From assembly GCA_036269115.1 (NCBI GenBank), contig DATAST010000208.1, positions 2,431-66,430 of the forward strand: a stretch of DNA of 64,000 nucleotides, read 5' to 3'. The translations under genes were made by a program, and so were the position numbers. The notes beneath the pieces are model-generated. The model was given only the letters and a program-made list of their open reading frames with translations, did no database searches and was not told where the DNA came from. Positions within the stretch are counted from its first letter, which is position 1. Every line of letters starts with the position of its first letter. The stretch is from Verrucomicrobiia bacterium. GTDB taxonomy: Bacteria > Verrucomicrobiota > Verrucomicrobiia > Limisphaerales > UBA11358. Positions 1 to 64,000 of this stretch are shown one piece after another.

Positions 1-675
1 AAGCCGTTTGACCAGAGATGGACGGCGTGCCGGTGGAGGATCATGAAACCGAATTTCAGTTCTGCGCGCGACCACCCGAGTCATCGCCCCGGCCTGATGG
101 AGCAGAGCGGCGGTATCCAGAGCCGAGGCGCCGGCTCCGACCACGATGACCTCGCGTCCCTTGAATGAATCCAAAGTGTTATGCTTCGAGCTATGGGTAA
201 CGTGAGTTTCCGGAAGCCCGGAGAAGATTGGCGGAATATACGGATAATAGCTCAAGCCGACAGCCACGATCACCCTGCGCGCAACAAGGGTTTCTCCATC
301 GTCCAGGCGAAGCTGATAGCCTCCGGGAGCTTGCTTTAGCGAGACCACCCTTTTGTCCTCCAATTGCGGTACAAATCTTTTTTGAAATTCCAGTCCATAC
401 GCAATAAATGTTTCCAGGGGAACCGGTATGCCGACATGGGCGTAGGGAAGGCCATTCTTCTTGCAATAAGCTTCCAAAGTAAGCTCCGATTCCGGATCGT
501 AGAGTGAGGACGCGATGCCGTCGGATTTTAGCTTCATGCCCCTTGGCATTTCCGCGCACCATGTGCGCATGGGACTGCCAAAAATTCGGAAGTTCACATT
601 TGCAGCGCGGAGATAGGCCGCAATGGAAAGACCGTACGGACCAGCTCCAATAACGGCAACGTCGATTGGGTTCAT
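1..675 (-). CDS. FAD/NAD(P)-binding oxidoreductase (flavin monooxygenase-like); C-terminus runs off the left window edge
   Basis: Absent from the ORF track because it is open at the window edge. Reverse translation from the ATG at 675-673 gives MNPIDVAVIGAGPYGLSIAAYL (GxGxxG). A second Rossmann motif, GREVIVVGAGASALD, lies about 190 aa later. The frame is open down to position 1. Confidence 0.7.
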   Translation of the reverse strand, partial: MNPIDVAVIGAGPYGLSIAAYLRAANVNFRIFGSPMRTWCAEMPRGMKLKSDGIASSLYDPESELTLEAYCKKNGLPYAHVGIPVPLETFIAYGLEFQKRFVPQLEDKRVVSLKQAPGGYQLRLDDGETLVARRVIVAVGLSYYPYIPPIFSGLPETHVTHSSKHNTLDSFKGREVIVVGAGASALDTAALLHQAGAMTRVVARRTEIRFHDPPPARRPSLVKRL

Positions 676-713
676 AAGTCAGGGTATTAATGATTAAACT
701 TCAGAGGCAAAAT

Positions 714-1553
714 TCAGGCCAATGCTCTCATGGGTCTCGACGCAGTCACTATACCTGCGCGTGTGTGCAGCACATATCCTTCATCGCGAAGCCGTTGCTT
801 CATATTCTCCAGCCTCGCTAGGTCGTGAAACTCAACTACAATATTCCGGATACGACTGAGCACTTCCGCAGAGCTGCTCTCAAGAATTTCGTATTCTCCG
901 CCCTCACAGTCTATCTTCAATAGATCGACGCTTTCGACGCCATGGTCACGGAGGAGTGTATCCAGAGATATTCCGGGAACTGAACTCAACGGCTGCCCGC
1001 TCTCACCATAGGCGGAAACCATACACTGGGCTTCGTCAGGAGCGTCAATATTCATCATGATGTCCCTGCCATCCGTAACCGCCTTGTTTACCGGCTTGAT
1101 CCGGTCTTCGTAGCCGTTATTGGCAATATTCCTGAGGAGCAACGCCCAATTCTTCGGCGAGGGTTCACAAACGATCACTCTACGGGCGTTGAGACGTTTG
1201 ACTGCGTACAAAGCAAAATCGCCAATAAAGCCGCCGACGTCTATGACGACCGGATTGTTTGGAAGAGGAAAAGCCAGATCGCGGACGTAACAATTGCTTG
1301 TAAAGATTTCCGAGACAGTCATCGCATCGCCGCAGTTTTTCCTGATCGTGATTGTAAGGCCGTCGATCGTATGGATATCTATCAACCCGGATTCTCCATG
1401 TGCGCGCAGGGCGCTCTTGAGATCGTCAGCGTTCAGGAAATGTCGCTCCGCGCTTCTTTCCAGCCAATGGATTCGGTACGCCTGCCGTGCAGCGAAGTAA
1501 AATCGCCGCGACAGACTGTTCGATGTAAAAATTCTTCGGATTGTGGGATTCAT
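714..1553 (-). CDS. FkbM-family SAM-dependent methyltransferase
   Basis: VIDVGGFIGDFALYAV SAM-binding motif and LLKIDCEGGEYEIL, both typical of FkbM-type methyltransferases. It is the last gene of the minus-strand glycan operon in this window. Confidence 0.75.
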   Translation of the reverse strand: MNPTIRRIFTSNSLSRRFYFAARQAYRIHWLERSAERHFLNADDLKSALRAHGESGLIDIHTIDGLTITIRKNCGDAMTVSEIFTSNCYVRDLAFPLPNNPVVIDVGGFIGDFALYAVKRLNARRVIVCEPSPKNWALLLRNIANNGYEDRIKPVNKAVTDGRDIMMNIDAPDEAQCMVSAYGESGQPLSSVPGISLDTLLRDHGVESVDLLKIDCEGGEYEILESSSAEVLSRIRNIVVEFHDLARLENMKQRLRDEGYVLHTRAGIVTASRPMRALA

Positions 1554-1626
1554 AATGCGGTTGGTTTTATCTCCAAGGCTTGCAGTAAGTTACTTGGCTT
1601 GTGTTCCAGCCGGGTACCGGCCCAGG

Positions 1627-2934
1627 CTAACCTGCGACCTCCAAACGCAGCATCTTTGGAGGTAATAGAGCTGGTTTGGGAGCCTGCCTCGCGACCCAAT
1701 TCAAGACCTGTGTCGTGCTCCGTGCCTTTGCATCCCATGTCAGGCGTTCTCGCGCGTAAGAGACGCCTCGCCCTCGCAGGCGATTGAGAAGATCCCTGTC
1801 GTTAGCAAGCTCCTTAAGAATATTTTCCATTTGGGATACGAAATCGGACTCATTCGTCAGGGGCACTTTGTATCCAACCTCTGGTGTCACGATATCTCCC
1901 GGTCCGCCGAAGTCTGCGACTACAGGGACCACGCCGCAGGCAAGAGCTTCAAAAACAACGCCCGCTCCATTCTCACGAACCGAGGGAAAGACCATCACAT
2001 CAGCTGTGCGCATGCGATTGAGGACTTCCTGGTGGCCAAGCCAACCGCAGAAGGACACAGCTTCCTCGACCCCAAGAGATTTTGTGAGTTCCTGGAGACG
2101 GTTGCGTTCCGGGCCGTCACCGATCACAGTGAAGCGGGCGAAACCGTTTCGCAACAGGGGACAAGCTGCGCGCAATGCAAGATCACAAGCTTTCCTGGGG
2201 ACCAGGCCGCCGACGAAAATGAGCTCCAGTTTGGTCCCGGGCTTTGAAATGCGCGACTCATCCGAACACAAGGAGAGAGCAATTCCGGGTTCCGGAACAA
2301 AGAAAAGCTTGTCGCCATACGCGGCAAATTCCGCACACGCCTGGGATGAGGCGCCTATGATCGCCGCCGCATGGCGATAGGTGGACCGGGCCAAAGGCAG
2401 AAACCGGTAGAGATTTCGCAGGCCGGAACTCCATTGCTTTTCGTTCTCGGCCTGGCTGAAGCCCTTGACATATGGGAGAGCCGATTGAAGCGGTCCAATC
2501 ACGAAAGGCACAGGTCCTTTGCGCAGCAGGAAAGCGAATGGGCTGGGAATGACCGCGGACATGGGTATGATGCGAAGCACCACATCGAACTCGCCCGCAG
2601 TAATACGACGTTTGAACTGACGCCAGGCGCACCATTCAAAGGCGAAATTGAAAGGCAAATGGAAAGCAGTCAACGCCTGTGAATTAAAGTTCCCTTTAAA
2701 AACCTTGCGGAAGCCCCAATCGAATAGACGTTCGAGCATTGGCATGTGAACCACCTCAATAACCCGAAATGATGCTTTCGCACGCCGCACAGGTTCCTCA
2801 ACCGGCGCCCGAATCACCATAGTAACATCGTGGAGCTCTGCCAGCGCCGCCGCGTGAAAAAAAGTCACATAGGGAATACTCACCGCATCCGGATTACAAT
2901 CCGAACCCAAAAGCAAGACACGTAAGCGGCTCAT
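1627..2934 (-). CDS. Glycosyltransferase family 4 (GT-B, group 1)
   Basis: C-terminal VFPSVRENGAGVVFEALACGVVPVVADFGGPGDIV (EX7E-type GT4 motif). The track ORF extends to 3147, but that extension overlaps the upstream gene. I chose the ATG at 2934 (MSRLRVLLLGS), which lies 26 nt after the neighbour's stop. Confidence 0.8.
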   Translation of the reverse strand: MSRLRVLLLGSDCNPDAVSIPYVTFFHAAALAELHDVTMVIRAPVEEPVRRAKASFRVIEVVHMPMLERLFDWGFRKVFKGNFNSQALTAFHLPFNFAFEWCAWRQFKRRITAGEFDVVLRIIPMSAVIPSPFAFLLRKGPVPFVIGPLQSALPYVKGFSQAENEKQWSSGLRNLYRFLPLARSTYRHAAAIIGASSQACAEFAAYGDKLFFVPEPGIALSLCSDESRISKPGTKLELIFVGGLVPRKACDLALRAACPLLRNGFARFTVIGDGPERNRLQELTKSLGVEEAVSFCGWLGHQEVLNRMRTADVMVFPSVRENGAGVVFEALACGVVPVVADFGGPGDIVTPEVGYKVPLTNESDFVSQMENILKELANDRDLLNRLRGRGVSYARERLTWDAKARSTTQVLNWVARQAPKPALLPPKMLRLEVAG

Positions 2935-2959
2935 AAATTCTCCTGGCTTCCAGCTTGTT

Positions 2960-4282
2960 CTATTTGCATCCTTTTGTGGCAGTCGGGGCGCCAGGCGCTG
3001 CACACCTGTTTTCAACCAGCTTTGAATAGACTTTTGCTGTGATGGTAGCGACTTTAGTCCACGAATATCGTTGATTTGCGTATTCGCGAATTTCCTGCCG
3101 CTCACGATCGAGATTGTTATACAGATTGCTTGAAAAATAGCTTGCAATGGCGTTGGTCAAAGCCGTCGGGTCATTTGGCGGGCAGATGAAGCCAGTCGTG
3201 CCATCGATGATTTCATCTTTCAACGAGCCGACGTCCGTAGCGATCACTGGTAAACCAAAACTGTAACCTAAAAAAAGCACACCACTCTGAAAGATGTGCG
3301 TGTACGGAAGGACTAGAACATCGGCCGCTTTAAAGTATAGCTCCGTTTGTTCATCCGGAATAAATTCAATACGCTGTATTATCCGGTTACCCGCACCGCT
3401 GGCGGCGATCGCGTTCTGAACACGATTCCAGTAATCTTCACACTCTTTAACCCCGCCAGCTATGATGAGGCGATATTCCCCGGAGTTTTTTGCGAGTTCG
3501 GTAAAAGCTGCGATCAAATATTCCAATCCCTTGTACGGCGTAATATGGCCGAAAAACAACAGCGTCCGCTCGCCCTCCCGGATGCCGAGTTTTTGCTTCG
3601 CCGTTTCCGTCGTCAACTCGGTGTTGGGAACCGTATTATTGATCCCGAAAGGAATGATGCTGATCTTTCCGTCCGGGACGGCAAAGCCCGATTTCAGCTC
3701 TTCCTTCATAGCCACTGTGTGAACAAAAATGTGGTCGCTGAGACGATACTGGAATTTGAGAGTCAAGCGGTTCAGTAATGAATCATTGCCATCTCGAATT
3801 CCGGCATTAATATTGTGGGCCGTAAAGACAATTTTCTTGCCCAGCAATTTGTAATAAATCATCAGAACAGTGCGGTCGAAAAGCTCAAACTTATTGTTCC
3901 AGAGGATGTGGAAAACGCGAGGCTTGGCCGTAAGTGCGTACGCGATCAGTCGGACATAATACACCAGCACTCGCGACATTTTTTGAACCAGGGTGCCATC
4001 AGTGCGCTGATTGCGTAAATTCAGATACTTGACCCGGGAATTTCCATGCAACTCTGGAGCGTCTACCAGATCACTGCCGATGAAATCGAACGTCTGACCG
4101 CGCGAAAGGAGGGCGAACGCCAGTCCGAGCGCATATGGCTTGTCTCTGCCGGCGGTGAGCAACGCGGTCGCTGGTATGGCCGAGGGTTCAACCTCTAAAG
4201 GTTTTCCTTCGTAATTTTCTTTTCCCAAAGCTCCGCACGCGGTCATGGCAGCGCCAGATCGCTCTTGAAATACCGTCGTCAT
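2960..4282 (-). CDS. Glycosyltransferase family 4 (GT-B, group 1)
   Basis: LLFFGHITPYKGLEYLI and VLPYTHIFQSGVLFLGYSFGLPVIATDVGSLKDEI motifs. The start may be an internal Met. Confidence 0.8.
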   Translation of the reverse strand: MTTVFQERSGAAMTACGALGKENYEGKPLEVEPSAIPATALLTAGRDKPYALGLAFALLSRGQTFDFIGSDLVDAPELHGNSRVKYLNLRNQRTDGTLVQKMSRVLVYYVRLIAYALTAKPRVFHILWNNKFELFDRTVLMIYYKLLGKKIVFTAHNINAGIRDGNDSLLNRLTLKFQYRLSDHIFVHTVAMKEELKSGFAVPDGKISIIPFGINNTVPNTELTTETAKQKLGIREGERTLLFFGHITPYKGLEYLIAAFTELAKNSGEYRLIIAGGVKECEDYWNRVQNAIAASGAGNRIIQRIEFIPDEQTELYFKAADVLVLPYTHIFQSGVLFLGYSFGLPVIATDVGSLKDEIIDGTTGFICPPNDPTALTNAIASYFSSNLYNNLDRERQEIREYANQRYSWTKVATITAKVYSKLVENRCAAPGAPTATKGCK

Positions 4283-4359
4283 CGTATTTTAGGGTTCGAA
4301 ATCTTCCGAGAGACACTTCGGAAGACAGTCGGAAATGAGAACGGACCGATGGAATGCAG

Positions 4360-5046
4360 TCAGGCCGTCGGCTTGACAGCAGGCACTCGCTTTTGGCTCA
4401 GTCGCCGCAATTGCCTCGCAAGGAGAAACATGCATCCACCGCAACACAACAGCCGGTTTGATGAAATTTCAGGCACTTCTGTGATCATAAGGTTGGAGAG
4501 GTTTGCATTTAAACCCTCATCCAAAACAAAATCAAAGGAAATCGAAGTAGTCGATGATGCCGCCACAGCAGTGAAATCATAGTTTACGGACGGGAAGACA
4601 TATCCGCCATGTCCCATATAGCCATCGTCGAAGGCATCATCCAAACTATTTTTGCAGTTGCCGAACCACAGATCACCGGCCCCGCCAAAGTTGCCGGAAA
4701 AACTGGCGTCTTGCAGGGTAAAGGAAATTTCATAGGTCGCCCCGGCAGTTGTATTCAGGTTTGCGCCTAGATTCAATCGGTTAAGCGCGGGGTAACTCGA
4801 ATAGTCTCCGATAAACGTTGCCGAACTGGATGAGTCAATTCTAATAAGACCGGTGTATGGCGCTGACCCATCTACCCAATTGTAGAGATCCGCAAAGTTT
4901 CCCCCGGCGCGAGCCGTTGATGAAAATTGAAGCAAAAAGACTGACAAGGCGGCGATTTGGAAAAGCGCGGACCATCTATAAGCGCTTCGGGGATTCAACC
5001 ATGAACCCCATCGGCGTCCCCAGTTCGTTTTTGTCTCTGTTGTCAC
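4360..5046 (-). CDS. Secreted protein with a divergent PEP-CTERM-like C-terminal sorting signal
   Basis: N-terminal signal peptide (ALFQIAALSVFLLQFSSTARA/GG). The C-terminus is TEVPEISSNRLLCCGGCMFLLARQLRRLSQKR, that is a VPE motif, a short hydrophobic segment and an Arg-rich cluster. Confidence 0.6.
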   Translation of the reverse strand: MTTETKTNWGRRWGSWLNPRSAYRWSALFQIAALSVFLLQFSSTARAGGNFADLYNWVDGSAPYTGLIRIDSSSSATFIGDYSSYPALNRLNLGANLNTTAGATYEISFTLQDASFSGNFGGAGDLWFGNCKNSLDDAFDDGYMGHGGYVFPSVNYDFTAVAASSTTSISFDFVLDEGLNANLSNLMITEVPEISSNRLLCCGGCMFLLARQLRRLSQKRVPAVKPTA

Positions 5047-5242
5047 ACGATTATGATTTACAACGTCGCCAGCACTTTAAATTCAAATCTGCTCTCCGTC
5101 TATACTGGTTCGGGACATCACTGGACACAAACAGGACACCGTCAATCTGTCAAGTAGTATTTTTAAACAATGATATTCCTTTCGTTTAATTTGCAATTTA
5201 CAGAAACCAATCGCCCGAAGTCGGAATTCAGGGCCAGTCGGT

Positions 5243-6151
5243 TTATTTTCCAAAACCTGCGCTGACAACCGGGACTTCAAGTTTGGCCATCACTGCGTCA
5301 AACACATTTTCCAGGCTAATAGCCGTGGTTGCCCGGCGATCCCGGTCTCGCTGATAAAAGAACTCCGCCAGCAATGGTGAAATGATCTTTTGCTGCAGAT
5401 CATATTCATGAATCTCCCATGGGCTGGTGCAATTGAACAGCGTGACGCAGCGAGTCCTCGTGCCCAGGGCGAAGTGCATTGGCAAACTATCGCCGCCCAC
5501 CAGACAGCGGTGATTTCGAACGTCGCCCAGATGTTCCAGGAGGGTTTCCCGGCGAGGCAGCACGTTGACAATTAATCCGCGGGCTTCAAGTTTTTCCTTA
5601 AGGACATCGTAATAAGCCCAGTTTTTCATGGGCCAGACCGGGCCGGCCTCCGGGGCAATGGCAACGTCACCGGCCAAATTCGTCCAGGCCGGCGCCGGAA
5701 GACGATACGGCTCGCCGTTAAACCGGAAGCCCAGGCCGGAAAAAATGAGGTCCTGATAGGTCCGCCGATTTTCAAGTTTCAGGCGGTCGGCGGCCTGCTT
5801 GCCGAAACGGCTAATAAGGCTTAAATCGAACCACTCGCGGGAATCATTAGTATAAGTAAGCCGGCCATCCGCTTCCAGGAATGCCCCGAACACGCGGCTA
5901 TATTTCAAGCTCTGCGCGAATCGTCCCGATTCCAGCGTATCTTCCAGGTTGATAACCTGGTCATAAATTTGGCTGGCCGCCAAATGCCGTTCTTCCCATG
6001 AAAGGCAGCGCAAATTGGCCTGCAACCCCTCCAGCAAAGACAAGTTTTTAGCTGCCGTGATCCAGGTAATGTGGCCGGTCATTTTTTCCAGGAGCGGCGT
6101 GGTGCGAACCACATCGCCGGTTGCGCCGAGTTTGATGATTAGAATATGCAT
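5243..6151 (-). CDS. Glycosyltransferase family 9 (heptosyltransferase-like)
   Basis: N-terminal MHILIIKLGATGDVVRTTPLL is the GT9 signature. A GGDSLPMHFALG motif lies near the C-terminus. Confidence 0.75.
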   Translation of the reverse strand: MHILIIKLGATGDVVRTTPLLEKMTGHITWITAAKNLSLLEGLQANLRCLSWEERHLAASQIYDQVINLEDTLESGRFAQSLKYSRVFGAFLEADGRLTYTNDSREWFDLSLISRFGKQAADRLKLENRRTYQDLIFSGLGFRFNGEPYRLPAPAWTNLAGDVAIAPEAGPVWPMKNWAYYDVLKEKLEARGLIVNVLPRRETLLEHLGDVRNHRCLVGGDSLPMHFALGTRTRCVTLFNCTSPWEIHEYDLQQKIISPLLAEFFYQRDRDRRATTAISLENVFDAVMAKLEVPVVSAGFGK

Positions 6152-6173
6152 AGGGTTTTGATTTGTTGCAGCG

Positions 6174-8054
6174 TCATGTTTGTGCGCTCTGACTGAAATT
6201 TTTGTGTTTCGCTAAATCGGTCCAGCCTGCGACCGATTGATCGCTTCCGCACGAAAGATTTCGGAACAAAAGTCGTTCAACTCCCGCAAGCGTGAGCACA
6301 GCGTTGATTTCTTCGATGTAATTTTTGCGCCCGGAAATATGCTCCTCAACCATGCCCTTGAGGAATTCTTTGTTCCAATAGGGACTTTGGCGGGTTTGGG
6401 GGTCGGTCAGCGACTCTTTTACGTAAGACGCCAGGTCCTTTCGGAACCAGGTGTTGTAGCGGAGGTATCGATAACTGGCAAACCGCTGCATGCACGCGGC
6501 GACTGGACGAAAGACCGGCTCCAATAGCGAAAGCTTCGATGGCAGGCCGTGGTTATAGTAATAATCGAATTTAAACGCGACTTTTGCGGCCTTTTTATTA
6601 AAAGCGGCCGCCGTTCCGGAGGCCCGGCCGAGGTACCCCATGTCCGTCGGAATATTCGCCACGGCTTTGTCGTTGTTCCGGATGAACCGGACGGCAGGAT
6701 CAGAGGATGTACGCACGCTGACAGGCGTCCGGTAGGCAAGCTCCACGAGCTCATTGTCCAGGTAGGGGGTTCGAAGGCGAAGCTGGGAACGGCAGGCGGA
6801 TACGGTGCCGAATCTGTTCCAGGGCATTTCCTTGAAGGCCGCAAATGTGACCGGGTGTTCGTTCCCCCGGCGCAGTTCTCCGGCGTTCAGGTTATGTTGA
6901 ATCAATTCCTTCGATAAGTTAAGCGGCCTAAACATGGAGACGCCTCTGAATATTTCACCGCCGAAGATGCCGGTCAGTCGGACCGGCGACAAGTCACGCG
7001 CCCGTTGGCTGAGATATATTTCGTGGGTTCCGGTGAGCCCGAAATATCCGTCCGTTGCATAAATCGTTTTATCCGCCCATTTCGGGAAGTCCGTAATAAA
7101 ATCGGCGCCGAGTCGCAGAAGCTTGTGTTGCAGGCCACATGCGTCCGCCACACGCCCCGCGAGCCTGGCATCAAGGTTATCTTCGGTTTGACCTGAATAG
7201 GTATAGCAGATCGCGTTCAAGGACGCTCCCGGCAAACACGCCATGATCATCCGCGTGTCAAGGCCAGCCGTCAGCGAGATGCCTAATTTCAAATCAGTTT
7301 CAATGTAGCGGGGCAGAATTCGTCCAAACGTTTCCTGAAAGGCCGAATCGAACGATTCTACCGAGAGCGGAGTCTGGGACTCCCAACTTTCGGGTGAAAA
7401 ATATTTGTGCTTTTTCGAAGTTCCATTAACGAAGGGCCACAACGACGCGCCTGGCAGCAAGGAGATTCCCTTGAATAATGTTCGCTCTTCCAGGGTAGTG
7501 CCATAGGCCAGGAATTGAGCGACGCCCTGCTCGTCGAAACGCCTCAACTCGGGCAGAATGCGCAATAGCGCCTTGGCTTCACTGGCAAAATAGAACGCGT
7601 CGGCTGCCTCGTGCAGGTACAGGCGCTCCATTCCGTAACGGTCATTGAACAAAAAGGCTTTTCCCTTGCGTTTATCAACCAAAATGCCCGTGAACAGGCC
7701 ATTCAGGTTTTCGAAAAACTGGTCGCCTTGTTCTTCATAAAGATGAACGAGCCAGGTTGATTTGCTGGTCCCGGGTTGATGGCCCTTTCGCCGGAGTTCA
7801 ACTCCGATTTGAGGGTCAAGAAAGCATTCACCCGTAAGCACGAGCGCAATATCCTGCTGCTCATTCTGGAAAGGCTGGTCCGCGGCAAAGGCGCTGTCGT
7901 GTATCGCCCATCCACAATAGACTCCCATTTCGGGAACAGAAAATGTTCCAGCTTTGCAAAAGGTCTCAAACCACATGGCCGCGCCCATCGTATTCAGGGC
8001 TTGCTGAAATTCGGCCGCAGGTTTGCGGCTAATAATTCCAAAGATTCCGGGCAT
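6174..8054 (-). CDS. Asparagine synthetase B-family amidotransferase paralog lacking the N-terminal catalytic Cys
   Basis: AsnB-like length and layout, including an SLTAGLDT PP-loop-like motif. The N-terminus reads MPGIFGI (codon CCC) where class II amidotransferases have MCGI. Confidence 0.75.
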   Translation of the reverse strand: MPGIFGIISRKPAAEFQQALNTMGAAMWFETFCKAGTFSVPEMGVYCGWAIHDSAFAADQPFQNEQQDIALVLTGECFLDPQIGVELRRKGHQPGTSKSTWLVHLYEEQGDQFFENLNGLFTGILVDKRKGKAFLFNDRYGMERLYLHEAADAFYFASEAKALLRILPELRRFDEQGVAQFLAYGTTLEERTLFKGISLLPGASLWPFVNGTSKKHKYFSPESWESQTPLSVESFDSAFQETFGRILPRYIETDLKLGISLTAGLDTRMIMACLPGASLNAICYTYSGQTEDNLDARLAGRVADACGLQHKLLRLGADFITDFPKWADKTIYATDGYFGLTGTHEIYLSQRARDLSPVRLTGIFGGEIFRGVSMFRPLNLSKELIQHNLNAGELRRGNEHPVTFAAFKEMPWNRFGTVSACRSQLRLRTPYLDNELVELAYRTPVSVRTSSDPAVRFIRNNDKAVANIPTDMGYLGRASGTAAAFNKKAAKVAFKFDYYYNHGLPSKLSLLEPVFRPVAACMQRFASYRYLRYNTWFRKDLASYVKESLTDPQTRQSPYWNKEFLKGMVEEHISGRKNYIEEINAVLTLAGVERLLFRNLSCGSDQSVAGWTDLAKHKNFSQSAQT

Positions 8055-8084
8055 AAGGCAACAAAGGGGGGAATTCTGAAAAAC

Positions 8085-8159
8085 TGGAGCCGGCGGGAGG
8101 AATTAAACACTCCATCTGCCAAATACAATTTGGCCGCTCTGACGTTGAGCTACACCGGC
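8085..8159 (-). tRNA. tRNA-Thr(UGU)-like gene with a non-canonical D loop and bulged T stem (non-proteinogenic tRNA, or a degenerate tRNA)
   Basis: The minus-strand 75-mer is GCCGGTGTAGCTCAACGTCAGAGCGGCCAAATTGTATTTGGCAGATGGAGTGTTTAATTCCTCCCGCCGGCTCCA. It folds with a 7-bp acceptor stem (one G-U), a 4-bp D stem GCTC/GAGC, a 5-bp anticodon stem GCCAA/TTGGC and the loop ATTGTAT (U33, UGU, A37). CCA is encoded. The D loop lacks GG, the T loop is TTTAATT, and the T stem GGAG(T)G/CCTCC has one bulged T. Confidence 0.5.
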
Positions 8160-8211
8160 AATAAAGCGTTAACAATACGCCATCTTTCTAAAGAGTAAAG
8201 TACAGAGGCGT

Positions 8212-9168
8212 TCAAGCATTCTGTGCCTCCGCGGGGGTGCATGCAGCTTCGGTCATTCGGCTGCGGATTTTCAGAAGTAATCGCAGCACTGGCAACGGCA
8301 GCAGCCCGACGGCGCCTCGATACAATTTCAGCGCAACGAAAAGCCGGCCTTTTAATGTCAGTGGCAGGTAGTACCTTGGAAAATCCAATTGCTCAAAGCC
8401 ATTGCGACGCTTGAACTCTACGAGCGAATCGTCTTTTTTATTACCGTAAATATAGTTGCCATAGACCAGATATCCCACACCCTTCTGCGCGCAAATTTCC
8501 ACAGCTTTGGTGACCAGAGCATTCATGGGCCGCTTGTCCTGGTGAGCGTTCAACGCAATGATAGAAAGAATAAAGGCAACTTTATCCACATAGGTCATCT
8601 TAACGAAGCCAATGAGCTGACCCTCGAAATATGCGCCGATGAATTCGCTGCGCTCCATATAGGTCGCATGTTCGCATTTGATCGCTTCAAAATCCTTTCC
8701 ATAATGCCAAAATTTCCTGCCCTGTCGCACCGGCATCTCGTTGCAAATATTATGGATGCCCCGTGCTAATTCGTCGTCGAACGGCACGGCTTTGACCGTA
8801 ACGCCGCGTTTCGTGGCACGGCGGGTATTTTTGCGGGCTTCCTGCGGCAGCTTTTCCCACCAGGCTTCGAAGGTCGAAGTCGGCACAACAGCGTAATTTT
8901 CCCATTCCAAATGATATCGAAATCTGGGGGTGACATCCGGAGGCCTTTGAAAAAACGTGAGGACGTCCGCCTTCAGCCCACTACGTTTCATTTCGGGGAT
9001 AAACTGGGCCGGATTCGGCACCAATTCGCCTTCGGCCAATTCTTCATCGCGTATGGAGGCGATTTTGATCCAACCGCCTTTAACGATTACCGTGCGCCCG
9101 TCAATTTCGGCCGCCGGCACTTGCGTGTTCTTCCCTTTTATCCGGGTTTCAACAAAAGTCACAGCCAT
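8212..9168 (-). CDS. FemAB/CelD-like GNAT-fold acyl/aminoacyl transferase
   Basis: The pattern ARKNTRRATKRGVTV ... GQLIGFVKM ... KRPMNALVTKAVEICAQKGVGYLVYG ... SLVEFKRRNGF matches the Acetyltransf_6/FemAB-like layout. I chose the ATG at 9168 (MAVTFVE) to avoid overlapping the upstream asnB-like stop. Confidence 0.6.
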   Translation of the reverse strand: MAVTFVETRIKGKNTQVPAAEIDGRTVIVKGGWIKIASIRDEELAEGELVPNPAQFIPEMKRSGLKADVLTFFQRPPDVTPRFRYHLEWENYAVVPTSTFEAWWEKLPQEARKNTRRATKRGVTVKAVPFDDELARGIHNICNEMPVRQGRKFWHYGKDFEAIKCEHATYMERSEFIGAYFEGQLIGFVKMTYVDKVAFILSIIALNAHQDKRPMNALVTKAVEICAQKGVGYLVYGNYIYGNKKDDSLVEFKRRNGFEQLDFPRYYLPLTLKGRLFVALKLYRGAVGLLPLPVLRLLLKIRSRMTEAACTPAEAQNA

Positions 9169-9175
9169 AATAAGG

Positions 9176-11035
9176 TCAATGAGTGCTGCGCAACCATTTC
9201 TCAAACACCACAAGACTGAAGAGCAATTTATGGTTGTCGTGCCGGCGGGATTGATGATCCGCCAGCAGTTTTTTCACAGGTTTGGGGTCCAGCAGGGAAA
9301 ACATCGCAGATTCTTCGTCCAATAATATTTCCGTCATTTTGCCTTTGGCGGTCGCGGTGAACCAATCGTCCACGACGTTCGCGGCGAAACCGCGTTTCTT
9401 GCGACTCATTATTGCGCGGGGCAGGAATTTTTCACAAACGCGCCGGTGCAGCCATTTGCGTTCACCGGCACGGATTTTGAAACTGGCATCCAATCGTTGG
9501 GCATATTCAACGACTGTTCGATCCAGATACGGTACGCGCGCTTCAAGGCCGTGGGCCATCGAAAGCTTGTCGGCATACATTAGCAATTCGTCAGGCAACG
9601 AGGAACGAATCTCGGCGAGCTGAAATCCGCCGAGTTCATCCAGCTTTTCCATCTGCGCCTTTATTGGTTCCAGAAATTCGACCAATCCGCGAAAGTGGCC
9701 GTTTGCATCGCGGAAAAGGCTGTTTACGGTTGCCCCCGGCACGATCGAAAATACGTCCTGGTACCGGGTCAATCGGTCGGTTACCCCCAGCGACTCGACG
9801 CCGCGTTTTAGCGTTTCATTGCGCGGCAGTTTTGAAACCACGGACGCCGCCAGCAATTGAATCCCCTTCGGCATGCCGCGCCAGTAGTTTCCATATTGGA
9901 CGCCCAAATGCCGTTTATAGCCGCCGAACAGTTCGTCCGGTCCCTGGCCGATCAAGGCCACCTTGACATCCTGCCGCGCGCGCTGGCAGACGAAATACAT
10001 CGGAACAACGGAGGATGCGGCCACGGGTTCCTCCAGAAAACGGACGATATCAGGCAGCGATTTTTCAAATTCCGCCTGATCCAACCGGACCTGCGTATGA
10101 CGCGCGCCAAGGACCGATGCAGTTTCAGCGGCATCAGACAATTCATCGTCGGCGAAGCTTGTCCCATAGCCGGCGGTGTAGGCGGGCCAGTTGCGGCCAT
10201 GCTCGTTCATCAGAGCCAGAAGCAGTCCGGAATCCAATCCCCCGCTGAGCAGTACGCCCACCGGCACATCTGCGAGAAGATGCCGTTTGACGGCAGCACG
10301 ATATAACTCAAATAATTGCTCCGTAGCTTCGCGATCCTCCAATGGATTTGAAAACGGTTCGGGCCTGAAATCATACCAGCGTTCCTCACGGCATTGGCCG
10401 TTCTCGACGACAAGCATCGTGCCTGGAGCGAGCTTGCGAACGCCCTGAAAAATGGTCAACGGGGACGGCGTGTAGCGGAAGCGGAAAAAAAGATTGAGCG
10501 CCACGGGATTTACTTCCGGCCGGGAGTTTTCCGCCGCGAGTACCGGACGGATTTCGGAGCCAAAACTTAATTTGCCATTTGTCACCCGGTAATAGATGAG
10601 CTTGATGCCCATTGGGTCCCGTGCGACGATGAGGCGCTTGCTCTTCACATCCCAGATGGCAACCCCGAACATGCCGTTAAGATGATCAAATACTTTCGTG
10701 CCCCATTGTTTGTACCCATAAATGATGACTTCAGTATCTGAGCTTGTTTGAAAAACGTGGCCGTGGTTTTCCAATTCGGCCCGCAGTTCCTTGTAATTGT
10801 AAATCTCGCCGTTGAAAACGATCCAGATAGACTTCTGCGCATCGGACATCGGCTGATGGCCGCCAGACAAATCGATGATAGAGAGCCGGCGAAAACCGAA
10901 ACCGAGCGATCGGTCGAAGAAATATCCGTCATCGTCCGGACCACGATGAACGATCGTCCCGGTCATTCGCCGGATCGTCTCTGAATCTACAGGCTCATCG
11001 CCAGCGAGTTTAATTTGGCCGCAAATTCCGCACAT
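9176..11035 (-). CDS. Asparagine synthetase B-family glutamine-dependent amidotransferase (canonical)
   Basis: N-terminal MCGICGQ (Cys nucleophile), the RGPDD motif, and the SGGLDS PP-loop. Confidence 0.85.
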   Translation of the reverse strand: MCGICGQIKLAGDEPVDSETIRRMTGTIVHRGPDDDGYFFDRSLGFGFRRLSIIDLSGGHQPMSDAQKSIWIVFNGEIYNYKELRAELENHGHVFQTSSDTEVIIYGYKQWGTKVFDHLNGMFGVAIWDVKSKRLIVARDPMGIKLIYYRVTNGKLSFGSEIRPVLAAENSRPEVNPVALNLFFRFRYTPSPLTIFQGVRKLAPGTMLVVENGQCREERWYDFRPEPFSNPLEDREATEQLFELYRAAVKRHLLADVPVGVLLSGGLDSGLLLALMNEHGRNWPAYTAGYGTSFADDELSDAAETASVLGARHTQVRLDQAEFEKSLPDIVRFLEEPVAASSVVPMYFVCQRARQDVKVALIGQGPDELFGGYKRHLGVQYGNYWRGMPKGIQLLAASVVSKLPRNETLKRGVESLGVTDRLTRYQDVFSIVPGATVNSLFRDANGHFRGLVEFLEPIKAQMEKLDELGGFQLAEIRSSLPDELLMYADKLSMAHGLEARVPYLDRTVVEYAQRLDASFKIRAGERKWLHRRVCEKFLPRAIMSRKKRGFAANVVDDWFTATAKGKMTEILLDEESAMFSLLDPKPVKKLLADHQSRRHDNHKLLFSLVVFEKWLRSTH

Positions 11036-11049
11036 GGATCAATTAAAAA

Positions 11050-12303
11050 TTATACACTTCGCATGACTGCTTCCTCGGACTTGCGGCTCTGCTTATTGGC
11101 GCTCACACAAAACGCTAACGACCGAAACATTTGCGCCTGGGCCCATCGATGCATCGGGACGTTGTCCCATCCGAAAATTAATTTGCGCGAGCGAAAGGAT
11201 CCGTCCGGTTTGACCCAATTTTTAAGAATTCCGGTCGTCACAGTTTGCAACACCTTCTCGAGTTGCGGAAAGCGGTCCCGCAGCAGCACGCATAAATTCA
11301 CGCATTCGGCGAAATCGTAAAGCTCCCGTTTATAGACGGTCAACCGGGGAGCCCGCGAAAATGGACGCGGCATTCCATCATCTGCGAAAAGATTATTAAC
11401 ATAATAATCCACCCCGCGTTTCAGGGCATTCAACACGCGCGCCTCGGCGGTCAGGGCGTGGATTTTCGCCAGCGCCTTCATGACGAAACCGGTATGAAAA
11501 TGGTCCACGAAATTTCGGACACCGTCCTTTGCATACGGCCAGGACCCGTCAGCGTTCTGGCTTTCCAACACGAAATTCAGATTGCCCCGGGCAATCTCCA
11601 GCCACTCGTCTCGATCAAAGAATTTTGCCGCGCTGGTCAGCATAAAAGAGCGATAGGCTGAAGCATTGACGACAAGGCCTTTATCATGGGGAGTATAGGA
11701 ACTGGTATAGGCGGTTTCGGACCATTTGATGCTTTTGATGTCTGTCGCCGCGTGGCGGGCAATCGACTCAAGAATTTCCCGCAATTCATCACGACGCAGT
11801 ATTTGGTAAACCTGCAAAAACGCCTCGTAAACGTAAGGAGTCGTCGTGATAAGGGGAGTGTTTGTATGGATCGTGCCGTTGAGGGTGACCCAATCAAACG
11901 GGTAGCCCCAGCAATATTCCTTGAAATCAGGACAGCGCGTTTCCTGCAAAACTTCAAGAAAATGAACGGCCTTTTCAAGATAACTCTTCTCGCCCGTCGC
12001 TTCGTAGAGAAATGCGAATCCCATGGCGTAATGCGCGCTGGCGATTGGCAACTGCATTTTTTGGTGAAACATGCGCCTGGCAGATGGGACAAATGCTTCG
12101 CTAAAGACCATCGGCGCCACGGCAACAGTGCCGAGAAGTTTATTCTTATAGTAAAGGGCCTTGGCGCGGCGCCCTAGGGGACCAGCGTAATAAGATTGGA
12201 AATCCCAGGAAGTCTCGCCGTAATTCTCGAGCCACTGCGCAAAATTTTTCAGAACTTCCAAAACCTTGCGGTCCGCCATGGCATTTTCGTGCTGCATTTG
12301 CAT
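11050..12303 (-). CDS. Hypothetical protein, probably alpha/alpha-toroid fold (polysaccharide-modifying, C5-epimerase/lyase-like?)
   Basis: Clean 417-aa ORF, co-oriented and tightly packed in the operon. It is helix-rich with motifs such as ADGSWPYAKDG and HTGFVMKALA. No family assignment is possible by eye. Confidence 0.4.
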   Translation of the reverse strand: MQMQHENAMADRKVLEVLKNFAQWLENYGETSWDFQSYYAGPLGRRAKALYYKNKLLGTVAVAPMVFSEAFVPSARRMFHQKMQLPIASAHYAMGFAFLYEATGEKSYLEKAVHFLEVLQETRCPDFKEYCWGYPFDWVTLNGTIHTNTPLITTTPYVYEAFLQVYQILRRDELREILESIARHAATDIKSIKWSETAYTSSYTPHDKGLVVNASAYRSFMLTSAAKFFDRDEWLEIARGNLNFVLESQNADGSWPYAKDGVRNFVDHFHTGFVMKALAKIHALTAEARVLNALKRGVDYYVNNLFADDGMPRPFSRAPRLTVYKRELYDFAECVNLCVLLRDRFPQLEKVLQTVTTGILKNWVKPDGSFRSRKLIFGWDNVPMHRWAQAQMFRSLAFCVSANKQSRKSEEAVMRSV

Positions 12304-12308
12304 CAGGA

Positions 12309-13223
12309 TTATTTTGCCTGGGATTCCAGGTGGAAATTATTCGGGCTTTTAAGTTGCAAAAGGGATGCAAGGATCGCCTTGAGCTTCTGCATTTGTTCGC
12401 CCCTGTGAAAGCGCATCAACTCCGGTGAAATCGGCCGCTTTACCCGCCGCAACGCAGCCCAGGAATACCCCAAAAATAAAGCGAGACCGCCCGAAATATA
12501 AGGCTTTTTGGCGACACGATAGGTTACACGGAACAATTGCCAAAGTGGCGAATTGCCAAGCCAATAATCTTTTTGGCCATAAGCGAACATTGCGGCGACA
12601 TCGCTCTTTCCAGATGTTCCCATCGAACGATGATGGTGATAACGCTTGTCGGCAAACGATTTCACGGTCCAGCCCTTCATGCGAGAGGTCACGACGGCGA
12701 TCCAGTCGACGCCACCACCCGGATTGGCGATGTAACCGCCGGTCTCATTCCAGCACTTGCGGCGAAAGAGTTGAACCGGTCCGGCAACATAATTTTCACC
12801 TTCAAAACTGTCCCTGGCTGAGTCATAGTCGCCATCCTGGGTGAACGGTGTGCCGGCGACCCCAAGCCTGGGATTTCCGGCGAACTTCCGCATAAGAAAC
12901 TCCATATAATCCGGCCCAAAGGATGTATCAGCGTCCAGATTTCCCAGGACTTCATAATCCAAACTCTGAATTTGCTTTAGCGCGGCGTTGACGTTGTTCG
13001 CCTTGGAAGCAAAGTCGCGGCCTTCACGCCGCGGATTGCGCATGAGAATGATCCACGGAAATTTTTCCGCGTAGCGCGCGGCGATTTCCGCGGTATCGTC
13101 GGTTGAGCCATCATCCACGATGACCCATCGTTCAGGTAACTGCGTCTGCGAGACAACCGACTCGAGCGTTTTGGCGATGAACGCCTCCTCGTTACGGGCT
13201 GAGGTAATTAGCACGTATTTCAT
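12309..13223 (-). CDS. Glycosyltransferase family 2
   Basis: MKYVLITSARNEEAFIAKTLESVVSQT ... WVIVDDGSTDDT (GT-A DxD region). I chose the ATG at 13223, one nt after the upstream stop. Confidence 0.8.
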   Translation of the reverse strand: MKYVLITSARNEEAFIAKTLESVVSQTQLPERWVIVDDGSTDDTAEIAARYAEKFPWIILMRNPRREGRDFASKANNVNAALKQIQSLDYEVLGNLDADTSFGPDYMEFLMRKFAGNPRLGVAGTPFTQDGDYDSARDSFEGENYVAGPVQLFRRKCWNETGGYIANPGGGVDWIAVVTSRMKGWTVKSFADKRYHHHRSMGTSGKSDVAAMFAYGQKDYWLGNSPLWQLFRVTYRVAKKPYISGGLALFLGYSWAALRRVKRPISPELMRFHRGEQMQKLKAILASLLQLKSPNNFHLESQAK

Positions 13224-13224
13224 C

Positions 13225-14394
13225 TTAGGCAGGGCTTTGAGTGTAACTGCGCCGCCCATCCACGCTAAGTCCGTTTACGAGGTTTTCCGGCAACGCAGTT
13301 CTCACCCCATCTTGCGCCGAATAAACCTGGGCGAAAATTTCATCCATGATCCGGGCGGTCAAAAGAATTTCACGGTAAGGAATGGGCGGAGCGCCATGGC
13401 TCTGGATGCTGTGGTAAAATTGCTCAATTAATTCTTTCATGCCGGCGTCCTGGTGCAGCCGCCCGCGCATGAAATCGGTTACATTGATCCATCCATTGCG
13501 GAAATACTGCCGCGCCAGCCGCAACGGCGGCAGAAAGTACGTCAAATAGCTCTTCGACGCCTTGCTTTCGAAGCGGATCAGGCTGCCACTGCTCGCATCC
13601 GCTATCAGCGAATTCTTCAGGCCACAAACGCGCAGACCATTCATTGCGGGTTTTATTTGGGTCGAAAAGCAAAAATATCCAGTGGTACCGCTGCGATCTC
13701 GAATCGTCACTCGTAATTCGTCCAGCACCTCTTGACCGCCCATTCGCGTGAGTTGCGCGCTTTGGTGCGCGGAAGCTGTGATTTCGACAAGGTCGTCGTC
13801 GAGAAATTCGGCGAGTCTGGCGATACCATGGCTAATGAGATTGTGAAAAAGCTTTCCCGGCAATTGGCGAACCCAATGATTCCGGTTCCCCAGCAAGGGC
13901 CCGACATAGCTTGCATCGCTAAGGTGATATGCCCAATGACTCTCAAGATGCACTGCTTTGCCGCCCAAATATCCCGCGGCTACGAGCTTCCGCATCCTCA
14001 GCATTTCCAGGGTAAACTGGTAGTTGTGTCCAGCGGTTATTATCCGACCGCATTTTTCGGCAACGCGAATCAATTCTTCCGCTTCTGGCGCGGTCACAGT
14101 AAACGGTTTTTCCAAATACACATGACTGCCGGATTCCAGACATTGTTTTGCCAGGGCGAAATGTCCCTGCGGCGGAGTGACGATATGGACAACGTCAGGA
14201 GAGACATTCTCCAACATCTTCTGACCGTCAGAAAAAACGCCGGGAATCTTGAAACGCTCGGCGAGCTGGGCGGCCATTAGCTCTTCACGGTCGCAAACAG
14301 CGGCAATTTCGCAGTTCGGAATGCGCCGAATCGCCAGGACATGCTGGTCAGCGATCTTTCCGCAGCCGATAATAGCTATACGCAACGGATTCAT
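13225..14394 (-). CDS. Gfo/Idh/MocA-family NAD(P)-dependent oxidoreductase
   Basis: N-terminal LRIAIIGCGKIADQH Rossmann motif and the YLEKPF (EKP) motif. Confidence 0.8.
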   Translation of the reverse strand: MNPLRIAIIGCGKIADQHVLAIRRIPNCEIAAVCDREELMAAQLAERFKIPGVFSDGQKMLENVSPDVVHIVTPPQGHFALAKQCLESGSHVYLEKPFTVTAPEAEELIRVAEKCGRIITAGHNYQFTLEMLRMRKLVAAGYLGGKAVHLESHWAYHLSDASYVGPLLGNRNHWVRQLPGKLFHNLISHGIARLAEFLDDDLVEITASAHQSAQLTRMGGQEVLDELRVTIRDRSGTTGYFCFSTQIKPAMNGLRVCGLKNSLIADASSGSLIRFESKASKSYLTYFLPPLRLARQYFRNGWINVTDFMRGRLHQDAGMKELIEQFYHSIQSHGAPPIPYREILLTARIMDEIFAQVYSAQDGVRTALPENLVNGLSVDGRRSYTQSPA

Positions 14395-15428
14395 CGATAT
14401 TGGGCCAAAAACATCTTCATGGCGTCCGCCATTTTCACCTTTGGTTTCCAGCCGAGACGGACATGCAATTTTTCATTTGAATAACGATTGCCCTTCCATT
14501 CCGCGGCACAACGCCGGCGATTAAAAATCGGCGGCAATTGTCCCTGCGAGCGCTTGGAGTAGCTTTCCCACAGACGGCAGCCGAGGTCGGCGAACACGTA
14601 AGGAACGCTAATAGTGAAGAATTTTTTGACGGATTTGCAGGCGGCCAGAAATTCGCGGCTCGTCATTTTTTCGTCATCCACAATGTTGAACGCTTCACCG
14701 TTTATGCCTGGCTTCAACGCAGCCAGCGCGATGGCCTCGGCACAGTTATCCACGTACGTAAGCGGCAATTCATTGGAGCCGCCAAGATGGATGAAAAAGC
14801 CGAAGGTATCGATGCCTATGCGCCCGCTCAATTCGGGTTTGCCCGGCCCAAAAACAGCGCCAGGACGCAAAATTACGTAAGGCAAGCCATGGCTTTGTCC
14901 GTATTTCATCACAATCTCTTCCTGCTTAAGCTTTCCGAAGCCGTAGGCCTGATAACGCTCTTGCGGACAATCTTCGAGAGGGCTGTTTTCGTCGAGAAGC
15001 GCGCCCCGCTGCATCTTCAGGTTCGAATAAACGGCAAAGGAACTCACATTCACAAAACGTTTTGGACGGCCAATTTCCAAAAACGCTTCAGTCAGGTTTC
15101 GGGTGGTCAGCGCCGAGTTCATAAACGCGCCGGCAAAAGTCTTATCAAATCCGGCGGCCAAATGGACAATCACCGAAACGTCTTGCGCTGCTCTCCGGCA
15201 ATCCTCGCGCGAAAGCAAATCTCCAGATACAATTTCGGTCAATTGGCATGCCGGATACTTTTCCAGGACTTTCTTAAGACTTTCCAGCTTGCTCGATGGT
15301 CGCACGAAACAGCGCAGGTTGAAAAAACCGTATTCGAGAAGCATTTCAACAACTTTGACGCCGATAAAGCCATTCGAACCGGTGATCAGGATACGGTCTT
15401 CCGGGCCGCAAATAAAACCAGGATTCAT
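14391..15428 (-). CDS. NAD-dependent epimerase/dehydratase (extended SDR)
   Basis: ILITGSNGFIGVKVV (GxxGxxG) and YGFGK (YxxxK). There is a 4-nt overlap with the downstream gene. Confidence 0.8.
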   Translation of the reverse strand: MNPGFICGPEDRILITGSNGFIGVKVVEMLLEYGFFNLRCFVRPSSKLESLKKVLEKYPACQLTEIVSGDLLSREDCRRAAQDVSVIVHLAAGFDKTFAGAFMNSALTTRNLTEAFLEIGRPKRFVNVSSFAVYSNLKMQRGALLDENSPLEDCPQERYQAYGFGKLKQEEIVMKYGQSHGLPYVILRPGAVFGPGKPELSGRIGIDTFGFFIHLGGSNELPLTYVDNCAEAIALAALKPGINGEAFNIVDDEKMTSREFLAACKSVKKFFTISVPYVFADLGCRLWESYSKRSQGQLPPIFNRRRCAAEWKGNRYSNEKLHVRLGWKPKVKMADAMKMFLAQYR

Positions 15429-15537
15429 TCAGATTTTTTGGGGACTTGGAACTTCTGAGTTGGACTTGGGACGGCTCAATCAATGCCGGAGTAACCGTCT
15501 TTCGTTATGGCGTTGATATCGCGCGGCAACCCGGCAC

Positions 15538-17478
15538 TTATGGCGCAGGAACGGCCGTGTTGATCGACGGCGGATACGGAACGTAATTCGCCGTAACCGT
15601 GAGATTGGACGCCGGCATGGTGACGGTGGTATTGGCCGAGTTGGTATTGGCAATATCCTGGCCGCTCCAATATGCAAACACTGCGTTTGTCACCGTAGCT
15701 GGTGCATCGGCCGAAATGTTGACGATCTGGCCGTTCGTGTAATTATTACTGCCTGTGCCATCTATTACAGTCAAGGAGTACGTCGGCGGTGTCGAAGTCG
15801 AATTCGTATTGGCCAGCGGATATGGATACGGCAGCGGCGTGTACCCGGGTTTGACGGTATTATCGAAAAAGTCTCTCCCGGCCATGATGATTGGATAAAA
15901 ATAACCCCATTGGAAATACCCTATGTTTGGGGCAAACCCGGCGCTATACCCGTTGTTTGTATTATCCCATTGATACCACGGCTCAACGATCTGGTTAGGC
16001 CAATTCGTTTTGCCAGTCACAGTATCGTACGGCTGGCCGCTGCTGGGCGCGTTGTCACCAATTAAATCGCATAAGCCTCGTCCCGGCTGATCAAGTTGTC
16101 CGTAACATTTATAAATGGCGTATGTGTCTCCGGTATTCCAGGTGATTATTCCGCCAAGGTGATTCGGCGGGTAATAAATATCGTGAACGCCATTCGATTC
16201 AATCACTGAAAAATTAACGAGGTTCTCGTTCTCGTAATAATTGTTTCCACCTTGCGTTACATCTACCAGTTCGTACGCCCAATTTGTATTTCCGCTCCCA
16301 GGCCATCCACCCACCCATCGGCCAACCGCCCAATTCGCGCTTGAATCCGTGAGCCAATTCTGTCCACTCGGCCCGGTATAGGTACCGGTTGCCACCAAAC
16401 CCCCGTTGTTATCCCAGGGATTAAGACCGTTTGCCCCGCCATAGGGAACCAACGCCTGTGTCGCGCGAAACTGGCTGAGTCCTATGATTGTGCTCCATCC
16501 AACGAAAATGTTGCTGTAAATGACACCGGTACCGCTTCGGAAACCGAGAGTGTTGCCTTGATTGGTGTACCCAACGGCGTTGTTAATAAAGAAATTATCA
16601 TAAATTTCGCAAGCCCGCCCGCCCCTGATTCGTCCGCTCGTTTCGGTGCCGTGAAACTGAAAAATCATATTCGTGACACAATTGTGCCGGAACACCACAC
16701 GACTACCCGCGCGCGCATCGTTCACGGCGCTCCAATAATTGGGTCCATTGTACGAGAATCCGCAGTCTTCTATATAAATCCACCAATTAGTAGTGCCGTA
16801 CGTCACGGGTGTCGCATAGGATATGTCGCCATACTCGTTCTCACCGTCAGCAGCCGAGTATCCGCCAAGCGCGCCATTGTAACACAAAACCTGATTTGCA
16901 AAATATGTAGTGGGAAACAGGCAATGATCAATACAGCCATATGTTCCATCGAAGAATGCAACCCCAACATCGGCCAAATTCTGAAATAGACAACCCGTCA
17001 CCCGGCATACCGGGCAGAACCCGTTAAATTGGACTTCCGGCTTGTAATCGGGATGATTTACGCCCTGACTCGGGCCATCTTGAAACTGAAATCCATTCAA
17101 TTCGCATTTCGTGTAATTTGACTGCGTATTCCATTCAATCAGATATTCAAAACTCGAGCTGGGAATCTCGTCAACTATGATGGTTTGTTTACTGCCCGCG
17201 CCAACCAGGGAAATGTTATTGTTAATGACCAAAGTGCTTGTCCATGTGGCGGTGCCGGCAGGAAGTTGAACCACCTCGCCAGGCACGGCCGAATTAATGG
17301 CCCCCTGAACGGCACTTTCAGTGAGGCTGGGCACATTGGTTACTATTACTGCGGCATTCATGCCGTTAGAAAGGCCAAAAATCAGAAAAATTGACAGAAT
17401 CTGCCAAAAATGGACTGCGCCGTTCACCATCGGACGTTGCGCGGAACCTGGAGAAATCGCTGTTTGTGAACAAATCAT
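15538..17478 (-). CDS. Secreted right-handed beta-helix (pectate-lyase-fold) protein with a C-terminal bacterial repeat domain
   Basis: Signal-like N-terminus. AINSAVPGEVVQLPAGTATWTSTLVINNNISLVGAG is typical of parallel beta-helix proteins. The C-terminal YSLTVIDGTGSNNYTNGQ ... YWSG ... TVTANY resembles an InlB-B/Listeria-Bacteroides repeat. The true start may be the internal Met at 17430. Confidence 0.6.
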   Translation of the reverse strand: MICSQTAISPGSAQRPMVNGAVHFWQILSIFLIFGLSNGMNAAVIVTNVPSLTESAVQGAINSAVPGEVVQLPAGTATWTSTLVINNNISLVGAGSKQTIIVDEIPSSSFEYLIEWNTQSNYTKCELNGFQFQDGPSQGVNHPDYKPEVQFNGFCPVCRVTGCLFQNLADVGVAFFDGTYGCIDHCLFPTTYFANQVLCYNGALGGYSAADGENEYGDISYATPVTYGTTNWWIYIEDCGFSYNGPNYWSAVNDARAGSRVVFRHNCVTNMIFQFHGTETSGRIRGGRACEIYDNFFINNAVGYTNQGNTLGFRSGTGVIYSNIFVGWSTIIGLSQFRATQALVPYGGANGLNPWDNNGGLVATGTYTGPSGQNWLTDSSANWAVGRWVGGWPGSGNTNWAYELVDVTQGGNNYYENENLVNFSVIESNGVHDIYYPPNHLGGIITWNTGDTYAIYKCYGQLDQPGRGLCDLIGDNAPSSGQPYDTVTGKTNWPNQIVEPWYQWDNTNNGYSAGFAPNIGYFQWGYFYPIIMAGRDFFDNTVKPGYTPLPYPYPLANTNSTSTPPTYSLTVIDGTGSNNYTNGQIVNISADAPATVTNAVFAYWSGQDIANTNSANTTVTMPASNLTVTANYVPYPPSINTAVPAP

Positions 17479-17645
17479 GGACTCTACTTATGTACGATAA
17501 CCAAGCTATTTTAGCAGAGGCCATGCCATAATGAAAGGAGTTAACGATCAGCTTCAAGCATTAAAGCGCAAAATGCTTTGGATATTGAATTTAGGAGCGC
17601 CGTATTTGGCCGTCGCAGTCACATTTGCAATATGCAAGGGCCGTC

Positions 17646-19070
17646 TCAATTTATGACAACTCCTGTTTGATTGTTTGCCATTGAATCACTGCGGTTTTGC
17701 GGCAACAGCCTCATTTCTGTTCCCACAGGCTCCGTCTCGGTGGCCAATTCAGGCCTGGGATAATCCATAGAAATGAGAAAAATCACGAAATAAACGGGAT
17801 CTAACGATCGAAATGCCGCTTCGGTCCAGCCATAAAACAATGACGCCAACAAAAAGGCGAGGCGAAATCGGCCCCAATTCAATCCTTGAATCAAGTCCCT
17901 GCGTGCCTTTTGATAAATCACAAAAAACCATCCAAGCAAAAAGAACAGCCCAGCCAGCCCCAAGTTCAAATAAGTATCAAGGTAGGCATTGTGCGCTTCA
18001 TTCGGGATGAAGGCCCACCCTGGCCAAAAACTTTGCTTTATATGATCGCCCAGCCAGAAGCTTTCATACCCGGCGCCCAGAATCGGGTTGATTTTGACCT
18101 GAAGCAAGTATTGCCAGATCACAGTACGTCCAGACAGCGTTGGGTTCTTCCCCAGAAGCTGAATCATGCCGCTATAAATTCCAAACACGCCCTCAGCTAC
18201 GACACCAAAAATCACCGCAGCCACAATATAAGTGCCAATATAGCGGGGATTCACTCGAGGAGAATTGAGAACCAATATCAGAGTCGAGGCGATCAGGAAA
18301 GAAACCAAAGAAGTTGAACTTTGGGCCATCTGAAAAAGCCATCCAATCCCATACCCGAGACATGCTATTAAAATCAGTTCGTTTCGCCGCTCTATGCTCT
18401 TTTCCTGCTGCCAGACCTTTAGGAAATACCGAAAAAGGAAGACCCCCAAAATAAAAAGATCGAGCCCCAGCGTATTCTTATTGACCGTAATGCCAGTGTT
18501 TGCAGACGCTCCAGTCCAGGGATCAAAACTTCGGCCCAGATAGGGGAAATATTTTATAAAGAGAACGGATACCGGCAAAATTACATATGCAAGCCGCATC
18601 ATTATGCATGTCAGTGCTTCATCAAAATTCTCCTCGGTAAGAATTACCAAAACCATGATTGGGAGACCCATGTCCTTTAGCCATCGCTTCATTGCCACAA
18701 GCGGAAAATCCGACCAAAAAATAGCCAGGAAGCAATAGACCATGAAAACCGCCATCCATCGATTGTTGCGAAGTGTTTCCGAAAGGCTGACCCGTCGCTG
18801 ATAAAGAACACAAAGGCCTGCGAGGATCAAGAGTTCGAAACCGACGGCATCCAGGGGGCTTCCATCCTCGACATTGACCGGCCCAATTTGAAGACCAAAA
18901 ATATCCAGCCATTGCGACGTACCTCTCGTTGTAATGATCAACAGCCATAGCAGAGGGATCCAAAGGGCTTTTGAGACCGGACGGTTCCGGCGGATGTCCC
19001 GGTAATACAGGAAACCGATTAAGCCCAGCGTTAGCCAGGTCGCGACCGCAGGAGGAAGATGCAATCCCAT
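17646..19070 (-). CDS. O-antigen ligase/polymerase (Wzy_C) family membrane protein
   Basis: Multi-TM protein with PNEAHNAYLDTYLNLGLAGL, the Wzy_C-type HN-x-YL ... G motif. Confidence 0.75.
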   Translation of the reverse strand: MGLHLPPAVATWLTLGLIGFLYYRDIRRNRPVSKALWIPLLWLLIITTRGTSQWLDIFGLQIGPVNVEDGSPLDAVGFELLILAGLCVLYQRRVSLSETLRNNRWMAVFMVYCFLAIFWSDFPLVAMKRWLKDMGLPIMVLVILTEENFDEALTCIMMRLAYVILPVSVLFIKYFPYLGRSFDPWTGASANTGITVNKNTLGLDLFILGVFLFRYFLKVWQQEKSIERRNELILIACLGYGIGWLFQMAQSSTSLVSFLIASTLILVLNSPRVNPRYIGTYIVAAVIFGVVAEGVFGIYSGMIQLLGKNPTLSGRTVIWQYLLQVKINPILGAGYESFWLGDHIKQSFWPGWAFIPNEAHNAYLDTYLNLGLAGLFFLLGWFFVIYQKARRDLIQGLNWGRFRLAFLLASLFYGWTEAAFRSLDPVYFVIFLISMDYPRPELATETEPVGTEMRLLPQNRSDSMANNQTGVVIN

Positions 19071-19105
19071 TGCTTTGAACTAAAAACTGAATCCGCTTGA
19101 CGGAC

Positions 19106-20398
19106 TCAGGTTTCAGCAATGTGCGGACGTTCTTCTTTCGCGACAGCAGTTTCACGGGCAGGCAAGAGGCAACGATACGCATCCAACAGTTTCTTGCTTA
19201 CCACAGACCACTGGAGGTCATTTTCCACTCTTTTGCGGCCAAAATCACCCAACTCCCGGCGCATCGCCGGTGAATCCATCAGCTTGTTGATGGCTTCGGC
19301 GAATTTCAATTCGTCGTTGGGCGGAACATAAAGCGCGGCCGACTGGGCGGAAAACCTCGTCTCCTTCAAGTCAAAGGTGACAATGGGTTTGGCGTAGGCC
19401 ATGTACTCCATCACCTTAATCCACGTCGATACATCATTTAATGGGCTGGAGGGGTCGGGGTCGACGCAAATATCCGCGGCGCCCAAATTGGAGCGCAAGT
19501 CTTCTTCCGACACAAACCCCGGCAACTCGACATGCTGCTCGATCTTTAAATCCGCCGAAAGGGTCCGCAAGTCCTCAAGAGAATCTCCAGTTCCCATAAT
19601 GACACAATGAAAGTCGCCCCGGTTCAACGTGTATTTCAGCTTGTGCAATGAGCGAAGCAGGTAATCCACGCCGTCTTGCGGATTCAGGCAACCGATATAA
19701 ACGAGAATACATTTATTCATTGCCCGCAGCCGCGGGCTGGGTTCGGCCTGGGTCATGCGCAACTTGTCCGGGCCGTTGCGAACAACAAAAATGCTTTCCG
19801 GCTTTTTCTTTCCCCTGGTGATGTGAACCTGTTTGTAGGATTCATTTGTCGCTATCGTCACGGTGGCCAACTTGAGGCTGCACCATTCAGTGATACCCAA
19901 CATACGGGTCAATATCCCCTCGCCTGCCCCATAACGCGACCGATAGAGTTCCGGACACAAGTCATGATGGTCGAAGACATATTTTACGCCAAACAATTTG
20001 AACGGAAGCGCCGCCAGAAAAAGCGTATCGGGCGGGTTATGGGAATGAATTGCATCAAAACCACGTCGCACAAAAATACCAGCGCTGATCAGGAAGCATG
20101 CGCTCGTAAAATAGAAATACTCGACCAGATAGCCCAGGAACGACTTGGCGCGTAGCAGAATGCGCCCGACGAAACCTGTGTCGTCTGAAGAGGCCTTTTT
20201 GAAAAGCTCTATTCGCGGCACTCGATAGACACGAACATCGCCGACAGTTTCAAACCGCGATTGGCCCGGCTTTGCCAGGCAAATGACACTCACGTCATAG
20301 CCCTGAGAAGCCAGGAGCGTCGCCTCGTTACGAACCCGAATATCCTGCGGGTAGTGGTTCTCTACCAGCATTACAACTCTACCAACAGATTCCATCAT
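19106..20398 (-). CDS. Glycosyltransferase family 4
   Basis: GT-B layout. MLVENHYPQDIRVRNEA is the N-terminal motif of the WbuB/EpsD-like GT4 subgroup. Its start overlaps the upstream gene's stop region by 20 nt. Confidence 0.7.
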   Translation of the reverse strand: MMESVGRVVMLVENHYPQDIRVRNEATLLASQGYDVSVICLAKPGQSRFETVGDVRVYRVPRIELFKKASSDDTGFVGRILLRAKSFLGYLVEYFYFTSACFLISAGIFVRRGFDAIHSHNPPDTLFLAALPFKLFGVKYVFDHHDLCPELYRSRYGAGEGILTRMLGITEWCSLKLATVTIATNESYKQVHITRGKKKPESIFVVRNGPDKLRMTQAEPSPRLRAMNKCILVYIGCLNPQDGVDYLLRSLHKLKYTLNRGDFHCVIMGTGDSLEDLRTLSADLKIEQHVELPGFVSEEDLRSNLGAADICVDPDPSSPLNDVSTWIKVMEYMAYAKPIVTFDLKETRFSAQSAALYVPPNDELKFAEAINKLMDSPAMRRELGDFGRKRVENDLQWSVVSKKLLDAYRCLLPARETAVAKEERPHIAET

Positions 20399-22652
20399 AA
20401 ATAGCAGGTTTGCGGCCTCCGTTTTGAAATAGTCTTACAAAATCAATGACGATGCATTTTCCATCCACGTCAGCCATCGCCGTCTCAAATTCCAGTTGTT
20501 TTTTGCAAATGACCAGGACCTCCGCGTCCTTCATCATCTCAGTGACCGATGATTTCATAATCGCGGAAATATGCGGGAGCGCGCGTTCGATGTATTGTTT
20601 GTTTTTGCCGCGTATCGCGGAAATCGTGACGTCGCTGTCATAGACGGTGACCTGATAACCCTTGCCGATCAACCGTTCAATAAAGGTCACAGTCGGACTT
20701 TCGCGCAAATCGTCACTGTCGGCCTTGAAACTCAATCCGAAAATACCGATTTTGGTCTTGCCGGTGCGGCGAACCATGTCATAGGCCCGTTCAATTTGAA
20801 GCTGATTGCTTTCCAGAATGGATTCCAGGAGGGGCAATTGCAAGTCGTGCTGTTTGCCGAGGTGGGTCAGGGCTCGCAAGTCTTTGGGGAGGCACGAACC
20901 GCCAAAAGCAAAACCGGGCTTCAAATAATAAGGCGAAAGGTTAAGCTTGTGGTCTTTGCAGAAAATGTCCATGACCCGCCAACTGTCCACCCCAAGCGCC
21001 TTGCAGAGCGCTCCAATCTCATTCGCAAATGACACCTTTAATGCATGGAATGAATTGCACGCATACTTGATGCTTTCCGCCACCCGGATGGGCACGAACT
21101 CCAGCGGAGCGTCAATATCCCGGTATAGCATCGAAACGACGTCGGCGGCGCGGCTTTCGGAAGCGCCGATAATGGTAAAGGGTGGTTTATAGAAATCGTT
21201 CACAGCGGTGGATTCCCGCAGGAATTCGGGATTCATGCAAACGCCAAAATCTTTGCCGGCTTTCTTTCCAGAGAATTTTTCCAGCAACGGGATAATTTGA
21301 CTTTCAACGGTTCCCGGAATGACTGTGCTGCGAATGTTTACAACGTGATAATGATCGGTCTTTTTCAGTAAAGCGCCGATGTCTTCGCAGACCCGGAACA
21401 CCTGTCGCAAGTCCAGGCTGCCGTTATCGTTGCTGGGAGTTCCTACACAGACGAGAGAAATCTCCCCCAATACCGTGCACTGAGTCCTGGCGCGCAATCG
21501 GGCTTTGGCGATCATCGTCTGCAGGATTTCCTCCAACCCCGGTTCCACAATCGGACTTTGACCGGAATTGACCAGGGCCACCTTGCCGGGGTCCGAATCA
21601 ATACCTGTAACGTCATATCCCTGCCTGGCGAGACATGCCGCGGTCACTGAACCGACATATCCCATTCCAAAAATTGTCACTTTGGTAACGCTATTAACTT
21701 CACGTTTGGCGGGCCCTTCTTGCCTGTTCTGGCGCGGCATGCTTGCGGTGCAGTGAGCCGCAATTTCCTTCGGCAACGCCTGCCAATACTTTCCCGCGTA
21801 GTTTTTTTGAACGTATTTCAAAAATCGCTCATAGAATTCCACCGGATACTCGTCACGCGCGCCGGGCTGGCCATTCATGGTCATATAATCCGGGTGAGAA
21901 TTGAGCAACACCATGCCGCCGCGTTCGGCGATCCAGTCCAATTTCCTCATCCAAATATCGGGTTGCTGCTCCTGGAGCACGAGGAACAAGGTCGAATCCT
22001 GCGGCAACGTATAGGGAAGTTCCACATAACCGCTGCGCCCATTGCCCGCCGATGTTCGCGGGACCCAAAAGGGAAAGATGGTGCCGACGTCGTCGGGTTG
22101 TGGCTCGAAAGGATCGGTGTCAAAGGTGCAGGACGCATAATCCACGTCCAGGTCGTGGATCCAATCCAGATTATGAAACATGAATCCAGACCGAAATCCG
22201 CGGGCGTCCCAGGCACGCAAGTAACGGTTGATATGGACTGCGCCGTCTTTGAACTTTTCCCGGCTCTGAAAAAGTTTGCCATCGTGTTTCAAGTCCTGCA
22301 CGCCCACTTCAAATCCGTTTCGGCGCAACTCCTCCAACAAGTCCAGCGAGACACTGTAATCGGCTTCCGGAATGAAATTGAAAGACGATCGGAAACCCAT
22401 TTCCATTTCAAGCTCCATCAACTGCCGGCATTTGGCCAACCCGCGGGCGTTTTCAACGTCGTGCGTCAATACGAGCGCAAACTTTTTCCCGTCGGGCCAA
22501 CCCGGCCAATCGGCCGGCCGTAATCCAGCGGTTTCCTTGATCGGCCACACGTCCTGATGCATTTTGCGTGTGCGGCGCGCGACCGTCCGACGCACGGCCA
22601 TGCGCAAATTCCAGGGGAGATATGGTTTAAGACCGTAATAGAGCGTATGCAT
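20379..22652 (-). CDS. Fusion protein: N-terminal polysaccharide-deacetylase-like domain plus C-terminal UDP-sugar 6-dehydrogenase (WbpA/TviB/UgdH family)
   Basis: Residues from about 326 onward read KVTIFGMGYVGSVTAACLARQGYDVTGID ... GGSCLPKD, which is the nucleotide-sugar dehydrogenase signature including the catalytic Cys. The N-terminal ~320 aa (FALVLTHDVE ... GFRSGFMFHN) looks like a deacetylase/hydrolase beta/alpha barrel. No stop codon separates the two parts. An in-frame GTG at 21680 could also start a stand-alone dehydrogenase. Confidence 0.7.
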   Translation of the reverse strand: MHTLYYGLKPYLPWNLRMAVRRTVARRTRKMHQDVWPIKETAGLRPADWPGWPDGKKFALVLTHDVENARGLAKCRQLMELEMEMGFRSSFNFIPEADYSVSLDLLEELRRNGFEVGVQDLKHDGKLFQSREKFKDGAVHINRYLRAWDARGFRSGFMFHNLDWIHDLDVDYASCTFDTDPFEPQPDDVGTIFPFWVPRTSAGNGRSGYVELPYTLPQDSTLFLVLQEQQPDIWMRKLDWIAERGGMVLLNSHPDYMTMNGQPGARDEYPVEFYERFLKYVQKNYAGKYWQALPKEIAAHCTASMPRQNRQEGPAKREVNSVTKVTIFGMGYVGSVTAACLARQGYDVTGIDSDPGKVALVNSGQSPIVEPGLEEILQTMIAKARLRARTQCTVLGEISLVCVGTPSNDNGSLDLRQVFRVCEDIGALLKKTDHYHVVNIRSTVIPGTVESQIIPLLEKFSGKKAGKDFGVCMNPEFLRESTAVNDFYKPPFTIIGASESRAADVVSMLYRDIDAPLEFVPIRVAESIKYACNSFHALKVSFANEIGALCKALGVDSWRVMDIFCKDHKLNLSPYYLKPGFAFGGSCLPKDLRALTHLGKQHDLQLPLLESILESNQLQIERAYDMVRRTGKTKIGIFGLSFKADSDDLRESPTVTFIERLIGKGYQVTVYDSDVTISAIRGKNKQYIERALPHISAIMKSSVTEMMKDAEVLVICKKQLEFETAMADVDGKCIVIDFVRLFQNGGRKPAIYDGICW

Positions 22653-22701
22653 AAATAACTAAAACCGACAATTTGGGGTCTAGACTGCGTGAATTTCCCT
22701 T

Positions 22702-24990
22702 TCAGACATTCTGATTCAACTGCTTCGGAACGTATTGGTGGGTCTTGTTCAGCACCACACCGACGGTAGCCCCCACCTCTGTGAGCCACGCATTCGCCTG
22801 TTCCACGGTGTCGCGTCCGGTCTTTTCCGACTCGACGACCAATAGCGTAATGTCCATGAATCGGGCCAGATGCGACGTGATACTTGCAGGATTGATATTC
22901 GGCAAATCAAAAATTATATAATCATATTCGCTGGCCTTGAGTTTGGGCACCAACGCGGTGAATTGCTTCGGCAAAAGCTGTGATAACCCGTCCGAATCAG
23001 CGTTGCCGTTCACGACGTACAGATTCTCCTGAACGAGCGCATTTTTCTTTGTTTCTTTAGCCAGGACGTCGTCCAGACCACAACAGGATTTGCCCTTATA
23101 GAATTGCTGCGCCGCTCCATTCTCCAAATTCATATCTATCAACAAGACATTTCCATCACCGGTCTCGGACAAAGACGCCGCCAGACCGCTGGCAAGAGTG
23201 CTGACCCCGGTACCCCGCCCTGCGCTCGTTAGGGCGACCAATTTCGGTTTGTGGGTGAAATTTTTAACTTCAAAATACAGAATCAACCGGTCCCGCAAGG
23301 CCTTGTGAAAGGGTTGCAATGCCGGATTCTCTTCCAACGAAATCTGCTGGCGATCGCCATTCGGGACAGAGACCAAACGGTTGTTTCCTTTTTCATTCCC
23401 CTCCGCCGCCGGGCCGTTAAAGGTCAATCGGCGTCTTTCCGCGGTCCTGCCCAAACGCGCATAACCGTTTCGATTCACGTTTGGAATGGAAAGGAAAAGG
23501 GGCAATTTCAATTTACGTTCCACTTCAATCGGGCGCTTCACTGAACGATCAAGGATCATTTCAATCAGAAACGCCCAGGCAATTCCGCCAATGATGCCGC
23601 CGACGGCGGCCATGGCCATCATCTTGTGGGTTTTCTTCCAATCCTGGATGGGTGGCGAAGGCTGCTGCACCGGCCTGATGTTGGGCGTTTTGCCCGTATC
23701 AAGTTGTTCATCAATGCGGGATTTTTCAAGACTGACCGAAAGAGTTTGATAGTTTGCCTGCAGAATGGACTCAGTTTCCTGCAGTTGGGCAATCGTTGGG
23801 GTCAAATTGTTCAGATTCGTTGCCTCTGTTTGAAGACTAGCCACTTGCGTTTCCCAGGCCTGGATTTTGGCTTTGAGGCCCGCAATCCTGGCCATTTGCG
23901 TTTGCGGATCTGTCACCAGACCTGCGCTCCCCTGACCGGCCGAATCTGCAACCGGGGCCACTCCGGCTATTTGGGGATATTTTTTCTCAAGAGCCTCTTT
24001 TTCACTCTGTCTGGCCGTAATTTGCTCCTCAATGGACTGAAGCAGGGAATTACTCCGCGTAAAGCCCTGGATCAGATAGTCCTGTTCCTTCTTACGAAAT
24101 GTGTCCAAACCCGTACAAGCTTCGGTGTACGCATCTACCTGGTCCCGTGGAATGGCAGCCGGAGAGCGGTTTGTTGTCGCCATGTTTGGCGACTGCCGTT
24201 CGCTGATGTCATTCAAAGCCGCTTCATCGGCAGACAACTCTGCCTGCGCATCCAGAATCTCGCCATGAACCTTGGAAAGTTGAGTGTCCAAATCTTTTTG
24301 AGAATTATCCAGCGAGATGATATTGAACCTGTTTTTGAGATCGGCCAGTTGCTGTTCAGTCGCATTGAGCCGGACACTCAGCTCGGACTGTTCCATCGTC
24401 ATGGCATCCTCAAATTGACCGCTCGCCGAATGGATTTCATAATGCTTTTGCAGATAAGCATTAATAACCGCCTGAAGGAGCGGCTGAACAATTCTCGGGT
24501 CGCGGTGCTTTAGAGTGATGACGATCACACTGCTGTGCTCGTCGGCAGGTTCCGCGTCCAGGTTGTTGCGAATGAATCCCGCGGCCCGCCCGGCAGAATT
24601 CCCGCCGCCGATTTTCGCAAGAACGTTGGCCGGCCCAATATTTGATGCAGCCTCTTCCGCCACATCCAAACTGGTCAAAATCTTGATTTCTGAATTAATG
24701 ACATCTTCGCCATCCCGATCCGGAACAATCATTCTCTGACTATCGCCCGCTAACGGCATTTGCGTCGCTTCCGGGACATATTTGACAAACAATTCCGCCT
24801 GCGATTGATATAACGGCGCCTTTAAATGATAAATCGCCCCAGCCGCCAGTAATCCCATCAACGAAGTAAGGACGATCTTCCACTTATGGCGGAAAATAGT
24901 GTAGTACACGTCCCCCAATGATATTCCCGGCGGAGGAGGGACTTGTTTGTTATTGTTCATGCAATGCCCGTTTTGAATGGGACACACCAC
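22702..24990 (-). CDS. Polysaccharide co-polymerase (Wzz/GumC-like) fused to a BY-kinase-like P-loop domain with a degenerate Walker A
   Basis: N-terminal TM, a long coiled-coil periplasmic region, a second TM, then the C-terminal ALTSAGRGTGVSTLASGLA ... VLLIDMNLENG ... YIIFDLPN. The Walker A Lys is replaced (GVST rather than GKST). There is no C-terminal Tyr cluster. Confidence 0.7.
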   Translation of the reverse strand: MVCPIQNGHCMNNNKQVPPPPGISLGDVYYTIFRHKWKIVLTSLMGLLAAGAIYHLKAPLYQSQAELFVKYVPEATQMPLAGDSQRMIVPDRDGEDVINSEIKILTSLDVAEEAASNIGPANVLAKIGGGNSAGRAAGFIRNNLDAEPADEHSSVIVITLKHRDPRIVQPLLQAVINAYLQKHYEIHSASGQFEDAMTMEQSELSVRLNATEQQLADLKNRFNIISLDNSQKDLDTQLSKVHGEILDAQAELSADEAALNDISERQSPNMATTNRSPAAIPRDQVDAYTEACTGLDTFRKKEQDYLIQGFTRSNSLLQSIEEQITARQSEKEALEKKYPQIAGVAPVADSAGQGSAGLVTDPQTQMARIAGLKAKIQAWETQVASLQTEATNLNNLTPTIAQLQETESILQANYQTLSVSLEKSRIDEQLDTGKTPNIRPVQQPSPPIQDWKKTHKMMAMAAVGGIIGGIAWAFLIEMILDRSVKRPIEVERKLKLPLFLSIPNVNRNGYARLGRTAERRRLTFNGPAAEGNEKGNNRLVSVPNGDRQQISLEENPALQPFHKALRDRLILYFEVKNFTHKPKLVALTSAGRGTGVSTLASGLAASLSETGDGNVLLIDMNLENGAAQQFYKGKSCCGLDDVLAKETKKNALVQENLYVVNGNADSDGLSQLLPKQFTALVPKLKASEYDYIIFDLPNINPASITSHLARFMDITLLVVESEKTGRDTVEQANAWLTEVGATVGVVLNKTHQYVPKQLNQNV

Positions 24991-25003
24991 TCTGTGTTTC
25001 TGC

Positions 25004-26107
25004 TCAAGCTAAATGACGATATAATGCGGCACCGATCACTCGCGAAAGGCCCACGGGAAGCGCGCGAAATACCCGGTTGTGCCAGCCCGTTGCTCCATCT
25101 GTATCCGTGACAAACCTGTTCCGTCGCAAATCATATTTCACGTATTCAATTTTATGCTCCCGGGCGCCCCAATGCAGTTTGAAACGCCGCAGACCTTCGT
25201 GGTCGATAGACGTCCTGCCCAAATCCAGCGTCCTGGCGCCGTGACGCCTCAGGCGTTTGATCGCCTCCCACATTACCAGGCTCGGGCCCCGAAATTGTTG
25301 GAATGTGTCATCCGAAGCGCCAAACTTGTAAACCGCCTGGGCTCCCCATTGAAAATAAACCGACGCCGCTACGGGCCGGTCCTGCCAATGCGCCACAACC
25401 ACCATGCCGAGGTCGCGGGAGAGAATGTGCCGAAAGATACTGCTGAAAAATCCGAACGGTTGTGGCGGCAAACCATGCTTCTGGCGCGTTTTGCAATGCA
25501 ATGAATAGAATGTTTTCAGGGCATCCAATCCGCTGGAAACGGTTACCGTCAAACCGGATTTCTCAGCCTTGCGAATTGCGCGGCGCGTCGAACTGTCCAT
25601 CCGCGCAAATAACGCGTCTTCGCCTGCCTCTAAATCCAGACGATGGCCGTAAAACGAAACCGCCGGAGGTGCACTCGGGAACAACTCACGCCCGCCCCGA
25701 AACTCGACGAAATTCCATCCCCTGGACTTTCCCAATGCCACCGCACTTTGAACCATCCGATAGGCCCAGGCGCAGTCATCGTAAAGCGGCCCGCACTCGT
25801 CGGTAAACGGAAGCCCGATGCCTCTGCGTCCCGTAAGCTCGCTGTCTACCTCCATGAGCGGAAGCACACCACGAACGATGCCTCCGTCCTCCACAGTCAA
25901 ATAGACCGGCCTGTAGCCATACGCGCCTTCCAGCGTTTTGGCCCACGCGGCACTGTGGAAAAAGGAATAATCCGAAAAATCCGCCAGCGACGCCCCCCAG
26001 TTAGAAGCCTGGCCAGGATTTACTACGTGCACCGAAGCCGCGACCGCCCGTCCTGCCTGTGAGCCGTCCCCATAGCGGGGCAGGCATCTATTTACCGCCG
26101 TGGCCAT
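25004..26107 (-). CDS. FemAB-related protein (PEP-CTERM-locus type)
   Basis: FFHSAAWAKTLEGAYGYRPVYLTVEDGGIVRGVLPLM ... GLPFTDECGPL ... RRAIRKAEKSGLTV ... FKLHWGA is the FemAB/GNAT duplicate layout. The track ORF reaches 26155. I chose the ATG at 26107, but the start is uncertain. Confidence 0.65.
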   Translation of the reverse strand: MATAVNRCLPRYGDGSQAGRAVAASVHVVNPGQASNWGASLADFSDYSFFHSAAWAKTLEGAYGYRPVYLTVEDGGIVRGVLPLMEVDSELTGRRGIGLPFTDECGPLYDDCAWAYRMVQSAVALGKSRGWNFVEFRGGRELFPSAPPAVSFYGHRLDLEAGEDALFARMDSSTRRAIRKAEKSGLTVTVSSGLDALKTFYSLHCKTRQKHGLPPQPFGFFSSIFRHILSRDLGMVVVAHWQDRPVAASVYFQWGAQAVYKFGASDDTFQQFRGPSLVMWEAIKRLRRHGARTLDLGRTSIDHEGLRRFKLHWGAREHKIEYVKYDLRRNRFVTDTDGATGWHNRVFRALPVGLSRVIGAALYRHLA

Positions 26108-26636
26108 GTTCGCCTGCAAGTGTCGCGTTAACATGGTCCGCCTGTTTGCCCGCAAGTGACCGGATGGGTCTGGCCGGATTGCCTGCTACCACCACGTCGG
26201 GTGGCACATCCCGGACTACCACGCTGCCGGCTCCGATCAGCGCATTCTCGCCGATCGTAATGCCACATAGAAGAGTCGCGCCCGAACCGATGGATGCGCC
26301 TCGTTTGACCACTGTAGGAAGACACTCCCAATCCGCCTCCGTTTGCAACCCCCCGTTCCCGTTGGTTGCACGCGGATACATATCATTCGTGAATGTCACA
26401 TTGTGACCCACGAAAACATCATCCTCAAGGACTACACCCTGGCACAGAAAGCTATGACTGGAGATCTTGCAGCGGTTCCCGATCTTAACCCCCTTCTGAA
26501 TCTCCACGAACGGTCCTACCTTCACATCGTCTCCCAGTTCGCAACCGTAAAGGTTTGCGTAACCGAACAAGCGGACATTCCGGCCCAGCTTCACATCCGG
26601 AGCGATCCGGACAAAAGGCGCATCAGCAGCGTTCAT
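26088..26636 (-). CDS. Left-handed beta-helix (hexapeptide) N-acetyltransferase, WbpD/WlbB-like
   Basis: Hexapeptide repeats are visible throughout (IGNRCKISSHSFLCQGVVLEDDVFVGHNVTF ... IGSGATLLCGITIGENALIGAGSVV). It sits next to a WbpB-like oxidoreductase. Confidence 0.75.
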   Translation of the reverse strand: MNAADAPFVRIAPDVKLGRNVRLFGYANLYGCELGDDVKVGPFVEIQKGVKIGNRCKISSHSFLCQGVVLEDDVFVGHNVTFTNDMYPRATNGNGGLQTEADWECLPTVVKRGASIGSGATLLCGITIGENALIGAGSVVVRDVPPDVVVAGNPARPIRSLAGKQADHVNATLAGEHGHGGK

Positions 26637-26673
26637 TTACAATTGACTTGTCGACACTCGCAGTCGATACGGA

Positions 26674-27870
26674 TTAAACTCCTGCCTTCACCATCACTGC
26701 CTCATGGCTATGGCCGTTGCCATTACCGTTGCCATTACCGTTGCCATTGCCATTGGTACCGTGCCCATTCGATGTCAGTAACGAAGCGCCATCCTGATGA
26801 ATTGCTGGAACGATCCGGCCCGGATTTTTGCGGTGTTCGCCAAGATTGATGGGGGCTCCATTGCGCTTCAACGAGTCCGACGAAGCTTCCAATATACGGA
26901 CCAGTTCCAACCCTTGTTGCCCGTCAGTCAGCGGCCGGGTCCCCTCACGAATGCAATCCAGGAAATGCTGGCATTCTGCCTTCAACGGTTCCTCCTGCTT
27001 GATATACGGAGCATACATGTCGCCATAGTGGTAGGCGTAATGAAATTCGGCAAAGGTGTCATAGTGCGGCGGACGTTCCACGCGGGCATCAAATACGCGA
27101 ATCTTTTCCAACGGCGTCACATCGTCATAAACGATCATGCGCCGGCTGCCGACGATCGTCATTTCCCGCACCTTGCGGGGGTCCAGCCAGCTGCTGTGGA
27201 TTATGGCGGTTCGTTGTTTCGGGAACGTCAGGCACATGGAAGTCACGTCTTCAATTCCCGGCGTGACGTGGGCGCTGCCACGGCAATTCACCATTAACGG
27301 ATTCTCGCCCATGATATACAGTGCGATTGAAATATCGTGCGGCGCGAGGTCCCAGGCCACGTTGATGTCCTTTTGAAAAAGTCCCAGGTTGAGCCGGCGT
27401 GCGCAAATGTATCGGATTTCACCAATGTCGCCATTTTCCACGATCTCCTTAATCTTTTTTACCGCGGGCGAATACAAAAAGGTATGGCCAACCATCAAGA
27501 CCAGCCCCTTGCGCTGGGCAATATCAATCAATTCTTCGCATTCAGCCGACGACATTGCCATTGGCTTTTCAATGAACGTATGTTTGCCGGCCAGAAGGGC
27601 GGCCTTGGCGAGAGGGAAATGAGTCCTCACTGCCGTAGCCACAACTATCGCGTCCAGGCCCGAACCATTCAGCAGGTGGCCGAAGTCGGTGACTCCTTCC
27701 ACTTCGGGGTATAGCGATTTCAAATGAGCGAGGCGCTGTTCGCTCAAATCGCTCATCATTTTCAGGCTGCAATCGGGCAGAGACCGAAAGTTGCGGATCA
27801 GGTTGGGTCCCCAGTATCCACACCCGACCACACCGATTTTGATTTGTTGTTTTTTCATATTTCCTCTCAC
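26674..27870 (-). CDS. Gfo/Idh/MocA oxidoreductase, WbpB-like, with a C-terminal (Asn-Gly)7 tail
   Basis: IKIGVVGCGYWGPNLIRNF Rossmann motif and the FIEKPM motif. The tail reads GTNGNGNGNGNGNGNGHSHEAV. Confidence 0.75.
   Translation of the reverse strand: MRGNMKKQQIKIGVVGCGYWGPNLIRNFRSLPDCSLKMMSDLSEQRLAHLKSLYPEVEGVTDFGHLLNGSGLDAIVVATAVRTHFPLAKAALLAGKHTFIEKPMAMSSAECEELIDIAQRKGLVLMVGHTFLYSPAVKKIKEIVENGDIGEIRYICARRLNLGLFQKDINVAWDLAPHDISIALYIMGENPLMVNCRGSAHVTPGIEDVTSMCLTFPKQRTAIIHSSWLDPRKVREMTIVGSRRMIVYDDVTPLEKIRVFDARVERPPHYDTFAEFHYAYHYGDMYAPYIKQEEPLKAECQHFLDCIREGTRPLTDGQQGLELVRILEASSDSLKRNGAPINLGEHRKNPGRIVPAIHQDGASLLTSNGHGTNGNGNGNGNGNGNGHSHEAVMVKAGV
26713..26754 (-). repeat. Seven-copy hexanucleotide (AAY GGY) repeat encoding (NG)7 inside the CDS
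   Basis: The plus strand reads gccgtt gccatt accgtt gccatt accgtt gccatt gccatt. Confidence 0.9.
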
Positions 27871-27876
27871 TTCGGA

Positions 27877-28665
27877 TTAATTCATTTGCGTTTCCGCTGT
27901 CAATTTTCGTGGATGATTTTCCCGGCTGATGGCACTGACTGAAAAACCAGAACGCACGGCAGAGCCCGGGCCCATCCCGGGCGGCGTTCCGCCTCTTTTT
28001 CTCAGCCGGGTTTCCAACACCTGGCTGGCCATCACAAATGGAGTTCTTAGGATGATAGATAAATCCAGCCAAACATTCTTTTCGCGGGCGTATTTGACAT
28101 CCCACAGCATCATCTCGTTAAAGGTAGTTTTATTCTTGCCGCTCACCTGCCAGAGACCGGTCAGGCCAGGCAATGTGCTAAAACGTTCCATTTGCCATGT
28201 CTGGTACTGTTCGCTTTCGTACGGCAAACAAGGACGAGGACCGACCAGACTCATGTCGCCAACGAGTACGTTGATAAATTGGGGAAGTTCATCCAACCCG
28301 GACGAACGCAAAATGAAACCAAGGGGAATAATCCGGGAATCGCCACGCGAATCCAGCTTGTGCATCGGGGCGTTTGAGTCCATCAGTTGCTTCAAGTGTC
28401 CCTGGTGTGAACTCGTACTTGCGCCCACATGCATTGTGCGAAATTTCAGGCACATGAAGCGTCGGCGCATCAAACCCACCCGTTCCTGCCTGAACAGAAT
28501 CGGCCCGGGAGAAACCAGGGCAATGATCACGCCAATAACAACCGCCACCGGCAACATCAGCGGAAGCATCAATAAAATTACAATCACATCCAGGCTCCGC
28601 TTCCACTGCGGCACCCGGACGTCGACAGATGTCCCACCGAACGAATTTTGACTGGTACAGTTCAC
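27877..28665 (-). CDS. Polyprenyl-phosphate sugar-phosphate transferase (bacterial sugar transferase; WbaP/PglC/EpsB-like priming enzyme)
   Basis: The sequence LFRQERVGLMRRRFMCLKFRTM ... DELPQFINVLVGDMSLVGPRP ... PGLTGLWQVSG contains the hallmark motifs of this family. Confidence 0.85.
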   Translation of the reverse strand: MNCTSQNSFGGTSVDVRVPQWKRSLDVIVILLMLPLMLPVAVVIGVIIALVSPGPILFRQERVGLMRRRFMCLKFRTMHVGASTSSHQGHLKQLMDSNAPMHKLDSRGDSRIIPLGFILRSSGLDELPQFINVLVGDMSLVGPRPCLPYESEQYQTWQMERFSTLPGLTGLWQVSGKNKTTFNEMMLWDVKYAREKNVWLDLSIILRTPFVMASQVLETRLRKRGGTPPGMGPGSAVRSGFSVSAISRENHPRKLTAETQMN

Positions 28666-28831
28666 GTTTGGAAAATTAACCTCTGGTTTACTTCTGATTT
28701 TACAGCGTTACAACGCGGGAAAAGCTCCGCACTTATAGGTTTTCATCCCTATTCCAAAAAAACTAACATTCTAATTTTTCTTTCCCCAGCCCTCGCTGCC
28801 TGCTCCGGGGAACCTGCCTTTCCAGGCAGTC

Positions 28832-29413
28832 TTAATTTGATACCGCAAATTCTTTCCGTCCTGACAGCGCCAAAACGGGCGCCAAATCAGCGAGGGTATT
28901 CCGCTCCAATACCACTGAAGTCCGGTCCACTTCCACTGGCGTGGGGCGGCCCAGGATATCCAACAATATCTGCACCCGCATCCGCGCTGGCATCACGCGC
29001 AGCACAAACGCCCGAACGCCCGCAAATACGCCGTCAACGATCCGCACTTCATCCGCGGGCGCTAAACGGCACTCCACATTCATCGGCTCTCCGGCCGTAA
29101 AGCATTCCTGCAATTCCTCGATTCTGGCCTCATCCACGCTTGGAATTTTTTGCCCAAACCGCACCAGGGCATTGATTCCACTGGTGTGCTGGATGTCGCT
29201 CAAACTCGACTCCAGAACGCAACGAATGAAAATGTAACAGGGAAACAGCGGCTCAACCACCCGCACCAGTCCGCGGCGCGTTGCCCGCTCCACGCGCAAT
29301 TGCGGATGAAAAACCTCCAATTGAAGGTTCTTCCGCAAGTTCGCCGCCGCAATGTGCTCATGCTTCGGCTTCGTTCGCGCGCAATACCAGGCTGGACTGG
29401 ATGTTTGCATCAT
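28832..29413 (-). CDS. NusG-family paralog (RfaH/UpxY-like operon-specific antiterminator)
   Basis: WYCARTKPKHEHIAAANLRK ... EPLFPCYIFIRC (NGN domain) followed by a KOW-like EVRIVDGVFAGVRAFV. It is the first gene of the long glycan operon. Confidence 0.75.
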   Translation of the reverse strand: MMQTSSPAWYCARTKPKHEHIAAANLRKNLQLEVFHPQLRVERATRRGLVRVVEPLFPCYIFIRCVLESSLSDIQHTSGINALVRFGQKIPSVDEARIEELQECFTAGEPMNVECRLAPADEVRIVDGVFAGVRAFVLRVMPARMRVQILLDILGRPTPVEVDRTSVVLERNTLADLAPVLALSGRKEFAVSN

Positions 29414-30016
29414 TAGTTTAAAACACCGTAAAACTTCGACTTTCGTACCGTAGGTAAATTTGCTTAATTAATTTTTCCTGGTCATTCGGATAACTACTTA
29501 GAACCGCTCACCGAACTTTGCTCGGATGACTGGATTCCTGTCAAAAGTACGCGTATATAGTGCCACAGGAAGGTTGCTTCTGCAATCAGGAGGGCTTACT
29601 GAATGTAGCCAAGGGGAATGCCTTATAAGTATTGGGACGCAATATACACTATCGGGCCAAAAGCTTCCCTGAACCGCACTTATCCCAACGAGGCCCGATA
29701 GCCAGACCGCCATTGTTGCCCGGAAACTGACTTTACCATTGGACAAAAGAGATCAAGAACGCCCTGCGTGCTGCAGACCGTTACAACTGCGGAATCAAGA
29801 GATTCCCAGTCATTACCCACGGCACTACGTTGCGTTTTAGGCCACATTCCCATAGTTATCTGCCTTTGTCCTGGTTTGGCGAACTGTTTACACTCTGCTA
29901 AATCAGTCCTTCCAAGCCTGTTACAAACATCCAAGACGGCTGTATAAAGACAAAAACCATATTCCCGCATAATTTGCAATAGGGAGATATTCCTTATTTT
30001 AAACCAAGTAAACACC

Positions 30017-30739
30017 CTATATAGGCTGTGCGCGTTCCACTGGATAGACCTCAGGCTGGCGATTGGTTCCGACGTTTTGGCGTTCAACCCAATTGGCTGA
30101 GTATCTGATTAGTTCCGCTGCGCTGGATAACTTCAGCTTACGCTTGATATTCTCACGGTGCGTCTCAATGGTCTTCACGCTCAAATGCAATTTGGCGGCC
30201 ATGTCCCTGGTATTTACGCCCGCGCCGAGCAACTGAAAGATTTGCAGTTCACGGTCGGTAAGATTCCCGGGACCTTCGCGATGACTGTCCGATTTTCTTC
30301 CCGCCATTTGATGGAGCGCCAGCGCGGCAACTTTTGCGCTCACATGAATTTGCCCTGCGAGAATTGCCCGGATCGCGGCGGGAATGCCCGACGTCGCATG
30401 ATTTTTCATTAAGAATCCACGCGCACCCGCTTTAAGGGCGCGTTCTGCATACAGTGCTTCATCGCATTGCGATACCACCAGCACGGGAAGCGAAGGATAG
30501 TCTTGCGTCAACTGCCTGATGAATTCCAAACCGCATCCGTCCGGCAACAAGAGATCCATCAATACCAAATCCGGCTTGCACACGGTCAACTGGTCTCGCG
30601 CAGCGACAATAGTGTCAACCGCGCAGTTACAATTCAGGTCTTTTTCACGTGTGATGATTCGGATCAACCCTTCCCGCACAAGGGGCTGGTCGTCAACGAT
30701 CATGATTTCAGCTTTTTTTAGTTTGAAAACAGTGGCCAT
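30017..30739 (-). CDS. Response regulator, NarL/FixJ (LuxR-type HTH) family; no cognate kinase nearby
   Basis: REC domain (IMIVDDQPLVREGL ... DLVLMDLLLPDGCG ... KAGARGFLMK) plus LTDRELQIFQLLGAGVNTRDMAAKLHLSVKTIETHRENIKRKL. Confidence 0.85.
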   Translation of the reverse strand: MATVFKLKKAEIMIVDDQPLVREGLIRIITREKDLNCNCAVDTIVAARDQLTVCKPDLVLMDLLLPDGCGLEFIRQLTQDYPSLPVLVVSQCDEALYAERALKAGARGFLMKNHATSGIPAAIRAILAGQIHVSAKVAALALHQMAGRKSDSHREGPGNLTDRELQIFQLLGAGVNTRDMAAKLHLSVKTIETHRENIKRKLKLSSAAELIRYSANWVERQNVGTNRQPEVYPVERAQPI

Positions 30740-31508
30740 TGCGTTTTCTGATTATTAAATTTTTTAATTTATATCGAACTTGCCCGTTACTAATTCCCCT
30801 CACATGGACCGCAAGCAGCACACTACATGTGGACAGGAAATTCACTTAACTTGACTAAGGAATATACTTAAGGCCAGTGCTTCTGTCAACTAAGGCCTTC
30901 AAAATCATCATCAAGCAATCGTGGTTCCGTTCCGGACTCCAGCCACTCCGCAATTCGCGTTCCTAAATCCGCGGTTTCTTGAAAATATCCCATTTTTCCG
31001 GGCACGGTAACTGCTTCACCAGATTCCGTAACTGATTATGACACACGAAGCCATTAAATACACAGGTTGCGTTGGTTCAACATCTGAATTCGGAATATGG
31101 GCGAAAATCGTGGCCCTGGTTCGGAATTTCATTAAAACTCAAATTCCAGAGGGCTATCAGGACCAGAACGGTTTCCATTTCGGCGTCAAACAGGCCGACT
31201 AGAGGCTTTTTGGGCGGCTTTCAGAGGTCGCCCAACCGGGATTTTGACAAGCTGGCCATTTAGGCCATGTCCCGTTTATGCGCCTCCAATGTCCCAATCC
31301 TGGACATCCCGTAACAGACCCCTTCTCTCCGCTCCTGGTTGGCGTCCATCGGACGTTCGCCTCTCCCATTTCCAATCATCTCCGCTGGAACAATAAGCAT
31401 CGCCGGAACGCTCAAAACGTGAAAGCCGATGCAATTACTTTAGGCGTCACGGTGTTTCGCCTTTCGATGTCTGGTATTCACAGCCATTTTCATGGAAATC
31501 AAAAAACC

Positions 31509-32555
31509 ATGTCTTTCCTGTTCTCCAACATGGCCGTGCTGGCGATGGCCGTAGTTGTTTCGTGGTGGCTGAGCGGCTTTGATTCACGATTGAGCGGCCA
31601 GACCGGACCAGATTTCACGCGGCGGGCAATTCGGTGCGCATTCTCATTGTTGTTTGTTGAGATTGAATTTTACTTTCTGTGGCAGTGCTGGGTCGCTGGC
31701 GATCGCTCGGCGGGAATTATGTACCTGGCCATGTTTATTCCGCTGTTGCTCACCTGGGTCGGATGCATCACTGAAGCCGGGGCACAATGTTTTCAGCATA
31801 TGATTGATCCGGAGGACAAACGGCCCTATGACCCCAAGACAGGTGTGCGGGAACTGGACATTATTGGCGATTTGATCCGAACCGGACGCAAAGAAGAGGC
31901 GATTCAATTATGTAAGACGCTGCTACGGACCGCGCCAGAACACCGGTCGGCGATGGAACTAACGTTACACCACCTGGGCGAACCGCCGCAGGAATTGCCC
32001 GGCGAATCGAGGCCGCTGGTTGAGGCCAAACGGTTGCGGCAAACGGGAAAATTTCGAGAAGCTGAAGCCATCTTAACTTCCTTGTTGAAACAGGAACCAT
32101 CCAATGTGAATGCCGCGCTCATGTTGTTCCGGCTCTACGGCCAGGAAATGCGCCAGACTGACAAAGCGTCCGGCGTGTTGCGAACGCTCGAAAACCGGCC
32201 CTATGTTCCCGCGGCTTATATCGAGTTTGCGCGCCATTCCCTTGCAGATTGGCAAACAGAAGCGACGGCCGCGCCGCCGGTAAATACGGTACACGAAGAG
32301 ACAGTGCCCGAATCCGTCGACGAATTGATTGCGAAGAAATTTTTGGGAACAGCCATTGACGTATTGGAACGGCAGTGCGAAGCCGAGCCTGGAAACTTTG
32401 ACAATTGGCTAAAATTGACGGAAGTCCACGGCAAGCATTGCATGAACCGGAAGCTGGCCGAAAAAACCATTCGCCAAATCGAGGCCAATTCGGCCTTCAA
32501 CGCCGAACAAAAGCAACAGGCCAGGAACCGTCTCCGGGAATGGCGCCGGCAATAG
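31509..32555 (+). CDS. Membrane-anchored TPR-like helical repeat protein
   Basis: About 3-4 N-terminal TM segments followed by helical repeats (GRKEEAIQLCKTLLRTAPEH, GKFREAEAILTSLLKQEPSN). I preferred the ATG at 31509 over the track start at 31278, whose extension looks non-coding. Confidence 0.55.
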   Translation: MSFLFSNMAVLAMAVVVSWWLSGFDSRLSGQTGPDFTRRAIRCAFSLLFVEIEFYFLWQCWVAGDRSAGIMYLAMFIPLLLTWVGCITEAGAQCFQHMIDPEDKRPYDPKTGVRELDIIGDLIRTGRKEEAIQLCKTLLRTAPEHRSAMELTLHHLGEPPQELPGESRPLVEAKRLRQTGKFREAEAILTSLLKQEPSNVNAALMLFRLYGQEMRQTDKASGVLRTLENRPYVPAAYIEFARHSLADWQTEATAAPPVNTVHEETVPESVDELIAKKFLGTAIDVLERQCEAEPGNFDNWLKLTEVHGKHCMNRKLAEKTIRQIEANSAFNAEQKQQARNRLREWRRQ

Positions 32556-32561
32556 TCTGAA

Positions 32562-32885
32562 TCACTTTCTTCGACGCTTGAGCGCAACCTTGAAACTGCG
32601 CACAGCCAGCACGGTCAGGAGCACGATAAAATAGGAAAAGAATATCTCCGAAACCCAAAACTCGGATGGGTTGTCTTGCAGCGTAATCACGCCTGGGTCA
32701 ACCCGCGAAAGCTTGACCATTTCTCCAGTCGCCACGCCGTCAACGACCATGTAGAGGAGACACCCTGAAATGAGGAGCAGGACGACTCCCGTTGCGACGA
32801 TCCATGTCGGACCCACGGGCTCGGACTTTCGATGTATGTACATGTATTCCTGCGACTTTTGCGTCAACCGCCTGCGACAACCCAA
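32562..32885 (-). CDS. Small two-TM membrane protein, unknown function
   Basis: Two clear hydrophobic helices and a basic C-terminus (KVALKRRRK). The start is uncertain; an alternative Met lies at 32843. Confidence 0.4.
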   Translation of the reverse strand: MGCRRRLTQKSQEYMYIHRKSEPVGPTWIVATGVVLLLISGCLLYMVVDGVATGEMVKLSRVDPGVITLQDNPSEFWVSEIFFSYFIVLLTVLAVRSFKVALKRRRK

Positions 32886-33002
32886 GAATGCCGCTCAAGA
32901 TATTTCACGCAAGATTTATTTAGAATCTTTCTCGTCCTCAAAAAGCCGCAGATAAGTAAATTATGTTGACAGTCAATATTGTTTACGATATGCTTCGTGA
33001 GT

Positions 33003-33482
33003 ATGAAAAATAAAGAACCGTGGTTCGAGGTTGTTGCTCTCCCGGCATTACTGAGGCATGCCCGCGTCACATACGGCCTGGCGATGCATCGCGCACTGGC
33101 GGAAGCAGGATACGACGATATGCCAAAGAACGGCATGTACATTATCGGAGGAATGGCCCTGGAAACGGGTGAAATTCCCCTTGGCGAACTGATCAAGCAG
33201 TTGCGCGTTTCCAAGCAGGCGGGCGGCCAGCTCGTGGATACGCTAGTTGTGCGCGGCTATTTGAAGCGCGAAGAAGATCCGGAAGACCGGCGCAAATCAA
33301 ACATCACGCTAACTAAACACGGCCGGGCCGCTGCGGCGGTTCAGAATGTCGCGCGAAAGAAAATTGACGCGCAATTAATTGAGCGAGTGGGAAGCGAAGA
33401 CGTCCTCCGAACACGCCGGACGCTGGCAGCGTTGATTGATATGGGGCATGAGACCGAACCAGGTGAAGTTCAAGAACAATAA
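33003..33482 (+). CDS. MarR-family transcriptional regulator
   Basis: Winged-helix pattern LGELIKQLRVSKQAGGQLVDTLVVRGYLKREEDPEDRRKSNITLTKHG, which includes the MarR DxR wing motif. Confidence 0.75.
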   Translation: MKNKEPWFEVVALPALLRHARVTYGLAMHRALAEAGYDDMPKNGMYIIGGMALETGEIPLGELIKQLRVSKQAGGQLVDTLVVRGYLKREEDPEDRRKSNITLTKHGRAAAAVQNVARKKIDAQLIERVGSEDVLRTRRTLAALIDMGHETEPGEVQEQ

Positions 33483-33508
33483 GAGGAACATTCTGTCCAT
33501 TTTGCCTG

Positions 33509-34202
<694 letters not shown>

Positions 34203-34216
<14 letters not shown>

Positions 34217-34985
34217 GCGGCTTTTTGGACTCCTCTCCGAGATAGGCCTCGATCACTTTGGGATTGGCGCGAATTTCCGCAGGCGTGCCTTCGGCAATTT
34301 TCACGCCGTAGTCGAGCACCGCGATGCGCCTGCAAATGCCCATGACAACCTGCATGTCGTGTTCAACCAGGAGTATGGAAATCTGAAATTGCTCCTTCAC
34401 GAATTGAATCAGGCGCATGAGTTCCACTTTCTCATTTGGATTCATCCCGGCGGCGGGTTCGTCGAGCAGGAGCAGTTTAGGCCGCGTCGCCAGGGCACGA
34501 ACGATTTCCAGCCGCCGCTGGTCTCCATAACTGAGGCAGTTAGCCATGGCGTTGCGAAACTTTCCGAGGCGAAAGATTTCCAGCAATTCAAAAACCCGGG
34601 CGGCCACTTCCTTTTCCTCGTCAAAATAACCTTTGCCGCGCCACAGAGCATGCCGCCCGTCGCCGCGCAACCGCAGGTGGAAAGCAGCACGCACGTTGTC
34701 GAAGACGGTAAAAGACGGAAAGAGCCGGATGTTTTGAAACGTTCGCGCGATGCCGTCGGCGGTGATTTGATGCGGCCTGCGCCCTGCCAGCGACTGATCG
34801 TCGAAGAAAATGCCGCCGGCAGTCGGCCGATAGACGCCGGTGATGAGATTGAAGACTGTAGTTTTGCCCGCGCCGTTTGGACCGATGAGACCGACCAACT
34901 CATTGCGACCGATTTCCAGGTCAAACGATGAGACGGCGGTCAAACCGCCAAAGCGAATTGTCGTTTTGTCCAGGCGCAAAAGCAT
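34203..34985 (-). CDS. livG: Branched-chain amino acid ABC transporter ATP-binding protein LivG
   Basis: GPNGAGKTTVFNLITG, LSYGDQRRLEI and LLLLDEPAAGMNP motifs. Confidence 0.85.
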
Positions 34986-36035
34986 TTACTTTTTAATTGT
35001 AAACAGTCCCTGGGGCCTTGTGAGCATTAGGATCACCAACAACAGCGAATAAATAATCATCCGCATATTCCCAATCCAACTGAGCGGAAATTCGGTAGAG
35101 AATCCAGGAATGCGCTCGATGTCCTGCAATGATCGCAGGCCTTCCGGCAATAGCGTCAGGAGAATCGCGGCGAGGACCACACCGGGTGTGTTGCCCATGC
35201 CGCCCAGAATCACCATGACGACGATTTCGATGGATTTCATGTAGCCGAATCCGTCCGGCGTCAGGTACATCTTGGAATGCGCGTACAGTCCGCCGGCGAT
35301 ACCTGCGAAAAATGAGCCGATCACGAAGGCCGTAACCTTGTATTTGACAGGATTGATGCCCACCGCAGCGGCAGCGATTTCATCGTCCTGCACCGCAATA
35401 AAGCCGCGCCCATAAGTGGAATGCACGAGGGCGACGATCACATAAATGGTGACGGCGGCTATGCCAAAAGCCCAAAATAAGTTGGTCCAGCCATGAGCCA
35501 CGCTGTATCCGCGCGCCCCGCCCACGGCATCCATGTTCTGAAGCACGACGCAGACGATTTCGCCAAAGCCCAGGGTGAGGATAGCCAGATAATCGCCGCG
35601 CAACCGGAGGGTTGGAATGCCAACGATCAGTCCGGCCACCGCGGCGAGCAATCCGCCCGCAATGAGCGCCAGAGGAAAGATCACGGCTGCCAATGCCGGG
35701 CTCAAATTTGAGAACTGGTTGGTAATGACCGCCGCAGTGTAGGCGCCAATACCCATGAAACCGGCGTGGCCCAGGGAGAATTGGCCGGTGTAGCCGTTAA
35801 TCAGGTTCAGGCTCACGGCCAGGATGATATTGACGCCGATATCGAACAGGACATAAAGCCAGTAAGCCTGAATGCACCTTTGAAAAAGTGAAATCACCAG
35901 GCAGACCACGACGGCCGCCAGGAGCGTCATTTTGGGAAAATTGCCGGCGCGCTCGATCATGGAGAGAGACACAGTCTTTGCCCGCTCAAAATGTGACCCG
36001 ACTTTTTCCTGGCAATCTGTTTTGGCGGGGTCCAT
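34986..36035 (-). CDS. livM: Branched-chain amino acid ABC transporter permease LivM
   Basis: Multi-TM protein with the LNLINGYTGQFSLGHAGFMGIGAY motif. Confidence 0.85.
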   Translation of the reverse strand: MDPAKTDCQEKVGSHFERAKTVSLSMIERAGNFPKMTLLAAVVVCLVISLFQRCIQAYWLYVLFDIGVNIILAVSLNLINGYTGQFSLGHAGFMGIGAYTAAVITNQFSNLSPALAAVIFPLALIAGGLLAAVAGLIVGIPTLRLRGDYLAILTLGFGEIVCVVLQNMDAVGGARGYSVAHGWTNLFWAFGIAAVTIYVIVALVHSTYGRGFIAVQDDEIAAAAVGINPVKYKVTAFVIGSFFAGIAGGLYAHSKMYLTPDGFGYMKSIEIVVMVILGGMGNTPGVVLAAILLTLLPEGLRSLQDIERIPGFSTEFPLSWIGNMRMIIYSLLLVILMLTRPQGLFTIKK

Positions 36036-36041
36036 TTCGAG

Positions 36042-36944
36042 TTAGACTTTTTCAATGTCCTTTTTGCCCAAAAGTCCAGACGGCTTGATGAGCAAAATAA
36101 GAATCAGGACCGCGAAGGCGATGGCGTTACGATAGGTGGAGGAAACGTATCCGGCCACGAACGTTTCGACCGTGCCGATAATGAGTCCGCCCAGGGCCGC
36201 GCCGGGCAGATTTCCGATACCGCCCAGGACTGCGGCGCAGAAGGCCTTCAATCCCGGCATGATGCCCATAAGCGGGTCCACCGCCGGATAGAGGACGGCA
36301 TATAGGATGCCCGCCGCAGCCGCCAATGCCGAACCCAGGCCGAATGTGAAGGAGATAATTACGTTGATGTTGACGCCCATGAGCGCCGCGCCTTCGGGAT
36401 TGAAGGACAGGGCGCGCATTGCCATGCCGGTTTTTGTTTTAAGAACGATGAAGCGCAATACGATGAGCAACGCCAAAGTGACTGCCAGCACAATGATTTG
36501 ATTGCTGGTCACGCTCAAGCCGCCCGTTCCAATGGTATATTCCGGGATTAATTTCGGAAATGGTCTGGGCGCGGCGCCAAAGACGTTCTGTCCGCCGTAT
36601 TCGAGAAAGAGTGAAACGCCGATGGATGTAATCAGCACCGCCAGTTTGGGACTGTACCGGAGAGGCCGATAAGCAAATCGTTCAATCAGGATTCCCAGCA
36701 CCGCGCAAATGGCCATTGAGCCGGCCATCACTATAATCGCGCTCCAAATCGAAGGCGTGGGCAAAAAAGCGGCGACCCGGGGCGTCAGATAATAGCCCGC
36801 GAACGCGCCAATCATGAAAACGTCGCCGTGCGCGAAGTTAATGAAGCGAAGGATCCCATAGACCATCGTGTAGCCCAGGGCGATTAGCGCCAGAATCGAG
36901 CCAAACGCGAGGCCGTTGATCAGTTGTTGGAGAAATTCGGTCAC
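36042..36944 (-). CDS. livH: Branched-chain amino acid ABC transporter permease LivH
   Basis: The N-terminus FLQQLINGLAFGSILALIALGYTMVYGILRFINFAHGD closely parallels the LivH N-terminus. Confidence 0.85.
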   Translation of the reverse strand: MTEFLQQLINGLAFGSILALIALGYTMVYGILRFINFAHGDVFMIGAFAGYYLTPRVAAFLPTPSIWSAIIVMAGSMAICAVLGILIERFAYRPLRYSPKLAVLITSIGVSLFLEYGGQNVFGAAPRPFPKLIPEYTIGTGGLSVTSNQIIVLAVTLALLIVLRFIVLKTKTGMAMRALSFNPEGAALMGVNINVIISFTFGLGSALAAAAGILYAVLYPAVDPLMGIMPGLKAFCAAVLGGIGNLPGAALGGLIIGTVETFVAGYVSSTYRNAIAFAVLILILLIKPSGLLGKKDIEKV

Positions 36945-37229
36945 TACAATTTACGATTTGCGATTTGCGATCTACGACCGGCGCTTTTCATTTTCTGTCG
37001 CCACGCCAATCGCAACTCGCTGCCACCTGAATGAGACGATCCGCCCAGACAAAATATCGCCGTTTTGCCCATCGAGTAACTATGTTGCCGTCACAAAAAA
37101 ACAGGATAATTGTTTTGAACGCAATCTGCAAGGCACGGCAGTAGATTTCATTTCAAATTTTAAAAATGGAAAACAAACATTTTTAGCAAACCCGGTTCCC
37201 GGCTGGCTTCTGGATCGAAACCGCTAAGC

Positions 37230-38804
37230 TCACCCGCCCTTTCTTCTATAAATGACAAACTGCGTCATCGTCCTGGCCGTTTGGTCCTGATAAAAATCCG
37301 GTTCGGGCATTCCGTCAACGCGCGGCGAATCGTGAACGGCCACGGTGATGGGTTCATAATGTTGTTTCAGGCTGTCAGACAGCGGCATCGGCGGGAAAAA
37401 GAAAACGTCTGAGACGCTCACAGGCAATATCCATTTTGGCTGATCCTGAAACGGAGACGGCGACAAACGGGCGTTAACGATTTTCAGCGGCGTATAAAAC
37501 ATTAACGGAAATTCCGGGTTCGGCGAAACGACTTCGTCTCCCGGTTTGGCCTGCTTTTGAAAGAAAGTGAGTACATCGGTAAATCGGTCCTGGTAAGGCG
37601 TCAGTGCGGCAAAAACAAAATTCGCCAGCGGTGATCGCAACGGGACTTGCTTCGCAAATGGGTCTGTCGCCACCGAAAAGACGTTGCTGACGCATTGGAT
37701 CAGCAGGAGCGCCACAGCCACAACCGTCCACCGGACATAGCGGAACAGCCATGCGCCGACGAGCAGGCACAGGGCGGGCAAAACCGGAAGTAAATACCGC
37801 AGATACCCGCCAGGCATGACCAGCAGAACCGGCGTGTAGAGAAAGGGAAGGAGAAACAAATACCGCTCGAAGCTGGCGACCTCGGTGGAAGGGTTTGTGG
37901 GCCCCGGATCGGCTGCCGGTTTCGAAAAACGTTTCACCAGCCAGCCATAGATCGGCAGCAACAGAATGCACCATGAAAAAAAGTAAAAGTGAAATTGCAC
38001 CACATAGAATCGAAGGGTTTTCGTCCACGGATCATGCGGTTCAGCCGAAGCCTGCCGCCAAAATTCTGAATACAGGAGCCAGGGCGCCGCTATCAGGACC
38101 AGGATGCCCAGGCTAATCACAAGCGGCAGCGCGGACGTTTTCTTTTGGCGAAATAAGTTCCAGGCCAAAATGAGCAATAACGGGACGTTGGCGGCGGCGA
38201 TCGTATAATTGCAATAAAATTGAAGAGTCAATCCGACAAGGATCAGCCATGGTCCGATTTTATTTTTTGTGAGGATTTGATAAATGCCATAGAGCACCAG
38301 AATTTCCGCAAAGACGGTGATGGAATAATAGCGGCTTTGGCGAATGTGCAGCAAAAACACCTCCGATGTACCCAGCAATAACATTGCCGCGAGGGTAATG
38401 CGATGCGACCGATAAATCATCCACGCCATCGCGCCCAACGCTGCCACTGTGAGCCAGCCGATGAATGCGAACGGCGCGCGCCCGGCCCACGTCGTTTCGC
38501 CAAACACGGCAAACGAAGCGGCTGTCACATACTCCGGCAGCCACGGCGACCACGTCCAAACTCCATCGCGCGCGTCAAATTTATCGCCGTGTAAGGAGAT
38601 GTGATTGATGCCGTCATCCACTTTCGGAACGCCGAATTTTAAAATGCTTCGGGCCAGAACTGCGTTTTCCCCTTCATCCGCCCAAAAAAGCCGGCCATCC
38701 AAATTGCCAAACGCCAAAAGGAAACCAGCCGCTCCCAAAAACAGATAAATGCAAGCGATGCCTATGACGCGAGGGCGAAAGCCGATGTTACCTTCGGTTT
38801 TCAT
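37230..38804 (-). CDS. GT-C fold membrane glycosyltransferase (ArnT/PMT, GT39/GT83-like), paralog 1
   Basis: More than 10 TM segments. The first-loop acidic motif is FWADEGENAVLARS. It is collinear with the upstream paralog. Confidence 0.65.
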   Translation of the reverse strand: MKTEGNIGFRPRVIGIACIYLFLGAAGFLLAFGNLDGRLFWADEGENAVLARSILKFGVPKVDDGINHISLHGDKFDARDGVWTWSPWLPEYVTAASFAVFGETTWAGRAPFAFIGWLTVAALGAMAWMIYRSHRITLAAMLLLGTSEVFLLHIRQSRYYSITVFAEILVLYGIYQILTKNKIGPWLILVGLTLQFYCNYTIAAANVPLLLILAWNLFRQKKTSALPLVISLGILVLIAAPWLLYSEFWRQASAEPHDPWTKTLRFYVVQFHFYFFSWCILLLPIYGWLVKRFSKPAADPGPTNPSTEVASFERYLFLLPFLYTPVLLVMPGGYLRYLLPVLPALCLLVGAWLFRYVRWTVVAVALLLIQCVSNVFSVATDPFAKQVPLRSPLANFVFAALTPYQDRFTDVLTFFQKQAKPGDEVVSPNPEFPLMFYTPLKIVNARLSPSPFQDQPKWILPVSVSDVFFFPPMPLSDSLKQHYEPITVAVHDSPRVDGMPEPDFYQDQTARTMTQFVIYRRKGG

Positions 38805-40428
38805 TCTTCAGCTTGTAGATAACGAACGGCGCCGTGCTCCCGGCCGTTTGAAGTTCATAGGCTTCCGGCTCAGGGATCGAATCCACTTGCGTGGAATTGC
38901 GAACCCTCAAAACGATCCTTTCGTAATGAGACTTCAACACATCGGGCAGTTCGTGCTTTTGATAGAGGTCGCCGGTAGCGCTTTCAGGCAAAATCCAATT
39001 GGGCAACGGATGAAAGGGGTCGCGGGTCAGACGTCCATCAATAATCTTTAGATGCGTATAATATGCCAGTGGAAATTCCGGGTCCCAGGAAAGCAGAGTG
39101 TCGCCAGGCCGGGCATGGTTTCCAAAAAACTTGAGCAAATCGGACAGCCGGTCTCCGTATGGCAAAAGTGAGCTGAAAAAAACGTCTGCGAACGGAGAAC
39201 GGATGGGATATTGCTTACCGAACGGATCTGTTGCCACTGCCAGGAGATTGGTCGTGCATTGCACCACCAAAATCACCACCACCACGACGGTCCATTTGAT
39301 ATAGCGAAAAAGCCACACCGCCACCAGCAGACAGGCAACCGGCAGCAGTGGCAATAGATACCTTGAAAACGCCAGGGGCATGACCAAAAGAACCGGTACA
39401 TACAGGATCATGAGGCCGATGAGATAGTGTTCAAATTGCGCCTGTCGCTCGGATTTACAAATCCGCCGGGCGCTCGACGTTGTACCGTCAGCCGATTGGG
39501 AAATCGGCGATACAGCAGGTTTGGAAACCTGCGCTACGCTCCGGCCAAAACGAGCGACGAGCCATGCTCCAATCGGCAGCAGAACATAGACCCATGGAAA
39601 GAAATGAAAATGAAATTGCCAGGCGTAGAATCGGATGAGGTGAGCCAACGTATCGTGTCCTTCTGCGGAGCCCTCACGCCAGAATTGGGTGAATATCAAC
39701 CAGGGCACAGAAAGCAGGAGGAAAATTCCAAAACACAAAAGCAATTGGAGAAAAGTGCTGCGGTCGCGCCGGTACAATCTCCACGCCAGCACGAGGAGGA
39801 CCGGGATGTTGGCAACCGCACAAGTGTAATTGCAATAAAATTGTACGAGCAATCCAGCCAGGATGAACCATGTACCGCCTTTGCCTTTGGCCAGGATTCG
39901 GTAAATGCCATAGACCAATAGAATTTGAGCCAGAATGGTAATGGAATAATAACGGCATTGCCGGATGTGCAGCAAAAACACTTCGGAGGTTCCCAACAAC
40001 AGCATTGCGGCCAGGGCAATCCGATGGCTCCGATAAATTTGCCATGCGACGAGGCCCAATAGGATGAATGCGAGCCAGCCAATCAACGCGAACGGCGCGC
40101 GCGCTGCCCACGTCGTCTCCCCCAAAATGGCAAAGGAACTCGCAGCGATATAATCCTGTAACCACGGCGACCAGGTCCAAAGTCCGTCGCGGGCATCAAA
40201 CCTGTCCCCGTGTATAGAGATATGATTGACGCCATCGTCGACTTTGGGAACGCCAAACTTCACGACGTTCCGCGCGAGCAAGGCCGTCTCCGCCTCATCA
40301 CCCCAGAACAGGCGGCTATCCAGGTTGCAAAAGGCGAGCAGGAAGACAAGTGCTGACAGCCCCAGATACAAGCCCGCGATGCCAATGACCCCGGGCCGGA
40401 AGGATCTGCCCATCTCAGTTTGGTTCAT
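38788..40428 (-). CDS. GT-C fold membrane glycosyltransferase (ArnT/PMT-like), paralog 2, with extra loop sequence derived from a hairpin repeat
   Basis: Roughly two-thirds identical by eye to paralog 1 across the N-terminal 290 aa (FWGDEAETALLARN ...). There is a 17-nt overlap with paralog 1. Confidence 0.65.
   Translation of the reverse strand: MNQTEMGRSFRPGVIGIAGLYLGLSALVFLLAFCNLDSRLFWGDEAETALLARNVVKFGVPKVDDGVNHISIHGDRFDARDGLWTWSPWLQDYIAASSFAILGETTWAARAPFALIGWLAFILLGLVAWQIYRSHRIALAAMLLLGTSEVFLLHIRQCRYYSITILAQILLVYGIYRILAKGKGGTWFILAGLLVQFYCNYTCAVANIPVLLVLAWRLYRRDRSTFLQLLLCFGIFLLLSVPWLIFTQFWREGSAEGHDTLAHLIRFYAWQFHFHFFPWVYVLLPIGAWLVARFGRSVAQVSKPAVSPISQSADGTTSSARRICKSERQAQFEHYLIGLMILYVPVLLVMPLAFSRYLLPLLPVACLLVAVWLFRYIKWTVVVVVILVVQCTTNLLAVATDPFGKQYPIRSPFADVFFSSLLPYGDRLSDLLKFFGNHARPGDTLLSWDPEFPLAYYTHLKIIDGRLTRDPFHPLPNWILPESATGDLYQKHELPDVLKSHYERIVLRVRNSTQVDSIPEPEAYELQTAGSTAPFVIYKLKNENRR
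39488..39538. repeat. Double-hairpin dispersed-repeat-like element embedded in-frame in a CDS
   Basis: The sequence cagCCGATTgggaAATCGGcgatagCAGGTTTggAAACCTGcgctacg has two perfect stems of 6 bp and 7 bp. It ends in GCGCTACG, like the intergenic hairpin-CTACG elements elsewhere in the window. Confidence 0.6.
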
Positions 40429-40657
40429 TTCGCTGGAATGATTTAATGAATGGAAATTCTAACCGGAATCCAATCATTGCCCTTTGACAGACTGCAAATA
40501 TACGGCACGCGTGATTGAATATCTCACAGCACGACGTTCCTGCTCGACCCAACCGTGCAACATGTCCGCTTGACCAGTTCAAAAAGCAACTGCGCGTCCG
40601 CATCCCGAAACTGGCGGAAATACATCCGGTCGGTTTCAAGGAATGCGGCGGAAACAC

Positions 40658-42697
40658 TCATGCCGATCGATTCTTAATCTCGGTCAAAATTCCGGCGATC
40701 ACTTCGGCCCTGGGCTTTACCCCCAGGTTGCCTTTGCCGTGAACGCGAACGCTGACGTTTCCGGCGTCCATATCCCGACCGCCAATCACGAGCATCGTAT
40801 GGACTTTAGCCTTTTCCGCTTCCTGGATTTTGCCGTTGATTTTATTGGATGAAAAATCGGATTCCGTCCGCACGAAATTGCCCCGCAATTCGTTCACAAT
40901 TTGCTTTGCATAGCTCACCAGTTTTTCGTCATCGCCAATCGTCATGACCCTGACCTGTTCGGGAGCGAGCCAGAGCGGGAAATTGCCGGCGTAATGCTCA
41001 ATCAGGAATCCAATGAACCGTTCGTGCGTCCCGAGTGGAGCCCGATGGATGCACAATGGCGTCTTTTCGGAATTATCGCGGTCGCGATAGACCAGGCCGA
41101 ATTTTTTGGGGACCGCGAAGTCTACCTGGTTGGTGGCGATGGTAAACTCGCGGCCAATGGCGCTCCAAACCTGCACGTCAATCTTCGGGCCGTAAAACGC
41201 GGCTTCATTCGGCACTTCCACGTAATTGATGCCGGATTTTTGCAGGACCTCGCGCACCATATTCTCGGTTTGAATCCAGAGTTCGGGTTCATTGACGAAT
41301 TTCTGGCCAAGCTTGGCCGGATCGTGCGTGCTGAAACGCATCTGATATTTTTCCAGGCCGAAGATCTTGAAATATTTCAGGTACATTTCGTTGACCGCGT
41401 TGAACTCCTCCGCGAATTGTTCCGCCGTGCAATAAATGTGAGCATCGTTCATGTTCAGCGAGCGAACGCGCATGAGGCCGAACAATTCGCCGCTTTGCTC
41501 ATAGCGATAGCAGCAGCCGTACTCGGCCAGGCGCAACGGCAAATCGCGATAACTGTGCGGCTCCGCTGCAAAAATGCGGTGATGGTGCGGGCAGTTCATG
41601 GCTTTGAGGTAGTAATTCTCAGTTTCTTCCGAAGAGGCGTCTAAGGCAGCCAGCCAATTTTTTGTCGCCTTGTCCTGAGCAAACGCCTCATCTCTGAGCT
41701 TTGCAGCTATTTCAACCTGTGAAAAACCCTCCGCAGACAAACGTTCAAAGTTGAGGACGCTGTCAAGCCTAGCAGACGCAATCTCAAGCTCCTTACGCAC
41801 CTGTTTTAATTTCTCCTCCCGCTTTCCCTTCTCCCCGCTTTCAAGAGAGAGCTTCAACGGCGGGAACATCGATTCCTGATACAGCGGAATATGTCCGCTT
41901 GTGACGTACATTTTTTCGCGCGCAATATGCGGTGTTTTCACCCGCACATAACCGGCCGCAAATTCCGTTTCCTTGGCCAACTTTTCCAGTTCCTCAACAA
42001 TGGCCGTGCCTTTCGGCAGCCACAACGCCAGCCCGGGCCCGACGTATTCGGTATCGATCGCAAACAGTCCCATTTCCGCGCCGATTTTCCGGTGGTCGCG
42101 CTTTTTCGCCTCTTCGATCATGGTGAAGTAGGCGTCCATCTCAGTCTTGTTCTTGAACGCGGTGCCGTAAATGCGCTGGAGCTGCGGATTGCGTTCGTCG
42201 CCCTTGTAATAGGCACTGGCGACGGTGGTGAGCTTGAACGCGCCGATATTGCCCGTGCGCATCACATGCGGTCCGGCGCAGAGATCGAGGAAATCACCGT
42301 TCTTGTAATAGGAAATCGGTTCGCCTTCGGGAATGGCTTCCAGGTTGCCCATCTTGAATTTGCTCGGATTGCCCGGGCGCTCGCCCAAACCGCCGAGTCG
42401 GCCACTTTCGGAATCTTTTATAGCCTGCTCGCGAGTCACGACGATTTTCTCAAATGGGTTGTTGGCCTTGATTTCCTTTTTCATCTCCTCCTCGATTTTT
42501 GGAAAATCTTCGGGTGAGATGCGATGTTTCAGGTCAACGTCGTAATAAAATCCGTTTTCAACAGGCGGCCCGGCGGCGAATTGTGCGTCCGGCCAAAGGC
42601 GCAGGATGGCCGTGGCCATGACATGCGCGGCGGAATGCCGGATACGCTCCAATTCGGTCATTTTGGCTCGATCATCAAGTGTCTTACGGTCTTGCAT
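40658..42697 (-). CDS. thrS: Threonine--tRNA ligase (lacks the N-terminal TGS domain; ~80-aa insertion in the catalytic core)
   Basis: RHSAAHVMATAILRLWP ... NGFYYDVDL (editing domain), YLKAMNCPHHHRIF, RVRSLNMNDAHIY, and the C-terminal anticodon-binding domain. Confidence 0.9.
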   Translation of the reverse strand: MQDRKTLDDRAKMTELERIRHSAAHVMATAILRLWPDAQFAAGPPVENGFYYDVDLKHRISPEDFPKIEEEMKKEIKANNPFEKIVVTREQAIKDSESGRLGGLGERPGNPSKFKMGNLEAIPEGEPISYYKNGDFLDLCAGPHVMRTGNIGAFKLTTVASAYYKGDERNPQLQRIYGTAFKNKTEMDAYFTMIEEAKKRDHRKIGAEMGLFAIDTEYVGPGLALWLPKGTAIVEELEKLAKETEFAAGYVRVKTPHIAREKMYVTSGHIPLYQESMFPPLKLSLESGEKGKREEKLKQVRKELEIASARLDSVLNFERLSAEGFSQVEIAAKLRDEAFAQDKATKNWLAALDASSEETENYYLKAMNCPHHHRIFAAEPHSYRDLPLRLAEYGCCYRYEQSGELFGLMRVRSLNMNDAHIYCTAEQFAEEFNAVNEMYLKYFKIFGLEKYQMRFSTHDPAKLGQKFVNEPELWIQTENMVREVLQKSGINYVEVPNEAAFYGPKIDVQVWSAIGREFTIATNQVDFAVPKKFGLVYRDRDNSEKTPLCIHRAPLGTHERFIGFLIEHYAGNFPLWLAPEQVRVMTIGDDEKLVSYAKQIVNELRGNFVRTESDFSSNKINGKIQEAEKAKVHTMLVIGGRDMDAGNVSVRVHGKGNLGVKPRAEVIAGILTEIKNRSA

Positions 42698-42741
42698 AAA
42701 TTATGAACGAGAATGGGAGCAGAAAATCAGCGGAAAGACAA

Positions 42742-42855
42742 GGCGGTTTGCACCGCAGCCACGCTTCCGGGTGCATCTCAGTTTCTTGCAGTCCGGGATG
42801 AACGGTGGATCGGGTCGGGTGCCGGGGATACGGCCCGGCTTAACCTTCTGCTACA
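42742..42855. repeat. Composite dispersed repeat: a partial copy of the GC-rich palindromic element plus a hairpin-CTACAG unit
   Basis: 42742-42808 (ggcggtttgcaccgc ... gggtgcatctcagtttcttgcagtccgggatgaacggtgg) matches both arms of the element at 55665-55898. 42821-42855 is GCCGGGgatacggCCCGGC followed by ttaaccttctgctacag. Confidence 0.6.
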
Positions 42856-42973
42856 GTTGGCGTCATCGCCCCTCTCACCCCGATATTCCACCATACCTGC
42901 CAAGCACACGGGCAGGTGGCGCTGCCACCGGTTGACAAACGCGAAGTGATAATTTATTAATCTCGGAACGGGT

Positions 42974-43303
42974 ATGAATACAACTGTATATGGCCGGGGT
43001 TTTGATAAATGGTCTCATGGAATTTTGCTCCCGCTTGTTACTTTTATTGCAGGTCACGTGTCGTTTTTCGCCCTGGCACTCGTCTTTACGGGAGGCGAAG
43101 CTATTGGGTACTACATGCTTTTTTCCCCGCTTATTTTCGTTGTCCTTGTTTTAAGTATCCTGCTGATATTGGGGTTGAACGCGTTGCTGATGATCCCGAA
43201 TTGGAAAAGGCGACGGACTGTTTGGTTCATTGGAGCGATTGTTCCAGCGTGTATTGTTGTCGCAGAAGTTATTTACGCGCGGAACATGTCCATCGGTTGC
43301 TGA
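42974..43303 (+). CDS. Small multi-TM membrane protein, unknown function
   Basis: 109 aa with 3-4 hydrophobic helices. No recognisable motif. Confidence 0.4.
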   Translation: MNTTVYGRGFDKWSHGILLPLVTFIAGHVSFFALALVFTGGEAIGYYMLFSPLIFVVLVLSILLILGLNALLMIPNWKRRRTVWFIGAIVPACIVVAEVIYARNMSIGC

Positions 43304-43514
43304 ATTTGCGCAGGAGACGACGTCCGGAGTCTCTGGCTGAACCAGTGAAAATACTGATTAACCGCAAAGATCGCAAAGATTACAGAGATCTGCTTCTTGT
43401 CAGCCGAGGCACGAGGCGCCAATTGAGTGCTCTGAATGGGCAGAGGATATTAGCCAGGGGTCGAGCGCGACTACCCCTGGCGATTTGCGAATCCAAATTT
43501 GCATTGATACTTCC

Positions 43515-43530
43515 ATGTAAACGTTTACAT
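43515..43530. promoter_or_regulatory. Perfect 16-bp palindrome ATGTAAACGTTTACAT, a LacI/GalR-family-type operator candidate
   Basis: It is an exact palindrome with a central CG and TGTAAACG half-sites, like idealised LacI-family operators. It lies 18-48 nt upstream of the candidate starts of the GH43-like gene. Confidence 0.5.
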
Positions 43531-43547
43531 CGTAACCGCGATTTAAC

Positions 43548-44507
43548 ATGATGACAAGAGAGCGCAAGGCTTCACATATGAAAACGTTTTTAACCGTACT
43601 GCTTGTTTTACTCACCGGAGGAATTCTCGAAGGCGTGGCTGTGCCGCCGACCCTGGTTGAAGCCGGGCCGTTCATAAAAATCTACGATCCCAGTATCGGA
43701 GAGACAAACCGCTGGTACATCAATGACCACTGTTTTATCCAGGGACCGGACGGCCTGTGGCACATGTTTGGGATTACCCATGCCGAGCCCAGGGACCCGC
43801 AACATGAAATTTATTTTGCGCACGCGACCGCTAAAACGTTGTTGCAACAGCCATGGGACAAAAAGCCGTTTGCGTTAGAGGCCGCCACAGGCGCCCCATG
43901 GTATGAAACTCATTTGTGGGCGCCGGACATCGTTTCTTACCATCACCTATTCTACATGTTTTATTGCGCCGGCGGTTCCGACCACACGAAGTACAAAATC
44001 AACCTCGCGACTTCGCCGGACCTCGAAACCTGGACCCGTTCCCCGCGGAATCCGATGATTGTGGACGGATTTGACGCGCGCGATCCTTTCATTCTCCAAA
44101 TCAACGGCAAATGGGTTCTTTATTATTGCGCGACGAGCGACCCATCCAGGGGACATCATGTTGTCGCCTGCATGACGAGCGATGATTTGCTGACGTGGAC
44201 CAATCGGCAAATTGTTTTTTCCGATCCGTCCATCGGAACGTTTGCAGGTAATACTGAATCACCGTTTGTAGTGCAACGCGGCAAAGCCTGGTATTTGTTC
44301 ATCGGGCCGCGAGGCGGTTATGACGGAACCGATGTTTTTATTAGTCATGACCCTTTTCATTGGGACATTAATGACAAGGTCGGGCACATCCCCGCCCATG
44401 CCGCGGAAGTAATTCAGGATACCGATGGCAAATGGTATATCAGCCGCGCCGGATGGGGTCGCGGAGGGCTTTATTTGGCGCCGCTGATATGGAAAGATAG
44501 AAATTAA
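43548..44507 (+). CDS. Secreted five-bladed beta-propeller glycoside hydrolase-like protein (GH43/GH32 clan-like)
   Basis: Signal peptide from the Met at 43578 (MKTFLTVLLVLLTGG). Motifs WHMFGITH, LWAPDIV, ARDPFILQINGKWVLYY and SPFVVQRGKAWYLF are typical of propeller blades. Confidence 0.6.
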   Translation: MMTRERKASHMKTFLTVLLVLLTGGILEGVAVPPTLVEAGPFIKIYDPSIGETNRWYINDHCFIQGPDGLWHMFGITHAEPRDPQHEIYFAHATAKTLLQQPWDKKPFALEAATGAPWYETHLWAPDIVSYHHLFYMFYCAGGSDHTKYKINLATSPDLETWTRSPRNPMIVDGFDARDPFILQINGKWVLYYCATSDPSRGHHVVACMTSDDLLTWTNRQIVFSDPSIGTFAGNTESPFVVQRGKAWYLFIGPRGGYDGTDVFISHDPFHWDINDKVGHIPAHAAEVIQDTDGKWYISRAGWGRGGLYLAPLIWKDRN

Positions 44508-44571
44508 GGTTTTGAGTCCTTGCTGAAATCGACAGTCATGCTACTATTTGAATTGGGCCATAGGCAGATGC

Positions 44572-45459
44572 ATGAAATTCCGGCATTGTACATGTTCCAG
44601 TCCCGGCGACACGGGAGGTGCCAAGACAGGATTTACCCTCGTTGAATTGCTCGTTGTTATAGCGATTATTGGCATCCTGACCGCAGTGTTTTTGCCTGTC
44701 CTGGCCCGGGCCAAGACACGGGCTTTGCGTATCCAGTGCATTAGCAACGAAAGGCAGCTGACATTGACATGGGCGGTTTACCTGGGAGACAACGACAATA
44801 AACTGCCTCCAAACAGCAAATGCCCTCCCGATGGCGACCCGGATTTGAAGTTATGGGTGCAAGGCTCATATTACTACCCGGATACCAACGATGCTCTTCT
44901 ATACAGCCCCAAATATGCGCTGTTCGCGCCTTATTTGGCCGCCACCCGGGTGTATCATTGTCCGGCAGACATTTCGGAGTTCTCTCGCAATGGCATCCAG
45001 TGTCCTAAGCTAAGAAGCTACGGGCTCAATGCGTGGATGGGGTGGGCGGGGGTGTGGGATGGTGTGCTCGGCTCTCCCACTGGCTGCCGTATCTTTCAAC
45101 AGGCAAGTGAAATCACAACTCCATCGCGATATTTTACGTTTCAAGATGTTTACCCATCGAGTATCTGCTGGCCATCTTTTGGCGTTTCCATGACGTATCC
45201 AGGTTCGGAAGTATTCTATAATTTCCCCTCAATCGCACACGATAACGGAGGAGTAGTGGCCTTTGCTGACAGCCACGTAGAATGGCATCGTTGGAGGGAT
45301 CCGCGGACTCTGTCCCCCACTTCCATTGATTTCCACAGACACAGTGATCCATCACCGTACAACGCAGACGTTGATTGGCTCCAATATCATGCAACGATAA
45401 TCGTTGACCAACCAACCTTGACGCTGCCTCCCGGGAAGGGCCCCACGGGTCCTATGTGA
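44572..45459 (+). CDS. Prepilin-type N-terminal cleavage/methylation domain protein with an H-X9-DG-like C-terminal region
   Basis: GFTLVELLVVIAIIGILTAVFLPVLARAK (type IV pilin-like leader) and C-terminal VVAFADSHVEWHRWRD. Confidence 0.8.
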   Translation: MKFRHCTCSSPGDTGGAKTGFTLVELLVVIAIIGILTAVFLPVLARAKTRALRIQCISNERQLTLTWAVYLGDNDNKLPPNSKCPPDGDPDLKLWVQGSYYYPDTNDALLYSPKYALFAPYLAATRVYHCPADISEFSRNGIQCPKLRSYGLNAWMGWAGVWDGVLGSPTGCRIFQQASEITTPSRYFTFQDVYPSSICWPSFGVSMTYPGSEVFYNFPSIAHDNGGVVAFADSHVEWHRWRDPRTLSPTSIDFHRHSDPSPYNADVDWLQYHATIIVDQPTLTLPPGKGPTGPM

Positions 45460-45514
45460 GAAAACCAAAGAAGGCCTAAACAAATTGGCCAGATGGATGG
45501 CATTCAATCCGCAG

Positions 45515-45603
45515 TCAGAGCCTCAAAGCTTTGGAGCTGCTACGCCGCATAAATCGTAAATTGGAGGATGACGATGACAATGACGATGAGGATGAGAATG
45601 ATT
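45515..45603 (+). repeat. Composite dispersed repeat, copy A: hairpin-GCTGCTACG, then 1.7x CGTAAAT, then a (GATGAN)n-GAGAATGATT tract
   Basis: The sequence is tcagagcctcaaagctttggagctgctacgccgcataaatcgtaaattggaggatgacgatgacaatgacgatgaggatgagaatgatt. It shares its modules with 50201-50361. Confidence 0.75.
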
Positions 45604-45651
45604 AAAGCTTATGGGTGGGCGGCACGCGTGGTAGTGGCAACATAATTTTGA

Positions 45652-45960
45652 CTACACATACCCCTGTTTCCAAGGTTCCTTCAGCAAGCCGTCAACATCT
45701 CCAGCAACAAGCCGTCTCCAAAATTCAATAACCCGTTCTTTAGAAACTGGAATCATGTGTCGTTCTCCTCCGTCTCTAAGATGTTCCATTATCAAACGGC
45801 CATCGCGATGTGCGGATACGCACCATCCTGTGTCATCATTTACAACAGCGACACTCCCATCCACGATGCCCGAGGAAGTCAATTCGTCGAATAGCTCAGG
45901 AAGAGTTTCCAAAGGAGGATCATCTTCGCCCGACGCATCCATGTGCATTACGTGAAACAT
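45652..45960 (-). CDS. Small acidic cytosolic protein, unknown function (103 aa)
   Basis: I chose the ATG at 45960 (MFHVMHMDASGEDDPP ...). The longer track ORF would run through the hipB promoter. Confidence 0.45.
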   Translation of the reverse strand: MFHVMHMDASGEDDPPLETLPELFDELTSSGIVDGSVAVVNDDTGWCVSAHRDGRLIMEHLRDGGERHMIPVSKERVIEFWRRLVAGDVDGLLKEPWKQGYV

Positions 45961-46010
45961 GTTGCCTCTAATTTTAAATAATAACAGAATAATATGTGTT
46001 ATACCCGATA

Positions 46011-46039
46011 TTGACAAATTATCGTTTTTAGCGCATAAA
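46011..46039 (+). promoter_or_regulatory. Sigma-70-like promoter candidate for hipBA (TTGACA-17 nt-CATAAA)
   Basis: TTGACA at 46011-46016, a 17-nt spacer, and CATAAA at 46034-46039. The hipB ATG at 46046 would sit at about +1, which implies a leaderless or near-leaderless mRNA. Confidence 0.4.
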
Positions 46040-46045
46040 TCAGGC

Positions 46046-46279
46046 ATGAATGATCTTGCTCGCGATCCGAAACAGATTGGGAATATCATTCGCCGCGCCC
46101 GAAAGCAGCGCGCGCTAAGTCAGAAGGAGCTTGGCGACCGGACGGGCCTGCGGCAAGAAACGATTTCCTTGATTGAGAACGGCAACTCCGCCGCCCGGAT
46201 TGAGACGCTTTTAGCCGTGCTCGCCGCGCTTGATCTCGAATTTCAAATAGCCGCCCGTTCCACAGGAAATTATTTCTGA
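46046..46279 (+). CDS. hipB: XRE-family HTH antitoxin HipB
   Basis: IGNIIRRARKQRALSQKELGDRTGLRQETISLIENGN (Cro/C1 HTH). Its stop overlaps the hipA ATG (TGATG). Confidence 0.8.
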   Translation: MNDLARDPKQIGNIIRRARKQRALSQKELGDRTGLRQETISLIENGNSAARIETLLAVLAALDLEFQIAARSTGNYF

Positions 46280-47586
46280 TGCCACGCAAGCGCCAATATG
46301 TACCGTTGCGAGTTCTTCTCAACAACGTGCCTGTCGGGCAACTTCAAAAAGAGCCCGGCGGGGCTATTTCTTTTCATTATGATGAAAGGTGGCTGTCGAG
46401 GGAAAATCCCATTCCCGTTTCTCTTTCCCTGCCACTGCGAGAGGATGCGTATCGGGGATTGGCTGTCAGCGCTGTTTTCGACAACCTTCTGCCGGATTCC
46501 GAAGCACTTAGACAACGGGTAGCGGAACAAGTCGGGGCAGACGGCACCGACGCTTACAGCCTCTTATCGCAAATTGGCCGGGAGTGCGTGGGAGCCTTGC
46601 AATTTGTCCCCGAAGGCATCGCCAACAACAAACCCGCTTCAGAAATTGACGGCAGATCCGTCAGCGAGAAAGAAATCGAAGCACTGCTAATTAATCTGGC
46701 CCGGGCGCCGCTCGGCCTTGACCGAGAACAGGATTTTCGCATCTCCGTTGCTGGCGCACAGGAAAAGACCGCCCTGTTGCGATACGAAGGAAAATGGCTG
46801 AAGCCTTTTGGAACCACACCCACGACCCATATTCTGAAGACACAGATCGGCACGTTACCTAACGGAATGGACTTGTCCAATAGTGTGGAAAATGAATATT
46901 ACTGCCTGAAATTCCTAGGTGCCTTTGGGCTGCCCGTGAACTCAGCGGAGATCACGACGTTCGGCAAAACCAAAGCATTGGTGATCGAGCGTTTTGACCG
47001 AAGATGGGTCGGAACCGATCGGATTCTCCGCCTACCCCAGGAGGATTTCTGCCAGGCTCTGTCTTGTCCTCCCACCCGAAAATACCAGGGCGAAGGAGGG
47101 CCGGTGATGGTTGACATTCTCGAATTCTTAAAGGCTGCTGACGCACCCGCAGAAGACCAGAAACTCTTCTTGAAGGCGCAGATTTTGTTTTGGTTAATTG
47201 CGGCGACGGATGGGCATGCGAAGAACTTCAGCGTATTTCTCGGCCCGCAGGGACGCTTCCGCCTCACACCGCTCTATGATGTGCTGAGCGCGCAGCCAAG
47301 CCTTAATGCCCGGCAGATTGAGTGCAAACAAATGAAATTGGCCATGTCGGTCGGGCGAAGCCGTCACTATCGGATTGAGGAAATCCACGGACATCATTTT
47401 GTTCAGACAGCGGAAGCCGCCGGCTTACCCGGAGCGAGAGCAACTGATGCAATAAGAGAGATTATGGAGGCAGCGCCGGGTGCGATGAAAGCAATTGAAA
47501 AAGGCTTGCCGCAAGGCTTTCCGAAAAAAATTCACACCTCGATAACCGCTGCCCTGGCCAATCGTCTTAAACGAATCGAAATCTGA
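46279..47586 (+). CDS. hipA: HipA-family serine/threonine kinase toxin
   Basis: HipA N-terminal coupling domain, RISVAGAQEKTALL, and the catalytic ATDGHAKNFSVFL (DxHxKN). Confidence 0.85.
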   Translation: MPRKRQYVPLRVLLNNVPVGQLQKEPGGAISFHYDERWLSRENPIPVSLSLPLREDAYRGLAVSAVFDNLLPDSEALRQRVAEQVGADGTDAYSLLSQIGRECVGALQFVPEGIANNKPASEIDGRSVSEKEIEALLINLARAPLGLDREQDFRISVAGAQEKTALLRYEGKWLKPFGTTPTTHILKTQIGTLPNGMDLSNSVENEYYCLKFLGAFGLPVNSAEITTFGKTKALVIERFDRRWVGTDRILRLPQEDFCQALSCPPTRKYQGEGGPVMVDILEFLKAADAPAEDQKLFLKAQILFWLIAATDGHAKNFSVFLGPQGRFRLTPLYDVLSAQPSLNARQIECKQMKLAMSVGRSRHYRIEEIHGHHFVQTAEAAGLPGARATDAIREIMEAAPGAMKAIEKGLPQGFPKKIHTSITAALANRLKRIEI

Positions 47587-47610
47587 ATATCGTCGTTCGC
47601 ATTCTATGGT

Positions 47611-48537
47611 TCAGATGTGTCTGCTTGCTGTCACGTTTACTTCTCTATATTCGTTCAATGGCACCAACGGTGGTAATCCAGAAGGTGCTTTGATACAGGG
47701 CATTGCTTCAATGACTGTCACTCTGTTCACTTCTGCCAGCGTGGAGGCGTCGGTTTGTTCCCCGTCAGAAGCTGCTGCGGCCAGAGGCGCAAGTGGGTCA
47801 AGAAACCGGTATTCTTCGGATGACCGGGCCTCGGTTGTGAGTTCAACAAATCGAGACCCAATGTCAACGAAGCGGGCTTGAACGTGTCGAAGGTAATCTG
47901 AAAACCGCGCCCGATTCAGCGCGACTCGAATGTCCCGATCAAACTTTGCCGCCAACCAGACCATGCAAACGCAAACGCTTTGAAACAATTTGGATTCCCG
48001 CACATCGTCCAGATCCGGCGCAAGATGGTCCTCGGTATTGCGGAAGCGAACCGTCCAACCTACCTGTTCCTTGAAGCCCGGTTTCCCCGGCAAATCGGTT
48101 GGCGGAAATTGTTGCCAAGGACGGAGCGACCACGCTTTAAGTTCGGCGTCCTCAGCCAGTTTGAGTTCTTTGAGAACCTCCGCCAACGTGAAGCGATTGC
48201 GAAGGGTCGCAACCAACGAAGAGTATTGGGCGGGAAATGCAAGCCGAAGCACGAACTTCGCAAAAGGTTCAAACCGGTCCGCAACCTTGACGTGCTCTCG
48301 ATTACGACACCGCTTTCTAAAGCACTCCAAAACCTGCTGCCCGATTCTATCCAGATTTGCGTCGTCAATTCTATGATCCAGCAAGTCGAACAGCAGGGCG
48401 ACTGCATTTTGCACCTCCGTATCGGTAAGTTTGGGCGAACAGGAAGCCTGGAACACCGGCAAAACCTCGCGTAGAACGAATGCTTTCAAATCGGCATCCT
48501 CTTGTCCGTGGTTTTGCACTGCAATGAATTCGCTCAT
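47611..48537 (-). CDS. HEPN-motif (RNxxxH) protein, possibly the truncated N-terminal effector part of a larger defence NTPase
   Basis: VRFRNTEDHLAP matches the R-x4-H HEPN catalytic motif in a helical context. The last ~30 codons read antisense through a GloVer fragment, which suggests a non-native C-terminus. Confidence 0.4.
   Translation of the reverse strand: MSEFIAVQNHGQEDADLKAFVLREVLPVFQASCSPKLTDTEVQNAVALLFDLLDHRIDDANLDRIGQQVLECFRKRCRNREHVKVADRFEPFAKFVLRLAFPAQYSSLVATLRNRFTLAEVLKELKLAEDAELKAWSLRPWQQFPPTDLPGKPGFKEQVGWTVRFRNTEDHLAPDLDDVRESKLFQSVCVCMVWLAAKFDRDIRVALNRARFSDYLRHVQARFVDIGSRFVELTTEARSSEEYRFLDPLAPLAAAASDGEQTDASTLAEVNRVTVIEAMPCIKAPSGLPPLVPLNEYREVNVTASRHI
47630..47701 (+). pseudogene. 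Fragment of a GloVer-type (choice-of-anchor tandem repeat) gene
   Basis: The plus-frame translation VTFTSLYSFNGTNGGNPEGALIQG matches the first half of a GloVer repeat (LYSF-x-G-xxG-xxP-xxx-LIQG) and then breaks off. It is antisense to the tail of the 47611-48537 ORF. Confidence 0.45.
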
Positions 48538-48686
48538 TTCTCATCGCTCCCGAAAGGTTTGAACTCATCCCTCCGGTCGCTTCTCCAGGAACGTTGGCAT
48601 ATTTGCCGGCATAGCTGGTTTCTTTTCATGGCAAAAGTATGCCGCCCTCTTGCAGTCTTGGCAACTGTCCGTCTTGCCGGCAACAA

Positions 48687-48710
48687 CATTTGTCTTGCCA
48701 ACGACAAATG
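48687..48710. promoter_or_regulatory. Perfect inverted repeat CATTTGTC-N8-GACAAATG within an array of four GTCTTG direct repeats (operator candidate)
   Basis: GTCTTG occurs at 48655, 48671, 48692 and 48714, giving spacings of 16, 21 and 22 nt. The site lies in the divergent intergenic region between 47611-48537(-) and 48891(+). Confidence 0.35.
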
Positions 48711-48890
48711 CTCGTCTTGTTAATCGCAGCTTTCGGTTTCGGCATCCCGCGCGAACTTTTGTCATCAAGTTTCTTTGCCAGGGTCAGTGCTTCTGTTATC
48801 TTTTCAACTATCGGTGGAAGGGATAATACGGAAATTTTGAATACTAAAGCGTGCATACAGTGATGCCGCGGAAGAAAACAAGAGGAGATT

Positions 48891-49184
48891 ATGCAAAACA
48901 ACGATAAACCCCTGCCGGGAATTGATGTGCTCAATACGGGCTACGGAGATTTTGAATTGCGCTTTGACCCCAATAAGCCGGATGAGGTTCAAAAGGCCAA
49001 AGAGACCATTACTGATATGCTTAAACGCGGCTATGCCATTTTTGTGCGACAGGGTCAGGAAACTTTCCGCGTCCGCAAATTTGATGCCAATAAAAATGTT
49101 TACATTATCGGCAGCACACCGGCCGAGGAAGTCTCGGTAGCAGGAACCACGGCAATTGCGGTAGGCCGTTCAGCCGGGGGCTAA
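48891..49184 (+). CDS. Small protein (97 aa) ending in Gly-Gly; possible beta-grasp/ubiquitin-like fold
   Basis: Clean ORF whose C-terminus is ...AIAVGRSAGG followed by the stop. By eye the strand-helix-strand pattern is GDFELRF / PDEVQKAKETITDMLKRG / YAIFVRQG / ETFRVRKF / NVYIIG. The next gene starts 1 nt after the stop. Confidence 0.5.
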   Translation: MQNNDKPLPGIDVLNTGYGDFELRFDPNKPDEVQKAKETITDMLKRGYAIFVRQGQETFRVRKFDANKNVYIIGSTPAEEVSVAGTTAIAVGRSAGG

Positions 49185-49185
49185 A

Positions 49186-49938
49186 ATGGGAGATGAAGCA
49201 AAGGCGGAAATTGGTAAGGACCTGCTCACTTTAGATCAAGCTTCCCGCCAGCTGGCAAAAGATAGTCTGAGTCGGCAGGACTGGTCCGGATTGCCAATTC
49301 CCGTCCCTGGTTTGTCACTGGTGCTTGAACCGCGCTACAAGCATAAATGCCTGGAGGAATTTCGCTGGAAGGAGTGCTACGACGAGAATGGCACCCGCCA
49401 CGAAATTCCTGAAGAATCGCCGCCCCAGCCATCTGAATTTAGAAGGATCAATTCCTGGTGGAGCGACAGATATCACGCGACCATTATTGTATTGCAGGAT
49501 AATCAGGGACGCGCCCGGTTAGGCATCCAGCCGGAAAACAGCTTGTCGTTTACCCTTCGGACATTGGAAGCTGCGGCTGCATGGCCCGTCGAGGCCGAGC
49601 AAAAGGCCCAGACGAAACTCGCCAGTCTCATTCCCAAGAATTTATTCGAGTTATATCAACTGACTGGTCATTTTTCCGAAACAAGCAAGCGCAGCAATGT
49701 CACCTACTTGTTCCGCAGGTGCCGTCCAACCATTGCGATGCGTGAGAGCGAAGAGATTGCCTATTGGTTGTGCGCCCTTTGCCTGCACCCGATCGGCTAT
49801 TATGGCGACACTTGGGCCGGGGTCATGTGTCCAACTGATGAGGTTATAGCACATCTATTGATGATGCGCGGTTCCGAAGAAAAGTTTTGGGCAAACGCGA
49901 ATCAACATCCGCTCGACCATCCAGCTGCGGGAGTGTAG
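49186..49938 (+). CDS. Unknown 250-aa protein with a C-terminal Cys/His cluster (CALCLHP-x11-C)
   Basis: Translationally coupled to 48891-49184. Contains WLCALCLHPIGYYGDTWAGVMCPTDEV. No family is recognisable by eye. Confidence 0.5.
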   Translation: MGDEAKAEIGKDLLTLDQASRQLAKDSLSRQDWSGLPIPVPGLSLVLEPRYKHKCLEEFRWKECYDENGTRHEIPEESPPQPSEFRRINSWWSDRYHATIIVLQDNQGRARLGIQPENSLSFTLRTLEAAAAWPVEAEQKAQTKLASLIPKNLFELYQLTGHFSETSKRSNVTYLFRRCRPTIAMRESEEIAYWLCALCLHPIGYYGDTWAGVMCPTDEVIAHLLMMRGSEEKFWANANQHPLDHPAAGV

Positions 49939-50200
49939 TTTCAGGATGACCGGCACGCCCTTTTTCGTTTGCGAGGTTTTTTGCCATCCCGCACCACGCG
50001 GCCGTATTCCGCCACCCGCGCCTTGCCGGTCTGGACGCCCTGGCTTTTCAGCAGGAGCGCAATTGTCCTGTAGGATGCTTGCATGGAACGCCATTCCACA
50101 ATTTATCGAAATGGCTTGAGATATTAAAACAAAACGCGCCACGGATTGGGCTTAAAGGTTTTAATCGCCTCATTCAATGGTTTGTAACGCCACCCGCCTT

Positions 50201-50361
50201 CAGTCCGAGCCTGAAAGTTTTGGGGCTGCTACGCCGCGTAAATCGTAAATCGTAAATCGTAAATCGTAAATCGTAAATCGTAAATCGTAAATCGTAAATC
50301 GTAAATCGTAAATCGTAAATCGTAAATCGTAAATTCGAAGATGAGGATGAGAATGATTGAC
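50201..50361 (+). repeat. Composite dispersed repeat, copy B (hairpin-GCTGCTACG, 14x CGTAAAT, GATGAG tract-GAGAATGATT)
   Basis: The sequence cagtccgagcctgaaagttttggggctgctacgccg, then (cgtaaat)14, then tcgaagatgaggatgagaatgattgac has the same module order as 45515-45603. Confidence 0.8.
50237..50334. repeat. Perfect 14-copy heptanucleotide tandem repeat (CGTAAAT)14
   Basis: 98 nt counted directly, with no interruptions. Confidence 0.95.
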
Positions 50362-50476
50362 TATTTCACTTCAAAATTCAATTGCAGGACGGCGGAGTTT
50401 TTGCTTCATCATCTGCATGCACCAGCAGGCTGTGAGCGCCATTGCCCAGACCGTTTAGATCAATATCGAAGGTTTC
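50361..50476 (-). pseudogene. Duplicated 3'-terminal fragment (~38 codons) of the beta-propeller gene 51218-53584
   Basis: 50331-50476 aligns with 51188-51334 at roughly 85-90% identity by eye, with a 1-nt indel. The aligned segment includes the stop codon and the downstream repeat tract. Confidence 0.7.
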
Positions 50477-50692
50477 GTTCCTGGAAAACAAAGGCTCATA
50501 TTATCGCGCATAACGGAATGCGCCATCCTAATAATATTTTTCGAACAATTTGACGGTACTCCGCCACAATGTTCCCACGAACGTGCCTGGGATGAATGGC
50601 TGGAAGCTCGAAAGGAATTCGTGAAATCCGGAATCCTAAGGCCTAAGCCGTATCTTAATAAGTTTTCGATTGCGCGAGGAAGCTAGCGTTTT

Positions 50693-50959
50693 TCATGCCT
50701 GACTCAACCAATCCAAGGCCCGCCGCGTGGTTGCTTCATAACTCGACTCTTGTGTCTCGGTGCTGGCATACTCTTCGCCAGACGAAAAACACTCGACATA
50801 AATTTCAGGCTCACCCCCATAAATCTCAACTGCCCGCCCGTGTTGCTCCGCAAAAATGAAACGAGCGACTCCATCGCCGCGAATAGAAACTGAACAGCCG
50901 GCACTTGTCAGAGCCTCGGCAACCTGCTCCAATTGCTTATGGTAATCTTCGTTTGTCAT
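50693..50959 (-). CDS. Small acidic hypothetical protein (88 aa)
   Basis: I chose the ATG at 50959 (MTNEDYHKQLEQVAEAL ...). The longer track ORF adds a non-coding-looking extension. Confidence 0.4.
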   Translation of the reverse strand: MTNEDYHKQLEQVAEALTSAGCSVSIRGDGVARFIFAEQHGRAVEIYGGEPEIYVECFSSGEEYASTETQESSYEATTRRALDWLSQA

Positions 50960-51217
50960 AACGCATCTTGATACGCTTAACGCTCCAAAGTTGAGCCACA
51001 CTGTGAAGAACCGCAAGCGCGGAATTATGACAGACAAAGCGACGGTAAAATCAAACCCATGGGCCTGCTGGCTGCTGGCGGCGACGCTGGACAATGAAAC
51101 GCCTTGTTGCTACTGTATCTCAGGCGATAGAATCAGGCTGCGAAAACCAGCGAGATTAACTATTATAATAGGAGGTCGAAGTTGATTAAATTCGACGATG
51201 AGAATGAGAATGATTGA

Positions 51218-53584
51218 CTATTTCACCTCAAAATTCAATTGGAGGACGGCGGTGTTTTTTGCTTCATCGTCTGCATGCACGAGCAGGCTATGGGCGCCTT
51301 TGCCCAGGCCGTTTAGATCGATATCGAAGGTTTCATTTTTTGAATCGAAAATCATGTCTTCGGGCCGCAAGGCAACGTCTTCCTTGCCGTCCAGCGAATA
51401 GCTGGCCGAGACAATCACACTGGCCGGGTCAGCGACATTAACGACGATTCGGCTGTGACCACCGCGTTTGACGGTTTGGCTTTGAACGGTCAGAACGGGC
51501 GCAGAATTGTCTATCAGGAACGGCTCGCTAATGGCCTCGGCGCTACGCGCGGTTTGCGGCGTGTTGGCTAGACGGTCAGACGCGGTGATTTTGATCAAGT
51601 AATACCCCCCGCGAAAGCCGGTGGTATCGAATGAATAAAAAGTGTCGTCCGTTTTATCTTCGAGCGTGGTCCATTGGCTATCGGATTCGGCGCGGATCGA
51701 GACGGAATAGGTCAGCTTGTCGTCATTGGGATCTTTGGCTTCCCAAACCACGGTGCAATAGGCGGGGCGCGGCGTGGTCTGTAATGGCGGTTGTGCCATC
51801 AGGGCCAGGATCACTTCGGCAGCGCGGCTGGGCTTTGATCCACTACCGCCGTCGAGCAACTCATTCATGCTTGCCGGCGGCATGCCCATGTTCGGCATGG
51901 GCATTTTGACGACGCTGAAACCTTCATTATGAACGCGGACGCGCGAGATGACCGGCGGCGCGTTGAGGTTTTGATAATAAAATTCCATTTGCCGCAACTG
52001 CGCTGTGGCGCCGGGCGAACCGGCATCACGCTTGAACGAAACGCGATATTGCAGATAACGCGCCTCGGGGTTCGTGACCGCGATTTCCGGCGCCAAAGGC
52101 TGCGGCGACGACCAGTCGCTCCACGTCTTTTGCGGTTTTGGAGTATTGCCGGTACGGGTCATGAATTCCAATTTCGTGCCGTTTGGAACATCGCCCAAAG
52201 GATGCAGGCGTCCCCATTGGCTGTTCTGCTTCGCGTCAAAGACCGTGGACGTATAGGTACCGCTCCCGGCCAGCGAAAGATCGAGCCGATAAATATTCCC
52301 GGGGTTGCTGGTGGCAGCATAAACCTTGTCCGACTTGTCGCGATCCTTCAGCAACACGGCCACTTGCGCGCCATCGCTGGTTTTCTGCAACAGCCGCCAA
52401 TGGTTGGCGTCCTTGATTTCGTAGAGCCGGCCCTTTTCGCCGGTGCCGGCCATGAGCGTGCCGTCAGGGAGCAAAAGCATTGAATAAATCGCTTCGCCGC
52501 CAACACTCCAGTAATGTTCGCTAAAACCGTTGGTGCTAATGCGATAAATCGCGCCATACGATTTTCCGTCGTCCGCGCCCCCGCCCGCGTCAGTTGAAGT
52601 GTCGCCGGATGATATTCCTCCGATGGTCAATACGGCATCGCCCCCGTCGTTGTTTTCCGCCCCGGATGATTCGGTTCGGTGTCCACGCTTTAGCGTGTCA
52701 ATTCCGGCGCCAATTTTCATTCCGCCTCCGCCCATCTCTCCTCCGGCTGACGAAATCGCGATGGTGACGGGACCTTCATCTGAAGATTCGCCGGGTTTGG
52801 GACTCGACAAAAAAGTTGAGGCGTAAATAACGCCATCGGGCGCGACGACGATTTGTTTGATTTCTTTCTCGTCGGAATTGAACAGCACAAAACCGTGGCC
52901 GGCCTTGTCAATGCGGTAGAGATAGCCGTGCGGGCTTGAACCCGCCAGCAGATTGCCGTCGTTGTCCAGTGCGAGCGTCGTGATATTGGCCTCTTTGGTC
53001 TCAAAAAATGTGTCCGCTTTGGCGGGAGCCGAACCGGACCCGCGCACGCGCAGGATTTTTCCATGGTCGCCGGTCGCAAGATACAAAGCCCCATCGTTGC
53101 CAAAGGCCATCGCCCATATGTAGGTTTCGCCGGGATTGCAAAAGACTTCGGCGCGGCCATCGGAATCCAGGCGATAAACAGTCCCATTGGGTGATGTCGC
53201 GGCGTAAAGACGTCCATCGCCATCAATCGCCAGCGCATGGACCATGACCGCGTTTGGATCAAAAAACGTGGAAAGCTCTCCCTTCGGGGTCAGTTTGTAA
53301 ACTTTACCCTGATTACCTGTTCCGAAATAAATATTTCCCTTTTTGTCCTGCACCGCGGCCCAAATGATGGGATCGGTGACGCCGGCCGCGGCGGTCAGAT
53401 TCGTAATCGCGGGCGCCAGTTCGAGGTGGCCCTCGCTGGTGAGGCTGATGTTATCAAATTCGCCGCCCCTGAAGTCGTCGAACGAATCGTGAGTAACTTT
53501 TTGAGTAACCACGGCGCGGACGCCAGTGGCAAAAAATGGCGCGGCGAGGAGGACGGCGACTAGAAAGGCTTGGGTGGGTTTCAT
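51218..53584 (-). CDS. Secreted beta-propeller repeat protein with a Gly-rich linker and C-terminal Ig-like domains
   Basis: Signal peptide MKPTQAFLVAVLLAAPFFATGVRA. Blade motifs recur (GNIYFGTGNQGKVYKL, GRLYAATSPNGTVYRL, GALYLATGDHGKILRV, DGVIYAST). The C-terminal half is beta-sandwich-like. Confidence 0.65.
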   Translation of the reverse strand: MKPTQAFLVAVLLAAPFFATGVRAVVTQKVTHDSFDDFRGGEFDNISLTSEGHLELAPAITNLTAAAGVTDPIIWAAVQDKKGNIYFGTGNQGKVYKLTPKGELSTFFDPNAVMVHALAIDGDGRLYAATSPNGTVYRLDSDGRAEVFCNPGETYIWAMAFGNDGALYLATGDHGKILRVRGSGSAPAKADTFFETKEANITTLALDNDGNLLAGSSPHGYLYRIDKAGHGFVLFNSDEKEIKQIVVAPDGVIYASTFLSSPKPGESSDEGPVTIAISSAGGEMGGGGMKIGAGIDTLKRGHRTESSGAENNDGGDAVLTIGGISSGDTSTDAGGGADDGKSYGAIYRISTNGFSEHYWSVGGEAIYSMLLLPDGTLMAGTGEKGRLYEIKDANHWRLLQKTSDGAQVAVLLKDRDKSDKVYAATSNPGNIYRLDLSLAGSGTYTSTVFDAKQNSQWGRLHPLGDVPNGTKLEFMTRTGNTPKPQKTWSDWSSPQPLAPEIAVTNPEARYLQYRVSFKRDAGSPGATAQLRQMEFYYQNLNAPPVISRVRVHNEGFSVVKMPMPNMGMPPASMNELLDGGSGSKPSRAAEVILALMAQPPLQTTPRPAYCTVVWEAKDPNDDKLTYSVSIRAESDSQWTTLEDKTDDTFYSFDTTGFRGGYYLIKITASDRLANTPQTARSAEAISEPFLIDNSAPVLTVQSQTVKRGGHSRIVVNVADPASVIVSASYSLDGKEDVALRPEDMIFDSKNETFDIDLNGLGKGAHSLLVHADDEAKNTAVLQLNFEVK

Positions 53585-53600
53585 TTGGTTTTGGGGTTAG

Positions 53601-53628
53601 TCAGAGCCTCCTCACGTCGGCTGCTACG
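53601..53628 (+). repeat. Hairpin-GCTGCTACG dispersed repeat unit
   Basis: tcagagcctcctcacgtcggctgctacg has the same 5' TCAGAGC and 3' GCTGCTACG ends as 45515, 50201 and 53707. Confidence 0.7.
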
Positions 53629-53706
53629 GGATAGAGAATGATATTCGGCGGATGGATGGAAAGGTTGGATGGCGACAGACATTTCCCGGTCAATTCGCGA
53701 ATAAAT

Positions 53707-53734
53707 CAGAGCGGACTCATGTCCGCTGCTACGC
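53707..53734 (+). repeat. Hairpin-GCTGCTACG dispersed repeat unit
   Basis: tcagAGCGGACtcatGTCCGCTgctacg has a 7-bp perfect stem. Confidence 0.75.
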
Positions 53735-53753
53735 GATAGGAGGGAGATGGGGT

Positions 53754-55604
53754 TCATTTGATGGTCACAGGTAATGTGATTTCTCCGCTGAACGTTCCCG
53801 AAGCGGGAAAGTTCGTTTCCCAAAGCGTGACGTGGCTCAGGGTCGCCCGGCGGAGGTTGGCATCGGGCGACTGAAATTGCGCCACGACTGATGGCGGCAG
53901 ATCAGGCAGATTTTGTCCTTCGACGGAAAGGCCCGGCGTGCTCTGGACTAACTTGACACAAACGTTTTGGTGCGACCGCATTTTCCGAATCTGGCCGATC
54001 ACCTGGTCCAGAGTCCGGGGCGACGTGGGAGTTTCGTCCAACCGCATCGCGGCATCGGCATCACCGACAAAAAGCGCAAGTTTCGAGACTTCCAAATCGG
54101 CGGGAATCGGAACCGAAACGGGAATGCGCGTCGGTTCGCCGCGATAATTGCGCATACCGATGACCGCGCGCAAAGTTGAGCCCGGCTTGACCTCGTCACT
54201 GTCCATGCTCAATGAATCCAGCCGGCTCCAGTCAAAACCATTCGCAAAACGAACGTGAAAGGTGAGGGACTTGACCCTGGGAAACGCGCATGGGTTGCCC
54301 AACAAGTGGCTGTACAATTCCAATTGGCCGATGGCCAGCTTGAACGGGCCATCTTCCCCGGTAGCGGCGTCCAACAACTTCACCGTTCCATGTCCTTCAA
54401 TCTCCATGTCGGTTTCAATGTAAATGGTTTGTTTCTCCTCGGATTCCATGGATTCGAACAGCGCCTCTTCGAGGGAAATCGCGGTAAGCACCGGCGAAAA
54501 GAGTTGGTTCTGAAACATGTCGCCGGTGTAAGTGCGCTCCTGGCCGGACGGGGACGTCAAATGGACTTCCACATGAGTCGTGCGCGGCATCCGGCCGATT
54601 TCGCCCGCAATGGCCGTAAGCCGGTCCTGATAAATCGTGCCGACAACCGTGCCGACATTGAGCAACTTGAACGACTCCTCGAATGAAGAAACCACGGTAA
54701 GAATTTCAGCCGTGGCCATGGGCATTTCCGTAGGACCGCTTTGCATGAATGGATGGCCAAAGGCGAGAATACGGTTGCCATCGCGCCACGTGACCGTCCC
54801 CGTTCCGGCAAAATCGAAATCGCCGCTCATGAGCACGCCGGACACCGCCGCGCCGGGCACCAGGTCAGTATTGGTCATGGAACGGGCGCTGCCTGACGGC
54901 GCCTGCATGACCTCCAGGCCAAGCTTGTTCAACTCCGGCTGGAACATTTGCAGCGTATGCTGCGAAATACCTGAGACGAACAACGGAGTCGGCAGGGGTT
55001 TCATGACCGATTGCATTTTGACCAGCGAAGGCACGCTCACTCCGGCTGCGGGCGCGGCCAGCCATTGCGGGCTTCCGCCGCCACCCGCGGCATCCGCCAT
55101 TTGGTCGCTGCCCCAGGGATCGGTTGCCGGCGGATATTTTTCCACTTCCAACATCTGTCCAATCGGTGTGACGCCAAACAAATCCTGGTCGTGTGGAAAA
55201 GTGAAACCGTATGCGTAGGCGCCAAGCAATTTGCCGTCCACATAGACCGGGCTGCCACTCATGCCCGCCACGGGTCCGGTAATTTTGTTCGTCGCATCCA
55301 GGCCCTCGCAAATGATGACCGGCCGGCCCGGCCCGATAAAATTGTCCGCGACTCCGACCACCCGCATGGGAAAGCTGTCAATGCGCGTGCCACTCACGAC
55401 CGTATGCCATTCGCCTCGCATTCCGGGTTTGATGTCGGACAAGGGCATGATGGGGGTGTCTGCAAACGCGGAGAGTGTGAGTGTGGCTAGCGCCAGGGCA
55501 ATGCAGTTGAAACGTTGAAATTTTAAAACGTTGAAACGCGGAGAACGCGGCGCCCGCTGGTTTAGGCCTGCGAAGCAGTTTGTTGCGCGCCGGTGAATGT
55601 TCAT
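53754..55604 (-). CDS. Secreted SpoIVB-like serine peptidase (S55 family) domain protein
   Basis: Signal peptide, then MRVVGVADNFIGPGRPVIICE ... GPVAGMSGSPVYVDGKLLGAYAYGF, a trypsin-fold GxSGSP catalytic Ser motif of the SpoIVB type. Confidence 0.65.
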   Translation of the reverse strand: MNIHRRATNCFAGLNQRAPRSPRFNVLKFQRFNCIALALATLTLSAFADTPIMPLSDIKPGMRGEWHTVVSGTRIDSFPMRVVGVADNFIGPGRPVIICEGLDATNKITGPVAGMSGSPVYVDGKLLGAYAYGFTFPHDQDLFGVTPIGQMLEVEKYPPATDPWGSDQMADAAGGGGSPQWLAAPAAGVSVPSLVKMQSVMKPLPTPLFVSGISQHTLQMFQPELNKLGLEVMQAPSGSARSMTNTDLVPGAAVSGVLMSGDFDFAGTGTVTWRDGNRILAFGHPFMQSGPTEMPMATAEILTVVSSFEESFKLLNVGTVVGTIYQDRLTAIAGEIGRMPRTTHVEVHLTSPSGQERTYTGDMFQNQLFSPVLTAISLEEALFESMESEEKQTIYIETDMEIEGHGTVKLLDAATGEDGPFKLAIGQLELYSHLLGNPCAFPRVKSLTFHVRFANGFDWSRLDSLSMDSDEVKPGSTLRAVIGMRNYRGEPTRIPVSVPIPADLEVSKLALFVGDADAAMRLDETPTSPRTLDQVIGQIRKMRSHQNVCVKLVQSTPGLSVEGQNLPDLPPSVVAQFQSPDANLRRATLSHVTLWETNFPASGTFSGEITLPVTIK

Positions 55605-55664
55605 TTAAAAACGCCGAAAGTTCTGCGGAATCTCGTGGCAAGGCTGTTATGAAGCAAGGAAAAA

Positions 55665-55898
55665 GTGGCGGTCGCACCGCGGCGGGGGTGCATCTCAATT
55701 TCTTGCAACCAGAAGCAATTGCGAAATGGGGAGCGCACGCGCCCCGCGTGCGTCCGACCGCGCCCGCGGTCGGAACGGCGCGCGCCATCGCGCGTTGAAA
55801 CGAGCGCGGAGGCGCGCCCGGCGCGGTTGACGAGGGCGTAAACCGCTGCACGTGAGGCGCGTGCGCTCCCCATTCATCCCGCACTGCAAGAAACTGCC
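55665..55898. repeat. GC-rich palindromic (MITE-like) element
   Basis: The arms TTTCTTGCA (55699-55707) and TGCAAGAAA (55885-55893) are inverted. GGGGAGCGCACGCGCC (55728-55743) and GGCGCGTGCGCTCCCC (55856-55871) form a perfect 16-nt inverted pair. An inner hairpin is TCCGACCGCG-cc-CGCGGTCGGA. A partial copy lies at 42742-42808. Confidence 0.75.
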
Positions 55899-55909
55899 TG
55901 GCAAGGCAC

Positions 55910-56051
55910 TCCTTCGTTTCCATCAAAGGCGTTAAAATCCGCGAATTTCCCAACAAAATCGCTGTTTTTGCGTTCGTTTCCTCCTTGCATTCCCTATGCC
56001 CACAAAATGTGTACAGGGTACATTGCAAACACATAAGCAGCCGAGAAAAAA
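55910..56051 (+). repeat. 141-bp dispersed repeat, copy 1 (upstream of the CPBP-TPR gene)
   Basis: tccttcgtttccatcaaaggcgttaaaatccgcgaatttcccaac ... ttgcattccctatgcccacaaaatgtgtacagggtacattgcaaacac ... gagaaaaaag is about 90% identical by eye to 57742-57882, in the same orientation. Confidence 0.85.
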
Positions 56052-56147
56052 GTACTTTGTCCTTTTTTAAATTGGAGGCTAAAGATTTCTAAACAAGGGT
56101 CGCCCTTGCCTCCAGTGCTGTGGAGGGGATAGCATCAATTAATCGAC

Positions 56148-57704
56148 ATGGAAGCAACAGCAAACGTTGATCACTCGAAGACGCTGAATGCCGGCTCTGC
56201 TACCCTCATCTTCCTCGCATTCTTTTTTGCCCCAATTCCGATCGTTTTAATTGAAACAATGGCGGGGACGTCACTTTCGTGGTTAATGGACGGTATCCTT
56301 TACCCAATGTTCGCTTGGCTTGGGATGGTACTCGCGGCAGTTCGTTTGATTCCAATGGAAATAAAAAAGGTGGGCCCAACCGGCCCGGCCTGGGTTCTCG
56401 GCCGATGGGAAAATCTCATAAAAGGCTTGATGGTCGGCTGTATCATCGGAGTGGCCAGTCGTCTGTGGGATGTATTGAATCAGGCGCATGTGCGGCATAA
56501 TGCACAATTCCAAAATTCCCAATTTGTAGACCCCATATACCGGGCGCTCGAGACGCCTGGCGCAATACAGTTACTCGCGATTGCGACGCTAGTGCTTTTA
56601 GTGCCGGCTGTTGAAGAAATGATGTTTAGAGGAATTCTCTACGGCGGCTATCGAAAATCTTTCGGCCCGATTTCGGCTGCGTTAGTCACAACAGTCGCAT
56701 TTGTCGCAATGCATTTCGATTACTACATAAATGCTCCATACAAAATTGTTTGTTATATTGTAGGGGCGCTCGCGCTGTTGTGGTGTCGCTTGCGGTGGAA
56801 CGCGATCGGTCCGGCAATAGCGGCTCACGGCGGTTTTAATACCGTCGTTGGAGTTATTCCCGCCCTATTTTTGATGTGGCAGCATGGCTATTATGAATCC
56901 GGGGTGACAGCTTACAAGACTTCGAACTTCAAAGAATCGATTGCCTGCCTGACGCGCGCCATTCAATTGGGCGACAAATCGCCGAATGTTTATGTCTATC
57001 GAGGAAACGCCAAATACAGGGAAGCCGACCTGGACGGAGCAATTTCGGATTACAGCCGTGCGATTGAACTAAACCCCAAAGACAGCAACGCCTTTTATGA
57101 TCGCGGCCTTGCAAAAGACAGAAAAGCGGATTTTGAAGGGGCAATTGCAGATTACGACAAAGCAATCACGCTAAATCCGAAGGATAGCAGGGCCTATTCC
57201 GATCGTGGCGTGGCAAAAATTGGTGAGGAGAAGTTCGATGAGGCCATTGCCGATATTAGCAGGGCGATCGAATTGGACCGAACAAACTCATCGTATTACG
57301 ATGATCAGGCTTGGGCAGAATTCAAGAAGGGTGACTTTGGCTACGCAATCGCCGATGCGACGCGCTCAATCAAACTCGATCCTAATTTCGGCTATGCTTA
57401 CGGAACGCGGGCCTGGGCACGGTACAAGGCGGGAAATACCTCAGGCGCTGTCGAAGACTGCAAAAAAGCAATCTCATTATACCATCCAGGTTCAGCGCCC
57501 TTTTTCTATGATCACGGGCTGCTTGATTTTATCGCCAAAGATTACACCCAGGCGATAGCCGATTGGCAAAACTCAATCAAACGGCGACCCGGTTTTAAGA
57601 AAGAGCTCCAGCCGTGGATTGAAAAGGCGCAGGAACTGGCAGGAGCGAAAGCCCCAAATTCTTCGAGTGACGTCCATCAGACGGAGATTGCACCGGCACG
57701 TTAA
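56148..57704 (+). CDS. CPBP-family intramembrane glutamic protease (CAAX/Abi-like) fused to a C-terminal TPR domain
   Basis: VPAVEEMMFRGILYGG (EExxxR), FVAMHF and IAAHGGFN motifs lie in TM helices. At least 6 TPR units follow (AISDYSRAIELNPKDSNAFYDRG ...). Confidence 0.8.
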   Translation: MEATANVDHSKTLNAGSATLIFLAFFFAPIPIVLIETMAGTSLSWLMDGILYPMFAWLGMVLAAVRLIPMEIKKVGPTGPAWVLGRWENLIKGLMVGCIIGVASRLWDVLNQAHVRHNAQFQNSQFVDPIYRALETPGAIQLLAIATLVLLVPAVEEMMFRGILYGGYRKSFGPISAALVTTVAFVAMHFDYYINAPYKIVCYIVGALALLWCRLRWNAIGPAIAAHGGFNTVVGVIPALFLMWQHGYYESGVTAYKTSNFKESIACLTRAIQLGDKSPNVYVYRGNAKYREADLDGAISDYSRAIELNPKDSNAFYDRGLAKDRKADFEGAIADYDKAITLNPKDSRAYSDRGVAKIGEEKFDEAIADISRAIELDRTNSSYYDDQAWAEFKKGDFGYAIADATRSIKLDPNFGYAYGTRAWARYKAGNTSGAVEDCKKAISLYHPGSAPFFYDHGLLDFIAKDYTQAIADWQNSIKRRPGFKKELQPWIEKAQELAGAKAPNSSSDVHQTEIAPAR

Positions 57705-57741
57705 AAAGGTCTTATTGCGCCCGCCCGAATGGCAGGGGTAT

Positions 57742-57882
57742 TCCTTCGTTTCCATCGGAGGCGCTAAAATCCGCGAATTTCCCAATAAAAGCGCAGCTTT
57801 TGCGTTCGGTTCCTCCTTGCATTCCTTATGCCCACAAAATGTGTATGGGGTAGATTGCAAACACAGGCAGCTGAGGAAAAAA
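57742..57882 (+). repeat. 141-bp dispersed repeat, copy 2 (downstream of the CPBP-TPR gene)
   Basis: See 55910-56051. It starts 38 nt after the CPBP-TPR stop. Confidence 0.85.
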
Positions 57883-58174
57883 ATTCCAGGCTTTCCTAAA
57901 GCGCATGACTCCTGGTCCATGTTCGAGCACATGCCCGCCAGTGGCACTGTCACCGGTGCTTGCTCCCTGGCCTGGCGAACCGCACTTTTTCCGCGAAATC
58001 CACTTCTCCCGTTAACACCCCGCATTTTCCTCAAAACCCCAATGAAAACATACAATTTGACCCATTTTTCGTGCCCGTTTACTCGTTCACTTCCCTACAC
58101 AGAAAAAATGTGCGGCTCGCCTTGGCCCGAAAATTAAATGGTCGAAATTTGCGAATTCTTTTAGCCTGTCCCCG

Positions 58175-59470
58175 GTGAAAATTATTCGCTATAGCGACAA
58201 AGATTTCTCGGAGAAGCTCCGCGCGGCATCGTCGGCGGCCGATTTGTTCGATGAAGAGATTGAAAATCGGACGCGCGCCATCGTGCGCGAGGTGGCCCTG
58301 CGTGGCGATGACGCGCTCCTGGAGTTTACCGAACGTTTCGACGGCGCGAAGCTCACCGCCGATCAACTCGCGGTGACGTCTGCTGAATTGATGACGGCTT
58401 TCGTCAAGGCCGATGACGGGCTTCATGACGCAGTGGCCCAGGCCGAAAAAAATATCGCGTCGTTTGCCAAAAAATCACTTCGCCGTAATTGGCAGTTCAA
58501 AAATACGCACGGCGCGAAGGTGGGCGAAAAGTTCGATCCATTTGAACGGGTCGGTATTTATATCCCGGGGGGCACGGCGCCCCTGGTTTCAACCGCATTG
58601 ATGACCGTGACGCTGGCCCGCGTGGCCGGCTGTCGTGAAATCGTGGTCTGCACCCCTTGCGGACGCGACGGCAGCATCAATTCGGCCCTGCTTTTTGCGG
58701 CGAAGGCCGCCGGCGCCACGGAGATTTATCGCGCAGGCGGCGCACAGGCGATCGCGGCGATGACGTACGGAACACGCACCATTAGACACGTCCAAAAGAT
58801 ATTTGGTCCGGGCAATGCCTATGTGGTTACGGCCAAACGCTTATTATTTGGCAGGGTTTCGATTGATCTGCTGCCAGGGCCCAGCGAAGTGCTGGTGCTG
58901 GCTGATGACTCGGCAAATCCTAAATTTGTTGCCGCCGACTTTCTGGCACAGGCTGAGCACGGCTCCGGCCATGAACACGTCTGGCTCGTGACACCATCGG
59001 CGAAACTGCTTCGAGCGGTCGAGCTGGAGATCGACAAGCAATTGCCCAAGCTTGCCCGGCGCGAACTAATCCGGCGCGCTCTCGATGCCAACGGCTGGCT
59101 CATTCAAACCAAAACGCTCGATGACGCGATTGGAATTACCAATAACCTTGCGCCGGAACATTGCGAGGTGATGACCCGTAATCCACGAAAAGTTTCCGAA
59201 CGCATCCTGACGTCCGGGGCCATATTTTTGGGCGCGAATTCACCGACAGTCCTGGGCGATTATGTGGCCGGCCCGAGCCATACGCTCCCAACCGGCGGTG
59301 CCGGGGCATCTTTTGCCGGACTGACGATTGATCAGTTTCAGCGGCGGACCAGCATCGTGGAGTATGATCGGGCATCGCTTAAGAAAGCACTGTCGGCGGT
59401 CAAAAAGTTTGCGGAGTTGGAAGGATTGGGGGCCCACGGCCAAAGCGCGGAAGTGAGAATGGCCAAATGA
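58175..59470 (+). CDS. hisD: Histidinol dehydrogenase
   Basis: GTG start. The sequence GIYIPGGTAPLVSTALM ... FLAQAEHG ... APEHCEV ... GDYVAGPSHTLPTGG contains the hallmark HisD motifs. Confidence 0.9.
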   Translation: MKIIRYSDKDFSEKLRAASSAADLFDEEIENRTRAIVREVALRGDDALLEFTERFDGAKLTADQLAVTSAELMTAFVKADDGLHDAVAQAEKNIASFAKKSLRRNWQFKNTHGAKVGEKFDPFERVGIYIPGGTAPLVSTALMTVTLARVAGCREIVVCTPCGRDGSINSALLFAAKAAGATEIYRAGGAQAIAAMTYGTRTIRHVQKIFGPGNAYVVTAKRLLFGRVSIDLLPGPSEVLVLADDSANPKFVAADFLAQAEHGSGHEHVWLVTPSAKLLRAVELEIDKQLPKLARRELIRRALDANGWLIQTKTLDDAIGITNNLAPEHCEVMTRNPRKVSERILTSGAIFLGANSPTVLGDYVAGPSHTLPTGGAGASFAGLTIDQFQRRTSIVEYDRASLKKALSAVKKFAELEGLGAHGQSAEVRMAK

Positions 59471-59572
59471 TTCGATAAAGATCACTTCAAAACCGAAGGA
59501 AATCGGGCCTAATTAGACCGACAGGCGCGAGCACCCGCTTGCTAAAAACGAATTTAATTGCTAGAATTGATT

Positions 59573-59758
59573 GTGAGTGCAGCGGAAATCATCAAAGAGT
59601 TGCCGAAATTGAACGCCAACGAACGGGCCGCCGTTCGTCGCAGGCTGCGCGAACTGGAAGAACAGGACGAATCGTTATTTCTTCACGAATCTGCCGAGGC
59701 GTTATTTCTAGAAACGGACAAAGAGGAGGAAAAGAATGCCCGCCGCAAGGCCCGGTGA
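59573..59758 (+). CDS. Putative antitoxin (small helical/acidic protein) paired with a MazF-like toxin
   Basis: 61 aa from the GTG at 59573 (SAAEIIKELPKLNANERAAVRRRLRELEE ...). It overlaps the toxin ATG by 23 nt. No recognisable MazE/AbrB motif. Confidence 0.45.
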   Translation: MSAAEIIKELPKLNANERAAVRRRLRELEEQDESLFLHESAEALFLETDKEEEKNARRKAR

Positions 59759-60053
59759 AGTCTGGGTAATAGACCTCGGCATGGCTGCTAAAGTTCGGCC
59801 TTGCCTCATTCTCACGGACAGACCAAAAGACAATGATTTGGATGTTTTTACGGTTATCACTCATACAACGGCATGTCGAGGCAGCCAATGGGAAATTTCG
59901 ATTGAGAAGCCTTTTCTCGAAGGCGAAGGCGCGTTTGATGTTCAGCGGATTGCCACCGTTGCATCAGTAAAATTGGAACGCAAGCTAGGTACGCTATCTC
60001 CCTTGGAATTTGATGCTGTTCTTGATCGACTGGCCGAAAGACTGGGCATTTAG
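59736..60053 (+). CDS. PemK/MazF-family endoribonuclease toxin
   Basis: PGEVWVIDLGMAAKVRPCLILT ... VITHTT ... FDVQRIATVASVKLERKLGTLSP matches the MazF/PemK SH3-like barrel pattern. Confidence 0.7.
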   Translation: MPAARPGEVWVIDLGMAAKVRPCLILTDRPKDNDLDVFTVITHTTACRGSQWEISIEKPFLEGEGAFDVQRIATVASVKLERKLGTLSPLEFDAVLDRLAERLGI

Positions 60054-60055
60054 CA

Positions 60056-61180
60056 ATGACGTTTCCCGACCCTGAATTTCTCATTCGCCCGTTGGTGCGC
60101 GAGTTGCATCCGTATGTCTATGGTGAACAGCCAAAGATCAAAGGACTGATCAAGCTTAATACCAACGAGAATCCTTTCCCGCCCTCGCCGAAAGTATTGC
60201 GGGAGATAAAAAAGGCAGTCGACGGGCGGTTGCGATTATACCCCAATCCCACCGCGCAACCATTGCGCGAAAAGCTGGCTAAACTGCACAAATGCGAGCC
60301 GGACAACATCATCGCCGGGAATGGTTCGGATGAATTGCTCGCCCTTGCCGTTCGCTGTTTCGTGGAACCTGAATTAAATCATTCTCGTCCTCATCGTCAT
60401 CGTCATAAATCAAAATCCGCAAAAGCAACCGCCCAGTATTTCACGCCAAGCTATTCGCTTTATCCGGTGCTGGCGGACATTCACGGGGCGGCTAAAAACG
60501 CCGTTCCCCTCAAATCAGATTTCAGCCTGCCGGACCTGCGAAAATCGAAATGGGATTTTGGCGCAGCACTCACATTCATCACCACTCCCAACGCGCCCAG
60601 CGGCCATGGTTACACAACGGCTGAACTCGAAAAAATTTGCCGCTCCCAAAAAGGGGTGGTCATTCTGGACGAAGCTTACGTGGATTTTGCCAATGCGGAC
60701 GCAATGGAACTGGCGCTCAAATATCCCCATGTTCTGGTTGCCCGAACGTTTTCCAAAGCCTATTCGCTTTGTTTTCAACGCGTGGGTTATTTTGTCGGAA
60801 ACGCCGAACTCATTGCCGCGCTTCACAAAATTCGCGACAGTTACAATGTGAACGGCCTGGGCCAAATCGCCGCTGAAGCAACGCTGGACGACCTGCCTTT
60901 TTATCGCGCGAACTTCAAGCGCATCATTGCCACGCGCGAATGGCTGTCACGCGAATTGACCTTGCTCGGCTTCCGGGTTTTCCCCAGCCAGACGAATTTC
61001 GTTCTCGCGGCCCCACCGCGATTTGCGGCAAAAGATTGGCTGCAGAAATTGCGCGACCGAAAAATTTTGGTCCGCTGGTTTGCATCGCCGGAGGTGAGAA
61101 ACTATTTACGTATCACGATCGGCACCCGGGGGGAGATGGAGGAGTTGGTAAAGGTGGCCGGAAAAATTCTTAAAAGATAA
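60056..61180 (+). CDS. hisC: Histidinol-phosphate aminotransferase (with a ~20-aa repeat-derived insertion)
   Basis: LNTNENPFPPSP, GNGSDELL, PSYSLYP, ILDEAYVDF, RTFSKAYSL (PLP lysine) and LRITIG motifs. Confidence 0.9.
   Translation: MTFPDPEFLIRPLVRELHPYVYGEQPKIKGLIKLNTNENPFPPSPKVLREIKKAVDGRLRLYPNPTAQPLREKLAKLHKCEPDNIIAGNGSDELLALAVRCFVEPELNHSRPHRHRHKSKSAKATAQYFTPSYSLYPVLADIHGAAKNAVPLKSDFSLPDLRKSKWDFGAALTFITTPNAPSGHGYTTAELEKICRSQKGVVILDEAYVDFANADAMELALKYPHVLVARTFSKAYSLCFQRVGYFVGNAELIAALHKIRDSYNVNGLGQIAAEATLDDLPFYRANFKRIIATREWLSRELTLLGFRVFPSQTNFVLAAPPRFAAKDWLQKLRDRKILVRWFASPEVRNYLRITIGTRGEMEELVKVAGKILKR
60377..60410 (-). repeat. Copy of the (GATGAN)n-GAGAATGATT repeat tract embedded in-frame in hisC
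   Basis: The reverse complement atgacgatgacgatgaggacgagaatgatt matches atgacgatgaggatgagaatgatt at 45580-45603 in 23 of 24 positions. In hisC it is translated as NHSRPHRHRH. Confidence 0.7.
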
Positions 61181-61221
61181 GACCGATCCGGCAGATCAGT
61201 GGATCAAGGAATGCGCGGGAT

Positions 61222-62079
61222 TTACTGCATCCCCTTAAAATAGGCCAAAATCAGTTCCGGGAGGTCGCTGCTGTAGCCGCCTTCGAGGAGGCTGAAGAAT
61301 GGAACGTTCAACGCCCGCAATTCGTGGCCAAGCCAAAAGAAATCCTCGGCCAGGAGGGTGCCATTGGCCAGGGGATCCCGCAAATATGCGTCAAAGCCGG
61401 CGGAAACGGCGACGAGCGTGGGTGAAAATTTTTTGAGGTCATTTAGCGCGCGACCAAGCGTAGCGCGCCAGGTTTCGCGCGGGGTGGAGGGTGCCACTGG
61501 ATAATTAAAACAATTTTTCCCAACGTTTGTCTGGCCCGTGCCGGGATAACAGGGAAATTGATGGACGGAAAAAAAGGCGGCGTTCGGACAGTCGAACAGT
61601 ATGTCCTCGGTGCCATTTCCGTGGTGCACATCAAAATCAAAAACGGCGACACGTTCTGTGCCCGTTGCGAGGGCTTCGAGCGCGGCGATGGCAATATTGT
61701 TCAAGTAGCAAAAGCCCATGGAATGCGTTCGCGTGGCGTGATGGCCCGGAGGCCGCATGAGGCTGAAAACCATCTCCCCTCCCTTCGCCAATTTCATCGC
61801 ATCCAGAGCTGCTGCCACGGAAGCGCGCGCGTAATCAGCAATATGTTCGTGCCATGGCGTGTCGGGGTCAAAATCGCCGGACATACTTAAACGCGCGAGC
61901 ACTTCAGGACTGTGCGCCCGGAGTATTTGCTCCTCCCGGGCATTGGAGGGCGCGAGCCATTCTATTGGCATCTCGTCCTGTTCCTTGAGCAGGGCAACTG
62001 TGGTGGAGACCCGCGCCGGCCGTTCCGGATGTCCGGCACGCGAGTAGCCGATACATTTTTCATCCGTAATGATCGTCAC
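61222..62079 (-). CDS. Histone deacetylase-family (arginase/deacetylase fold) protein, AcuC/Hda-like
   Basis: RPPGHHA, FDFDVHHGNGTEDI and EGGY motifs. Confidence 0.85.
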   Translation of the reverse strand: MTIITDEKCIGYSRAGHPERPARVSTTVALLKEQDEMPIEWLAPSNAREEQILRAHSPEVLARLSMSGDFDPDTPWHEHIADYARASVAAALDAMKLAKGGEMVFSLMRPPGHHATRTHSMGFCYLNNIAIAALEALATGTERVAVFDFDVHHGNGTEDILFDCPNAAFFSVHQFPCYPGTGQTNVGKNCFNYPVAPSTPRETWRATLGRALNDLKKFSPTLVAVSAGFDAYLRDPLANGTLLAEDFFWLGHELRALNVPFFSLLEGGYSSDLPELILAYFKGMQ

Positions 62080-62198
62080 GGACTGAATTTAGCCACAGAT
62101 GAGCGCAGATGAAACACAGATTTTGGGACGGGTCGGCGACAACTTGTCCCCGGTTGTTTGCACGCGAGGACGAGCCATTCCTCGCCCCGATTCGCCCT

Positions 62199-63479
62199 TT
62201 AGTGGTTTGGACCGCTGACAAGCCGATAAAAGCCGGCGCGATTCGTCGGCGATATTGGGATTTGCTCCTGCAGGTTCGCCGGGTTCAAGGCGGGTGTATT
62301 CGTCATGGAAGTCCATCTGATTAAATCAGCGCTTTGTTCAGGCACGAAATCGGTTGAAGAGATGAGCCATGAGAGGAGAGACTCGCTGCCAACTGGCGCG
62401 ACGTTTAACAAAGGCCGTTGAATCGACTGAGATTTGTATACTGCGCCGCTATTTCCGTCCAGATTTGTATCTGATGCGGCAACAGCGAACAATGCGCCGC
62501 CGTCCGCCGAGCAGGCCGCGCCGGCCCAATTCTCGCTCGTGTTTGTGGTCCATGACGCGCCGGAATTCGTCGAGATAAATAATGGGCCCGGCGTCGATGC
62601 AATTGCGACCTCTGCGCCTGATGCCGCCATTAGGGTTTGGCCGTCGGCCGAAGACGCAACATACGTCCAGTAACTCCCGGGAAGGGAAGCCAAACTCCAG
62701 GTATTTCCCGAATTGGTTGAGAAATAGATCAGGTTAAAATTGTCGATTGGCGCCACAGAATATATCAACTTGTTCCCATCCGCTGACGAAGCGATATATT
62801 GTGCCGGGCTGATAAAGGAATAACTTGGCGGCGCGCTGGTCATCTGCATCCATGACGTCCCAAAATTCGTGGAGCAACAAAGTTGAATGGGCCCGGTGAC
62901 AAATATTTTTCGGCCATCAGCGGACATCGCCACGCTGACCGCGGGTGTGGTACTGCTGCCAGTAGCCGTTTCCATATTATTTGAATACCAGCTGGCCCCT
63001 GAATTGGTTGAACAAAAAATAGCGCCGCTTGGAGGAAATCCGCCTGGTCCAAACGGCGCTCCGGCAACCATTGTGCTGCCATCGGCTGACATGGCCACTG
63101 GACCCCAGTAAAAAATTGGCAAATTGTTCGAAATCCAGCTCGCCCCGGAATTGGTCGACAGGAAAATCCCACTGATATGAGAGCTGTCAACGGAACCCGT
63201 CGCTGCCAATAGCTTCGTTCCGTCAGCCGAGGACGCCACGGAATTCCAATATCCATTCGTCAGGACGTTTGTCCACGTCAATCCGCCATTCGTCGAAACG
63301 GCAACGTCGCCCGGCCACTGATCGGCTATCAAGATTTGGCCATTGGCAGATGAAGCAATCGATAACCAATCATTGGTGCCGGAGCCAGTCAATTGCCAAC
63401 TCTGCGAATTGGCGATTTGCGCGAGTACGCACGCCATAGCGGTCGCAAATAATGTTTTTTTCATAGGGTACATTTCCAC
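62199..63479 (-). CDS. Secreted BNR/Asp-box repeat beta-propeller protein
   Basis: Signal peptide. There are six S-T-N-x-G-x-(S/T)-W Asp-box units (STNGGLTW, STNSGASW three times, STNFGTSW, STNSGNTW), each alternating with an SADG motif. The C-terminus is FYRL. Confidence 0.75.
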   Translation of the reverse strand: MEMYPMKKTLFATAMACVLAQIANSQSWQLTGSGTNDWLSIASSANGQILIADQWPGDVAVSTNGGLTWTNVLTNGYWNSVASSADGTKLLAATGSVDSSHISGIFLSTNSGASWISNNLPIFYWGPVAMSADGSTMVAGAPFGPGGFPPSGAIFCSTNSGASWYSNNMETATGSSTTPAVSVAMSADGRKIFVTGPIQLCCSTNFGTSWMQMTSAPPSYSFISPAQYIASSADGNKLIYSVAPIDNFNLIYFSTNSGNTWSLASLPGSYWTYVASSADGQTLMAASGAEVAIASTPGPLFISTNSGASWTTNTSENWAGAACSADGGALFAVAASDTNLDGNSGAVYKSQSIQRPLLNVAPVGSESLLSWLISSTDFVPEQSADLIRWTSMTNTPALNPANLQEQIPISPTNRAGFYRLVSGPNH

Positions 63480-63586
63480 TTCAACCTCGAAAACACCTGT
63501 TAAAATTTAGGAAATGCAAGCAATTATTGAGCCACTCCACTTTGAGAGGGCGAAACTGTCCGTTGAAGACCCCAAAAGTGCCGCCA

Positions 63587-64000
63587 CTACGGCGCTGGAA
63601 CAGGCCAGCCGTCCTTGGTCCACGCCAGTTTGCCCAGGGCCAAACGGGACCGGCCGTGGCTCGCGGCGTCATAGTAATGGTAGCTGAACCAAATCGTGTC
63701 GCCCTCCTTCAGAATCCCGATGTGCCCCGGGCCGATAAATCGGCCGGTAGACAACAGAAATTTTGAGCCGTCACCGTCCTCAAGGTCCTCGCCGCGCCGG
63801 TCCAGGTACGGCCCGGTGACTTTTGTGGCGCGGCCCATTCGGACTTCGTAGGTGCTGTTGGTGCCTTTGCAGCATTGGCCCCAGTTCACAAAAAGGTAAT
63901 AATAGTTTTCGTGGCGCGTCAGGCACGATGCCTCGATGGAATAATTCCACGCGACCGGATAAGCAGCCTGGCCGGGGTCGCGCAAACCGGTGTGCGCGTT
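63587..64000 (-). CDS. GH43-family glycoside hydrolase (arabinanase-like), C-terminal part; N-terminus is beyond the right window edge
   Basis: The C-terminal region reads YYYLFVNWGQCCKG ... YEVRMGRATKVTGPYLD ... GPGHIGIL ... LAWTKDGWP. The frame stays open from 63985 to 64000, and the track start there is a TTG. Confidence 0.7.
   Translation of the reverse strand, partial: NAHTGLRDPGQAAYPVAWNYSIEASCLTRHENYYYLFVNWGQCCKGTNSTYEVRMGRATKVTGPYLDRRGEDLEDGDGSKFLLSTGRFIGPGHIGILKEGDTIWFSYHYYDAASHGRSRLALGKLAWTKDGWPVPAP

Follow-up and report, generated by a model that had tools for sequence, protein, structure and literature searches.

A family of tRNA-Thr-like genes travels with genes for a predicted aminoacyl-tRNA-dependent transferase in bacterial polysaccharide loci

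A tRNA gene within an extracellular polysaccharide locus

The window analysed here is a stretch of 64 kb of DNA that contains an extracellular polysaccharide biosynthesis locus with all genes on one strand (Table 1). Its glycan genes encode GT4, GT2 and GT9 glycosyltransferases, a Wzy-like polymerase, a Wzc-like co-polymerase/kinase and a priming phosphotransferase, together with a UDP-glucose dehydrogenase fusion, sugar oxidoreductases/SDR and an LbH acyltransferase. None of the genes recognised in the locus encodes an aminotransferase that could provide a free amine on a sugar, which leaves the glycan acceptor discussed below open. The 157 nt that separate the gene ending at 8212 from the next one, which starts at 8054, contain the only tRNA that ARAGORN detected in the entire window, a 75-nt tRNA-Thr(tgt). 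The Rfam model RF00005 (clan CL00001) matched the minus strand at 8088-8159 over model positions 1-71 of 71, with 45.5 bits (E 1.7e-6; gathering threshold 29 bits).

Table 1 Features of the window discussed in the text, with their coordinates and the evidence on which each assignment rests.
Feature	Position	Strand	Basis
Extracellular polysaccharide biosynthesis locus	714..28665	-	NCBIfam and Pfam scans
AsnBdiv, divergent AsnB-like, third member of the conserved module	6174..8054	-	Translation, weak profile matches, 113 homologues
tRNA-Thr(UGU)-like gene, 72 nt plus encoded CCA	8085..8159	-	ARAGORN, Rfam, fold, family covariation
GNAT1, 318-aa tandem-GNAT, predicted aminoacyl-tRNA-dependent transferase	8212..9168	-	Homologues, AF2, Foldseek, tRNA linkage
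Canonical glutamine-hydrolysing AsnB-type amidotransferase (MCGICG, SGGLDSG)	9176..11035	-	TIGR01536 460 bits, TIGR03108 467 bits
Second gene, true Fem/CelD-like by sequence	25004..26155	-	PF13480 66 bits, PF02388 60 bits
Housekeeping threonyl-tRNA synthetase (ThrRS), outside the locus	40658..42697	-	TIGR00418 thrS 573.6 bits (cut-off 383.65)

The window tRNA can be written as GCCGGUG UA GCUC AACGUCA GAGC G GCCAA AUUGUAU UUGGC AGAU GGAG(U)G UUUAAUU CCUCC CGCCGGC U CCA. Its acceptor stem has 7 bp including U6.G67, the D and anticodon stems are perfect, the anticodon loop is a canonical and fully decodable 7-nt loop (U33-UGU-A37), and CCA is encoded. The T stem carries a one-nucleotide bulge (U) on its 5' strand, which the Rfam alignment treats as an insertion; the variable loop has 4 nt and position 56 is a U. 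The D loop of 7 nt (AACGUCA) has one G at the G18 position, while G19 is missing. The predicted fold has a minimum free energy of -30 kcal/mol (z = -3.7), and none of 200 shuffled sequences folded equally well. An initial annotation, made from the sequence alone, had described a 75-nt tRNA-Thr(UGU) cloverleaf in this gap with the stems, anticodon loop and CCA given above, G1-C72, C2-G71, G35-U36, U56 and the T-stem bulge, all of which held. Its statement that the D loop lacks G18-G19 held only in part, as one G is kept.

The open reading frame of GNAT1 extends to a TTG at 9213, and its homologues begin at the ATG at 9168. A search returned 3505 homologues, of which the top 120 are 66-100% identical. 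The AF2 model of the protein (pLDDT 77.7, pTM 0.70) was compared with the PDB using Foldseek. The best matches were Sba18/Sbb17, L-PGS/MprF and FemX (E 3.5e-11 to 1e-9), and the top 15 were all aminoacyl-tRNA-dependent transferases. FemX_Wv (TMq 0.55), MprF, A-PGS and FemA are included in the list (E 3.5e-11 to 5e-7), and the acetyl-CoA-using tandem GNATs VipF and clavulanate tandem GNAT rank lower. At the sequence level, Pfam gave a weak GNAT match (PF00583), and PF13480 and PF02388 (FemAB) were sub-threshold, the latter with 14.3 bits and an E-value of 0.018 against a gathering threshold of 24. Among 28 GNAT1 homologues, PF02388 matched weakly in 7 and PF13480 in 14, always below threshold. 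There was no NCBIfam match, and a sequence-profile search of the PDB yielded nothing better than E 0.36. Comparison by hhalign of the GNAT1 profile with the Fem/CelD-like protein of the locus or its family gave a probability of 1.6-2%, which is weak negative evidence as the alignments were shallow (Neff 1.7). With the Pfam threshold failed and hhalign insignificant, membership of GNAT1 in the FemAB family by sequence was rejected. GNAT1 is thus best described as a distinct family that is Fem/MprF/Sba18-like by predicted fold only, and its use of an aminoacyl-tRNA donor is inferred. The initial annotation had called this gene FemAB-like, which is supported for the predicted fold and not for the sequence.

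GNAT1 contains an invariant motif (E251-F252-K253-R254-R255-x-G257-F258). Fem-type enzymes carry a C-terminal Phe-Lys catalytic motif (FemX_Wv K305, DhpH-C F328/K329; PMC12945691), and the family of the Fem-like gene at 25004-26155 has R307-x-F309-K310; an equivalence with the GNAT1 motif lacks a residue-level structural alignment. GNAT1 and the Fem/CelD-like proteins also have the sequence 'RRAxKxGVxV' in common, a short motif that opens the second GNAT domain. The Fem/CelD-like protein itself reaches 144 bits against TIGR03019 (pepcterm_femAB), below the cut-off of 260, and its homologues are listed as CelD/BcsL or FemX in their sources. These homologues have 367 aa, so the real start probably lies inside the open reading frame. 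ARAGORN and Rfam revealed no tRNA beside this gene in the window.

AsnBdiv begins with MPGIFG and hence has a proline in place of the catalytic Cys2, the lack of which had been recognised in the initial annotation, and Pro2 is found in nearly all of the 113 homologues. The family nevertheless retains many residues of the N-domain despite the loss of the cysteine. Its PP-loop reads S-L-T-A-G-L-D-T-R in the window (TAGLDT) with a family consensus of S-L-T-G-G-L-D-[TS]-R, in which G264, D266 and R268 are invariant. Judged from the sequence, this loop is compatible with ATP binding, which is not proof of it. The match to TIGR01536 (137 bits, cut-off 267) was weak, as were those to TIGR03108, PF13537 and PF00733. 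The canonical AsnB-type gene lies directly upstream of GNAT1, and its presence in homologous neighbourhoods is frequent, not constant.

Conservation of the tRNA family and its linkage to GNAT1

Of 77 testable GTDB loci with a GNAT1 homologue, 61 carry a tRNA of the same family. The GNAT1 homologues in these loci are 47-83% identical and come from at least four phyla, with titles that name Verrucomicrobiota, Acidobacteriota, Betaproteobacteria, Nitrospirae and others. The tRNA is nearly always located 50-250 nt downstream of GNAT1 on the same strand. For the reverse test, a 26-nt T-arm/acceptor motif alone was used and retrieved 120 metagenome contigs, of which the 102 with at least 400 nt of upstream sequence were counted. 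GNAT1 was directly upstream of the tRNA in 100 of them. One exception (L105) has an upstream 404-aa open reading frame that matches neither the GNAT1 profile nor Pfam and remains unexplained. An AsnB-like gene lies directly downstream of the motif-found tRNA in 65 of 101 cases, and AsnBdiv directly follows the tRNA in most loci. The family tRNA therefore travels with the Fem/MprF-like-fold GNAT1 in many soil and freshwater bacteria, and the linkage is near-exclusive.

The arrangement is not invariable. In the rearranged locus L039, and in L057, the tRNA is still directly upstream of the AsnB-like gene, and in Udaeobacter-type loci a GT4 gene sits between the two. A clade of approximately 16 loci, mostly of Acidobacteriota, keeps GNAT1 and AsnBdiv about 50 nt apart and has no tRNA within 4 kb, which indicates that the private tRNA is dispensable or encoded elsewhere in those genomes. 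An Rfam scan of 18 apparently tRNA-less loci at the gathering threshold recovered a tRNA in L034 only. An E-value scan of seven further loci (L014, L057, L096, L099, L128, L160 and L191) found tRNAs missed by ARAGORN in L160 and L128, while L014 and L096 gave none and the additional GNAT paralogues of L057 and L191 were not followed by another tRNA.

Across 51 distinct homologues, 99.5% of the cloverleaf positions were paired and eight pairs showed compensatory double changes. None of 500 shuffles scored as high, and slid controls were only 29-59% paired. In close relatives, conservation falls sharply at the borders of the tRNA and the flanking spacers diverge. Together with the ARAGORN and Rfam results, this covariation shows that 8085-8159 is a genuine tRNA gene.

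These results bear on the alternative raised by the initial annotation, a decaying tRNA pseudogene or an old integration-site remnant, for which the T-stem bulge, U56 and the missing G19 could be taken as evidence. However, the odd features are conserved in more than 150 loci, the stems covary, the spacers diverge while the tRNA does not, and homologous loci show no random decay. Moreover, the gene keeps its position inside the operon between two co-conserved genes, tandem tRNA duplicates exist (L051 and L079), and no integrase is present among the annotated open reading frames of the window locus. On the grounds of conservation and covariation we reject this explanation, which can be regarded as practically ruled out. 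Among the checks that had been proposed, those on synteny, on whether the tRNA stays next to the transferase gene and on compensatory changes all favoured a functional element.

Threonine identity elements are retained while decoding positions are relaxed

The acceptor pairs G1-C72, C2-G71, G4-C69, G5-C68 and 7-66 are invariant in 51 of 51 sequences, whereas the non-determinant pairs 3-70 and 6-67 vary in the family. The first four are the published bacterial acceptor determinants for threonine (PMC9976931 Table 1). The same table places G35 and U36 in the ThrRS identity set and also lists G34, for the GGU isoacceptor that was studied. The window tRNA has all four determinant pairs as well as G35 and U36. 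Among 160 parsed family members, G35-U36 is present in 153, and position 34 varies among U, C and A; as G34 is never seen, no GGU anticodon occurs.

Positions required only for decoding behave differently. In decoding tRNAs, U33, a purine at position 37 and an anticodon loop of 7 nt are universally conserved. In the family, 29 of 160 members (18%) have C or A instead of U33, a pyrimidine occupies position 37 in 13 of 160, and two members have a 9-nt anticodon loop. The window copy complies with the canonical elongator criteria for the anticodon loop, whereas the family as a whole does not. The canonical D/T criteria (G18-G19 with psi55-C56, a regular 5-bp T stem) are failed by the window copy itself. 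The initial annotation had built its argument on the D/T elbow, and this held in part. U56 is a minority state found in the window copy and few others (7 of 160 parsed members), and the loss of G19 is common without being universal, with the D-loop GG absent in about 140 of 160 members. The T-stem bulge was found at this position in 49 of 51 aligned genome-derived members and is shifted by one in the two copies of L079. It is present in all 160 parsed members, but the copies from L081-L200 had been retrieved with a motif that contains the bulge. The conserved oddities of the family are thus the T-stem bulge, which is a family-wide signature, the 4-nt variable loop and the missing G19. Overall, ThrRS elements are retained and decoding-only positions are relaxed across the family, a pattern resembling natural mutagenesis.

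The anticodon also changes between close relatives. At the same position, L001, L004 and L110 carry CGU and others AGU or UCC, and NCC anticodons occur in six members. In the sister pair L042/L055, C3-G70 has changed to G3-C70, which together with U73 completes the bacterial GlyRS set (PMC9976931). From these identity elements we infer, without charging data, that some family members switched to glycine identity.

A paralogue of GNAT1 offers an additional comparison. The GNAT2 family is 34% identical to GNAT1 and is followed in nine of nine loci by a type-II tRNA-Ser-like gene with G73 and a long variable arm. The anticodon arm of this tRNA-Ser-like RNA forms a covarying helix of 8 bp that ends in a GNRA tetraloop (6 of 9) or a short loop. 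On the tRNA-Sec model, these RNAs reach 37 bits, below the gathering score of 47. An AsnB-like gene of the AsnBdiv type follows the tRNA-Ser-like gene here as well. SerRS does not read the anticodon (PMC9976931), and the anticodon loop is lost in this system while charging would remain possible. It may hence serve as a natural control that lends indirect support to a non-decoding reading; in this reading the whole anticodon loop was lost in a paralogue presumed to be charged by SerRS.

These data speak against an ordinary translational tRNA-Thr(UGU) that decodes ACA, or supplies the operon codons, and lies in the operon by chance. In its favour, the window copy scores well against Rfam, encodes its CCA and keeps U33 and A37 in a canonical 7-nt anticodon loop. 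Furthermore, any other tRNA-Thr genes of the genome would lie outside the 64-kb window to which the analysis was confined. Against it stand the anticodon changes at the same position in close relatives, the 18% of members without U33, the 9-nt loops, the lack of GGU and the sister system without any anticodon loop. In addition, one and the same tRNA body is found behind GNAT1 in different phyla, and its copies adjoin GNAT1 (100 of 102) rather than tRNA or rRNA operons. We therefore regard this explanation as very improbable. Rare-codon supply was rejected separately, as ACA accounts for 17.9% of the threonine codons in the operon and 15.9% elsewhere in the window.

The element could also be a tRNA-shaped cis element, that is a processing, stability or regulatory signal in the polycistronic mRNA without any amino-acid donation, for instance an operator bound by ThrRS or an RNase P/Z punctuation site that separates GNAT1 from the AsnB-like gene. 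This would fit with its constant position between two open reading frames, mostly directly upstream of the AsnB-like gene including the rearranged L039, and with the lack of a separate promoter or terminator. A promoter and terminator scan around the window tRNA gave counts at background, with none distinct, and was uninformative. However, punctuation requires neither G35-U36, four acceptor pairs and U73, nor a CCA, which is encoded in 126 of 160 parsed members. Coordinated glycine identity switches including G3-C70 are likewise not required, the pairing with an enzyme of aminoacyl-tRNA-transferase fold would be unexplained, and the tRNA-less clade keeps both open reading frames in close proximity without such a signal. 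A pure cis function consequently appears very unlikely.

A proposed private aminoacyl carrier and related systems

We consider it likely that the window tRNA is a functional, operon-encoded 'private' aminoacyl carrier that does not decode and that serves glycan modification. In this view, it would be transcribed with the polysaccharide operon and processed as a tRNA, and would then be loaded with threonine by the normal ThrRS of the cell, presumably the enzyme encoded at 40658-42697. Charging by this enzyme is proposed because all bacterial ThrRS identity elements are preserved. The tRNA would not be used in decoding, which is proposed because the anticodon-loop constraints are relaxed family-wide and the conserved T-stem bulge lies in the region contacted by EF-Tu. 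Since its own anticodon loop is decodable, exclusion of the window copy from translation is inferred from the family-level evidence and the T-stem bulge. The threonyl-tRNA would act as aminoacyl donor for the adjacent GNAT1, which may move threonine onto a sugar amine or hydroxyl of the repeat unit or of its nucleotide- or lipid-linked precursor. AsnBdiv would probably use ATP to form an amide on this substituent, for example between a carboxylate and the alpha-amine that the newly attached residue leaves free.

Thus far, no experimental evidence stands behind this reading for expression, processing, charging, EF-Tu affinity or transferase activity, and it is by inference that we propose aminoacylation, exclusion from EF-Tu and translation, a transfer reaction with its acceptor, and a role for the AsnB-like protein. 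The same limits apply to the initial hypothesis of a dedicated, translation-excluded threonyl donor for a glycan, which our data otherwise support. On balance, we lean towards a broader interpretation, with less confidence than for the carrier itself: GNAT1, the private tRNA and the Cys-less AsnB-like ligase may form a widespread and horizontally mobile module that aminoacylates extracellular polysaccharides (EPS) with threonine, glycine or serine, using private tRNAs that are charged by housekeeping enzymes and that evolution has set free from the ribosome, in the serine branch to the point where the anticodon loop is gone.

The order of steps could also be reversed, with the private aminoacyl-tRNA mainly a substrate of AsnBdiv and the tRNA carrying an N-acylated intermediate. 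AsnBdiv would then activate a carboxylate (e.g. that of a uronic acid) by adenylation and link it to the alpha-amine of Thr-tRNA before GNAT1 transfers the N-acyl-aminoacyl group. In support, the tRNA is most consistently found immediately upstream of the AsnB-like gene, including L039 and L057, and the same type of gene follows the tRNA-Ser-like gene in the GNAT2 system. The AsnB-like family also keeps the PP-loop (TGGLD[ST]R) and many N-domain residues with an invariant proline replacing the glutaminase cysteine (strictly, in nearly all of the 113 homologues), and the locus encodes a UDP-glucose dehydrogenase. On the other hand, Udaeobacter-type loci have a GT4 gene between the tRNA and the AsnB-like gene, and the counts tie the tRNA more closely to GNAT1 (100 of 102) than to the AsnB-like gene (directly downstream in 65 of 101). 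We thus regard the reversed order as unlikely and retain GNAT1 as the proposed recipient of the charged tRNA.

A search of open-access papers and bioRxiv yielded no account of polysaccharide loci in which a tRNA gene is paired with a GNAT or Fem-like gene. Non-proteinogenic tRNAs with a dedicated role are textbook-rare, and the staphylococcal tRNAGly lineage is the described case. Its non-proteogenic (NP) isoacceptors NP1-NP3 serve FmhB, FemA and FemB in the synthesis of the peptidoglycan pentaglycine bridge, and the lineage is stated to be restricted to staphylococci (PMC7826273). The family described here matches the sequence side of the definition given there, as aaRS determinants are kept and the D/T arms are idiosyncratic. 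It also resembles the NP tRNAs in an altered T-stem region that EF-Tu contacts and, by inference, in having a double-GNAT transferase as partner rather than the ribosome. In contrast, the donor would be threonine, replaced by glycine or serine in variants, and the hosts belong to diderm phyla from the environment, among them Verrucomicrobiota and Acidobacteriota. An extracellular polysaccharide locus takes the place of peptidoglycan as the target context, and the tRNA gene lies embedded right next to that of the transferase, the two being inherited together across phyla. A T-stem bulge takes the place of the weak 49-65/50-64/51-63 pairs in staphylococci. With its threonine identity and its occurrence in other phyla, the family does not belong to the staphylococcal tRNAGly lineage and is of independent origin. 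An NP-type function, i.e. weak EF-Tu binding and preference for the transferase, is inferred and has only indirect support from the relaxed decoding, the gene linkage and the anticodon-less sister family.

Several natural-product transferases with GNAT fold are comparable to GNAT1, namely Orf11/Sba18/Sbb17 (streptothricin-type), PacB, VlmA and DhpH-C/DhpK (PMC12945691; PDB 9wqy, 9wqw). Sba18/Sbb17, whose structures were solved in complex with streptothrisamine, share the double-GNAT architecture and are the best structural match (E 3.5e-11), but sequence identity to GNAT1 is only 13-15% and TM-scores are about 0.5. Their homologue Orf11 converts streptothrisamine to glycylthricin using Gly-tRNA (PMC12945691), and by analogy the chemistry proposed for GNAT1 would be of the same kind. 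Unlike the proposed GNAT1 system, these enzymes use the housekeeping aminoacyl-tRNA pool and belong to actinomycete secondary metabolism, not to polysaccharide loci; a 2026 review of them contains no mention of a cluster-encoded or dedicated tRNA (PMC12945691). MprF and related aminoacyl-phosphatidylglycerol synthases (DUF2156; PDB 4v34-4v36; Foldseek E 6e-10, TM about 0.5) move an amino acid from aminoacyl-tRNA to a component of the cell envelope, and this likeness in fold and target suggests that an O-ester acceptor is possible for GNAT1 as well. They differ in a fused membrane flippase domain, lipid targets and the use of housekeeping tRNAs, and GNAT1 has no Pfam match to the MprF family. 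The FemAB/CelD-BcsL proteins of PEP-CTERM-type EPS loci (TIGR03019, PF13480 and PF02388) occupy the same genomic niche as GNAT1, whereas GNAT1 fails their profile thresholds and the TIGR03019-like gene of the window lacks a dedicated tRNA.

Further parallels exist within the tRNA world. tRNASec keeps its aaRS determinants and carries EF-Tu antideterminants in the 7-66/49-65/50-64 region, and some viral tRNA-like structures are charged despite having no anticodon (PMC9976931). Like the window family, both retain aaRS determinants, and they are kept off the normal EF-Tu/decoding route. The window family differs from tRNASec in lacking a UCA anticodon, an acceptor/T geometry of 8/5 or 9/4 and a SelB context, and its proposed function lies wholly outside translation.

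If correct, the proposed system would be the first case of tRNA-dependent glycan aminoacylation, an undescribed way of adding amino acids to extracellular polysaccharides, and its tRNAs would be the first outside staphylococcal cell-wall synthesis to be dedicated to a non-translational role. Private tRNAs would then be known from a second family, independent of the first and far more widespread, which would make them a recurrent evolutionary answer to competition with EF-Tu. The proposal predicts threonine, serine or glycine substituents on the EPS of abundant soil Verrucomicrobiota (including Udaeobacter-type MAGs) and Acidobacteriota, which would arise by a route not previously linked to glycans. 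The tRNA bodies would be naturally orthogonal to translation yet accepted by aaRS and, as parts that are charged by native aaRS and ignored by the ribosome, could be useful in synthetic biology together with their cognate transferases. In current annotations, the family tRNAs are counted as ordinary tRNA-Thr, undetermined or pseudo tRNAs, and GNAT1 is labelled 'GNAT family N-acetyltransferase' or hypothetical.

The private tRNA and its gene context

The tRNA-Thr(UGU)-like gene, referred to here together with its homologues as the private tRNA, is the sole tRNA called by ARAGORN in the 64-kb window, and RF00005 is the only Rfam family matched there. Read on the minus strand of 7950-8300, it parses as GCCGGUG / UA / GCUC-AACGUCA-GAGC / G / GCCAA-AUUGUAU-UUGGC / AGAU / GGAG(U)G-UUUAAUU-CCUCC / CGCCGGC / U / CCA. 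The cloverleaf has a minimum free energy of -30 kcal/mol (z = -3.7), and none of 200 shuffled sequences reached equal stability. These readings, together with ARAGORN and Rfam, upheld the structure described in the initial annotation except for one D-loop detail: G18 and G19 had both been reported as missing, whereas in the 7-nt loop of the window copy G18 is still represented by one G and only G19 is missing. The U at the C56 position was confirmed for the window copy and is a minority state in the family (7/160), while the T-stem bulge, also confirmed, is a family signature.

Coordinates of the features in the window and of private tRNA members with glycine anticodons
Feature	Coordinates	Strand	Evidence and remarks
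Extracellular polysaccharide locus	roughly 714-28665		annotated genes; private tRNA on its coding strand
AsnB-like partner	6174-8054	-	directly downstream of private tRNA; starts MPGIFG, PP-loop TAGLDT
tRNA-Thr(tgt)	8085-8159	-	ARAGORN
RF00005 match	8088-8159	-	Rfam, 45.5 bits (gathering 29), model positions 1-71
GNAT1, 318 aa	8212-9168	-	directly upstream of private tRNA; weak generic GNAT match (PF00583, 25 bits)
Canonical AsnB	9176-11035	-	upstream of GNAT1; MCGICG..., SGGLDSG
Second gene, Fem/CelD-like by sequence	25004-26155	-	PF13480 66 bits, PF02388 60 bits, TIGR03019 144 bits (below cut-off)
ThrRS gene	40658-42697	-	TIGR00418, 574 bits
Glycine-anticodon member	L042:5024-5098
Glycine-anticodon member	L055:5034-5108
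Glycine-anticodon member	L024:4941-5015

The polysaccharide locus encodes GT4/GT2/GT9 glycosyltransferases, a Wzy-like polymerase, a Wzc-like protein, a priming phosphotransferase, a UDP-glucose-dehydrogenase fusion, sugar oxidoreductases and an LbH acyltransferase. GNAT1, a tandem-GNAT protein, has no NCBIfam match; its homologue search returned a 100% protein match to a Verrucomicrobiae MAG. The start of the AsnB-like partner means that this protein lacks the Cys nucleophile. The ThrRS gene named in the initial annotation was confirmed by its TIGR00418 match.

The UDP-glucose-dehydrogenase-type domain comprises residues 324-735 of a 757-aa ORF (20379-22652), of which the N-terminal ~320 residues are unannotated. 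The locus also contains a 646-aa protein of unknown family (15538-17478) with a C-terminal InlB B-repeat-like region as its sole match; several Acidobacteriota loci encode homologues (27-30% identity) close to the module, on the other strand (L046, L047, L060, L066; L numbers denote homologous loci or contigs fetched from genome and metagenome collections).

Linkage of the private tRNA to GNAT1 across genomes

The protein collection holds 3505 GNAT1 homologues. Sampling one genome per GTDB species gave 80 loci with proteins 47-83% identical to GNAT1, the titles of which name Verrucomicrobiota, Acidobacteriota, Betaproteobacteria, Nitrospirae and other phyla. Carriers include the cultured Horticoccus sp. 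23ND18S-11 (NZ_JBKOKE01) and MFD MAGs with Mb-scale contigs. The sequence downstream was sufficient in 77 loci, and in 61 of these ARAGORN and Rfam identified a member of the private tRNA family, nearly always 50-250 nt 3' of GNAT1 and on the same strand; the synteny search proposed in the initial annotation was thus positive. The conserved core detected by tblastn consists of GNAT1, the tRNA and the Cys-less AsnB-like gene, often with a canonical AsnB upstream. In ~16 of the 77 loci, neither ARAGORN nor Rfam found a tRNA within 4 kb, and the gap between GNAT1 and the AsnB-like gene is ~50 nt. Since all of these loci except L014 form one contiguous, mostly acidobacterial clade of the GNAT1 tree (L045-L048, L050, L060, L061, L065-L067, L069, L074, L076, L077, L080), a single loss or relocation of the private tRNA is indicated. 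Members of this clade may use a housekeeping tRNA or may carry the private tRNA gene elsewhere.

The reverse query used a 26-nt T-arm/acceptor motif, GGAGYGTTYRAWTCCTCCCGCCGGCT, which is free of protein information and retrieved 120 metagenome contigs. The sequence ahead of the tRNA spanned at least 400 nt in 102 of them, and in 100 of these GNAT1 was located directly upstream on the same strand. In contig L109 it is present slightly farther from the tRNA, and only L105 has a motif-defined tRNA without GNAT1 ahead of it. The private tRNA body is therefore essentially exclusive to the GNAT1 neighbourhood and lies outside housekeeping tRNA contexts.

Ahead of the tRNA of L105 (L105:3997-5338) lie a Wzx-like flippase gene and then a 404-aa ORF that resisted annotation; in this tRNA the D loop contains GG and all acceptor pairs are Watson-Crick (GCCGGCG). 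Two loci carry tandem duplicates of the private tRNA, two copies each at a distance of 90-190 nt (L051:4997-5235, L079:4992-5329), while three others have two tandem GNAT1-type paralogues with a single tRNA after the second gene (L057:4001-5922, L191:820-2619, L099). At about 540-615 on the minus strand of L096, the 3' T-arm/acceptor motif directly adjoins the point where the GNAT1 match ends, and neither ARAGORN nor Rfam called a tRNA there; the motif could belong to a truncated tRNA copy.

Conserved and free positions of the private tRNA

Pairing of the cloverleaf reaches 99.5% across 51 distinct sequences, and the compensatory changes sought by the initial annotation were found, as double changes, at 8 pairs. 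This level of covariation was matched in 0 of 500 shuffles and is far above slid controls. Among close relatives, sequence conservation begins and ends exactly at the tRNA borders. The alternative that the gene is a decaying pseudogene or an integration remnant is all but excluded.

The acceptor pairs G1-C72, C2-G71, G4-C69, G5-C68 and 7-66 are unchanged in 51/51 sequences, and the first four are the acceptor determinants given for bacterial ThrRS in a review of tRNA identity (PMC9976931 Table 1); the variable pairs, 3-70 and 6-67, are non-determinants. Anticodons of ~160 parsed members are UGU (76), CGU (64), AGU (13) and NCC (6), with no GGU, and G35-U36 is retained in 153. U33 is replaced by C in 19 members and by A in 10, 13 have a pyrimidine at position 37, and two further members have 9-nt anticodon loops. 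The family is marked by a single bulged nucleotide in the T stem (U or C; displaced by one position in L079, GGA[U/C]GG), a 4-nt variable loop and U73, and G19 is absent from ~87% of members. Such a pattern would be expected of an RNA selected for charging by ThrRS and recognition by a partner protein and not for decoding, although charging and EF-Tu avoidance are inferred and have not been shown. A sub-lineage with C6-G67 instead of U6.G67 (acceptor stem GCCGGCG) occurs in L092, L099, L137, L161, L176, L177, L182 and L125; the GNAT1 genes partnered with the tRNAs of L092, L099, L137 and L176 are the most divergent ones (38-41% identical).

Six private tRNAs carry glycine anticodons (UCC or ACC). 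The change is confined to the anticodon in L024, L171 and L083, while the sister loci L042 and L055 additionally changed C3-G70 to G3-C70, which together with G1-C72, C2-G71, U73, C35 and C36 completes the bacterial GlyRS identity set (PMC9976931). Charging is again inferred; this joint change of anticodon and acceptor determinants is hard to account for unless aminoacylation is under selection.

We consider it likely that ThrRS would charge this operon-encoded, non-decoding tRNA with threonine, and that GNAT1 would use the threonine supplied by the tRNA to aminoacylate a sugar in the polysaccharide or in its precursor. Expression and charging of the tRNA, its avoidance of EF-Tu, the activity of the enzyme and the acceptor are all inferred. 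That the gene is instead an ordinary decoding tRNA-Thr is very unlikely, with the caveat that the tRNA complement is known for the window only: anticodons flip among close relatives, U33 is lost repeatedly, linkage to GNAT1 is exclusive and ACA codons are not enriched. A pure RNA-processing or regulatory signal is also unlikely, as it would leave the identity elements, the CCA and the identity switches unexplained.

Predicted fold of GNAT1 and the paralogous GNAT2 system

The AlphaFold2 model of GNAT1 (pLDDT 77.7, pTM 0.70) was searched against the PDB, and the best 15 matches are all aminoacyl-tRNA-dependent transferases. They are Sba18/Sbb17 in complexes with streptothrisamine (E 3.5e-11 to 9e-11), domains of L-PGS and A-PGS/MprF, and FemX of Weissella (TM 0.55). 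FemA comes lower in the list; acetyl-CoA-dependent tandem GNATs (VipF, clavulanate protein) score below these transferases. Orf11, a homologue of Sba18/Sbb17, converts streptothrisamine to glycylthricin with Gly-tRNA as donor (PMC12945691), the same kind of chemistry as proposed for GNAT1. The initial annotation had labelled GNAT1 FemAB-like; membership of FemAB by sequence was rejected, as PF02388 and PF13480 matches of its homologues are recurrent yet sub-threshold, and both PDB profile searches and hhalign against the Fem/CelD-like family of the locus were insignificant. As the predicted fold matches and sequence membership fails, we regard GNAT1 as a separate family within the double-GNAT aminoacyl-transferase fold, its activity being inferred. 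An invariant EFKRRxGF motif is reminiscent of the Phe-Lys motif that serves catalysis in Fem-type enzymes, but equivalence is not established.

Among known systems, the non-proteogenic tRNAGly of staphylococci with FmhB-FemAB comes closest; there, determinants in the D and T arms go with weak EF-Tu binding, and the lineage is stated to be confined to staphylococci (PMC7826273). In contrast, the private tRNA differs in amino acid, host phyla and kind of tRNA alteration, belongs to a polysaccharide locus instead of targeting peptidoglycan, and is physically linked to and co-transferred with its transferase gene. Neither cluster-encoded or dedicated tRNAs nor polysaccharide targets are mentioned for such enzymes in the literature searched or in a 2026 review of aminoacyl-tRNA-dependent enzymes.

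The AsnB-like partner represents a distinct, unnamed AsnB-like family with homologues in >110 loci, where they accompany GNAT-tRNA pairs. Nearly all of 113 homologues have Pro after the initiator Met (MPGI[VATF]G); with Pro in place of the catalytic Cys2, the protein cannot be a glutamine amidotransferase. Conservation extends to the PP-loop S-L-T-G-G-L-D-[ST]-R and to many residues of the N domain, and the protein probably still adenylates a carboxylate, an inference from sequence alone. Based on its strict association with both GNAT-tRNA systems, it may be speculated that it forms a second amide bond on the residue already installed. The alternative that this enzyme is the primary user of the aminoacyl-tRNA appears unlikely.

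The second GNAT-tRNA system was found in L049 (2922-3936), where two GNAT-tRNA pairs lie in tandem; the gene of the upstream enzyme, GNAT2 (294 aa, 34% identical to GNAT1), precedes a 91-nt type-II tRNA. The GNAT2 family (about 292 aa) numbers at least 416 homologues, and a tRNA-Ser-like RNA follows GNAT2 in 9/9 loci, namely L049 and eight further ones (L201-L208; e.g. L203:3001-4001), with an MPGI-type AsnB-like gene after the RNA in most of them. Its body has a GGAGAGG...CCUCUCC acceptor stem, G73 and a long variable arm, with CCA in 8/9. The anticodon arm is an 8-bp helix with compensatory changes in 7/8 pairs, closed by a GNRA tetraloop in six loci (five GCAA, one GUAA) and by GUCA or a short U-rich loop in the others. 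As the anticodon loop is missing, this RNA is unable to decode. SerRS recognises its tRNA without reference to the anticodon (PMC9976931). Provided that both RNAs are charged, which is inferred, the GNAT1- and GNAT2-linked tRNAs would each retain exactly what their synthetase needs, since ThrRS reads G35-U36 and SerRS ignores the anticodon. ARAGORN labels the tRNA-Ser-like RNA 'tRNA-???', and in Rfam it reaches no more than a tRNA-Sec match below threshold. Sub-threshold 'Plastid-psbl-rps4' matches from Rfam E-value scans on the minus strand (L204:3915-3967, L049:3887-3934) fall on the T arm and the variable arm, read in reverse complement, and are almost certainly an artefact of the tRNA-like sequence.

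Follow-up and report, generated by a model that had tools for sequence, protein, structure and literature searches.

The analysed stretch of Verrucomicrobial DNA, in the following the window, comprises 64,000 nucleotides and carries two adjoining genes, A and B. The coordinates of the open reading frames agreed with the coupled pair of 97 and 250 amino acids in the preliminary description: a single base (49185) separates the TAA stop codon of gene A from the ATG of gene B. The small protein had been described as ending on GRSAGG before the stop, and the sequence of ORF A confirmed the C-terminus ...AVGRSAGG. The features of the locus are:

48882..48887, plus strand: Shine-Dalgarno-like GAGGAG, read from the sequence, 3 nt 5' of the gene A ATG
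48891..49184, plus strand: gene A, 97 aa, unnamed family with a free Gly-Gly end (ORF, homologues, dN/dS)
48915..49115, plus strand: predicted core domain of A, approximately residues 9-75, strand-strand-helix-strand-strand-strand (AF2 secondary structure, diverse alignment, mutual information)
49125..49181, plus strand: tail of A, residues 79-97, EEVSVAGTTAIAVGRSAGG, with the free Gly-Gly end (tail logo)
49186..49938, plus strand: gene B, 250 aa, unnamed large family (ORF, homologues, dN/dS)
49582..49935, plus strand: conserved C-terminal region of B, residues 133-250 (alignment A3 of 41 divergent members)
49780..49788, plus strand: Cys199-Leu200-His201 of B, putative active site or metal-binding site (unchanged in all 41 divergent sequences)

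A and B are real genes and not chance ORFs, as seen from hundreds of full-length homologues, low dN/dS ratios and a block of nucleotide similarity that covers exactly the two genes. In comparison to seven related loci, at dS values from about 0.9 up to saturation, dN/dS was 0.06-0.10 for gene A and 0.09-0.11 for gene B; strong purifying selection acts on both. The nucleotide similarity to 22 related loci began at 48888-48891 and ended at 49937-49938, thus the region upstream of gene A lies outside the conserved cassette. A scan for promoters and terminators revealed nothing exceeding the shuffle expectation.

The pair had been called an orphan, which was wrong: A and B are a large, unnamed family pair, mostly located in temperate phages. 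Homologues of gene A numbered 266 in a single-sequence search and 754 clusters at 90 % identity in a profile search; for gene B 516 homologues and 588 representatives at 50 % identity were obtained, 388 of the latter below 1e-30. The co-occurrence of the genes bore out the earlier impression of a conserved two-gene module, with an A-like ORF adjoining B in 110 of the 128 fetched loci (several phyla and 77 viral contigs). The remaining 18 loci presented mostly truncated B pieces or a B at the contig end, and an intact B clearly without a neighbouring A was not seen among the 128 loci. In 46 of 92 pairs, B starts within -8 to +10 nt of the A stop. One cluster (P0358) is a natural A-B fusion in which ...TAGG is directly followed by the Met of B, while another locus (L026) has a deletion fusion lacking the tail. 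Decayed copies were frequent; among them were a locus with A alone, a B with a frameshift and truncated pieces of B. The 5'-truncated B remnants were considered as a clue to the direction of decay and rejected, since the search patterns sit in the C-terminus of B and cause an ascertainment bias. Within the close clade identities were 81-92 % for A and 67-96 % for B, across phyla about 40 % for both; conservation of A on a par with B is seen with modifiers more than with antitoxins.

Neither window protein had a match in Pfam, NCBIfam, PADLOC or PHROGs. Searches of the Pfam, NCBIfam, PADLOC and PHROGs profile libraries with divergent members of both families (41 of B, 28 of A) yielded no match to the family, the sole profile match being an HNH insert in one member (P0361). 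In PADLOC-DB 2.0, neither the pair nor the unknown ORFs beside it had a match at E<=1. Sequence searches of the PDB with both proteins, by narrow and wide profiles, gave chance matches only, and a B homologue used as a tblastn query found no counterpart among GenBank phages or PLSDB plasmids. Database annotations of family members read 'hypothetical' throughout, and a description of the pair was not found in the literature.

Protein A is laid out as a core of about 70 amino acids, a variable linker and a conserved tail. Invariant residues of the core in the diverse alignment (A4) are L14, G19, G47 and Y71. The tail comprises about 19 residues with the logo RR[VI]PAxxTRAVAVAR[TS]AGG in 209 divergent homologues, and the terminal Gly-Gly, whose conservation had been an issue of the preliminary description, was kept in 209 of 218 divergent homologues (~96 %). 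All 209 have glycine at positions -1 and -2, and 197 have alanine at -3. In other sets of sequences AGG terminated 117 of 120 A proteins, Gly-Gly terminated about 105 of the 110 A proteins taken from the loci, which span several phyla and viral contigs, and AVGRSAGG was unchanged in 39 close homologues. The distance from the end of the core to the C-terminus has a median of 55 residues, but is 24 in the clade of the window. Linkers outside this clade are long, acidic and then basic, and often AT-hook-like (AT-hook-like motifs in 73 of 218), with 24 % Lys+Arg in the 25 residues preceding the tail; the window clade has no basic linker, yet keeps the tail and B. A leader peptide of the RiPP or NHLP type was rejected, since the chain truly ends at the Gly-Gly and no core peptide follows, and so was a glycyl-radical protein, the RVxG[FWY] motif being absent.

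The beta-grasp fold has the order beta-beta-alpha-beta-beta-beta in a mixed sheet with beta1 parallel to beta5. From a shallow alignment, AF2 modelled A with a mean pLDDT of 64 (66-79 over residues 21-90) and predicted strand, strand, a helix at residues 30-45 and then strands, in agreement with the order that had been assigned by eye. The proposed beta-grasp reading is thus compatible with the order of elements, but found no backing in the profile comparison of A to Ub/NEDD8/ThiS/MoaD (hhalign 0.1 %, small hand-entered templates). Foldseek of the low-confidence model matched ubiquitin-like proteins of the PDB with a probability <0.2, and one Megavirus ubiquitin-like domain in BFVD at a non-significant E value of 0.036. 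The top matches were Hfq/Sm proteins (probability <=0.9, TM to target about 0.6, E about 0.2). The Sm/Hfq fold consists of an N-terminal helix and a five-stranded bent sheet with the Sm1/Sm2 motifs; the Hfq matches depend on 'strands' of the tail that most homologues replace by low-complexity linker, and hhalign of A against Hfq gave 0.2 % (small hand-entered template). Mutual information (MI-APC) recovered the beta3-beta4 and beta1-beta2 hairpins and is silent on the beta1-beta5 pairing because the beta5 columns are invariant; mean-field DCA was numerically dominated by invariant columns.

In protein B the conserved C-terminal region holds W133, E138, Y157, G161, S167, Y174, F176, R177 and T182 in its first part and L198-C199-x-H201-P202, G212, P216-T217-D218, H223, R228, E231, W235 and H241 in its second. 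The protein ends on a conserved [AS]G[VLIM], according to the counts of C-terminal tails, and several homologues have highly basic N-terminal extensions. Invariant Cys-x-His, Asp and His are concentrated in the last 60 residues, and Cys199-x-His201...Asp218...His223...His241 is the conserved set of the 41 divergent members. The preliminary description had read residues 194-220, WLCALCLHPIGYYGDTWAGVMCPTDEV, either as a CxxCxH...C metal-site-like cluster or as an HP-x12-C arrangement reminiscent of E2 enzymes. Cys199 (49780-49782), His201 (49786-49788), His223 and His241 are kept, but Cys196 (49771-49773) and Cys215 vary among the 41 members, many of which have Val or Thr in place of Cys215; both readings therefore fall. 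UBC-fold E2 enzymes have an HPN motif with the catalytic Cys about 7-8 residues later. In B the conserved His201-Pro202 is followed by Ile or Val and not by Asn, Cys215 lies 13 residues beyond, and the invariant Cys199 precedes the His by 2 residues, so the geometry of HPN-x7-Cys is absent. Comparison of alignment A3 to four E2s by hhalign gave 0.6 % (small hand-entered templates), Pfam UQ_con had no match in B members even at E<=10, and a JAB motif was absent from the alignment of the 41 members. AF2 modelled B from a shallow alignment with a pLDDT of 55, and of <50 in the conserved C-terminus; Foldseek of this low-confidence model against the PDB gave nothing significant and no UBC match. 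PUR-alpha proteins headed these matches and were rejected as the fold of B, with rmsd >15 Å and probabilities of 0.1-0.16 for a poor model.

In the window the pair forms an exact two-gene cassette within a repeat-bounded islet shared with hipBA, whose position beside the pair was confirmed by Pfam. The neighbouring ORF that had been taken for a HEPN protein is 308 aa long and has no HEPN match in Pfam; its RNTEDH (Rx4H) was recognised by eye only. The defence-islet context holds loosely for the window, but the home of the family is the early operon of temperate phages. There the pair is accompanied by DNA methylases, RecT/YqaJ, DUF5131 and integrase; among the neighbours counted were DUF5131 (11), C5 methylases (8), N6/N4 methylases (4), RecT, YqaJ and ParB_N (3 each), and DnaB, UvrD, HerA and Mom also occurred. 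Phage pairs are not autonomous cassettes but parts of long operons of co-directional genes whose stops and starts overlap; in one locus (L132), the upstream gene, A, B and a HerA-like ATPase overlap by 4, 8 and 4 nt. HerA/FtsK- or TraG-like ATPases directly adjoin the pair in a few loci, a HerA-like ATPase being linked to it in 8 of 135 loci only. An isolate prophage carrying the pair was present in Sphingopyxis flava R11H. In the Verrucomicrobial clade the two-gene cassette has no conserved flanks and moves between unrelated contexts; neighbours elsewhere include Gp49/HTH, AbiEii, restriction-modification and Kinase-PolyVal genes. A phage origin of the module is our best guess.

Neither an E1/ThiF nor a JAB partner had been noticed in the window, and none was found there or in the other loci: tblastn with E. 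coli MoeB/ThiF at E<=0.01 gave no match in the window and 135 loci (~1.9 Mb, 1.85 Mb of it from the flanks of the loci, with the long viral contigs represented by pieces of ±8 kb), a scope of E1 proteins that resemble these two and are encoded close to the pair. When the Pfam families of 113 flanking ORFs were ranked by frequency, the first 25 included no E1, JAB or UBC, and the Pfam annotation of the examined neighbourhoods contained no JAB or papain-like deubiquitinase. Clustering of the neighbours of 128 loci revealed no third component; no family was present in more than 11 loci, the exceptions being shadow ORFs in antisense and a heterogeneous cluster from single linkage whose positions were inconsistent.

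These observations hint at a new protein-tagging or regulator-effector module. We tentatively prefer the explanation that B acts on the terminal glycine of A, as possible rather than probable. Protein A would be a small folded domain presenting the conserved peptide of about 19 residues with its free Gly-Gly carboxylate on a flexible spacer, a modifier or handle and not an enzyme. B would be its dedicated partner that binds the extended tail and works chemically on or through the terminal glycine by means of Cys199-x-His201, Asp218, His223 and His241, in an acyl- or thioester-type step comparable to those of an E2, a ligase or an isopeptidase on a ubiquitin-like tail. Activation of the carboxylate, if any, might use ATP at an unrecognised site of B or a ThiF/MoeB-type enzyme of the host. 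We infer the contact of tail and B, the catalysis by Cys199, the covalent chemistry and the biological role. The position of the phage pairs in early operons beside DNA methylases and recombination genes suggests a role in host takeover or counter-defence, while on the chromosome of this Verrucomicrobial the genes form a stand-alone cassette in a variable islet. Action of B on the tail is favoured by a Gly-Gly terminus that defines the family, the tail-presenting layout of a modifier, the strict linkage of the genes, the fusion P0358, the invariant Cys-x-His, Asp and His of B, the similar conservation of A and B and the embedding in phage operons. Against it speak the lack of a recognisable adenylation or ATP-binding domain in B and of E1, JAB and UBC proteins nearby, core-tail linkers of 35-95 residues that differ from classical ubiquitin-like proteins, the tail-less fusion L026, the restriction of the fusion evidence to one cluster and the cassette beside hipBA, which fits a toxin-antitoxin system; the low-confidence predicted folds and the negative Foldseek and hhalign comparisons would also count against it. 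An unlikely extension is a minimal two-component tagging system of temperate phages, and of phage-derived cassettes like the present one, that has no E1, E2 or JAB homologue, in which A would be covalently transferred via its Gly-Gly, with a thioester on Cys199 of B, to host or phage targets early in infection; B would then have a novel fold and either activate the tail on its own or exploit the ThiF/MoeB of the host. Of the ubiquitin-like cassette initially proposed, the Gly-Gly end, the co-occurrence and a part of the Cys/His residues have stood, but not the metal cluster and the E2-like arrangement.

The main rival is a toxin-antitoxin-like or regulator-effector pair that involves no covalent chemistry, which we regard as somewhat unlikely. 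B would be an effector, a toxin or anti-host protein, and A its cognate inhibitor, with an N-terminal domain that dimerises or binds DNA and a disordered, Gly-Gly-ending peptide that plugs the active site of B. The order of a small and then a large gene with 1-nt spacing or overlaps fits such a pair, as do the mobility of the exact Verrucomicrobial cassette between unrelated contexts with unconserved flanks, the neighbourhood of hipBA here and of Gp49/HTH, AbiEii, restriction-modification and Kinase-PolyVal genes elsewhere, the frequent decay (A-only locus, frameshifted and truncated B) and the lack of any intact B seen clearly without a neighbouring A. A folded domain with a disordered tail, basic and AT-hook-like in a third of the A proteins, is also the typical layout of type II antitoxins. 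However, antitoxins usually evolve fast, while A is conserved no less than B and keeps its tail across phyla, and a mere plug would not need a strictly terminal Gly-Gly. HTH, RHH and AbrB domains are lacking in A, B has no recognised toxin fold, PADLOC gave no match, and the translational coupling of phage pairs to unrelated genes in long early operons is unlike autoregulated toxin-antitoxin systems.

The prevalence of DNA-metabolism genes among the neighbours would be accounted for by a DNA-directed, non-catalytic complex of the early region, in which A binds DNA via its basic, AT-hook-like linker, B, rich in conserved Arg, Ser, Tyr and Thr and bearing a Cys/His/Asp/His zinc site, binds nucleic acid, and the conserved tails act as peptides for docking between proteins, with a role in anti-restriction or in the modification, recombination or replication of DNA. 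The AT-hook-like motifs and the Lys+Arg content ahead of the A tail, the basic N-terminal extensions of several B homologues, the conserved [AS]G[VLIM] end of B, the ATPases adjoining a few loci and the nucleic acid-binding PUR-alpha proteins as weak top Foldseek matches all point in this direction. Such a complex is nevertheless rather unlikely, as the clade of the window lacks the basic linker and yet retains the tail and B, the PUR-alpha matches have the poor values given above, profile searches never returned a nucleic acid-binding family, and the ATPase is linked so rarely. Very improbable is a sulfur carrier of the ThiS/MoaD type, whose Gly-Gly would be thiocarboxylated and donate sulfur for a cofactor or thionucleoside with B as the acceptor enzyme. 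The conserved ...AGG end of A resembles that of E. coli ThiS (...VIAGG), but near about 130 loci there was no ThiF/MoeB, rhodanese, cysteine desulfurase or biosynthetic gene, the context is one of phage early regions and defence islets, the hhalign value against ThiS/MoaD was as low as stated, and we know of no sulfur carrier with long disordered linkers like those of A.

To our knowledge, the cases of ubiquitin-like conjugation described from bacteria go together with recognisable E1, E2 and JAB enzymes, and mostly (Bil, Bub, type II CBASS) they belong to the host in its conflict with phages. If the tail of A is used chemically, the pair would represent a new, minimal route of protein tagging on the phage side; if the tail is a plug, it would represent a new family of toxin-antitoxin or effector-inhibitor pairs with an unusual terminal recognition motif. 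The family comprises hundreds of clusters at 50 % identity, extends over several phyla and no fewer than 77 viral contigs, and has no entry in Pfam, NCBIfam, PHROGs, PADLOC or the PDB. In both cases, the pair with its only two genes is a cheap and well-defined target.

Operons for bacterial ubiquitin-like conjugation are Bil (Ubl-E1-E2-JAB), Bub and the type II CBASS with Cap2/Cap3 (bioRxiv 10.1101/2023.09.04.556158; PMC10097602), corresponding to the operon types 6a-6e of Iyer, Burroughs and Aravind 2006 (PMC1779556). Like them, A/B has a small protein or protein tail with a free glycine at the C-terminus, which in A would likewise be the functional end. Unlike these operons, it consists of two genes only, with no E1 or JAB/deconjugating peptidase found in the neighbourhoods, B has neither UBC similarity nor HPN-x7-Cys, A is not demonstrably a beta-grasp protein, and the pair is mostly encoded by phages and not in host defence islands. 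In lambdoid and T1 phages, TAPI and TAPK (JAB + NlpC/P60) are located in tail-assembly clusters that have no E1, and TAPI continues past a Gly-rich linker into a further C-terminal domain (PMC1779556). A/B resembles this system in being a phage-encoded small protein with a C-terminal glycine and a partner of putative thiol- or metallo-peptidase type, E1 again being absent, but it is situated among early genes and those for lysogeny and DNA metabolism, lacks the signatures of JAB and NlpC/P60, and its Gly-Gly is the true terminus. With type II toxin-antitoxin systems the pair has in common two coupled genes, small then large, mobility, a position beside toxin-antitoxin or defence genes and frequent decay. 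It differs in the lack of a recognised antitoxin DNA-binding domain or toxin fold (Pfam, NCBIfam, PADLOC), in a highly conserved A with a conserved terminus and in the longer operons of the phage pairs. ThiS and MoaD are comparable in the size of A (66-100 aa) and its free ...(A/T)GG end, while A/B is without E1 (ThiF/MoeB), biosynthetic context and profile similarity, and most A proteins carry a linker and a basic stretch. Pup and UBact are disordered tags of about 60 aa ending on GG[QE] or similar, encoded beside PafA/Dop and proteasome genes. Pup-ligase or proteasome genes were not seen in the examined neighbourhoods, and unlike these tags, protein A has a folded core and ends on AGG.

A and B form a two-gene module of phage origin, defined by a free Gly-Gly on the conserved, flexibly tethered tail of A and an invariant Cys-x-His in B. 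Re-reading of the window confirmed the two adjacent reading frames of the preliminary description, the smaller one ending in GRSAGG, and placed them as follows.

Features at the A-B pair in the window
45959-46279: hipB, Pfam match
46279-47586: hipA, Pfam match
47611-48537, minus strand: 308-aa ORF, without match in Pfam, NCBIfam, PADLOC and PHROGs
3 nt 5' of A: GAGGAG motif, read in the sequence
48891-49184, plus strand: ORF A, 97 aa, C-terminus AVGRSAGG followed by TAA
49186-49938, plus strand: ORF B, 250 aa

One base separates the stop of A from the ATG of B, and residues 194-220 of B carry the motif WLCALCLHPIGYYGDTWAGVMCPTDEV. Together with a 145-aa ORF, hipBA and the 308-aa ORF, the pair occupies an islet of 4.7 kb. 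Direct repeats at 45512-45610 and 50201-50360, about 90 % identical and spaced 4689 nt, flank it; they read CAGTC.GAGCCT.AAAG.TTTGG.GCTGCTACGCCGC.TAAATCGTAAAT ... GATGAGGATGAGAATGATT. The GC content is 0.47-0.53 in the islet versus 0.55-0.60 outside, and no tRNA was found nearby. The islet has the appearance of a cassette block that was inserted or recombined. The reported hipBA neighbours were borne out by Pfam; for the proposed HEPN neighbour, a motif of HEPN type, Rx4H (RFRNTEDH), was found by sequence only, but no database match. Within the right-hand repeat the heptamer CGTAAAT forms a perfect tandem array of 14 units (50237-50334); the left-hand repeat holds two such units only, followed by a GATGAC-type hexamer run (45567-45601). 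A second direct-repeat pair (50330-50486 and 51187-51344, 88-93 % identical, 857 nt apart) flanks a 133-aa ORF on the minus strand (50693-51094), and within each copy a small ORF begins (50341-50553 and 51198-51401), both starting with MRMRMIDYFTSKFN. Taken together, both repeat pairs look like an array of cassettes with a repeated spacer between them. Two proteins are encoded 5' of the islet (43548-45459): a secreted one of 319 aa, and one of 303 aa whose N-terminus bears a prepilin-type leader (GFTLVELLVVIAIIGIL). Such leaders are typical of large DUF1559-like families in Verrucomicrobia and Planctomycetes, which agrees with the closest homologues being Verrucomicrobial.

A and B are real genes and an exact two-gene cassette: compared with 22 Verrucomicrobial loci, the window shows nucleotide similarity that starts at 48888-48891 and stops at 49937-49938, with none conserved beyond, and dN/dS was 0.06-0.11 in both genes, at dS values from about 0.9 up to saturation. 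The flanks of the Verrucomicrobial loci vary, comprising DUF1016, ARPP-1, integrases, Gp49/HTH, AbiEii with hsdM, an MmeI-type R-M enzyme with Kinase-PolyVal, and a TraG-like ATPase. In one freshwater lineage (loci L003-L006, e.g., L003 2643-11400) an island of the pair, an MmeI-type R-M fusion enzyme and a Kinase-PolyVal protein interrupts a fatty-acid synthesis cluster, with fabF-acpP-fabG on one side and fabD on the other. Degraded copies were present as A only (L002), a frameshifted B (L019), a deletion fusion (L026) and truncated B pieces. B copies truncated at the 5' end seem over-represented, but this is an artefact of ascertainment, since the patterns used for searching sit in the C-terminus of B.

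Neither protein had a match in Pfam, NCBIfam, PADLOC or PHROGs, the pair family was not found in GenBank phage records or PLSDB plasmids, and no description of the pair was found in the literature. The pair is, however, not the orphan it was first taken for. For B, 516 clusters of relatives were retrieved, of which the best 120 are full-length with 67-96 % identity; for A there were 266 clusters, the best 120 with 81-92 % identity. An exhaustive profile search yielded 588 B representatives at 50 % identity (388 below 1e-30); a profile of diverse A proteins reached 754 clusters, and the 120 matches listed are all standalone proteins of 107-168 aa. Every source annotates both families as 'hypothetical protein'; a few JGI labels, e.g., 'spore germination protein YaaH', look spurious.

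Named genomes (48 loci, including Verrucomicrobiota, Rubrivivax, Polaromonas, Sphingopyxis flava R11H, Rhizobiales, Planctomycetota, Vicinamibacterales, Dehalococcoidia and Saccharibacteria) and IMG/VR (77 viral contigs) supplied loci with diverse B relatives. An A-like ORF, recognized by an HMM of A, adjoined B in 110 of 128 loci, confirming the co-occurrence; the other 18 were mostly B genes at contig ends or truncated B pieces. A lies nearly always directly upstream, in about five loci directly downstream, and B starts -8 to +10 nt from the A stop in 46 of 92 pairs. The sole genuine fusion among 269 B-type proteins (cluster P0358, 365 aa) reads ...ARTAGG followed directly by the Met of B. 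No conserved third gene was found around the pair; only 8 of 135 loci have a linked HerA-like ATPase.

In divergent members, A is built from four shared segments: a core of about 70 residues (ILNVGxGD..FD..P.E..RA...v.DMLrRGYal.v...R...FD...EYII; L14, G19, G47 and Y71 invariant), a linker that varies and is acidic or rich in proline, a basic stretch (24 % Lys+Arg; RGRP-type motifs resembling AT-hooks in 73 of 218), and a conserved tail of about 19 residues, RR[VI]PAxxTRAVAVAR[TS]AGG. The terminal GG proved conserved in 209 of 218 divergent homologues (AGG in 197), and AGG ended 117 of 120 proteins in another set. The clade of the window's A has lost the linker, with 24 residues from core end to C-terminus versus a median of 55 elsewhere. 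The AF2 model of A (pLDDT 64) contains two strands, a helix (30-45), three strands and two tail strands; the latter cannot be general. A beta-grasp would be consistent with the predicted order of elements. Covariation recovered the beta1-beta2 and beta3-beta4 hairpins and the helix packing, the diagnostic beta1-beta5 pairing lying beyond its reach. Foldseek with this low-confidence model gave non-significant matches only, with Hfq/Sm on top, a few ubiquitin-like (Ubl) domains at low probability and one Megavirus Ubl domain at E 0.036; hhalign gave 0.1 % against Ub/NEDD8/ThiS/MoaD and 0.2 % against Hfq.

In 41 divergent B proteins G35, P37, E138, L145, Y157, G161, S167, Y174, F176, R177, T182, L198, C199, H201, G212, P216, D218 and W235 were invariant, and W133, E165, R169, S170, R180, P181, P202, Y206, T217, H223, R228, E231, H241 and G249 nearly so. 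Of the Cys/His residues highlighted earlier, Cys199 and His201 thus stood, but Cys196 and Cys215 vary; neither the CxxCxH...C metal site nor the E2-like HP-x12-C spacing is therefore a family feature, and hhalign against UBC E2s gave 0.6 %. What is conserved as a unit is Cys199-x-His201...Asp218...His223...His241. The extreme C-terminus P[EA][AS]G[VLIM] is conserved in about 230 of 250 proteins (AAGV at 49924-49935 in the window); with B ending in AG-hydrophobic and A in AGG, both partners have small-residue conserved tails. Some B homologues carry very basic N-terminal extensions. In P0361 (413 aa) an HNH endonuclease (PF13392, 1e-9) lies in-frame within the conserved C-terminal region, flanked by ...LMRGD and ...QQHPPHTPEAGL. 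It does not resemble an intein and may reflect insertion of a mobile nuclease or an assembly error. The AF2 model of B was poor (pLDDT 55, conserved C-terminus below 50), its Foldseek matches were meaningless, and neither a weak but consistent Pfam signal nor a PDB relative was found.

Viral contigs and prophages carry the pair in their early, lysogeny and DNA-metabolism arm. The commonest families in a set of 113 flanking ORFs of divergent loci were DUF5131 (Gp37/Gp68; 11), C5 DNA methylase (8), integrase (6), N6/N4 methylase (4), RecT, YqaJ and ParB_N (3 each), adenylosuccinate-synthetase-like genes (2), DnaB, UvrD and HerA. DUF5131 was the commonest large neighbour; Mom and NADAR occurred in one locus each. 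The adenylosuccinate-synthetase-like gene, carried by two loci, is perhaps the PurZ of phages whose DNA contains 2-aminoadenine. Locus L132 reads YqaJ-RecT-AAA_23-...-DUF5131-C5 methylase-x-x-A-B-HerA-like-x-DnaJ-integrase, then host uvrB, with stop/start overlaps through x/A/B/HerA; in L135 the order is Mom, N6/N4 methylase, A-B and YqaJ-RecT. A few loci have a HerA/FtsK-like ATPase that overlaps the B stop or follows it closely, the one in L132 with two wHTH-like repeats at its C-terminus; in another locus, 9 nt separate the end of a 1029-aa TraG/T4CP-like ATPase from A. Loci with such ATPases are L132 (11093-12865), L092 (9317-11146), L041, L121 and the JGI contig of P0062.

The earlier interpretation is thus partly supported. 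It is possible, and our tentative preference, that B binds the A tail and acts on the terminal glycine, A being a modifier or handle. The main rival, a toxin-antitoxin-like inhibitor-effector pair with the A tail plugging B, is somewhat doubtful: cassette behaviour and the neighbours in the window fit, but the very high conservation of A and the operon embedding in phages fit less well. The basic linkers and DNA-metabolism neighbours would suit a DNA-directed complex, which we regard as rather unlikely, and a sulfur-carrier role is highly improbable; the probability left over belongs to some explanation outside these four readings. A-B is an uncharacterised module, widespread and associated with phages, that merits experimental work.

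The preferred reading, B acting on the A tail, is an analogy to Ubl systems, not membership: of the features that define those systems, neither an E1 nor a JAB partner nor UBC geometry was found for A-B, and a ThiF/MoeB-type gene was undetected in the window, as described before, and in flanks totalling 1.85 Mb. All neighbourhoods listed in the 2006 survey of Ubl systems in prokaryotes contain E1-like and/or JAB enzymes (PMC1779556). Its phage case, TAPI-TAPK, is located in tail-assembly clusters (PMC1779556), whereas the A-B pair belongs to the early, lysogeny and DNA-metabolism arm.
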